IMG/VR virus record: IMGVR_UViG_3300048882_000035
Span: 1-36,127 of that record
Source: a virus
Taxonomy: Duplodnaviria > Caudoviricetes
DNA length: 36,127 nucleotides
Direction: 5' to 3' (one strand)
Shown: positions 1-36,127 of the stretch, in pieces
How positions within the stretch are numbered: position 1 is the stretch's first letter
Layout: each line of letters opens with the position of its first letter
Translations under genes and position numbers: made by a program
Notes under the pieces: generated by a model
What the model was told of the DNA's origin: nothing
Seen by the model: only the letters and a program-made list of their open reading frames with translations
Databases searched by the model: none

Positions 1-159
1 GTTGGATATTGGGTAGAACAAATGGCTGCTGATGCTGATGTCAGTATAAAAGATAGGAAAAGTGAGTTGCTTGACATGGAACTTGAGAAATTCTTGGATA
101 ATGCAACTTTTCCTCTGGGAACTGTTAAAGAACCTAAGTATCATAACTGGATACCTTAA
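1..159 (+). CDS. Terminase large subunit (gp19-like), C-terminal fragment
   Basis: Frame 1 reads VGYWVEQMAADADVSIKDRKSELLDMELEKFLDN...NWIP*. This resembles the segment after the DDRLD nuclease motif in T7-like terminases, and it sits just before the repeat-rich end region. 5'-truncated; not in the ORF track. Confidence 0.7.
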   Translation, partial: VGYWVEQMAADADVSIKDRKSELLDMELEKFLDNATFPLGTVKEPKYHNWIP

Positions 160-163
160 TTCT

Positions 164-520
164 TGGTACACATGTGTTAATAATAGGTATATGTTTGTGT
201 GTGTGTGTTACATATGCTTACACATGTGTACCATTTTATACACATGGATAATTTGGGGAAAAAATGGGAGACCCTATAGCGATATGGCTGCTACGAAAGT
301 CCCCCTTGCTCCTTTTTTTTATGTGTACATGGGAACTACTTTTGTTAGCCTGTACTAACTTTAAAAACATGTGTCCACTCACGTAAAAACTTAGTGCATG
401 GGTACTACATTTGTTAGCATGTGCTAACCTTTGTTATTAGTATGTGCTAACATTTGTAATTAGTGGGTAATACATTTGTTTGTACACATGTGCTACCTTT
501 GTTTGTTAGTGTGTGCTTAT
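164..520. repeat. Repeat/palindrome array, probable terminal-repeat or packaging junction region
   Basis: 14-bp perfect inverted repeat TGGTACACATGTGT (164-177) / ACACATGTGTACCA (220-233). About 32-bp direct repeat CATGGGWACTACWTTTGTTAGCMTGTRCTAAC at 328-359 and 397-428. Variants of the dyad GTTAGCATGTGCTAAC at 344, 413, 436, 505. Confidence 0.75.
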
Positions 521-535
521 CTATTTTTTTTCTCT

Positions 536-580
536 CGCACACGCACACGCACACGCGCGCGCACACGCAACGCACGTGCG
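536..580. repeat. Alternating purine-pyrimidine tract (CA/CG)n
   Basis: Strictly alternating from 536 to 569, followed by the perfect palindrome CGCACGTGCG (571-580). Confidence 0.9.
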
Positions 581-692
581 ATCCTTTAGTAGTTCAATTT
601 AATTCTACAATAACCAGTAAATACAACTGTTATTCAAAACTGTAAAAGCTAACCTCTGTAACTCTAGCATTACCAACGGATTACAGAGGGGG

Positions 693-721
693 TTGACTTT
701 TATATCATTTTCATTCATACT
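693..721 (+). promoter_or_regulatory. Putative host sigma70 early promoter
   Basis: TTGACT-17 nt-CATACT. Confidence 0.5.
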
Positions 722-768
722 TATTGCAGATTAAATAACAGACTAATTAACTCTAATATTTAATCGGT

Positions 769-798
769 TTGACATTTTATTAAATTTATGTTTATAAT
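769..798 (+). promoter_or_regulatory. Strong host sigma70 early promoter
   Basis: TTGACA (769-774), 18 nt, TATAAT (793-798), upstream of the first early gene as for the T7 A promoters. Confidence 0.85.
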
Positions 799-933
799 AG
801 AGGTAGAAAAAATAGATTACAGAGTTTAGAAAGTTAGCAACAGATTGAAACGGTTCACGGAAGTGATACACTAGCTAACAAGTATAAACTAATTTTTTCT
901 AACTTAAATTTAACATTAAATCAATACAATGTT

Positions 934-1080
934 ATGGAATATGAGCAAATACAAAGCGGAGTGAGTATTAGTCCGTTAGAGTTAGCAGATCATAGTGAGT
1001 TTGAAGACTCGCTAGATTTAAATAATGAGTACATAGACAACTCAGATTCTAATGAGATGGTATTTGGTTTGAGTTGGTAA
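934..1080 (+). CDS. Small acidic early protein (48 aa)
   Basis: MEYEQIQSGVSISPLELADHSEFEDSLDLNNEYIDNSDSNEMVFGLSW*; below the ORF-track length cutoff; no clear SD. Confidence 0.55.
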   Translation: MEYEQIQSGVSISPLELADHSEFEDSLDLNNEYIDNSDSNEMVFGLSW

Positions 1081-1105
1081 CCTATAATATAATGGAGTGA
1101 AGTTT

Positions 1106-1291
1106 ATGATTAAAATAGATGGTAAGATGTACAAGGTCGCTGATCTTGCATCTACAGGTAGGCCACAAATGGCTAGCGTGTGGACTAATCGGCCTGAGTG
1201 TCGTAATCCTAAAATAGAGGCTAATTATAAAGCTAGGCAAGCAATAGAACGCAAAGCGGGAGGCTCTAGGCCTAGTATTAACGCAATATAA
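1106..1291 (+). CDS. Hypothetical basic early protein
   Basis: ORF; GGAG at 1094-1097 favours ATG 1106. Confidence 0.65.
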   Translation: MIKIDGKMYKVADLASTGRPQMASVWTNRPECRNPKIEANYKARQAIERKAGGSRPSINAI

Positions 1292-1305
1292 ACAATAGGG
1301 ATAAT

Positions 1306-1524
1306 ATGCAAAGCAAAGCTGTATTCTCAATGCGACATTATAATCGCATTTGGAATGTGATCTCTGGATGTGTGGAAACTCACAGAGAATACTCTGCCAA
1401 TAGTGATCTGGATGATGGGATTGAAGTTGGTATGATGTCTATCCATGCCGAACTAGGCTCTATGTTTAAGATGGATAATCCAAAGTTTAATCCTAATCTA
1501 TGGGAGTTGACAAAACAAGAATAG
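1306..1524 (+). CDS. Hypothetical early protein
   Basis: 72-aa ORF with AGGG upstream, tightly packed with neighbours. Confidence 0.65.
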   Translation: MQSKAVFSMRHYNRIWNVISGCVETHREYSANSDLDDGIEVGMMSIHAELGSMFKMDNPKFNPNLWELTKQE

Positions 1525-1535
1525 TATGCAATAAT
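1507..1535 (+). promoter_or_regulatory. Possible sigma70 promoter
   Basis: TTGACA-17 nt-AATAAT with TG extended -10. Confidence 0.4.
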
Positions 1536-1614
1536 GTAAGTACATTAGATTTAACAAGGTTGTCTAGTGTGGCTCTATCGTAAAGCCTTGTAAATCTCAA
1601 ACGGAGAAATCGTA

Positions 1615-1887
1615 ATGAGATATGTAAAATCAGTAATAGCAACTCATGGTCAGGATGTTGTATCATTAGATATGCAACCCGGTCAATGGATTGAAGTTGG
1701 CAACTCAGGATTTACTGAGGCCAAAGGTGTCTACATGGGCAAGATAGACTCTACAGAAGAACATGTATTTGTCTGGGATACTGGGCAAAGTCGGCCTAGT
1801 TTCCGTAATGAAATGTATCTTGCTGGTAAGTATATCAAGGCAAGTAATGCAGTCAAGGCTTCAATACTAAGGAAGCTGTTTAGCTAA
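1615..1887 (+). CDS. Hypothetical early protein
   Basis: 90-aa ORF, GGAG SD. Confidence 0.75.
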   Translation: MRYVKSVIATHGQDVVSLDMQPGQWIEVGNSGFTEAKGVYMGKIDSTEEHVFVWDTGQSRPSFRNEMYLAGKYIKASNAVKASILRKLFS

Positions 1888-1907
1888 CCTATAACAAACG
1901 GAGAACT

Positions 1908-2528
1908 ATGTACAGCAAGCACAACCCAATGGTGCGAGCGTATGCCTTTATATCTCCAGCTAATATGGAACGTGTGTTGGCCTTTGTTAGTAGTTCAATA
2001 AGAGAACGAACAGATAGGCTACCACAATACATGACCGAGTACCGAAAGTCTGGTGCTAAGTCTAGCTGGATATGGGGCAATAAGCACTCAACCATAGCGT
2101 ACATTAAAAAGCATCGTAAAATGTTACATACTAACATGGTGCGGATTATTAAAGCCAAGAAAAAGGACATGGCATTGGATTTGATAATGCTATTTCTTGA
2201 AATTCCGGGCTTTGGACTACCAAAGGCAGGTTTTTGTGTCCAACTGGTAGCAGGTAAAGCCGGATGTTTAGATGTTCACAATATCAGGAAGTACTTGCCC
2301 GATGAGGATGCTAGGAAAGGCACACCATCTTGGCTACAAACTTCTGGAAACTCTATAGCAACCAAGAGAAAGAAAGCCATTATATATCTAGATTTATGTG
2401 AGGATATAGGCGGTGCTAGGTTCTTATGGAACGAATGGTGCAATCATATATCATCTGAACCATGGGCAAGACACTTCTTTCCTACTGGCTACGATGTTTC
2501 AGAAGTACATACGTGTATCTGGAAGTAG
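1908..2528 (+). CDS. HhH-GPD superfamily DNA glycosylase-like protein (Ogg2-like motif spacing)
   Basis: HhH motif EIPGFGLPKAGF followed by GCLDVHNIR (Lys and Asp at the catalytic positions); GGAG SD. Confidence 0.65.
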   Translation: MYSKHNPMVRAYAFISPANMERVLAFVSSSIRERTDRLPQYMTEYRKSGAKSSWIWGNKHSTIAYIKKHRKMLHTNMVRIIKAKKKDMALDLIMLFLEIPGFGLPKAGFCVQLVAGKAGCLDVHNIRKYLPDEDARKGTPSWLQTSGNSIATKRKKAIIYLDLCEDIGGARFLWNEWCNHISSEPWARHFFPTGYDVSEVHTCIWK

Positions 2529-2666
2529 TAGCGTGTATCATCTTGGAGAGCATAAGAGCCACAATTCTTAAACATCCATTACTGGAGTACGTATAAGGAT
2601 TGTAGAGCAAATGGCCTAATAGCAATGTTCACGCTACTTTCAATCTATAACTAACAAAGGGAACCA

Positions 2667-2909
2667 ATGGAACGTAAAATAACAATAGAATACTACAGCA
2701 TATCAAAAGATAAGTATGTAGCAATAGAGGACATGAACCTTGAACATTTGGTGAATGTCATATACAAGTCTGTGACTAACAAGGGTGAATACCTTGCTAA
2801 TTTTAGGGTACGAGATAAGAAGAGTAGAGCATTTGACGATGCAACTCTGAGCCTCGGAGTAAGTCCTAATTTCATGGAGACTATCGGTGTGGTATCTGAT
2901 ACTGCCTGA
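2667..2909 (+). CDS. Hypothetical early protein
   Basis: 80-aa ORF, AAGGG SD. Confidence 0.7.
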   Translation: MERKITIEYYSISKDKYVAIEDMNLEHLVNVIYKSVTNKGEYLANFRVRDKKSRAFDDATLSLGVSPNFMETIGVVSDTA

Positions 2910-3057
2910 CCTGCTAATCTACTTCACTATATTTTTTGGTGGAGTATTGACAGGCATACTCTCAGTTGTGATGGTCATACTATTATACTGTAGAGATGGT
3001 GGTACAATAAAGATACAATACTCAGAAATCAATAACCTAGATACGGAGGAATTCTAA
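2887..3057 (+). CDS. Small single-pass membrane protein (56 aa)
   Basis: GTG start with GGAG at 2876-2879. Reads MWYLILPDLLIYFTIFFGGVLTGILSVVMVILLYCRDGG...EEF*. The stop overlaps the next ATG (TAATG). Not in the ORF track. Confidence 0.6.
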   Translation: MWYLILPDLLIYFTIFFGGVLTGILSVVMVILLYCRDGGTIKIQYSEINNLDTEEF

Positions 3058-3332
3058 TGTCAATGTTTTACTGTAGTAGCTGTGACCATCTCGTAGACTC
3101 AGACTACGTCTTATTTGTCTATGAGGATGAAACAGATAGCTGGACATGTGAGAACTGTTTATATGCTGATACAGACATAATTGAGGAGGATGTATTGCAC
3201 AGGTTTAATCTAGCCAGTACAACACCCTTTAAAATAGAAAGGTCTACATTTCATGGTGATGATGTAGACTATGGTGGCTATAGCCACAAGTATGACGAAC
3301 CACTCACAGATAGAGGGGGAACCGATGAGTGA
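3057..3332 (+). CDS. Acidic zinc-ribbon-like protein
   Basis: CSSC...CENC; D/E-rich; GGAGG SD. Confidence 0.7.
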   Translation: MSMFYCSSCDHLVDSDYVLFVYEDETDSWTCENCLYADTDIIEEDVLHRFNLASTTPFKIERSTFHGDDVDYGGYSHKYDEPLTDRGGTDE

Positions 3333-3582
3333 AAAGAACCTAATGGGTAAAACCAGACCAGTAGATAATCCATACGAGATATGGGTAGCTGACTCACCAG
3401 ATGGAGAATGGGAGTGGCGAGTGCTAAAGAAGTGGCAAAAGCCTTCTAAGGAGAAAGAAAACCCATTTGCTAGGTGGTTCTGTGCAGTCAAGTCACCAAA
3501 CACCTATGGATCATGGGAGTATGGGGATACTTATGTACGAGATGTGCAGAGTGTGGCTTTGAGAGTGGATTTACCATTCTAA
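3325..3582 (+). CDS. Trp-rich phage hypothetical protein
   Basis: GAGGGGG SD favours ATG 3325; WEWRVLK...ARWFCAVKSP...EYGDTY. Confidence 0.75.
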   Translation: MSEKNLMGKTRPVDNPYEIWVADSPDGEWEWRVLKKWQKPSKEKENPFARWFCAVKSPNTYGSWEYGDTYVRDVQSVALRVDLPF

Positions 3583-3757
3583 TGGAGAATTGTGCAGGGT
3601 GGAGGCAGTCTTTTTCTCCGTTAGGCTGTCACACAAAACCATCCTGCACATACTACTATACAAGATGGCAACGAAGCAGTAAGTCCAAAGGCTTGTATAG
3701 TGAAGCGTGGAGTTGGGTGGGATTAGGTGGTACAAACTCTTTAACAACAAAGGTTCT

Positions 3758-4009
3758 ATGAAAGAAAACAAGTTAGGTAGAAAGTATGCAAATACTTGGA
3801 GTCCTCCAAACAGGATTAGGTGCAAAAGGAACCACAATTTTGCTACAAGAAGGGCAAACAAAGGTGTACGTAAGAATGCCAAACTGATGATTGTAGCTGA
3901 ACTTGGGCAAGTATGCAATGGAGAAAGCAACCAGACTGTAAATCTGGTGTCGTATGACAAAGTGAGTGCAACTCTTACCTTGCCCACCATCAAAAGGAGA
4001 AACAAATGA
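3758..4009 (+). CDS. Basic hypothetical protein whose 3' part overlaps the tRNA
   Basis: ATG 3758 with AAGG upstream; K/R-rich N-terminal half; the stop overlaps the next ATG (ATGA). Confidence 0.45.
   Translation: MKENKLGRKYANTWSPPNRIRCKRNHNFATRRANKGVRKNAKLMIVAELGQVCNGESNQTVNLVSYDKVSATLTLPTIKRRNK
3905..3989 (+). tRNA. tRNA-Tyr (GTA)
   Basis: Acceptor GGGCAAG/CTTGCCC plus ACCA; D stem TGC/GCA with GG in the loop; anticodon arm CCAGA-CTGTAAA-TCTGG; long variable arm TGTC-GTAT-GACA; T arm GTGAG-TGCAACT-CTTAC (non-canonical T loop). Confidence 0.85.
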
Positions 4010-4152
4010 TAAACAAAATTAAACTAGACTGGTACGAGCAAAAGCAGTTCCTTGGTGAGATACTGTCTGACCTAGAATACTGGAATTTTGAGTACGAAGT
4101 ATCTATGAGAAATGGAACAATCACAATCGAAATATACGGAGCAGGAAAGTAG
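4006..4152 (+). CDS. Small hypothetical protein (48 aa)
   Basis: AAGGAG SD; MINKIKLDWYEQKQFLGEILSDLEYWNFEYEVSMRNGTITIEIYGAGK*; not in the ORF track. Confidence 0.7.
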   Translation: MINKIKLDWYEQKQFLGEILSDLEYWNFEYEVSMRNGTITIEIYGAGK

Positions 4153-4156
4153 GGGG

Positions 4157-4185
4157 TTGACAAATGATTAAATTTATGTTACTAT
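4157..4185 (+). promoter_or_regulatory. Host sigma70 promoter upstream of the RNAP cluster
   Basis: TTGACA-17 nt-TACTAT with TG extended -10. Confidence 0.7.
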
Positions 4186-4222
4186 TGTTTATACTATATT
4201 CTTACATATCGTTCTTTGACAA

Positions 4223-4432
4223 GTGGAACATATACATTTTAGCTCAATTAGGTCAATGACAACTATACTAATCGGTATCATGGCTTTGCTATTGTCAGCA
4301 AACTTTATACTAGATACAGACAAACCATGTCCGATTAAATGGACTGACAATCTGAGAAACCATCAACAAAGGTTAGACAAATGCAAACTAGTGAGTCGAA
4401 ACAGGTACATGGAATGGGTACTAAAGGACTAA
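4223..4432 (+). CDS. Hypothetical protein with N-terminal hydrophobic segment
   Basis: ILIGIMALLLSANFIL; start uncertain (ATG 4256 possible). Confidence 0.5.
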   Translation: MEHIHFSSIRSMTTILIGIMALLLSANFILDTDKPCPIKWTDNLRNHQQRLDKCKLVSRNRYMEWVLKD

Positions 4433-4643
4433 CTGTGTACATAGTGACTACCACATTGACCTACAAAACCAAAGACAAGTACAATGGGTACATAGTAAGG
4501 GTACATGAGAAAACAAAGGGATGATAGTGGTTATTGACGTAATAAGTCCGGAACCCACATCATAAAGACTTAGGCTAGAGGGGAAGTCTTAGATCATAAC
4601 TGCTTGGTCAGTTTCCAACCTCATTATCGTCCAAAATAATATA

Positions 4644-4659
4644 TGGACATTTACGTAGT
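4644..4659 (+). promoter_or_regulatory. Putative phage RNAP promoter
   Basis: TGGACATTTACGTAGT, identical to the intergenic copy at 29619-29634. Confidence 0.7.
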
Positions 4660-4748
4660 AAAAGAAATATAAGCTCTAAGGTATACACATGTCAAAATCT
4701 AGTAGAGTTCTTGGAGGTCATCGTACTAGTGGTATCCAAAATAGGGGT

Positions 4749-4778
4749 ACTCAAGTACACTCAAGTAAACTTAAGTAC
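4749..4778. repeat. 3 x 10-bp tandem repeat ACTYAAGTAM
   Basis: ACTCAAGTAC ACTCAAGTAA ACTTAAGTAC; inverted copy at 4926-4935. Confidence 0.8.
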
Positions 4779-4823
4779 AATAGACTGACCATAGGTAAAA
4801 CATTTAACTGTCAAGAGGAGAAC

Positions 4824-5081
4824 ATGAGTGGAGGACACTTTAAGTATGCCCAAAGTACACTTAAGGAAGAAGCATCTAGTCTAATGGAGACCATAAGACT
4901 CAATAAACCTGAGTTTCCAGATGACGTACTTGAGTGGCTTAAGTACACCCAGTTTATAATGGAGACAACAGTATCACTAATGGATGAAGCAGACTGGTTA
5001 ATCTCAGGTAACATTACTGAAGAGTCCTTTAAGGATGGCACAAGAAAGTGTAAAAAGGACATAATAACACACCAAAGTTAA
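4824..5081 (+). CDS. Phage hypothetical protein (MSGGHF...DWLISG type)
   Basis: GAGGAG SD favours ATG 4824 over 4689. Confidence 0.75.
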   Translation: MSGGHFKYAQSTLKEEASSLMETIRLNKPEFPDDVLEWLKYTQFIMETTVSLMDEADWLISGNITEESFKDGTRKCKKDIITHQS

Positions 5082-5096
5082 ACCAAAGGGGGGAAC

Positions 5097-5351
5097 ATGA
5101 AGGGAATGACCTATGCAGAGATGAAGGAGGAGCATGGTTTATCTAACAAGAGGATACAGAGGTTAGATAGGGATGCACAGAAGGTACTTGGTAATGCTCT
5201 AATGATGATAGATGGATGTCTCATGTCTAAAGAGAAGTGTGAGACAAAGGTTACCACATGTAAAGTATACGTAAGTATGGCAATGGAGATGCTGGAGGCT
5301 AACTTTCTTGAAGCAGTATCCGAGAACCTTAAAAAGGAGGACTTAAATTGA
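5097..5351 (+). CDS. Hypothetical protein
   Basis: 84-aa ORF with G-rich SD, overlaps the RNAP start. Confidence 0.7.
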   Translation: MKGMTYAEMKEEHGLSNKRIQRLDRDAQKVLGNALMMIDGCLMSKEKCETKVTTCKVYVSMAMEMLEANFLEAVSENLKKEDLN

Positions 5352-7783
5352 ATCTAGCTAACGAGCAAGAGAAGATTGAGAAAGAGATGAACTCTTTAGG
5401 TATTGACAGGTACTACAAGAATATCCGTAATGCCAGAAAGAGTGGAGGAGAGTCTACTACTCTCTATGGAATAACTCTAATGAAGGAGGCTGTAGATGTA
5501 GTCACAGAAGGACTACAAGAGTTTCTTAAGGTTGCACTAGCAGGAGGTGTAGGTAAGTATCAGAACTCTGCTCTCACACTAGGACTAATGGATAGTGAGG
5601 TTTGTGCGTACCTGACTCTGAAGTATGCTATTGATGGAGTGTCTACCAGAAGTCCTTTTACTCGTGTTGCCATGAAGTTAGCTGGTGCAGTAGAGGATCA
5701 ATTCAAGTTTGATATATGGGAGAAGGGTAAAAATTCTAAAAAAATATTTAGGAGAATTAAGAAGAAGATCACTTCACGTACCAGTAACAGGCTCTACAGG
5801 AGGTACAACATCATACGTACTATGTCTAGGATGGAGATGTTGGAGCATCCTACATGGTCTAAACAGGAGAAACTCCACTTAGGTAGCAAACTTATTGACA
5901 TACTTATTCAGACAACTGGACTAATGGAGGTCAAAACAGTACAATTTGGTAGAAGTAGGAGAGTTATCTACCTTCAAGCTAATAAAGCTACCCTTTTCTG
6001 GATAGAGAATGTCAATAAAGAGGGGGAAGGTCTCCATCCATACTTTTATCCATGTGTGATACCACCAAAGGACTGGAGTTCACCATTTAATGGTGGCTAC
6101 CACACTAAAAAGATCGACTCAATCTCTCTGATAAAGACTAGAAACAGGAGTTATCTTCAGGAAATGACACACCACTCAATGCCACTAGAGTATGGTGCAA
6201 TAAATGCACTCCAAAGGACTAAGTGGGCTGTAAATAACAAGATACTAGATGTTATTCAGCAATGTTGGGAAACTGGTGAGTCATGGGCTTCACTTCCACC
6301 TAGAGAGGACTACAAAGTACTACCTAGTCCAGTACAGGGTCACAAGAAGAACATGACAGAGGATCAACTGGAGTTATTCATACGTTGGAAGAAGAAGGCT
6401 ACCCAAGTACACGACATGAATGCCAAGATGACCAGCAAACGTATCCAACTAGTCAGGACTCTTGCAATGGCAAGAAAGTTTAGGCAATACAAGTCTATCT
6501 ACTTTGTGTACCAATGTGACTTCAGAGGACGAAAGTATACAGTTAATTCCTTCTTAACACCACAAGGCCCAGATTATGCAAAGGCTTTACTTCAGTTCTC
6601 AGATGTGTTTCCCATCAACAATGAGGAACAAAGGGACTACTTTGCAGTACATGGTGCAAATTCTTATGGTTACGACAAGGTATCATTCAAGGATAGAGTG
6701 GCGTGGGCTTTGGAAAATACTGATAACATTAAGCATTCTGCAAGAGAACCACTTAACTTTAGGTGGTGGACAAAAGCAGATGAACCTTGGACTTTCTTGG
6801 CATGGTGTTTTGAGTGGGCAGAGTTTAGTGACGCAGGTTATGGGTTTATGTCAAGACTACCTGTGTGTCTCGATGGGTCTAATAATGGACTCCAACACTT
6901 CTCAGCTATGCTCAGAGATACCATAGGTGGAAAAGCTACAAACCTTACACCTGAACCAATACCACAGGATATTTATCAGATGGTTGCAGATGTAGTAAAA
7001 GGGAAGGTAGAAGAGGACGCTAAGTCAGGAGAACCTTACTCAAAAGAGTGGCTAGCCTTTGGAATAGATCGTAAGATCACCAAGAGACCTGTAATGGTAG
7101 TACCCTATGGTGGAACTAGGTTTAGCTGTAGAGAGTACGTAGAAGATGCTATGAATGAAAGAATAATAGCTACAAAAGTGAATCCATTTGGAGACCATAC
7201 TTACGAAGGTTCTCTGTATCTCTCAAAGCATGTATGGGAAGCTATTAGTGAAGTAGTTATCAAAGCACGTGAAGCTATGTCGTGGCTACAGGATATTGGA
7301 AGGAAAATGGCAAGTAAAAATCTTCCTATAACATGGGAAACACCTTCAAAGTTTGTGGTTCAACAGATATACTCAAGTATGAAGGCAAAGAGGATTACCA
7401 CACACATAGATAACGTACTGATAAAGCCTACTATTTTAGAAGAGACTACTAAGATAGACAGAAGAAGGACAATTAATGGAGTGTCTCCAAACTTCGTACA
7501 TAGTATGGATGCAACGGCACTCACACTAACTATTAACAGATGTATAAAGGATGGGATACACGATTACTCTGTAGTCCATGACTCATTTGGGGTACACGCA
7601 CACTTTGTACCAAGACTAGCTAATTCCATTAGAGAATCATTTGTTGATATGTATTCTAAGACAGATGTACTGGAAGAGTTCTATGAAAATGTGGTGGATG
7701 TTATTCCAGACTTAGAGGAGCCACCATCAAGAGGGGAACTAGATATTAAGGGGGTGCTGGACTCCAAGTATTTCTTCTCGTAG
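5348..7783 (+). CDS. T7-like single-subunit DNA-directed RNA polymerase (gp1-like)
   Basis: DFRGRKY, LDGSNNGLQH (motif A), RKITKRPVMVVPYG (motif B), VHDSFG (motif C), C-terminal YFFS; TTG start with AAGGAGG. Confidence 0.98.
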   Translation: MNLANEQEKIEKEMNSLGIDRYYKNIRNARKSGGESTTLYGITLMKEAVDVVTEGLQEFLKVALAGGVGKYQNSALTLGLMDSEVCAYLTLKYAIDGVSTRSPFTRVAMKLAGAVEDQFKFDIWEKGKNSKKIFRRIKKKITSRTSNRLYRRYNIIRTMSRMEMLEHPTWSKQEKLHLGSKLIDILIQTTGLMEVKTVQFGRSRRVIYLQANKATLFWIENVNKEGEGLHPYFYPCVIPPKDWSSPFNGGYHTKKIDSISLIKTRNRSYLQEMTHHSMPLEYGAINALQRTKWAVNNKILDVIQQCWETGESWASLPPREDYKVLPSPVQGHKKNMTEDQLELFIRWKKKATQVHDMNAKMTSKRIQLVRTLAMARKFRQYKSIYFVYQCDFRGRKYTVNSFLTPQGPDYAKALLQFSDVFPINNEEQRDYFAVHGANSYGYDKVSFKDRVAWALENTDNIKHSAREPLNFRWWTKADEPWTFLAWCFEWAEFSDAGYGFMSRLPVCLDGSNNGLQHFSAMLRDTIGGKATNLTPEPIPQDIYQMVADVVKGKVEEDAKSGEPYSKEWLAFGIDRKITKRPVMVVPYGGTRFSCREYVEDAMNERIIATKVNPFGDHTYEGSLYLSKHVWEAISEVVIKAREAMSWLQDIGRKMASKNLPITWETPSKFVVQQIYSSMKAKRITTHIDNVLIKPTILEETTKIDRRRTINGVSPNFVHSMDATALTLTINRCIKDGIHDYSVVHDSFGVHAHFVPRLANSIRESFVDMYSKTDVLEEFYENVVDVIPDLEEPPSRGELDIKGVLDSKYFFS

Positions 7784-7803
7784 AATGTGGACATTCTTGT
7801 AAT
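7784..7803 (+). promoter_or_regulatory. Putative phage RNAP promoter (variant)
   Basis: AATGTGGACATTCTTGTAAT directly after the RNAP stop; shares AATGTGGACATT with 29615-29626. Confidence 0.65.
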
Positions 7804-7848
7804 GACCACAACCATAACAATAACACACACACAAAGAAAGGAAGTAAT

Positions 7849-8475
7849 ATGGCAGGAAAATATCAAGTAACACCAGTTGGTGAATTTGAATATCCTCATA
7901 TACTGGTTGCAGATACAATGCATAAAGCAGAAGGTCTGTATCACGTTAAACTTATCTTAAAGGATAAGGAAGCAGAGGATTTCCAAGAGATGGTCGATAA
8001 TGCTCACAATACTTGGAAGGAGAAGTGTCTTTCTGAGAACCCGAAGGGTGGATGGAAAGAATGGCTTCCATACAAGAGTAAGACTGATGAAGAGGGAATG
8101 GAAATAGGAACTATGTTTCATTTCAAACTTAAAGCATCAGGAATAAACTCTAAAACTGGTGAGACCTTCACACAAAAACCTGTAGTAGTCGGGCCAAATA
8201 AGGCTCCCATTCCTAATAATATAAAAGTAGCGAATGGATCAACAGGTAAAGTAGCTTACGAAATAGCTCCATACCTTCATGGACAATCTTTAGGTCTACA
8301 GCTTCGTCTACGTATGGTACAAGTGCTTAACCTTATTGAGTACATACCTAGTGTTGACGCAGGTGATATATTTGAAGTAGAAGATGGTTACGAGGCTATC
8401 TCAGAAGTGGATACCACCTTTGTAGACGAAGGTGCAGCTTTTGAATCTAGTGAGGAAAAAGCTGGTGACTTTTAG
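7849..8475 (+). CDS. Single-stranded DNA-binding protein (gp2.5-like)
   Basis: TPVGEFEYPH, NGSTGKV, LRLRMVQVLNLIEY, acidic tail ending in Phe. Confidence 0.93.
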   Translation: MAGKYQVTPVGEFEYPHILVADTMHKAEGLYHVKLILKDKEAEDFQEMVDNAHNTWKEKCLSENPKGGWKEWLPYKSKTDEEGMEIGTMFHFKLKASGINSKTGETFTQKPVVVGPNKAPIPNNIKVANGSTGKVAYEIAPYLHGQSLGLQLRLRMVQVLNLIEYIPSVDAGDIFEVEDGYEAISEVDTTFVDEGAAFESSEEKAGDF

Positions 8476-8833
8476 ATCTGGACTTGAGCAACGGATAGCG
8501 GACAACTTAGCACAACACAAATGTTTATTTGAGTATGAGCCAATGTCCGTTGCTTATACCATAGATTATAAGTACACACCAGACTTTGTGCTAGATAATG
8601 GAATTGTAATTGAAGCAAAAGGATTCTTCAGGTATGAAGCTCAAAGAAAGTATAGAGCAGTACGTGAGGCACATCCTGAGTTAGACATAAGATTTATCTT
8701 TTCAAACATTAATAGTAAAGTACAACGCTCTAAACTAACATGTGGTGAGTGGTGTGAGAAACATAACTTTCAATATGCACAAGAGAATATTCCTATAGAG
8801 TGGATGGAACATGTCAAGAAGAAAAGAGACTAA
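8465..8833 (+). CDS. Endonuclease I / Holliday junction resolvase (gp3-like)
   Basis: FRSGLE, YTPDF, IEAKG, HPELDIRFIF; GTG 8465 with GAGG SD. Confidence 0.95.
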   Translation: MTFRSGLEQRIADNLAQHKCLFEYEPMSVAYTIDYKYTPDFVLDNGIVIEAKGFFRYEAQRKYRAVREAHPELDIRFIFSNINSKVQRSKLTCGEWCEKHNFQYAQENIPIEWMEHVKKKRD

Positions 8834-9266
8834 TTACATAATAATTCATTCCACTAATACGAAACCTAATGTAGACTTGAGTGCAAGAGACATAGACGAG
8901 AGACACAGGAAAAGAGGACTACTTAAGATTGGTTACCATTGTGTAATAAAAAGAGATGGAACCATTGAGGTTGGTAGACCTTTTAATGAAATTGGAGCAC
9001 ACGTACAAGAGTATGACAGTCAATCCATTGGTATTTGTATCATTGGAGGTAAGAATAATACAGGTGTAGTTGCTCCAGATTATTCTGCCCAACAGCAGAA
9101 AGCACTATATGTACTTATCAAAACTTTGACATACATGTACAAGGATGCTAAAGTTGTTGGGCATAACAAACTAGAAAAAACGGACTGTCCTTCATTTGAT
9201 GTTGAAGAGTGGTGGAAGTCTAATTATCAAAATATACCAATCAATTTTAAAGTTAGGGGATTATGA
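8811..9266 (+). CDS. N-acetylmuramoyl-L-alanine amidase (gp3.5-like lysozyme)
   Basis: IIIHST, IGYH, GAH, SIGICIIGG, GH...CPSFDV. Confidence 0.95.
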   Translation: MSRRKETNYIIIHSTNTKPNVDLSARDIDERHRKRGLLKIGYHCVIKRDGTIEVGRPFNEIGAHVQEYDSQSIGICIIGGKNNTGVVAPDYSAQQQKALYVLIKTLTYMYKDAKVVGHNKLEKTDCPSFDVEEWWKSNYQNIPINFKVRGL

Positions 9267-9544
9267 AAAGTGCTAAAGATTATAAAGAAGAACTAGGTTT
9301 ACCAGATGGAGATGAGATCAGAGAATTTTACGGATTTCATTATAGGGCTAGTGATGGTTGTATAGGTCTTGAAGATAATATAACTAAGAAAACACAGATG
9401 TCCTTTGAAGCTCACTCATTACAAGCTGTCTTAGATAACTTTCACACGTTTTTAACTACTGTAGGATTTGGCTATGTTGGTGATATTACAATAGAAAGTA
9501 AGGACGGAGAGAAATGTTGGGGTACTAATGGATCACACAAATGA
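9263..9544 (+). CDS. Hypothetical protein
   Basis: 93-aa ORF coupled to the amidase (ATGA overlap). Confidence 0.75.
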   Translation: MKSAKDYKEELGLPDGDEIREFYGFHYRASDGCIGLEDNITKKTQMSFEAHSLQAVLDNFHTFLTTVGFGYVGDITIESKDGEKCWGTNGSHK

Positions 9545-11177
9545 GGAAAGTGAGTTTTTACAACACGAACCATGCCCAAAGTGTGGGTCTCGTGACAACT
9601 TAGCACGTTATAGTGACGGACATGCTTACTGTTTTGGGTGTGAGCATAGAGAAAACACAGGAGGAGAACAGAAAGTAGTAATAAAGAAAGGGGAAAAGAA
9701 TATGGATTTTGTTGAAGGAGAGATAGCAAATCTTAGTGCAAGAGGAATAACTGAAGAGACTTGTAGGAAGTGGGACTACAGAATAGGTGAGGTTGCAGGA
9801 CAGCCAGTTCAAGTTGCAAACTACAAAGATTCTAGTGGTACTCGCATTGCACAAAAGATTCGCTTTAAAAATAAAGATTTCCACGTTAGAGGAGACATAA
9901 AAGAGGCTGGATTATATGGTCAACATCTCTGGTCAGGAAAAGGTAAGAAAGCTATAATCTGTGAAGGAGAAATTGATGCTTTATCCGTTTCTCAGTCTCA
10001 AGGTAACAGATGGCCTGTATATTCTATTCCAAGTGGGTCAGCAGGAGCTTCAAAAGCTATCCGTAAGAGCATAGAACTACTCAATGGGTACGATGAGGTC
10101 ATATTCTGTTTTGATAGCGATGAAGCAGGTACTAAGGCATCGAGAGAGTGTGCTCAAGTTTTACCACCGGGTAAAGCTAAGATAGCAAAGTTACCACTAA
10201 AGGATGCAAATGAGATGCTCAAGAGTGGAAGAGTAAAGGAGTTAGTTGACTGTATCTGGCAAGCACAGGTCTATCGACCAGACGGCATCATAAATGGTAA
10301 AGACCTATGGGACATTGTTAGTGCTGAAGATTCAATGGCATCATGTTCCTATCCATTTGAAGGAGTCAACAAAAAGACTCTTGGAATCCGAAAAGGTGAG
10401 ATAGTTACAATCACAGCAGGAGCAGGTATAGGTAAGTCACAAGTTTGCCGTGAGATTGCTAATCACATGTTGAATCAAGAGGAAACAATAGGTTACATTG
10501 CATTAGAAGAGTCTAACAAACGTACTGGATTAGGGTTCATGGGGTTACACCTAAATAAGCCACTACATCTTGGTACAGTTGAGGTGACAGATGAAGAATT
10601 TAAAGACGCATTTGATAGCACCTTGAATACTGGTAACATCTACATGTATGACCATTGGGGTTCACTACAAGGTGACAACCTACTATCTAAGATTAGGTAC
10701 ATGGTGACTGCATGTGGATGCGGATATATCATTCTAGACCACATCTCAATAGTAGTATCAGGAATTGAAGAGGGTGACGAGAGAAGAACTATTGATAACC
10801 TGATGACTAAGCTACGTGGGTTAGTAGAAGAGGTAAACTGTGGACTGATACTTGTGTCACACCTGAAGAGACCACAAGGTAACAAAGGACATGAAGATGG
10901 AGCACAGACTAGTATGGCTCAATTAAGAGGTTCGGCCTCCATAGGACAACTGTCTGATATTGTTATCGGTTGTGAAAGAGACCAGCAAGGTGAAGACCCA
11001 GATCGTACTACAGTACGAGTGTTGAAGAACAGATGGACAGGAGAAACAGGTATTGCCTGTAGTTTGGACTACAATCACGAAACAGGTAGGTTGACTGAAA
11101 TACTATATGAAGAAGATGATCTACCTTTTGAGGATGAAAGTGAACAAGAGTGGACAGGAGAAAGTACTAATTTTTAA
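9528..11177 (+). CDS. DNA primase-helicase (gp4-like)
   Basis: CPKC...CFGC zinc finger, CEGEID and FDSD TOPRIM motifs, Walker A AGAGIGKS, ILDHIS, LRGSASIGQLSD, KNRWTG. Confidence 0.97.
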   Translation: MDHTNEESEFLQHEPCPKCGSRDNLARYSDGHAYCFGCEHRENTGGEQKVVIKKGEKNMDFVEGEIANLSARGITEETCRKWDYRIGEVAGQPVQVANYKDSSGTRIAQKIRFKNKDFHVRGDIKEAGLYGQHLWSGKGKKAIICEGEIDALSVSQSQGNRWPVYSIPSGSAGASKAIRKSIELLNGYDEVIFCFDSDEAGTKASRECAQVLPPGKAKIAKLPLKDANEMLKSGRVKELVDCIWQAQVYRPDGIINGKDLWDIVSAEDSMASCSYPFEGVNKKTLGIRKGEIVTITAGAGIGKSQVCREIANHMLNQEETIGYIALEESNKRTGLGFMGLHLNKPLHLGTVEVTDEEFKDAFDSTLNTGNIYMYDHWGSLQGDNLLSKIRYMVTACGCGYIILDHISIVVSGIEEGDERRTIDNLMTKLRGLVEEVNCGLILVSHLKRPQGNKGHEDGAQTSMAQLRGSASIGQLSDIVIGCERDQQGEDPDRTTVRVLKNRWTGETGIACSLDYNHETGRLTEILYEEDDLPFEDESEQEWTGESTNF

Positions 11178-11189
11178 TTGAGGGGGATT

Positions 11190-12950
11190 ATGAAAAGTTG
11201 CGTATTTGATATTGAAACAGATGGACTGATAGAAGAGTTCACTAAAGTACATTGTTTAGTTGTGTACGACATAGAAGAAGACAGGCTATTCTCTTTTGTA
11301 GGTGACGAAGTAGAGGACGGACTATTTTACCTGAAAAATTTCAACCGGATTATAGGTCACAACATTATATCCTTTGACCTGCCTATCCTGAAAAAGTTTT
11401 TCAAATGGGAACCAAACTCAAGTCAAGAAGTGGTGGACACACTAGTCATGTCTAAACTAATCTATCCTAACAGGGCAGTAAGAGATGCAAAGAAGAACTC
11501 AATTAGCAAAGACATGTATGGTAGACACTCTCTTAAATCTTGGGGTCAAAGACTAGGACTACATAAAGGAGACTTTACTGACTTCAAAGAGTTCAGTCCT
11601 GAGATGGTAATATATTGTGAGAATGATGTTGAGCTTAATCACTTACTCTATCGTAAGCTTATTGAAGCAAAGTTCTCTGAAGAGTCTATCAGACTAGAGC
11701 ATGACATCCATAAGATTTGTTTGAAACAGACTGAAAACGGATTCCCTTTTGATCTCAGAAAAGCTTCTAGATTATATGGTATTCTGGCTGAGAAGAGGGG
11801 CATACTTCAGAAGGAACTTAAGGAAGCCTTTGGAAACTGGACAGAATCAGAAACCTTTATTCCAAAAGTTAATAACAAAGCTAGAGGGTACGTCAAAGGA
11901 GTTCCCTTTATAAAAGAAAAAGTAATTACGTTTAACCCCAACTCTCGTAAGCATATAGCAAAGAGGCTACATGATATTCATGGATGGAAACCTACAGAGT
12001 TTACTCCCACAGAAGAACCTAAGATTGATGAGAGTGTACTAGATAAGTTACCATACCCAGAAGCTCAACTAATGGCAGAGGCATTCAGGGTTAATAAACT
12101 AATAGCACAATTATCAGAGGGGAAACATGCATGGCTATATCACGAGAAGGACGGAAAGATACACGGATCAGTTAATACAATGGGTTCAGTCTCAAGTAGA
12201 TGCTCTCATTCACACCCTAACATCGGTCAAGTACCTAGTGTCGGAGGATTCTATGGAAAAGAATGTAGAGAACTATTTTATGCACCAAAAGGCTTTAGCT
12301 TACTCGGTTGTGACGTTTCAGGTCTTGAGATTAGGGTTGTGTCTCATTATCTTGCAACCTTTGATGGCGGTGATTATGCTAAAACTGTTATTGAAGGAGA
12401 CATACACGAGGCTAACAGGGTGGCTACTAACCTGCCTACTAGAGATCAAGCTAAGACTTTTATTTACGGACTACTTTATGGTGCTGGAGATGCCAAGCTC
12501 GGACAGATTGTTGGAAAAGATGCGAGAGAAGGTAAGAAACTTAAGGACTTATTTTTTAAGAAAGTTCCAGCGTTCAAGAAACTGAGACAAAAGGTATTCA
12601 GTAAAGCTGAAAGAGGATTCTTGTTTGGCCTTGATGGTAGAAAAGTACCAGTCAGGTCTGTACACTCCTCACTTAACTCACTTTGCCAATCCGCAGGTGC
12701 TATTATATGTAAGAAGTGGGTGGTAGAGTTTCATAAGTGTATGGAGGAAGAGGGATTTAAAGAGGGACAAGACTATGAACAGGTTGCTTTTGTTCATGAT
12801 GAGATACAAGTACTTGTTAGAGAAGGTATTGAAGACAAGGTAGGTAAGATAGCTATTGACTCAATAACTAAAGCAGGAAAACTTTTAGGTCTGAAAGTAC
12901 CGCTAACAGGTGAGTATAACTTTGGTTCTAATTGGGCTGAAACACACTAA
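11190..12950 (+). CDS. Family A DNA polymerase (gp5-like)
   Basis: FDIETDG (ExoI), GHNIISFD (ExoII), YCENDV (ExoIII), DVSGLE (A), [14 protein letters not shown] (B, Tyr at the 762-equivalent), VHDE (C). Confidence 0.97.
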
Positions 12951-12963
12951 TCAAAAGGGGAAT

Positions 12964-13716
12964 ATGAAATTACTTATAGACGGAGACATCTTAGTATACA
13001 AAAGTTGTCTTGTAGTTGAGAAAGAAGTAGACTGGGGTGATGATATTTGGACATTACATTGTGACTTCAAAGATGTAAAGAGACTCATTGACAAAGAATT
13101 ATCTGAGCTACAAGAGAAGTCAGGTGCAGACTCAGTTATGATATGCCTGAGTTCACACCTAAACTTTAGAAAAGACATTAATCCAGAGTACAAATCTAAA
13201 AGGGTAGGCACAAGAAAACCTGTGTGCTACATACCTTCTAGAGAATACATATCAGAAAAGTATGAATCTACTATGTCTAAGTGGCTAGAAGCAGACGATC
13301 TTCTTGGTATCCTGTGTACACAGAGTCCTGAAGACACTTGTATAGTATCAGCAGACAAAGACTTACTCACAATTCCGGGTAAGCATTGGGACTTCCAAAC
13401 GGAACAGGTGTATGACTTAAGTGAGAGTATGGCAGAGAGAAACTTCTTAATGCAAACATTAACTGGAGACTCCGTAGATGGTTACTCAGGATGTACTGGA
13501 ATAGGTAAGGTTTCAGCAACTAGAATCCTAGATGATATAGATAAGAAGGAAAAAAACAGATGGGCAGGAGTATTAAAGACTTATGAGGAAAAAGGATACT
13601 CTAAAGAGGACGCTGTTACTCAAGCTCGGATGGCATACATACTACAAAAGAACCAGTTCAATGGGATAGATAAGTATCCTTCACTTTGGGAACCACCAGT
13701 AAAGGAGACAGGATGA
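12964..13716 (+). CDS. 5'-3' exonuclease (gp6-like)
   Basis: [35 protein letters not shown]. Confidence 0.95.
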
Positions 13717-14153
13717 GTAACTACGACCTAGATGAGATAGAAAGAAAGAAATCTCAGAAACAAAAGGAACAATGGAGAGAATACGTTGACAAGAGTTTAC
13801 AACATCCACTAGGATTCGGAAGAGATGACCAAGACAATATTAAAAATGTTCTACGTAACGCTCCAAAGCCTATTCAGCAATGGGATGCACAAACTCAATC
13901 CTATATACAGTTTGATGACGATCAAGATAACATACGTTTTTTACATGAGAATGAGGAAGTAACTAATCCTAAACACTACGTGGGGTTAGGTATTACACCC
14001 CTTGAGTACATAACTGCTAATGAGTTAGACTTTCTAGAGGGAAATGTGATTAAATACATTACTCGATACCCACATAAGGGTGGAGTAAACGACTTACTGA
14101 AAGCAAGAACATACTTAGAAAAACTAATTGAACGAGAGGTTGAAAAATCATGA
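13713..14153 (+). CDS. DUF3310 / gp1.7-like nucleotide kinase family protein
   Basis: VTNPKHY...[29 protein letters not shown]; AAGGAG SD favours ATG 13713. Confidence 0.85.
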
Positions 14154-16090
14154 GCAACATATTACCGACACAGTACCAACAGTATATCCACCTCTCAAGA
14201 TACTCACGTTGGGACTACAATAATAAACGAAGAGAGACATGGGAAGAGACAGTAGACAGGTACTTCAAGTTCTTTAGAGGACATCTCAAAGAGAACTGTG
14301 GTTACACAGTAGACAAGAAGTTAGAGAGTATACTGAAGAGTGCAGTTTATTCCCTGCAAATTATGCCGTCAATGAGGTGCTTAATGACCGCAGGAGAGGC
14401 ATTAGAGAAAGAGAATGTAGCAGGTTACAACTGTGCTTACTTACCTATTGACTCTCCAAGATCATTTGATGAACTACTCTATGTACTCATGAATGGTACT
14501 GGTGTTGGATTCTCAGTTGAATACAAGTACACTAGCTTGCTTCCGTTTGTACCTGACACCTTACATGAAACAGATTCACTAATAGTTGTTAGAGACTCTA
14601 AGTTAGGATGGGCTAAAGCATTTAGAGAACTTATCTCCCTACTTTACTCAGGTCTAATACCTAAGTGGGACATGAGTGGAGTTAGGGAAGCAGGTGCACC
14701 TTTGAAAACTTTTGGAGGTAGAGCTAGTGGGCCTGAACCTTTAGAGGAACTATTCAGGTTTGCTGTGAGGACATTTAAGGATGCAACATCAACTAAGCTG
14801 ACTCCATTACAATGCCATGACTTAGTATGTAAGACAGCAGAGGTTGTTGTAGTGGGTGGTGTACGAAGGAGTGCTCTCTTATCCTTAAGTGATGTAGGTG
14901 ATGAACAGATGCGTACCTGTAAATCAGGAGAGTGGTGGGGTAGACAATCCCAACGTGCTCTTGCTAATAACTCTGCTAATTACCATAGTAATCCAGATGT
15001 AGGAACATTTCTAAAGGAATGGCAAGCTTTGTATAACTCAAAGTCTGGTGAACGTGGTATATTCAGTAGTGCTAATGCTAAGAAGCATGTTGACACACTA
15101 AACATTGATCTGAAGAACCCACTTAAGGGAGACAGGAGAGAAGCACGAGATGACTTTGGAACTAACCCATGTTCAGAGATAATCCTGAGACCACGAGAGT
15201 TTTGTAACCTGACTGAAGCAGTAGTTAGGAGTGACGACACACCTACTTCCATATCAAAGAAGGTAGAACTAGCAACAATACTAGGTACATGGCAGTCAAC
15301 CCTTACAAACTTTAGATACTTAACTAACAAGTGGAAAACTAACTGTGAAGAGGAGAGACTACTTGGTGTCTCACTCACAGGTGTAATGGATTGCCCACTT
15401 ACTAATGGATCAAGCGGTGAGAACCTACCTAATCTACTTACCAAGTTAAGAGAAAAAGCAATAAAAACTAACGAAGAACATGCTGGTGAACTTGGAATAA
15501 ACAAGTCTGCTAGTATAACTTGCGTTAAACCTTCTGGAACAGTCAGTCAACTTGTTGACTCTGCCTCTGGAATCCACACACGACACAGCCCTTACTACAT
15601 TAGAACAGTTAGAACTGATGTAAAAGATCCCCTGTGTACACTACTAATTGATAGCGGAGTACCTTATGAACCTGACATAACTAATCCCAGTAATGTCATG
15701 GTCTTTTCTTTCCCCATGAGATCCCCTAAGTATTCTCTAACAAGAAAAGATCTATCCGCTATTGGTCAGCTAGAACTTCATGGTATTTACTCTAAGTTTT
15801 GGGCAGAACATAAAGTCAGTCAAACTGTTTCTGTAAAAGAAGAGGAGTGGCTTCCTGTCGGTTCCTATGTTTTTGATAACTTTGATGACATATCTGGAGT
15901 ATCCTTTTTACCTTACTCTGACTACATTTATAAGCAAGCACCATACACAGAGTGTACAAAAGAAGAATTTGATACATTAAGCAAGAGTTTTCCCTCTATT
16001 AATTGGGACAATCTTCTTAAATATGAGACACTTGATAGTACTTCCGGCTCCCAAGAGTTAGCATGTACTGCTGGTAACTGTGAAATATAA
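14150..16090 (+). CDS. nrdJ: Ribonucleotide reductase, class II (adenosylcobalamin-dependent) type
   Basis: RRETWEETVDR, YNC, GGVRRSA, TNPCSEI, VKPSGTVSQL, C-terminal LACTAGNCEI; no beta-subunit gene adjacent. Confidence 0.88.
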   Translation: MSNILPTQYQQYIHLSRYSRWDYNNKRRETWEETVDRYFKFFRGHLKENCGYTVDKKLESILKSAVYSLQIMPSMRCLMTAGEALEKENVAGYNCAYLPIDSPRSFDELLYVLMNGTGVGFSVEYKYTSLLPFVPDTLHETDSLIVVRDSKLGWAKAFRELISLLYSGLIPKWDMSGVREAGAPLKTFGGRASGPEPLEELFRFAVRTFKDATSTKLTPLQCHDLVCKTAEVVVVGGVRRSALLSLSDVGDEQMRTCKSGEWWGRQSQRALANNSANYHSNPDVGTFLKEWQALYNSKSGERGIFSSANAKKHVDTLNIDLKNPLKGDRREARDDFGTNPCSEIILRPREFCNLTEAVVRSDDTPTSISKKVELATILGTWQSTLTNFRYLTNKWKTNCEEERLLGVSLTGVMDCPLTNGSSGENLPNLLTKLREKAIKTNEEHAGELGINKSASITCVKPSGTVSQLVDSASGIHTRHSPYYIRTVRTDVKDPLCTLLIDSGVPYEPDITNPSNVMVFSFPMRSPKYSLTRKDLSAIGQLELHGIYSKFWAEHKVSQTVSVKEEEWLPVGSYVFDNFDDISGVSFLPYSDYIYKQAPYTECTKEEFDTLSKSFPSINWDNLLKYETLDSTSGSQELACTAGNCEI

Positions 16091-16098
16091 GGACATTT

Positions 16099-16302
16099 AT
16101 GGACTATAACTTAGTATCCAAAGAATTAATTCAATACCTTGAGGATCAATTTCCTGATAGACTACCTCCCTATAAAAATGTTCCCTCTGGAACAGACATG
16201 AAAGAAATATCTTATCTTCAAGGCCAACAATCGGTAGTAAAATTATTAACCCAACTCTACGAAGACGACCATGTGTTTAGGAAAGACCCCCCAACCTCCT
16301 AA
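16099..16302 (+). CDS. gp6.5-like small protein
   Basis: LIQYLEDQFPD...YLQGQQSVVKLL; position at the start of the virion module. Confidence 0.7.
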   Translation: MDYNLVSKELIQYLEDQFPDRLPPYKNVPSGTDMKEISYLQGQQSVVKLLTQLYEDDHVFRKDPPTS

Positions 16303-16492
16303 GATAGTGATGCCACCAGCACCGCCTCCACCCGCAATGAGGGATATGCCTGAGTTAGCTCAAGCAGAACTAGAGATGGCTGTGAAGGACACACAAAAAG
16401 GAGCTAAGAGAGAGTATCGAAAAGTAGTTGCAAGCACAGGAACGTCTAAGAGCAGTAGTGCCTACGCTGGTGGAGGACTGCAAACAACGTAA
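16271..16492 (+). CDS. gp6.7-like small virion/ejection protein
   Basis: Met-Cys start, Pro-rich, basic Gly/Ser tail ending GGGLQ; synteny. Confidence 0.65.
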   Translation: MCLGKTPQPPKIVMPPAPPPPAMRDMPELAQAELEMAVKDTQKGAKREYRKVVASTGTSKSSSAYAGGGLQTT

Positions 16493-16512
16493 ACCATTTA
16501 AAAACACACACT

Positions 16513-16920
16513 ATGTCAAATATAACAAAGCGAAACCTACAAATTAATCCAATCAGTTCACAAGAAATGTTAGATGCAGTAAAAAAAGCCGCATCGAAGG
16601 ATAGTCATGAGCCTCTATTTGCAACACACGCTGTAATAAAAGATGGAGAAATCGTAGGCTCTTTTTGTACCATATCTCCAACAGTTTACTGGTGGTTGGA
16701 CTCTAAGAAAACAGATGTTACTGATACTGCAATAGTACTACAAAGTGTTGACACACTAATTAATAACGAGGGTTACACAGGTTATGCAATGCCTGTTCAC
16801 CCTAGTTCTCCCTATCATAAGTTCTTAATAAATAGATCTGAAGATAGTAACCTTTCCGATCAGCTATGTCTTGGAAAGAATAAGGAACCTTGGACAATCT
16901 TTTTGAAAGGAAGTATATAA
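16513..16920 (+). CDS. Putative GNAT-fold acyltransferase-like protein
   Basis: 135 aa; THAVIKDGEIVGSF beta hairpin, VYWWLD strand, helix, GYTGYAMPV strand. Fold inferred by eye. Confidence 0.5.
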   Translation: MSNITKRNLQINPISSQEMLDAVKKAASKDSHEPLFATHAVIKDGEIVGSFCTISPTVYWWLDSKKTDVTDTAIVLQSVDTLINNEGYTGYAMPVHPSSPYHKFLINRSEDSNLSDQLCLGKNKEPWTIFLKGSI

Positions 16921-17336
16921 TGTGCATAGAACAAATTAACAAAGTCCAGCAGAATGTTGCAGCACAAGGTAGACGACAAGCAACGTCTAAAAGTTGGGAC
17001 AGATACAAGGCAAAGAAATGGGATCCACTTAGTAAAGAGATGCAGGAGGGAAATGTGTCCGGAAAACTTGCTAGTGATGCGGATCAATTCTTATCAGAAA
17101 ATGTTCACGATGCAGGTGCAGTTGTAGGAGATGAAGTAGGGCGATGGGGTGGAGCTATTGCGAGTGTGTTTGGTATGGGGAAAGACGAACAACAACAACA
17201 AAGTACTAGTGATTCAATATCTGCAAACTACTCTAAGAGTTCATCTGAGAAGTCTAGCCAATCAAATAAGAAGTCTAAAAAAGATTCAAAAGGTGGAACA
17301 GGCGGTAGTAAACGACAGTTCAATGTTAATGCGTAG
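16920..17336 (+). CDS. Met-Cys-initiated low-complexity virion/ejection protein candidate
   Basis: TAATG coupling gives the start MCIEQ at 16920; Gly-rich hydrophobic patch WGGAIASVFGMG; S/K tail ending GGSKRQFNV. Confidence 0.65.
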   Translation: MCIEQINKVQQNVAAQGRRQATSKSWDRYKAKKWDPLSKEMQEGNVSGKLASDADQFLSENVHDAGAVVGDEVGRWGGAIASVFGMGKDEQQQQSTSDSISANYSKSSSEKSSQSNKKSKKDSKGGTGGSKRQFNVNA

Positions 17337-17356
17337 AGACTAAAAAAGGGGAGGGT

Positions 17357-17830
17357 ATGTTAAAACAAGTAACTCAAAAAAAGATTAAAGAGAACTGGAA
17401 AAAATATAAATCACATATTGAAACAGCAATGACTTCTACGGAAGGTGGAAATATTATTTTCAGTAATAGTAATTCAGATATTTATAAGGATATTTTTGGT
17501 AGATTGATGAATCCCTTTAATCAAAGTATGCACCTTTGGAGCGAAGGGGATGAGGATTATATTGTATTAACTCAGTTACAAATTTGTGAGTTTACAGAAA
17601 AACAGACTCTAGTACTTCTCTCTTCTACTCGTACTAGAGAGGTAGACAAAGACCTCTTAGATGAAAGATATTATGAGGCCTACAAATCTATCTCAAAATT
17701 TGCAAGAGATAATAATTGTGTAGGAATGTATTGTTATAGTGATTTAGATTACTTTGCAGAGACAGCGAAGAAAACAAAAGAATGGACTAATGTTATTACT
17801 CGTTACCAATTCTATTTTCCCTTAGATTAA
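17357..17830 (+). CDS. Putative GNAT-fold acyltransferase-like protein
   Basis: 157 aa; W..YKSHIE.AM, MHLW, IVLTQL, FARDNNCVGM pattern resembling GNAT-like phage proteins found next to ejection genes. Inferred. Confidence 0.55.
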   Translation: MLKQVTQKKIKENWKKYKSHIETAMTSTEGGNIIFSNSNSDIYKDIFGRLMNPFNQSMHLWSEGDEDYIVLTQLQICEFTEKQTLVLLSSTRTREVDKDLLDERYYEAYKSISKFARDNNCVGMYCYSDLDYFAETAKKTKEWTNVITRYQFYFPLD

Positions 17831-17831
17831 A

Positions 17832-18956
17832 ATGAAAATATATACAGAGATAAATTATAAGTGGCTAGATGGTCAACTAGTAGAAACCAGTTCTAAGTCT
17901 TTTGATTATGATGGTGATCTTACCCTCTGTGGGCCGGGAGGAGGTGGCGGTGGAGGAACAGTTACTAAAGTAGTAAAGAAAGCTGCGTCAACTACAAAGA
18001 AAGCGGTAAAGAAAGTCGCAAAGAAGGTTGAGACAGTAAAAAAGAAGGTTGTAAAGAAGGTTGCCGCAGTAAAACCTAAGATAAAAATACCAGTTGCTAA
18101 ACCTATTTCAATGCCTAAAATAAAAATACCTACTATTACAGTTAAGCCTCCCAAAATAGACATACCCAAAATTAATATTAAACCTCCAAAGATAGACGTA
18201 CCAGTTATCAGCTTAAAACCTCCTACAATAGATAAGATAAAATCAACCTCTACGGATATCAAAGGTAAGATAATGTCGACCACTACTGATGCTAAGAAGG
18301 GGCTGATGACAACCACTAGTGATGCTAAAGATAAGTTAATGACAACCACTACTGGTGCTAAGAAGGGACTTATGACAGCCACTACTGGTGCTAAAGATAC
18401 TCTTATGGGAGCTACTACTGTTGCTAAGAAGGGTCTTATGACTACCACCACTAATCTTAAAAAAGATTTACATAAAGCTACAGATAAATTATCAGGTAAT
18501 ATTAAAGTTGTGACTGATAAAATACCTGATCTTAAAATTGGTGGGACTACTGGAGACTTGTTAAAGAAAGGAAAGAAGGGTCTTCATGATATGACTTCCA
18601 CAGCAAAGAAGAACCTACACGGAGTAACAACCTCAGGTAAAACAGGTCTACACACAGCAACAGATGCTGGTAAAGTTGCTCTCCACACAGGAGCAGATAT
18701 GGCTAAGAAGAACTGGGTAGGTATTATGGATGCTGCAAAAACAAACTGGACAAGTATTATGGATGCAGGTCAAGCATGGAAGGGTGAAAAACCGAGTTCT
18801 GCCACCTCGTCTACAGGAGCAACTCAGCAAGCTATGGGGTCTGATCTAGCTATGAATGAAAAAGGGTCAGGTAAATTCACAAAAGGTCGATTAGCTATAA
18901 AGAAAAGGAAAGGTGGAAATACAGGTAAGAGAGGATTTAAAATTAGAGTCTCATGA
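17832..18956 (+). CDS. Expanded gp7.3-like Lys/Thr-rich repeat protein
   Basis: KKAVKKV segment as in T7 gp7.3, directly upstream of the portal; poly-Gly, PKIKIP repeats and 11-aa repeats. Confidence 0.7.
   Translation: MKIYTEINYKWLDGQLVETSSKSFDYDGDLTLCGPGGGGGGGTVTKVVKKAASTTKKAVKKVAKKVETVKKKVVKKVAAVKPKIKIPVAKPISMPKIKIPTITVKPPKIDIPKINIKPPKIDVPVISLKPPTIDKIKSTSTDIKGKIMSTTTDAKKGLMTTTSDAKDKLMTTTTGAKKGLMTATTGAKDTLMGATTVAKKGLMTTTTNLKKDLHKATDKLSGNIKVVTDKIPDLKIGGTTGDLLKKGKKGLHDMTSTAKKNLHGVTTSGKTGLHTATDAGKVALHTGADMAKKNWVGIMDAAKTNWTSIMDAGQAWKGEKPSSATSSTGATQQAMGSDLAMNEKGSGKFTKGRLAIKKRKGGNTGKRGFKIRVS
18273..18470 (+). repeat. 6 x 33-bp coding tandem repeat (11 aa)
   Basis: ATG at 18273, 18306, 18339, 18372, 18405, 18438; consensus MTTTTxAKKGL. 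Confidence 0.9.
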
Positions 18957-20614
18957 AACAGTATCTAGAAGAAAAATTACCCGTAGGTCAACTCGCTAGT
19001 TTATATGAGCGATCTTTTGGGGAGCGTGAAACTTACCTCAACAGAGGTAGAGAGTGTGCTAAACTAACTATACCACACCTATTACCAGATTCAGGTTCAA
19101 ACTTTTCTACAGTTTATAAGACTCCCTTTCAAAGCATAGGTTCCAGAGGTGTTAATCACTTAGCTAGTAAACTATTACTTACCTTACTTCCACCTAACTC
19201 CCCCTTCTTTAGACTTACTATTGATGACTTCGACTTACAAGCGTTGGCAGGAGATAAAGATCAACGTGGTGCAGTAGAAGAAGGATTCTCACGGATTGAG
19301 AGATCCGCAATGAACGAAATAGAGACTAGTGCATATAGAGTTCCTGTATTTGAAGCATTAAAACATTTGATTGCCGTTGGTAATTGTTTGCTCTACCTTC
19401 CAGAAGAAGAAGGAGGGATGAGGGTCTTCCACTTGGATAGATACATAGTTAAGCGTGACCCAATGGGTAACCTCCTGTATCTAATAACCAAAGAAACCCT
19501 GAGTTCACATACAATACCTCCAGATGCAAGATTAGCTCTGGGGCTTCCCTCACCAGAGGAGTTAACCCCTGAAACTCCCGATAAGCCCTATGAGCTATAC
19601 ACCTACGTTTGTAATAAAGAAAAGTACTGGCATGTACATCAGGAAATAGGAACAACACCTATCCCTGAGTCCTATGGTAAATACAAGATTGACAAGAACC
19701 CCTTCATTGCACTACGATTTAGTAGGGTAGATGGAGAATCATACGGACGAGGACTCGTTGAAGAATACTTAGGCGACCTTCGTTCTCTTGAAGCCTTGAC
19801 ACAGGCTATTGTAGAGGGATCTGCGGCTGCGGCTAAAGTCCTATTCTTAGTTAGACCTAATGGTACTACAAGAATAAAAACAATAGCAGAGGCTCCTAAT
19901 GGAGCAATAGTACAAGGTGATGAAAATGATGTTTCTACGTTACAGCTTAATAAGTTTAACGACTTTAGAGTTGCACTAGATACTATGGGTGCTATTAAAG
20001 ATAGGTTAGCTGCGGCTTTCCTACTTAATTCATCAGTACAAAGAAATGCTGAAAGAGTCACGGCAGAAGAAGTGCGTTTCATGGCACAAGAACTAGAGAG
20101 TGCTCTAGGTGGTGTCTATTCTGTGCTCTCCCAAGAATTTCAACTCCCCCTTATTAACCTCATACTACAGAAACTAATTAAAGACAAGAAGATGCCCAAC
20201 TTTCCAAAGGGAAAAGTTAAGCCTCAAGTTGTAACTGGATTAGAAGCTTTAGGTAGAGGTCAAGACCTAACTAAGTTGGCACAGTTCTTAGAATACCTAG
20301 CTCCACTTGGGCCAGAAGTAATTGCTCAAAAACTCAATGTGGATGATTACATGGATAGACTAGGTGCTTCACTTGGTATAGACACAGGAGGACTAATAAA
20401 ATCTGAAGAACAAATTCAACAGGAACAAGCCGAAGCACTAGAAGCACAAAAAGCTCAAATGCAAGAGGCTCAACAAGCTCAGATGATGAGTGACGTTGTT
20501 AAAGGAGCAGTCCCACAAGTTGCCAAAGGAATGGGCGAGGGTATGAAGGACAATCCTGAAATGGCTGAGATTATACAGCAAGCAATGGCTCAACGAATGA
20601 GTGGAAACGCATAG
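18953..20614 (+). CDS. Portal / head-tail connector (gp8-like)
   Basis: QSIGSRGVNHLASKLLLTLLPPNSPFF, GESYGRGLVEEYLGD, RNAERVTAEEVR. Confidence 0.97.
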   Translation: MKQYLEEKLPVGQLASLYERSFGERETYLNRGRECAKLTIPHLLPDSGSNFSTVYKTPFQSIGSRGVNHLASKLLLTLLPPNSPFFRLTIDDFDLQALAGDKDQRGAVEEGFSRIERSAMNEIETSAYRVPVFEALKHLIAVGNCLLYLPEEEGGMRVFHLDRYIVKRDPMGNLLYLITKETLSSHTIPPDARLALGLPSPEELTPETPDKPYELYTYVCNKEKYWHVHQEIGTTPIPESYGKYKIDKNPFIALRFSRVDGESYGRGLVEEYLGDLRSLEALTQAIVEGSAAAAKVLFLVRPNGTTRIKTIAEAPNGAIVQGDENDVSTLQLNKFNDFRVALDTMGAIKDRLAAAFLLNSSVQRNAERVTAEEVRFMAQELESALGGVYSVLSQEFQLPLINLILQKLIKDKKMPNFPKGKVKPQVVTGLEALGRGQDLTKLAQFLEYLAPLGPEVIAQKLNVDDYMDRLGASLGIDTGGLIKSEEQIQQEQAEALEAQKAQMQEAQQAQMMSDVVKGAVPQVAKGMGEGMKDNPEMAEIIQQAMAQRMSGNA

Positions 20615-20632
20615 ATACACACGAAAGGGAAT

Positions 20633-21469
20633 ATGACAGAAGAAGTAAGTACATATCAAGGAGAAGGGGTTAATCAAGCTGGCTCTCCTGAACATATACA
20701 TGAAATGTTAGCAAAGGTGGAAACACCTATTGAAGTTAGTGATGGAGGACTCTCAGAGGAAGCTCCAACCGCAGGAATACAAGACAGACCAGAGTGGCTT
20801 CCAGAGAAATTTGGTTCACCTGAAGAACTTGCACAGGCATACCAAAGTTTAGAACATAAGTTCCATGGTAATGAGGAAGAGCAGTCCCAACAGGAAGAAG
20901 CACGTAGGTTTCAAGAAGAAGACGTACCAGCAATCGAAGGTACATCTGCTTCAATGGTACACCAAGTACTAGATGAAAGAGGGCTAGACTTTGCTGTGTT
21001 TCAAGAGGAGTATGCTCAAACTGGTAAAATATCAGAAGATGGGTACAACGCTCTTGAGGAAGCTGGTATTGGAAGAGAAATAGTTGATACATGGCTTTCA
21101 GGACAAGATGCAAGAGCAGAGCAGAATCTACAAGGATTATACAATATAACTGGAGGAGATGCAAGCTATAATCAAATGTTAGAGTGGGCTGAACAAAATC
21201 TCCAACCATCAGAAACAGAAGCATTTAATAAACAGGTAGATAATTTAGACGCTACATCCCAATTAGCTGTAGCAGGATTATACGCTCGTTATCAACAATC
21301 TGAAGGTGCAATGCCTTCGCTAATGTCTGGTGATACTAATGTGTCTATTGAGCCACGTTATGAATCACTAGCACAAGTTACTTCGGCAATGAGTGATCCG
21401 AGGTATGAAACCGACCCTGCTTATAGAGCACAGGTCGCAGGACGGCTGAACAATTCTTCCGTTCTTTAA
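20633..21469 (+). CDS. Capsid scaffolding protein (gp9-like)
   Basis: DRPEWLPEKF..PEELAQAYQSLE, GGDASYNQMLEWA, AMSDPRY..DPAYR. Confidence 0.93.
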   Translation: MTEEVSTYQGEGVNQAGSPEHIHEMLAKVETPIEVSDGGLSEEAPTAGIQDRPEWLPEKFGSPEELAQAYQSLEHKFHGNEEEQSQQEEARRFQEEDVPAIEGTSASMVHQVLDERGLDFAVFQEEYAQTGKISEDGYNALEEAGIGREIVDTWLSGQDARAEQNLQGLYNITGGDASYNQMLEWAEQNLQPSETEAFNKQVDNLDATSQLAVAGLYARYQQSEGAMPSLMSGDTNVSIEPRYESLAQVTSAMSDPRYETDPAYRAQVAGRLNNSSVL

Positions 21470-21595
21470 CAAAGAATCAATGGTAAAATCAAACAGTAAG
21501 AACTTTGCCCCATGCGTGGGATAACTCTGTGCTGACCTTTGTGAGACTACGATTTCTGAGTTACTAACAATAACCCTTAATCAAGGAAAAACAAT

Positions 21596-22846
21596 ATGGC
21601 TACTGATTATAGTGCTATACATAGGTCTGGAATTAATAATGCGGGTGCAGATGCACGTGCGTTATTTCTAAAGTTATATGCAGGAGAAGTGCTTACAGCT
21701 TTCCAGTCCAGAAACATAATGATGCCTTTGCATCGTGTCCGCACGATTTCTAAAGGTAAATCGGCTCAATTTCCGATGACTGGTAAGTATCGTGATGCGG
21801 CTTATCATACACCGGGTAAAGAGATTGTACCTACAGCTTCTAAGCAAGGTGAACGTATTGTCTCAGTTGATGACCTCTTAGTTAATGCTCAATTTATTCC
21901 GAACATTGACGAAGCAATGTCACACTACGACATACGTTCTGTCTATACTCAAGAAGCAGGATTTGGACTCGGTAAAGTTGCCGACCAAAACATCATCCGT
22001 CTTGCCATTAAAGCGGCTCTTTGTGAAGCTGCTGGTATGTGTGGTCTAGGAACAGGAATGATCCAAGACTATTCTACTTTTGATGATGAGGATTTCTCTG
22101 GTAACGTAGTTGTAGGTGGAGATGAGACTACCACATCAACGATTGCTGGTAGTATCCGTGATCCTAAAAAGATTGCACAATCATTAATGGATGCCAAGCG
22201 TATTCTTACTAATAAGAATGTTCCGGGCGATCCATTCGTAGTTATGTCAAATGACATGTACTATGATATGTTTAAGATTTCAGGCTCAAGTAACCTGAAT
22301 GACTTAGCAATCTTCAATCGTGACCTTGGTGGATCAGGAAGTGTTGCAACAGGACAAGTACCTACAATCTTAGGTATGCCTGTATATGTAACTAATCACT
22401 TAGGTTCTTTCACTAATACAGAAGGAACTACGTGGACTTCTGACTTGTGGACTGGTGCTGCCGGTGCTGCCGCAGTTCATGAAACATCAATCAATCCAGA
22501 TTGGGGCGATCACCAACCTCTAACTGCCGCAGTTGGTTCAGGAAGAACTAACCAGTACGATGTACCAAACACATCTACTGCTTTGTGGACTACTCATGTG
22601 ACAAATACTGGTTCAGTAGCTTCTAGTGCTGTGGCTCGTCATACTGCCCTTCTTTCCGATGTGGCACAGCGAGTACGTGCAATAGTAATGACTAAAGATG
22701 CGGTTGCTACTGTAAAACTAATGGATCTTTCGGTTGAATCTGAGTATCAGATCAATCGCCAAGGTACATTAATGGTGTCTAAGTACGCAATGGGACATAA
22801 CGTGTTACGTCCTGCGTGTGCTGTAGCTTTGCTTCAAGGTTTATAG
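21596..22846 (+). CDS. Major capsid protein (gp10-like)
   Basis: ALFLKLYAGEVLTAF, RTISKGKSAQFP, HYDIRSVY, KYAMGHNVLRP. Confidence 0.97.
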   Translation: MATDYSAIHRSGINNAGADARALFLKLYAGEVLTAFQSRNIMMPLHRVRTISKGKSAQFPMTGKYRDAAYHTPGKEIVPTASKQGERIVSVDDLLVNAQFIPNIDEAMSHYDIRSVYTQEAGFGLGKVADQNIIRLAIKAALCEAAGMCGLGTGMIQDYSTFDDEDFSGNVVVGGDETTTSTIAGSIRDPKKIAQSLMDAKRILTNKNVPGDPFVVMSNDMYYDMFKISGSSNLNDLAIFNRDLGGSGSVATGQVPTILGMPVYVTNHLGSFTNTEGTTWTSDLWTGAAGAAAVHETSINPDWGDHQPLTAAVGSGRTNQYDVPNTSTALWTTHVTNTGSVASSAVARHTALLSDVAQRVRAIVMTKDAVATVKLMDLSVESEYQINRQGTLMVSKYAMGHNVLRPACAVALLQGL

Positions 22847-22862
22847 AAGCAAGGTAACTCTT

Positions 22863-22899
22863 AGGGAGTATCCTTTAACTTGGGTACTCCCTTTTTTTT
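22863..22899 (+). terminator. Intrinsic terminator after the capsid gene (T-phi equivalent)
   Basis: GGGAGTATCC-8 nt loop-GGGTACTCCC followed by T8. Confidence 0.9.
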
Positions 22900-22911
22900 A
22901 CAAGGAAACTA

Positions 22912-24636
22912 ATGGCTGAAAAATATACTGTAGGTGGAAATAGGTATGATGAAGGTGGAGCTTTAGTAATGCAACCTGATCCAGCAAAAGGATTAGATCG
23001 TGAAACAAACTATCTTACTCAAGGATTCTCCGACATTTATCAGGAAACCAACGAGATGAAAAGTGAGTTAGCTAGGAAAGACTATAATAAGAAGGTTGTC
23101 AAGAGACAAGGGTACTTTAAATCAAACAAAGGTTTATCAAAAGAAGCTAGTGCTGTACTAAGACTTGTTAAAAGGAACCGAGCAGGACTCCCCTTTGCAC
23201 TACTATCTTCAGAAATAGCAAACAGGGGAGAAAAAGAAATGGTTAGTGCTGTTAAAAATCAAGAGCAGTTAAGCGTTCAGGCAAAAGAAAACCTATACGA
23301 GAATGCTGAGTCAGCCTTTAATGGTATGACTAAAGAAGAAAGGGTACTAAAACAAGACACTTTTATGCAAGATGTAGGTAAGATTAGATCAAGTTTACTT
23401 GAGGAAATTATTGCACATAGAAATGTGATAGATGAGATCACTGGAGAAAAAGGCGAGTTCCATGCTGACTTTTATGACCTCTTATACCATCCAGAAACAG
23501 GTGTGTATATGAAACCTGAAGACCAGAGGACAGAGTTTGAAAAGAACTTTATACTAGGATACTCTCAGGATTTAGTGAAGTTAGGAAAACAGGATGATGT
23601 TAAGTTAGCAAAAGAACTAATAATGAAGAGTGAGCAGTTTGTTAACTGGTGGAACATGGGTCGCCAAGCTTCTGCTATAAGTATGGAAAGAGATGGAGCT
23701 ATTATTCCAAGGCTCATACACCACGGAACTCTAGGCAGTGTCTCCCCACTTATTGGCTTTTGGGACAGACACATGGGAATGGATGTAGATGTGTTATCTG
23801 GTATGAGAGAAATAGAAAAGGAGGTAGAGAAGGGATCACACTTTGGTACTCTAAATCAAGCTATAGAAAGAGTATTAGACAAACAAGGTGATGGTTCTCT
23901 ACAACAATATGGTAGATCAAAATGGGACAAATTACAGAATGTGATATACTCTCCTAAAGGAGGTACAAAGGAAGCAAAGTTTTACTCAGGATTCATTAAA
24001 ATGAATAACCCTCTTAGAACTAAAGACTTAGGAGGTTTTGATATGGACACACTTCTAAAGTTCTTGTCTGGGACAAATTTTAATAAAGACGTTAATCTTC
24101 TCTACTACGAAAAAGATAAAAAGTCCTTAATGCCTGACTTTACCTATTCAATTTTATCACCTACTGATCCAGACTTCACTAAAAGTATTGATAGTCTTGA
24201 AGACTTCCAGAATGATGGTACACAGTTCCCTTTACTAGTGGATCACTTTGGTCAAGGTACTGCACTAGAACAAGTGTTAAATCATGCAAGAGACCTTTAT
24301 GAAGAAGATATGAACAAGGTGGGATACCCTATAGATGACTGGAACCAAGAGTGGGATAGTATGTCTTCAGGAGAAAAGGCAGCAATACACTATTATAAAA
24401 TGCATGGACTCATCAAGTTTATAAATGAAGACTTAGGTTATGACGGAATAATATATGAGAATACTAATGAAGATGCTCGTATAAATGACAAAGACGAAAT
24501 TAAAGGTGATGATTCATACATACTTTTCCACCCATGGCAGTTTAAGTCTATGTATAACAATGGAGATTTCAAATGGGGCAGACGTAATTACTTAGGTAAA
24601 ACTAATGGTAAAAATAAATACAAAAAGGTAGCATGA
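22912..24636 (+). CDS. Protein with C-terminal ART-PolyVal-like ADP-ribosyltransferase domain
   Basis: IHHGT...GSHFGT..QA...GFIKMNNPL...GYDGIIYEN...DSYILFHPWQFKSMYNNGDF follows the motif order of ART-PolyVal. Confidence 0.72.
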   Translation: MAEKYTVGGNRYDEGGALVMQPDPAKGLDRETNYLTQGFSDIYQETNEMKSELARKDYNKKVVKRQGYFKSNKGLSKEASAVLRLVKRNRAGLPFALLSSEIANRGEKEMVSAVKNQEQLSVQAKENLYENAESAFNGMTKEERVLKQDTFMQDVGKIRSSLLEEIIAHRNVIDEITGEKGEFHADFYDLLYHPETGVYMKPEDQRTEFEKNFILGYSQDLVKLGKQDDVKLAKELIMKSEQFVNWWNMGRQASAISMERDGAIIPRLIHHGTLGSVSPLIGFWDRHMGMDVDVLSGMREIEKEVEKGSHFGTLNQAIERVLDKQGDGSLQQYGRSKWDKLQNVIYSPKGGTKEAKFYSGFIKMNNPLRTKDLGGFDMDTLLKFLSGTNFNKDVNLLYYEKDKKSLMPDFTYSILSPTDPDFTKSIDSLEDFQNDGTQFPLLVDHFGQGTALEQVLNHARDLYEEDMNKVGYPIDDWNQEWDSMSSGEKAAIHYYKMHGLIKFINEDLGYDGIIYENTNEDARINDKDEIKGDDSYILFHPWQFKSMYNNGDFKWGRRNYLGKTNGKNKYKKVA

Positions 24637-25268
24637 CACAAAGAGCATTACAGCACATGTCGGATATTCAGGCGGTCAACATGATGTTAACCACTATTGG
24701 AGAGCAACCAATTAAGAACCTGAATGATAATGCGGGATTACAGGATGCTTCTATTGCTCAAGACATCTTACACAGCACCTCAAGACAAGTACAATCAAAG
24801 GGATGGATATTCAATACTGATTTACAAGTCACCAAAATACCTAATGGTAAAGGTAAATTTGTGGTAGAACCTAATATACTCCGAGTAGATTCAACTTCTA
24901 AGAAACGCTCTACTACAGAGGATATAGTAGAACGAGCAGGATTTCTTTATGACAGAGAAAATAACACAGATGTATTTGCCACTGATGCAACAGTTGTTGT
25001 AGATGAAGTAACATTTCTACCTTTTAATAGTTTACCTGAAGTAGCTAGAAGGTACATTGCCGTTAAATCTGCACGTATCTTCCACGATAGAATTGTGGGG
25101 TCAGGTGAGTTACATAGGTTCTTTCAAGAGGATGAGTTAACGGCATGGGCAGAGTTACTAGAATACCAATCAGAAGTAGGAGACTTTAATATCTTTGATG
25201 ACTATGATACCTTTAGAGTAGTAGATAGGAACCAAGATGCTAACCAACAATATGCGTGGAGAAAATAA
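24633..25268 (+). CDS. Tail tubular protein A (gp11-like)
   Basis: AVNMMLTTIGEQP, VQSKGWIFN, LPFNSLPEVARRYI...ARIF. Confidence 0.95.
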   Translation: MTQRALQHMSDIQAVNMMLTTIGEQPIKNLNDNAGLQDASIAQDILHSTSRQVQSKGWIFNTDLQVTKIPNGKGKFVVEPNILRVDSTSKKRSTTEDIVERAGFLYDRENNTDVFATDATVVVDEVTFLPFNSLPEVARRYIAVKSARIFHDRIVGSGELHRFFQEDELTAWAELLEYQSEVGDFNIFDDYDTFRVVDRNQDANQQYAWRK

Positions 25269-28200
25269 ATGGCTTTAATTTCTGGGACTATACCAAGTCT
25301 AATTAATGGTATATCACAGCAGCCCGCTACACTAAGACTAAATACTCAGGGAGAAGTCCAAGAAAATGGGCTATCCCATATTGCTAGAGGGTTAGAAAAG
25401 AGACCCTGTACGGAGCATGTGGCTCAAATAGATGGTATATCATCGACTAATAGTGATGATGTTTTTATCCATACTATTCGCAGAAGTGAAGATGAAGCAT
25501 ACGCTTTAATAATGAAAGGTGGTACTACAAATGGTACAAATGGGTCAACTGCTAATGTAGATACAGAAGTAAAACTAATTGATCTCACAGGTTATGCTAC
25601 TGGAGTTGCAGGGAATGAGGTGTACGTACTAGATCAAGAGCAGACAGCTAGTTATCCAAGTGGGGCTACCTCAATCAGTTGTACTACTCAGAGTAGCACT
25701 ACAGTATTAGTACCGGGATCTACTATGCCATTAGTAGGGCAGTCTGTAAAAGGAGCAGGAATCCAAGATAATACAACTGTAGTATCAGTTTCAGGTACTA
25801 CCTCATTTGTTATATCATTAACCGCAACAGCAGGAGCGACTGTAACTTTAACATTTGGTGGACAAGAAAGTACTAGTAGCAAAGGAATTACATCTTCAGT
25901 TTCTATGGCTACCAATTCTATACCAAATAACTACTTCAAGAACTTTGCTGCATCAACCGAAACTTCTCCCAAGAATTTATTTTCTCCTAATAGTTTATCA
26001 TCAACTACTATTGCCGACTTTTCCTTTATACTGAATAAAACTCAACCTGTAAAACAAAGTGTTGACTTACCTAGTACCAGACCTTATGAAGCCCTACTTT
26101 ATTATAAAATTGGAGACTTCGGTGCAAAGTATCAAGCACTTATTACTGAGTGGAACGTAGGTTTAGATGGAGAAAGATTAACTAAAGACCTTCTACATAG
26201 TGAACTTCCTGAAGATCATGCACTAGTTGATGCTTCTCATACCAATCCAGCAACCCCTGCCCATGTATTCAGAAGGGCAATGAGAAACCGGTATAAGATT
26301 GTCTTTGCAACACCTGATAATGAGGTGGAGTCTAGATCTGGATTAGGAGAAGCAGGTAACTCTGAATCCATTAATAACCAAGCATCAGTCCGTGTTAATA
26401 ATATTGCAAACGCAATAAAAACAGGAGCAGACGCAAGTGAAATAGTTCACTTAATACGGGCAGATGGAGCAGGAACATTTAGTGCTTCTAACTACAAGAT
26501 TATTGTTAGTCTTGGAACTACGGATAATTCAGATGTAGCCTACACAGGAGACAAGGGAGTCAAAAGTAAAGGAGTAGTCACAGGGACTATGGACTCTACA
26601 GCTAGTAATTCAACTCATGATATGATATGGACTCCAACAGGAACTAGTAGAGTCAGTTGTACTACAGCAGCAAGTAGTACTACAGTATCATGCACCGCTT
26701 CAACCAGTATAGCAGTAGGACAGTTAGTATATGGGGATGGAGTCCCAGCAGGTTCAAAAGTAGTAACAATTAATAATGCGACAACTACCTCTTTTACTAT
26801 GACAGAAGCCGCAACAGCATCAGCAACTACAACTTTAACATTTGGTGAGGGAACAGGTTATGGTTTAAATGACCTGATAACTGATAATGCCAGATTCAAG
26901 GTTTTACACGATCCTAATACAAGTGTAATACATATTAAAAATAACACCTATCCCATTACTGTTGAACTTACAGATGGTAAAGGTGACACATATTCCAGAT
27001 CAGTTAATGGTAGTGATGAAGTGCCTAACTTTGGTTACCTACCCGGATCGGCAAATATTGAAACTGGTTTTGTTGCAAAGATTTCTGGAGACAAGGCATC
27101 TGGACAAGACGACTACTATGTAAATTGGACAGGCTCAGTATGGAAAGAAGTGGTTCAACCTATGTATCCCGGTGGTTTAGAAATAGAGGGGGCAACTGGG
27201 TTTATTACTCCTTATACATTAAATACTACGGCTACTTCAGCTATTTATGATCCTGCTTATGTACTAAATGCTCTAAAAAGGTCTCGCTATAGGACTATAG
27301 ATAGTACCACAATGCCTATGCAACTCTTTAAAGCCTTTGGAAAAGTCTACGATGGTACAACAGGACAATCAGATGCTATATACTTTATATTAAAACCAGT
27401 TGAATGGGCAGATAGGGAGGCAGGAGACAACCTTACTAACCCATTCCCATCATTTAGTAACTACGATTCATTCGCTTCTCCTAACGGAGTCTATACGATT
27501 AATGATATATTCTTTCATAGGAATAGACTAGGATTCATCTCCGATGAGAATGTAATACTTTCTGAGTCTGGAGGCTATTACAACTTCTTCCACAATACTG
27601 TGTTATCCGTTTTAGATACAGCCCTAATTGATGTGGCAGTTAGTAATAACCAAGTGGCTATACTTAAGTCTGCCATACCATTCCAAGAAAACCTTATACT
27701 GTTCTCAGACCTCCAGCAGTTCAAACTCACCTCTGATGCCTTCCTTACACCTACCTCAGTAATGGTTGACGTTGCAACCAACTTTGAGACCTCCACAGTA
27801 GCTAAACCAGTTCCGGCTGGTAAAACGATCTTCTTCCCATTTCAACGTGGGGCATTCTCAGGTATACGTGAGTACTCCATTAATATTGCGTCTGAAACTA
27901 ATGATGCTAATGAGATAACTGCCCACGTTCCAGAGTATGTTGAGGGAGTAGTTAAGAAGTTGGCAGTATCCTCTAACGAAGAAGTGCTTCTGATTCTCTC
28001 TGAGACAGACCGAAGGGTACTAAGGGTCTATAAGTACTACTATAATGATGCAGAGAAGATGCAGTCTGCATGGTCAACGTGGACATTTGATGCAGAAATA
28101 ATCGATATGTCTTTCATAGGATCAATAGCATTCTTCTTGTTTAGACGAGGAACACAGATTTACCTAGAGAAGTTAAACCTTTCTGTAGATAATGCTACCT

Positions 28201-29615
28201 CCATAATGGATGACGAAATAGGTGTTAGACTAGACAGGCGAAAAAGAATAACTTCTATGGTGTACACACTAAAGGACTATACTCCTACTCCTATTAAAAA
28301 TGCAACAGAAACCGCATTTACTGCCGATCATACTACAGAGTTTATAACTTCAAATAACCACGGACTAAGTAACACTCAAAAAATACGAGTAATAGGAACA
28401 GACCTGCCAGCAGGGTTAGCTATTGATACAGATTATTATGTTAGAGAAAAGACAACCCATACATTCAAGGTTGAACTGAGTATCGGTGGTGGTGCAATAA
28501 ATATAACAGATAATGGTACTCCTACAAATAGTTGGGTATATGCTAATTCAGCATGGCAGATTAACCATACATCAACTGCAAATACTGTAGTACAAACGTC
28601 TACCACAGGAACCGGAACATTGATGAAGTTCACAACTGTTACTGATGCCTCTGGTAATCCTACGTTCACTATTACTACACAAGGGTCAGGCTATAACTTA
28701 GGTGATACACTCACCATTACTGATCCGGGTAATACTACTAATACAGCAATAGTAACTCCATACCTATTACCCTATGGTGATACAAACTATGACAAACTAA
28801 CTGCATCAGCAACCGACAATGTAACCTTAGATACGGCTGTAATTGACGGATGGGGGTCTAAGATTAAAATACAAGGGTTAAACAATGGTTACCTACCTAG
28901 AGTGGGGCAGCTATTCTACAAGCAAATACGAAATGAAATTACAGCTGCATTAGAAGGTAGTTCAGGAGTAACTTATAAAGTAACAGCCGTCACAGTAGAC
29001 CCTGATGATGCAACTAAAGCACAAATTAAGATAACCCCCTCTGTCGCTAAAGAAGCACCATGGAGTAAAGTAACAGTATCAGGAACTACTTATGAACAAG
29101 TCTTACAGTTTGAAGCTAGAGAACCTGTGTACGTTGTGGAAACAGGAGAGGAAGTACCAGCAAATAAAGTGGTTGGTATTATGTCAACAGGTTCAGACTA
29201 CTCTAAAGATGTGGGTAATGCAACTCCAGAGGTGTTTGCAGGAGTCCGATACGACTTTAGGTATCAGTTCTCTGAGCAGTTTGTTAAGAGCAATGAAAAC
29301 TCAATTAACTCAGGTAGATTACAAATGAAAAACTTTGAGATCTCCTATGCAAACTCAGGTAACTTTGATGTAGAAGTGGCTCCAAGACCTTTTGATGACT
29401 TATATCGTACAATTAATACTAAAGAATTCACAGCTAAAATTCTGGGTTCTGTGTTGCTTGGGAATCTACAATTAGAAACAGGAGTACTACGAGTTCCAGT
29501 TTATTGTAATAGTAGGGATGCAAGAATTACAGTAACAAGTAAGGCGTGGCATCCAGTAGCATTACAATCAGCAGACTGGGAGGCACTACAAGTACTTAGA
29601 AACCAAAGAATCTAA
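25269..29615 (+). CDS. Tail tubular protein B / nozzle (gp12-like) with large insertions
   Basis: MALISGTIPSLINGISQQP, GLEKRP, WADREAGD..TNPFPSF, FFHRNRLGF, QSAWSTW, GRLQMK. Confidence 0.93.
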   Translation: MALISGTIPSLINGISQQPATLRLNTQGEVQENGLSHIARGLEKRPCTEHVAQIDGISSTNSDDVFIHTIRRSEDEAYALIMKGGTTNGTNGSTANVDTEVKLIDLTGYATGVAGNEVYVLDQEQTASYPSGATSISCTTQSSTTVLVPGSTMPLVGQSVKGAGIQDNTTVVSVSGTTSFVISLTATAGATVTLTFGGQESTSSKGITSSVSMATNSIPNNYFKNFAASTETSPKNLFSPNSLSSTTIADFSFILNKTQPVKQSVDLPSTRPYEALLYYKIGDFGAKYQALITEWNVGLDGERLTKDLLHSELPEDHALVDASHTNPATPAHVFRRAMRNRYKIVFATPDNEVESRSGLGEAGNSESINNQASVRVNNIANAIKTGADASEIVHLIRADGAGTFSASNYKIIVSLGTTDNSDVAYTGDKGVKSKGVVTGTMDSTASNSTHDMIWTPTGTSRVSCTTAASSTTVSCTASTSIAVGQLVYGDGVPAGSKVVTINNATTTSFTMTEAATASATTTLTFGEGTGYGLNDLITDNARFKVLHDPNTSVIHIKNNTYPITVELTDGKGDTYSRSVNGSDEVPNFGYLPGSANIETGFVAKISGDKASGQDDYYVNWTGSVWKEVVQPMYPGGLEIEGATGFITPYTLNTTATSAIYDPAYVLNALKRSRYRTIDSTTMPMQLFKAFGKVYDGTTGQSDAIYFILKPVEWADREAGDNLTNPFPSFSNYDSFASPNGVYTINDIFFHRNRLGFISDENVILSESGGYYNFFHNTVLSVLDTALIDVAVSNNQVAILKSAIPFQENLILFSDLQQFKLTSDAFLTPTSVMVDVATNFETSTVAKPVPAGKTIFFPFQRGAFSGIREYSINIASETNDANEITAHVPEYVEGVVKKLAVSSNEEVLLILSETDRRVLRVYKYYYNDAEKMQSAWSTWTFDAEIIDMSFIGSIAFFLFRRGTQIYLEKLNLSVDNATSIMDDEIGVRLDRRKRITSMVYTLKDYTPTPIKNATETAFTADHTTEFITSNNHGLSNTQKIRVIGTDLPAGLAIDTDYYVREKTTHTFKVELSIGGGAINITDNGTPTNSWVYANSAWQINHTSTANTVVQTSTTGTGTLMKFTTVTDASGNPTFTITTQGSGYNLGDTLTITDPGNTTNTAIVTPYLLPYGDTNYDKLTASATDNVTLDTAVIDGWGSKIKIQGLNNGYLPRVGQLFYKQIRNEITAALEGSSGVTYKVTAVTVDPDDATKAQIKITPSVAKEAPWSKVTVSGTTYEQVLQFEAREPVYVVETGEEVPANKVVGIMSTGSDYSKDVGNATPEVFAGVRYDFRYQFSEQFVKSNENSINSGRLQMKNFEISYANSGNFDVEVAPRPFDDLYRTINTKEFTAKILGSVLLGNLQLETGVLRVPVYCNSRDARITVTSKAWHPVALQSADWEALQVLRNQRI

Positions 29616-29634
29616 ATGTGGACATTTACGTAGT
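29615..29634 (+). promoter_or_regulatory. Putative phage RNAP late promoter (phi13 position)
   Basis: AATGTGGACATTTACGTAGT between the gp12-like and gp13-like genes. Confidence 0.72.
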
Positions 29635-29649
29635 TAAAAAAATAAACTT

Positions 29650-30123
29650 ATGGAATACACAGTAGATAAGGCAAGCATGGGTGACTGCTTAGAACTTGCA
29701 CCAAAGATGAGACAATCAGATATTCAGGAGATATGGAGTTCAGGTAGGTTCACTCCTACTAGTGGACTAGTGGAAAGCTTGGAAGTCTCAGGTGAACAAG
29801 CTTATTCACTTAAGTTAGATGATGAGGTAGTAGGTATGTTTGGGGTAGCCCCATGTAAAGAAGAACCCAGTATAGGAGTAGTGTGGCTTATGGGTACAGA
29901 TAATATGACTACCAACAAAAGAGGGTTTTATAAAGTATCACAAAGATACCTAAAGAAGTTCTTAAAGTTATATAAGACAGTATTTAACTATGTAGACGAA
30001 AGGAACACAAGTTCATCAAAGTGGTTAGAAAGTTTAGGCTTCCAAAATTTACACAGGGAACCTAAGTTTGGAGTAGATAAAGTCCCATTTAATTTATATG
30101 TAAAGGATAAAGAATATGTGTGA
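29650..30123 (+). CDS. Internal virion protein A (gp13-like, GNAT-like fold)
   Basis: MRQSDIQEI, VVGMFGV, VWLMGT, NYVDERN..S.KWLESLGF. Confidence 0.9.
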   Translation: MEYTVDKASMGDCLELAPKMRQSDIQEIWSSGRFTPTSGLVESLEVSGEQAYSLKLDDEVVGMFGVAPCKEEPSIGVVWLMGTDNMTTNKRGFYKVSQRYLKKFLKLYKTVFNYVDERNTSSSKWLESLGFQNLHREPKFGVDKVPFNLYVKDKEYV

Positions 30124-30982
30124 TCCAGTATCAGGAGCAATGGCAGCGATGGCTATGATTCAACAGCAACAATCACAAGAAGCCGCAAAGAAACAAGCAG
30201 ATGCAGTCAATGATTCCTTTAGGGAAAACAATGAGATGCAGGTTGATGCCTACAATAAAGACATGGAGGCATACTGGGATGAAGAGGTAAATATACAAGA
30301 GGAGGCATTTGAAAATGCTGAAGACGCTGCCGAAGCTAAGTTACAAATGAAAGTCTCGCAACAACAAGACTCTGCTTCAATGATGGTTGCTAATGCAGAA
30401 ACTTCAGGAGGAGGAGCAACCCCACAAGCCTTACTAGGAAACTTAAGAAGGTCTCAATTAAATAGTGCAATGGACTTAGATGATGCCTACCAAAGAGGAG
30501 TTGTAGCACTTGGTGGAGAAGTGTCTGCCCTACAAAGGGATAAAACTGTTAGAAGGAATCAAGCTATTGGTGCTATTAATAGTGCTCCTAGAGCCGGATA
30601 CCAGACAAATGAATCTAAACTTATGGCTATTGGGTTAGCAGGAGGTAGTGCCTTTGTTCAAGGTCAGGCAATGCAAGGAAATAGCTTATTTCCATCCACT
30701 TCTCCTACCAAAGTAAGGGGAGGAGTTAATCCTAGTGCTATGAGACAACGTAGAATGAGTTATAAAAAGGCGAAGGGATTTAGGTCAAATATGACAAAAT
30801 CAAGTTTACTTTCTTCAAATGAATTAGGAGGAATGGCTCCACCATTAGGTGCAGGTCGTGGTGTAATTACTGGAGGTAAAGGCTGGACATATAGAGGTAC
30901 AGGAGCAAACACCGGAATGAGAAGTCGAGGAAGAACTTGGTCACAAAAAGGTGGTTTTAATTATAATTACTATAATGTATAA
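30116..30982 (+). CDS. Internal virion protein B (gp14-like)
   Basis: MCDPVS start, Q/A-rich helical body, Gly-rich hydrophobic segment; synteny. Confidence 0.8.
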   Translation: MCDPVSGAMAAMAMIQQQQSQEAAKKQADAVNDSFRENNEMQVDAYNKDMEAYWDEEVNIQEEAFENAEDAAEAKLQMKVSQQQDSASMMVANAETSGGGATPQALLGNLRRSQLNSAMDLDDAYQRGVVALGGEVSALQRDKTVRRNQAIGAINSAPRAGYQTNESKLMAIGLAGGSAFVQGQAMQGNSLFPSTSPTKVRGGVNPSAMRQRRMSYKKAKGFRSNMTKSSLLSSNELGGMAPPLGAGRGVITGGKGWTYRGTGANTGMRSRGRTWSQKGGFNYNYYNV

Positions 30983-30992
30983 AGGATAAACC

Positions 30993-32582
30993 ATGATACC
31001 CAAAAATCAGACATTTGACAACTCAAAGAGGAACCTCTTAAGTGCTCAGAGAGGTATGAAGGAACCTAAAAAAATACAAATCTTTCGGGAAGGGAAGGTT
31101 GCTAACTCCGGAGCATCTCTTCAGCCTAAAAAACCTGATCCAGAAGCAGGTAGACAAGAATCCGAAGATGCCAAACTAATAGGTATGATGAAGGACTTTG
31201 TCTTTGGAAAAGGAATGCTCCAAGAACAGTACCAAGATTCGGAGAAAGAAAGAGGAATTGCATCGTGGGAAAGAGCTACTTCAGACCAAAGAGAAGGTTA
31301 CGAGAAGGCTATAAAAAATGGGTGGATAAACAGTAAAGAAAGTCCATACTTCAGAGAGTCTGTTACAAATGCATACACAGATAACTTAGTCCACAAAGCA
31401 TCCTTAAAGATGTGGACTGAGTATGAGAAGTGGCCTGACAAGAACAACCCTAGTAGTGGTAGCCTTGAGAATTTCTTTCAACAACAAGAAGATGCAATAG
31501 CAATAAACTTAGAAACAATACCTGACGAAACTCTAAAGAATAGATTCTATGAACAATGGCAAGCACAGAAGAGAGAACTAACTAGAAAGCATGGTAACTA
31601 CCTAAATGCTGAGTATAATGCTAAAGCACAAGATGAGATAGATAATTTGATCTACAATAGACTCGTGGAGTATGATGGAGTACTATCACAAGACTTTAGG
31701 AATAGTAAGGTTCCTCTCTCACAGATGCTGGATAAGCAAAGGTACACAAGAGCAGATCTTCTGGAAGTTAGCCGTGTCCTTGAAGCTGTCACCCCTAATG
31801 GAAAATTACCTCCAAAGGAATTAGAAGAGCTTCAAATTAAAGCTGCAACAAGGGGTGGAGTATATAAGGAAGTATATGAAGGATTAACTCATAATACAGA
31901 TGCAGACCCACAAGTTGCACTAGCACCTTATCCAATGAAAGAGGGTACTAAGATACCTACAGAAGTTGCGGTAGAAATAGCAAAAGTATTACCTTCTAAT
32001 ATAGAAATTAATGATGCTAAAGATGTACAATTAATCGAGAAACATCTTGAATCAATAAAAGCTAATGCTCCAGTATCCGGAGATTGGGAAAAAATGGCTG
32101 AATCAGAGAAGTTCTTCACATTTGCAGGTATCATTTCTCCTGCTAAACCAGCAGTAAGTGTGGGAGAAAGTGTAATCTCCAGTATGGTTCTTGGTCTTAA
32201 AAATGGAGAAAGTGCCGTAGCTATGGCAGAGCATCCTCTTACTGTAAAAGGAGGCCCATTAATTAAAGAAGGAGGAGGAGCAAATGGAACCTTACCTGTG
32301 TTCCTAGCGACATCTAAGGACTATCCTCCAGATGTTCAAACCTTTGCCGATCAGTTTGCACTCAGTCTTGAAAAACAACGTACAAGTACCTTAAAGATTT
32401 GGCATGGCTACTTAGACAAATATTATAGTGGTAAAAAGGGGGCTACCGCTAATATTTGGAAGCCAGACACAAGACCCGGAAAGAAAGGGAAATGGTTTAT
32501 AAATGATTGGGAAAACGCTAATTTTAACTTAATACAATTTAAGTCTTATGTAACAAAGATGGAAGAGGAAGGTAAAATATAA
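30993..32582 (+). CDS. Internal virion protein C-like (gp15-like), first of two genes
   Basis: Synteny after gp14; AIKNGWINSKESPYFR segment; helical and charged composition. Confidence 0.6.
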   Translation: MIPKNQTFDNSKRNLLSAQRGMKEPKKIQIFREGKVANSGASLQPKKPDPEAGRQESEDAKLIGMMKDFVFGKGMLQEQYQDSEKERGIASWERATSDQREGYEKAIKNGWINSKESPYFRESVTNAYTDNLVHKASLKMWTEYEKWPDKNNPSSGSLENFFQQQEDAIAINLETIPDETLKNRFYEQWQAQKRELTRKHGNYLNAEYNAKAQDEIDNLIYNRLVEYDGVLSQDFRNSKVPLSQMLDKQRYTRADLLEVSRVLEAVTPNGKLPPKELEELQIKAATRGGVYKEVYEGLTHNTDADPQVALAPYPMKEGTKIPTEVAVEIAKVLPSNIEINDAKDVQLIEKHLESIKANAPVSGDWEKMAESEKFFTFAGIISPAKPAVSVGESVISSMVLGLKNGESAVAMAEHPLTVKGGPLIKEGGGANGTLPVFLATSKDYPPDVQTFADQFALSLEKQRTSTLKIWHGYLDKYYSGKKGATANIWKPDTRPGKKGKWFINDWENANFNLIQFKSYVTKMEEEGKI

Positions 32583-34465
32583 TGGCAACAATATTTGAAC
32601 AGAACCTCTCTGAACAAGGGCTTAATGAGACACAGAAAAAAAAGGCCCGTTTTAATAACATTAATCAAATAGACATAGGACTAAAGCAACGTAGAGATGA
32701 CGAAACAGGTACTCTAAGTGTAGTCGAGGATTTAAACCATACCCTTTCTGAACTTGGGCAACGTGGGCATTCCTATAGAATACTCAATAAGTTGGCAGGT
32801 CAACAGATTGCTATGAAGGCTAGGGCTAAAGGAGACAGAAGGCGATTAGACCTCTTAGACCACATTAGAACTCCAGGCGGTGTCTATGGTCATACAGTTG
32901 AAGGTATGAAGCTTAAGCAGATGACTGTGAACCAAATGGAGGCAGACTCAGAAGCAGATGAAGCAAGTGAAAGAGCCGCTTATACTCATGGGATTAAAGT
33001 ACTACTACATGAATATAAGATGGAAATAGGACAACTACTTAAGGAAAAAGCCTCTGAAACAGACCCAAATAAAATACAAGAAATAGAAAAGAAGATACAA
33101 GGTGTTTTATCCAATGCGGGAGTAGAGGGAGTAGGAGGTCAACTCCAGATATATAAAAACAGGTTGACTACAGGTCAGGACTCCTTGACTCAAGGTAAAA
33201 ATAGGATACTTGGTTGGAATGATGTTGTTAATCCTGATAGCGTAGATAAGAAAACTGTTAGAGATAGAATAGTAGATGTATTAGCAGATCCAGCTACTGA
33301 TTCTAGTCTTAAATCTAGAGAGAATCGTATAGCTACAGAATTAGATGGAGAAAATATCACACCAAATCCAGCCACACTAAAACTCTTTAAACGTATTAAT
33401 GATTCATACGTAGCACCTACAGCAACCCCTTTATGGACAGTTGAGAGAGAGTATCAAGAAGGTATAATTACAAATAACCTTCTGCCTTTTAATATGTACC
33501 CAAATCACATGGCAAAACTACGTGGTTTAGGGAAGTCGCAACCAACTCCTCCTGCGATTATGGCGAGGCTTGCAAAAGCAAAGAATGACTTAAGATTTGC
33601 ATTTGTACAAGAGTTTGACAAATATGGTACTTCCTTAGAGCAGAGGCCGGAAGACGAGAATACAAAAGAAGAGAATAGACCACGATATGGTTATGGAGAA
33701 TGGATTGGATCAGAGAAAGCCGCCTTTGTGGAGTCACCTGCATACAAAGAAAAGGTACGTAAGATTACAGACGACCTTGATACTGACCTTAAAAGATTAA
33801 CTGCTCTAGAAGCTCCTAAAGTAAAAGAGAGAGATAATCATAATGATCTGGTTAATACAAAAATGCCAGCTAAAAAAGAAGGGCCGAAAACCTTCATGGA
33901 TCTTCAAAAGATGATATATGATGATGATGATGGAGTCGAGCAGCGTCATTATGGTGTAATGGAGACCTATGAACAGTTTAAAAAAGCTATATGGGGATTA
34001 GCTTTAAATGCTACTGACAAGTATAAGGGTATAGCAGATATACACTCTTGGTCGGATGACGTACACTCTTGGTTTAAAGAGGCAACCGCAGGTACAGACG
34101 ATCCTAAAATAAAACAAAAGCAAATAGAAGCTTTATGGGATTGGGGTATCTACCTAATTAAACGGAAGAAAATTAATACAGTATCATTAGATAATACCCT
34201 TAGTACGGAGCAGATGGAAAAGAAAATAAATACCATTCGTAAATCTAAAGTTCCTTTCCCTAAAGAAATCACTAGTTTTATAGGTGCAAAGAAACTGATT
34301 AAGAAGAGTACAACAAAGAAATCCACAAAGAGTAACAAGAAACTAACTCAAATCGAACAGGAAGCAGAGATCACAACAACAGATCTATTGAAGAAAGTTG
34401 AAGCGAATGAACCCGAAGCTATAAAAACATTAAAAAAATGGTTTAAGAATATATTTGGAGAATAA
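32582..34465 (+). CDS. Additional internal virion protein candidate
   Basis: 627-aa ORF, TAATG-coupled, between the gp15-like and gp16-like genes. Confidence 0.55.
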   Translation: MATIFEQNLSEQGLNETQKKKARFNNINQIDIGLKQRRDDETGTLSVVEDLNHTLSELGQRGHSYRILNKLAGQQIAMKARAKGDRRRLDLLDHIRTPGGVYGHTVEGMKLKQMTVNQMEADSEADEASERAAYTHGIKVLLHEYKMEIGQLLKEKASETDPNKIQEIEKKIQGVLSNAGVEGVGGQLQIYKNRLTTGQDSLTQGKNRILGWNDVVNPDSVDKKTVRDRIVDVLADPATDSSLKSRENRIATELDGENITPNPATLKLFKRINDSYVAPTATPLWTVEREYQEGIITNNLLPFNMYPNHMAKLRGLGKSQPTPPAIMARLAKAKNDLRFAFVQEFDKYGTSLEQRPEDENTKEENRPRYGYGEWIGSEKAAFVESPAYKEKVRKITDDLDTDLKRLTALEAPKVKERDNHNDLVNTKMPAKKEGPKTFMDLQKMIYDDDDGVEQRHYGVMETYEQFKKAIWGLALNATDKYKGIADIHSWSDDVHSWFKEATAGTDDPKIKQKQIEALWDWGIYLIKRKKINTVSLDNTLSTEQMEKKINTIRKSKVPFPKEITSFIGAKKLIKKSTTKKSTKSNKKLTQIEQEAEITTTDLLKKVEANEPEAIKTLKKWFKNIFGE

Positions 34466-34468
34466 CTA

Positions 34469-36127
34469 ATGGCTGAAGAAGTAGAAACAGAAGACCAAGT
34501 TGAGGAAGAAGAAGCACCTGAGACAGTAGTTGAATTAGGAGACTCACCTGATCCTAGATTTGAGGAGCTAGGGTTAAACGAATTTGAAAGTCTCTTAATA
34601 GCAGATGAATCACAACTAATAAACTCTGAGGCTCCAGAACTTGAAGAGGGGGCAGAACTACCAGAGCCAGAACCAAGTGGAATAGGAGCATACGGACTAC
34701 AAGCTCTTGGTGGTGTACTTGATACAATCCATAATGTAGGAGACATGTTAAGTGGAGGACTAGAAGAGGAAAACCCTGAACTAGCTAAAAGAGTTAAGAA
34801 TATAAATACTACCTCCGATCATTTAGTGTTTAACATTAAAGGGTTTGAAAACTATGACCCCAAAAAACCTACTCTATTTTTTATGGAGGCAAATGAGTGG
34901 AATAAAAAACACTCAGAAGGCACTATTACACATTGGCCTACCACCAAAAAGTCTGATGACACAGGACAACAGTTAACTAGAAGTCTAACAAATGTTATCT
35001 CAGGATTAATACCAGCCGCTAGAATAGTCAAAGGTGTAAAGGCAGGGTCGGTAGCAATGGGGATTGCAAAAAAAGCTCCTTCTTCTAAAGTGGTTAAGAA
35101 CCTTCAAAAGTTTGCTGATATAACCTCAGTAGGTACAATAGGTAGTGTATTCTCATTTAAACCTCATGAACCTAGAATGTCAGACTCTATGGCAGGATTT
35201 GTGGCAGATACCCCCTTTGAAGTGACCCAACCCTTCTTTGAGTGGATGCAGTCATCCGATGATAACTCAGAAGCAGAAGAAAGATTTAAGATTGCATTAG
35301 AGTCTACACTCATGGATGCTGTACTCGTTGGTGCATACTCTACCTTTATGAAGGTATTTAAAAGGGAACGGAAACTTCTGAAAGCAGAGTCGGCTGGTGC
35401 TACACCGGATGAACTACAAGCTATCAACGACATAGAAATTAACTCTATAAATAGCGGTGAGGTTCTAGATGTCATACACCCACCTAGTAGAACTCCTATA
35501 AAAGAGCAAGCTAAAGCCCAAGTAACAGAAATAAGAAAAATAGCAAATGATGCAGAGGACTTTGTTAAAGCTGGAGATGTGGACAACAAAGCAGGACAAG
35601 TGGTTCTTGAGGCTAGTACTCTCTCAGAACAAGGGGTAACTAATGTTGTTAAGAGTATTGCACGAGCAATGGCATCAGGAGAAGAGGTTGGTGCATCTGC
35701 TACTATGGCTTTATCAGGTAGAGATCCACTAATCAACTTAAATATTATTGACGACATAGGTGTAAAGAATATTATTAATGCCATCTCAAATGAAATTGAT
35801 CGAGAAGCTATTCTTCTTGGGAAGGTAATGACAGACGCACATGGTAATCCACTACGAGTTGGTTCAACAGGTACAAAGACATTCCAACAAGCAGAGAAAG
35901 AAGGTCTATCTTATGCTAATTACATACGTAGGGCTTCAGGTCTTCACAAAGAGTCACTAAAAAACCTTGCCGATACACTATCAATTCCTGAAAAACAACT
36001 CTTTACCTTAATGCAGGCAGACAGACTTATGGCAGACCAAATAGGTTCTAGAACACTTGGTTGGCAGATGGTACTTGAAGACCTCACAAGACAATTCCAC
36101 AATAGTTTACGAGGTAAAGACTTTGGA
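34469..36127 (+). CDS. Internal virion protein D-like (gp16-like), 3'-truncated
   Basis: GGAG SD, start MAEEVETEDQ...; the frame reads sensibly at both ends (...LRGKDFG at the window edge); synteny. Absent from the ORF track, consistent with having no stop in the window. Confidence 0.7.
   Translation, partial: MAEEVETEDQVEEEEAPETVVELGDSPDPRFEELGLNEFESLLIADESQLINSEAPELEEGAELPEPEPSGIGAYGLQALGGVLDTIHNVGDMLSGGLEEENPELAKRVKNINTTSDHLVFNIKGFENYDPKKPTLFFMEANEWNKKHSEGTITHWPTTKKSDDTGQQLTRSLTNVISGLIPAARIVKGVKAGSVAMGIAKKAPSSKVVKNLQKFADITSVGTIGSVFSFKPHEPRMSDSMAGFVADTPFEVTQPFFEWMQSSDDNSEAEERFKIALESTLMDAVLVGAYSTFMKVFKRERKLLKAESAGATPDELQAINDIEINSINSGEVLDVIHPPSRTPIKEQAKAQVTEIRKIANDAEDFVKAGDVDNKAGQVVLEASTLSEQGVTNVVKSIARAMASGEEVGASATMALSGRDPLINLNIIDDIGVKNIINAISNEIDREAILLGKVMTDAHGNPLRVGSTGTKTFQQAEKEGLSYANYIRRASGLHKESLKNLADTLSIPEKQLFTLMQADRLMADQIGSRTLGWQMVLEDLTRQFHNSLRGKDFG

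Follow-up and report, generated by a model that had tools for sequence, protein, structure and literature searches.

Candidate GNAT-fold enzymes encoded beside genes for small, likely ejected proteins in a marine T7-like phage

Gene order before the portal and at the gp13-gp14 pair

The window, by which we mean the whole analysed stretch of 36,127 nucleotides, is from a marine T7-like phage. An earlier note on this DNA had described enzymes alternating with Cys-tipped proteins ahead of the portal. The gene order is confirmed: a Met-Cys protein (S1), a putative enzyme (E1), a second Met-Cys protein (S2), a second putative enzyme (E2), a leader-bearing protein (S3), and the portal. The open reading frame coordinates, the TAATG overlap and the C-G-P-G7 tip of S3 (Cys33, Gly-Pro, seven Gly) all agree with that description, as does a second pairing at 29650-30982, in which a gp13-like gene (phrog_308, PF11090) precedes a gp14-like gene beginning MCDP (PF24072). 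The features are as follows.

16099..16302, + strand: conserved small gene where T7 has gp6.5, and from this position probably its equivalent (phrog_4970, E 7e-10; slot shared with relatives)
16271..16492, + strand: S1, 73 aa, Met-Cys start, proline-rich, T7 gp6.7 position
16513..16920, + strand: E1, 135 aa, predicted GNAT-fold protein of a family without a name, in the slot of T7 gp7, phiKMV gp28 and SP6 gp28
16920..17336, + strand: S2, 138 aa from ATG, Met-Cys start, low-complexity, T7 gp7.3 position
17357..17830, + strand: E2, 157 aa, likely GNAT-fold, accessory, accompanies the Gly-rich leader protein
17832..18956, + strand: S3, 374 aa, Lys-rich repeat protein with a Gly-rich tip behind a leader
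17832..17930, + strand: S3 leader, 32 residues, conserved, up to Cys33, with predicted cleavage (alignment A5)
18953..20614, + strand: portal (phrog_449, E 2e-184; PF12236)
29650..30123, + strand: E3', T7 gp13 / IVP-A homologue (phrog_308, E 2.5e-33; PF11090 above cut-off)
30116..30982, + strand: gp14 / IVP-B homologue, Met-Cys-Asp-Pro start (PF24072, E 1e-9; phrog_805)

The start of S2, taken here at ATG (the open reading frame list places it at a TTG further upstream), overlaps the stop of E1, and S2 is translationally coupled to E1; the gp13-like and gp14-like genes also overlap. S1, S2, S3 and the gp14-like protein each contain a single Cys, at residues 2, 2, 33 and 2. There are thus four Cys-tipped proteins against three candidate enzymes, and no enzyme gene precedes S1. 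Lysine makes up 19% of S3 and 10-12% of S1 and S2. No acyl-carrier gene was found among the 29 open reading frames scanned, and a promoter and terminator scan of 15900-19100 gave counts near shuffle levels (13 versus 8.6 ± 2.9; 2 versus 2.1).

Position, size, tip and composition suggest that S1, S2 and S3 correspond to T7 gp6.7 and gp7.3; the profiles of those proteins (PF17570 and PF11653) matched none of the three, and Pfam and PHROG searches with S1 found no match. S1, whose counterparts in relatives begin MC or MG, is likely an ejected core protein. The composition of S3 resembles that of T7 gp7.3, and like gp7.3 it probably belongs to the tail channel or is ejected, although no homology was found. 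The earlier note was right that T7 gp6.7, like gp14, is ejected and starts with Met-Cys; gp7.3 is ejected too, and gp6.7 and gp14 make an outer-membrane channel, as described in passages of two reports (PMC11784390, PMC4517105).

The T7 order 6.7-7-7.3-portal has the same layout as the window, which adds one extra pair. In phiKMV, a small gene and then an annotated GNAT (gp28, which matches PF00583) are followed by a small Met-Gly virion protein and the portal; SP6, in which gp28 is the annotated GNAT in the same pre-portal slot, shares this order. Compared with these phages and the T7 gene 7 slot, the window carries the unit in tandem, twice, and one of its candidate substrates bears a leader. 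For T7 gp7 as a possible GNAT, BLAST and hhalign were negative; weak PHROG cross-matches (E 0.025 to the phiKMV gp28 family) make the idea a lead only.

The same layout is also found in T7 13-14 and P22 14-7. In T7 (gp13/IVP-A), P22 (gp14, DUF2824) and a cobavirus (pc40), a small non-structural gene of an acetyltransferase family lies immediately upstream of the first ejection-protein gene, and the available portions of the literature on these systems name neither substrate nor reaction (PMC4819975, PMC6775973). T7 IVP-A was described in 2016 as an acetyltransferase preceding IVP-B, required in morphogenesis and not retained in the virion (PMC4819975, in part). The pair at 29650-30982 is a plain member of this arrangement: its first gene lies between the nozzle and gp14, where IVP-A lies, and matches the IVP-A profiles. 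The window differs in having two additional such genes, of other families, ahead of the portal. The placing of an enzyme gene before an ejection-protein gene is not new.

Folds and families of the putative enzymes

Based on its predicted structure, we are confident that E1 has a GNAT fold, spanning residues 5-135. The AF2 model, built from a 143-sequence alignment, reached a pLDDT of 92.2, and its best match in a VIA fold search had a Z of 11.7 (rmsd 2.6, 117 residues aligned). All 50 matches listed were GNAT-type or unnamed structural-genomics entries, and none was an RTX-type acyltransferase or N-myristoyltransferase (NMT). The near-tied best matches include protein N-terminal acetyltransferases (RimI, Ard1, Naa50, NatC, Naa80) as well as catalytically dead GNATs (O-GlcNAcase pseudo-HAT), and gp13-family models are also among the structural neighbours. 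RimI, Ard1 and NatA/C/E resemble E1 in fold (Z 10-11.7, rmsd 2.5-3.1 over ~120 residues), but identity is 6-15%, many GNATs that are not N-terminal acetyltransferases are near-tied with them, and motif A of E1 is non-canonical.

The E1 family comprises 380 relatives at 50% clustering. Its conserved positions are D30, H32, H39, G49, W61, S99 and P100; the polar ones (D30, H32, H39, S99) are nearly invariant in a family whose mean column identity is 22%. At the place of the acyl-CoA loop, the family consensus is W-x-x-S-x-K-x-x-x-R-D-S. We take the canonical GNAT pyrophosphate loop to be Q/R-x-x-G-x-G, and reading the sequences of E1, E2 and the gp13-like protein found it in none of the three. 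No GNAT model in Pfam, PHROG or NCBIfam matched E1, E2 or their family members, which sets them apart from the phiKMV and SP6 GNATs; the gp13-like protein matched GNAT Pfam models weakly (E 0.05). The best match of E1 in a profile search of solved sequences was dopamine N-acetyltransferase (E 0.2), and a tblastn search of cultured phages with an E1 relative gave no match.

E2 is likely a GNAT-fold protein, mainly by comparison of sequence profiles. Its hhalign alignment with the 'GR-x-GW' family scored 95.1% (E 3e-8) over 111 columns; this family includes members annotated as acetyl- or acyltransferases. The nearest named clusters of E2 in the Atlas are GNAT (0.93 and 0.91). A single-sequence AF2 model showed a GNAT-like order of elements at a pLDDT of 44.6; VIA searches with this poor model reached a best Z of 2.5, and a BFVD search was equally uninformative. 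Co-folding of E2 with CoA and S3 residues 1-40 (score 0.01, controls not folded) speaks neither for nor against an interaction. Residues T72, C121, D129, R149 and Y150 are nearly invariant. Profile searches of solved sequences with E2, gp13, the GR-x-GW family and T7 gp7 returned nothing useful.

Cross-comparison with hhalign indicates that the three families resemble one another weakly or undetectably (E1-E2, E 0.41; E2-gp13, E 0.21; E1-gp13, E 0.0075), and neither E1 nor E2 matches phrog_308 or PF11090, so they are not sequence members of the gp13 family. These results agree with the proposal in the earlier note of three unrelated enzymes; its assignment of a GNAT fold to each holds for E1 by prediction and for gp13 from the literature (PMC4819975, in part), and is indirect for E2.

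N-terminal tips of the neighbouring genes

Across relatives, the adjacency of the putative enzymes to Cys- or Gly-tipped genes exceeds chance. The gene 3' of E1 begins MG at 56 of 76 loci and MC at 6, giving 62/76 (40/51 distinct); at 12 of the 76 the neighbour is neither MG/MC nor leader-bearing. The gene 3' of gp13 begins Met-Cys in all 19 loci with a call, and the gene 3' of E2 carries the 32-aa leader in 35 of 37. As background, loci L001-L119 and the window segment together contain 394 distinct open reading frames of at least 150 aa, of which 12 begin Met-Gly or Met-Cys. E1-family members also occur in other phage groups, where they fill the gp13 slot (L068, L069, L106) or stand ahead of other ejection genes (L070, L072).

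A strict one-to-one pairing of enzyme and substrate, as first suggested, is not supported. L003, L012 and L023 retain Cys-start proteins although they lack E1, many leader proteins and Cys-start proteins have no adjoining enzyme, and most relatives have just one of E1 and E2, each of which is dispensable there. Cys-specific chemistry fares no better: the neighbours of E1 are mostly Gly-start, and the leader Cys is retained where E2 is absent, while some members have Leu, Phe or Ala in its place, among them L023 and L055 (Leu or Phe). Overall, the earlier interpretation is largely supported, in part rather than whole, and is less new than claimed.

The association of a Gly-rich tip with E2 among leader proteins is a new observation. 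Of 57 leader proteins, 32 have an adjacent E2-type gene and 25 do not. At least two Gly within seven residues after the leader, a criterion picked post hoc once the data had been inspected, are present in 32/32 of the former versus 5/25 of the latter; His, Trp or Asp comes directly after the leader in 20/25 without the enzyme versus 0/32 with it. The leader query was derived mostly from E2-linked leaders, and related proteins are not independent. The E2/tip state requires 8 changes when placed on a 48-row portal tree, at least 4 of them forced by well-supported branches. One relative (L043) is 90.7% identical to window positions 16010-17343, breaks off just ahead of E2 and resumes at 18513; it lacks E2, and its leader protein has the tip Cys-His-Trp-Tyr. 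E2 and the S3 tip form an accessory block that has been gained or lost between close relatives. In L095, L100 and L101, the S3 slot is held by leaderless Met-Gly genes.

The S3 leader is probably removed by cleavage, by analogy with P22 gp7 (PMC8402733, in part). A tblastn search of cultured phages with the leader gave no match. We rejected a lipoprotein signal (Lgt/LspA) because the leader, which is polar and acidic, has no hydrophobic core; the Cys is also replaced in some members.

Possible N-terminal acylation and its alternatives

Our preferred reading, to which we give slightly better than an even chance, is that E1 (predicted), E2 (likely) and gp13 (a known family) are GNAT-fold enzymes that, as the virion is assembled, acylate the free N-terminal amine of the small ejection proteins. 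Each family would probably favour a particular type of tip. Removal of Met would free a small N-terminal residue; in S3, loss of the 32-33-residue leader, perhaps to a host peptidase as in P22 gp7, would do so. The translationally coupled enzyme would then bind the tip, as the gene associations suggest: Cys-start for the gp13 type, mostly Gly-start for the E1 type, and Gly-rich behind a leader for the E2 type. Since the tip may carry either Gly or Cys, the acyl group would go onto the amine rather than the thiol. By comparison with T7 gp6.7, gp7.3 and gp14, the capped tip may help the protein to load onto the portal or tail, or to settle into the outer membrane once ejected, and the enzymes would stay out of the virion, as gp13 is known to do. 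Literature searches did not find acylation of phage ejection proteins; the available part of one report models T7 gp6.7 residues 2-15 in the virion and mentions no added group (PMC11784390).

The same proteins could instead have no catalytic role and serve as chaperones or loaders, gripping an ejection protein by its N-terminal peptide and passing it to the procapsid or tail. We regard this as unlikely but serious: binding alone predicts covariation of tip and enzyme, the canonical CoA loop is missing, Pfam labels gp13 a probable scaffold, and T7 IVP-A is needed in morphogenesis yet absent from the virion (PMC4819975, in part). In addition, N-terminal sequencing of mature P22 gp7 read Lys-Gly-Gly-Lys-Gly, implying a free, unblocked amine (PMC8402733, in part). 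Against mere gripping, His, Asp and Ser are nearly invariant in the otherwise divergent E1 family, and unrelated GNAT families, some matching PF00583 (phiKMV gp28), interchange in one slot, which points to a common chemistry rather than a single binding surface.

RTX toxin-activating acyltransferases are a model for acylation of internal lysines, and the Lys-rich, Gly-Lys-containing ejection proteins might be modified in this way, or one enzyme might serve all tips with the rest redundant. The lysine content of S1, S2 and S3, the Lys-Gly-Gly tips of L139, L214 and P22 gp7, and the majority of relatives with a single enzyme fit such schemes, which we nevertheless find distinctly improbable, as the enzyme covaries with the first few residues and not with Lys content. 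The 50 structural matches listed include no RTX-type enzyme, which counts for little either way. Least probable is that the GNAT genes are accessory and target host proteins or metabolites, the tip pattern reflecting shared ancestry of gene blocks. T7 gene 7, in the same slot, is annotated as host range, E1 and E2 are individually dispensable, and phage GNATs are often interpreted as host modifiers (PMC13552765, in part); against it, the genes are tightly coupled in translation, enzyme and tip have switched together repeatedly on the portal tree, and in other phage groups the E1 family is present before other ejection genes and in the gp13 slot.

If N-terminal acylation is correct, a fatty acyl group is possible, at a little less than an even chance. 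In eukaryotic viruses, entry proteins that begin with Gly are substrates of NMT, a host enzyme with two GNAT domains. The likeness lies in a GNAT-fold enzyme, a Gly tip exposed by Met removal or cleavage, and a membrane-penetrating substrate; the window enzymes differ in being single-domain and phage-encoded. A bolder extension, which we consider rather unlikely, is that short-tailed phages lipidate their own outer-membrane-entering proteins through exchangeable single-domain GNATs, one per N-terminal tag, T7 gp13 and possibly gp7 included, and that lineages losing an enzyme swap the Gly-rich tip for a His/Trp/Tyr-rich stand-in anchor.

T7 gp13 has been a puzzle: it is essential for morphogenesis, absent from the virion and acetyltransferase-like since 2016, and no substrate was found in the literature. 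The window and its relatives offer three distinct pairings of enzyme and tip, swaps that occurred in nature, and nearly identical phages that differ in having or lacking one enzyme, and therefore the substrate question becomes a simple test by co-expression and mass spectrometry. N-terminal capping by a neighbouring enzyme, if true, would account for the gp13 puzzle. A fatty group would give phages a counterpart to the entry proteins that carry myristoyl in eukaryotic viruses, and would be relevant to the way ejectosomes are seated in the outer membrane.

Gene content and the pre-portal array

Judged by its gene content, the phage is T7-like. Profile matches identify the following genes:

5348: RNA polymerase
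No coordinates given: primase-helicase, then DNA polymerase
14150-16090: ribonucleotide reductase, single-subunit, with a match to a B12-type (B12-dependent) insertion domain
18953: portal
Also: scaffold, capsid, tail tube, nozzle, and homologues of gp13 and gp14

Neither a tail fibre nor a terminase gene was identified within the window. For the gp13 homologue there are matches in 182 phages, cultured or deposited, with pelagiphages and cyanophages well represented and identity always below 60%. The reductase is kept upstream of the S1-S3 gene block in many relatives. Between the capsid and tail tube genes lies a 574-aa gene of unknown function (22912-24636), with weak matches only (phrog_21376, E 3e-4; ART-PolyVal, E 0.05). 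At 1448 aa, the nozzle (25269-29615) carries several insertions and exceeds the roughly 800 aa of its family model. In 30993-36127, the gp15 and gp16 positions are taken by short genes (529 and 627 aa) with no family match, and minus-strand ORFs come after them.

An earlier note had described an array in which GNAT-like enzymes alternate with Cys-tipped putative ejection proteins: S1 (16271), E1 (16513), S2 (16920), E2 (17357), and S3 (17832). On re-reading the window sequence, the coordinates of all array genes, the TAATG coupling of S2 to the preceding E1, and the Cys-Gly-Pro-Gly7 tip of S3 proved correct. S1, S2, and gp14 each contain just one Cys, at residue 2, and S3 just one, at residue 33; the two genes after gp14 have none. 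The counts are unequal, with four such Cys proteins to three candidate enzymes.

In T7, the order is 6.5, 6.7 (Met-Cys), 7, 7.3 (Met-Gly), 7.7, and portal, with 13 and 14 (Met-Cys) placed separately. In phiKMV, an annotated GNAT precedes a Met-Gly virion protein and then the portal, and SP6 is alike. The array therefore corresponds to the T7 pre-portal layout plus a second putative enzyme-substrate unit. In P22, gene 14 lies upstream of gene 7, whose product carries a 20-residue leader cut by OpdA.

T7 gp7 (L231:831-1232), annotated as host range, lies between gp6.7 and gp7.3, the position that a GNAT takes in phiKMV and SP6. As a lead only, it is possibly an unrecognised GNAT; weak cross-hits in PHROG link it to the phiKMV gp28 family, and sequence and profile comparisons were otherwise negative.

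Folds of the candidate enzymes

E1 has six close relatives and 380 representatives by profile search. Its AF2 model (143-row alignment, pLDDT 92.2) supports the proposed GNAT fold: across 48,161 chains, the top structural match was Sulfolobus PAT (Z 11.7, rmsd 2.6, 117 aligned) and the second RimI, the matches listed spanning Z 10-11.7; Foldseek ranked Ard1 first, and viral structural neighbours included gp13-family models. Since these matches are near-tied, they show the fold and do not assign a subfamily. D30, H32, H39, G49, W61, S99, and P100 are near-invariant in the family, and the canonical glycine loop is absent in E1.

For E2, the GNAT fold is indicated indirectly. Successive searches found 91 and later 128 relatives, and a single structure model built without an alignment was of poor quality. 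The E2 profile aligns with a family of the same slot ending in GR-x-GW (E 0.0013 with 8 rows; with 23 rows, profile-profile probability 95.1%, E 3e-8, 111 columns). The GR-x-GW family shows a weak alignment with SP6 gp28 (E 0.0024), and 2 of 19 records among its relatives are annotated as acetyltransferase or acyltransferase. The nearest named clusters to E2 in the Atlas are GNATs. In profile-profile comparison, E1, E2, and gp13 are barely or not alike. For gp13, membership of the acetyltransferase family is already known (PMC4819975).

Six loci (L018, L019, L021, L024, L025, and L026) carry two diverged tandem E2 copies upstream of one leader protein, whose tip is a Gly-run, Lys, and another Gly-run.

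Enzyme neighbours and candidate substrate tips

Adjacency to Cys- or Gly-tipped genes is conserved for all three candidate enzymes against a background Met-Gly/Met-Cys start rate of 12/394 ORFs. Among 78 E1 loci, 76 had a downstream gene call: 56 Met-Gly, 6 Met-Cys, 2 leader-bearing, and 12 other, one of which (L074) has an upstream Met-Gly start. Counting distinct N-termini, 40/51 were Met-Gly or Met-Cys. The Cys start of S2 is thus the minority state after E1, where Gly is commoner. Downstream of E2 (42 loci, 37 called), we found a leader protein in 35, a tandem E2 copy in one, and a Met-Pro-Gly-rich start in one. After gp13 (23 loci), all 19 called neighbours were Met-Cys.

The claimed pairing of enzyme and substrate is not strict. 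Many E2 phages have a Met-Cys S1 and lack E1, L023 retains both Met-Cys S1 and S2 without E1, and a leader protein is often present in E1 phages that lack E2. In other phage groups, E1 relatives also occupy the gp13 slot or lie upstream of ejection genes (L068, L069, L106, L070, L072), and some of their neighbours start Met-Ala or Met-Glu.

The 32-residue leader of S3 shows strong conservation as far as the Cys, beyond which the sequence varies. From 138 confirmed stretches, 80 were kept; four were excluded as contig edges or fragments, and 57 distinct ones remain. All 32 leader proteins with an adjacent E2-type gene had at least two Gly in the next seven residues, against 5/25 without one; in 20 of the 25, the next residue is His, Trp, or Asp. 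The Fisher P value (4e-11) is nominal only. The Gly criterion was set after data inspection, and most of the leaders behind the query were E2-linked. In a tree built from 48 N-terminal halves of the portal, the label for an adjacent enzyme requires eight changes, at least four of them forced by supported branches, against a shuffled mean of 15.6, so kin do share the label. Rows without the enzyme lie next to rows that have it, their portals being 64-93% identical. L043, which is 90.7% identical to the window as far as 17343, has no E2 and differs in its tip.

The leader Cys is retained in 54/57 irrespective of E2 and is replaced by Leu, Phe, or Ala elsewhere; it therefore looks like part of a leader-processing site. 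E2 is tracked by the Gly-rich stretch after the Cys, not by the Cys itself. In L095, L100, and L101, the S3 slot holds a Met-Gly gene that has no leader, which is consistent with putative removal of the leader from S3. Such removal would leave either Cys33 or Gly34 at the front of the mature protein.

Two other leader types, which likewise end in Cys with Phe/Tyr-Gly-Gly after it, fill the S3 slot or directly follow E1 (L046, L050, L079, L070, L072, L096, L105). The 32-residue leader is a portable module: in other phage groups (L171, L177, L187, L155, L169, L174, L184), it is carried by genes downstream of a nozzle-like or terminase-like gene, sometimes by two in tandem.

Interpretation and relation to known phages

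T7 IVP-A (gp13) matches acetyltransferases, is required for morphogenesis, is absent from the virion, and has P22 homologues (PMC4819975); a cobavirus GNAT occupies the IVP-A slot (PMC6775973); T7 gp6.7, with residues 2-15 modelled, forms an outer-membrane channel with gp14, while gp7.3 lies in the tail channel (PMC11784390); and T7 virions hold gp6.7, gp7.3, and gp14, with gp7 and gp13 not listed (PMC4517105). The accessible portions of PMC8954989, PMC3276506, PMC8811829, and PMC13552765 name no substrate, nor did a term search of the available text of bioRxiv 10.64898/2026.05.18.726046 find one. No description of acylation of an ejection protein turned up in literature searches that took in few subscription papers.

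The reading we favour, at somewhat better than even confidence, is that tip-specific phage GNATs acylate the N-terminal amine. The gp13-type enzyme would act on Cys tips, the E1 type mostly on Gly tips, and the E2 type on the Gly-rich tip behind the leader; leader cleavage, tip binding, the chemistry, and the role of the modification are what we infer beyond the folds, adjacency, and covariation. The main rival, which we consider rather unlikely, is a non-catalytic loader. It predicts identical enzyme-tip covariation, and it fits both the missing canonical loop and the unblocked P22 gp7, whose mature N-terminus is given as Lys-Gly-Gly-Lys-Gly in PMC8402733, where about 60% of burst remains after leader deletion. 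Lysine acylation or redundancy among the enzymes seems improbable, and host-directed accessory enzymes very improbable; both are poorer fits.

The IVP-A arrangement, an enzyme gene before an ejection protein, is already known, and the array in the window is a variant of it. New here are two unannotated families, GNAT-type by prediction, the presence of three GNAT-type families in a single phage, and the repeated switching of enzyme and tip together, which makes the T7 gp13 question testable.
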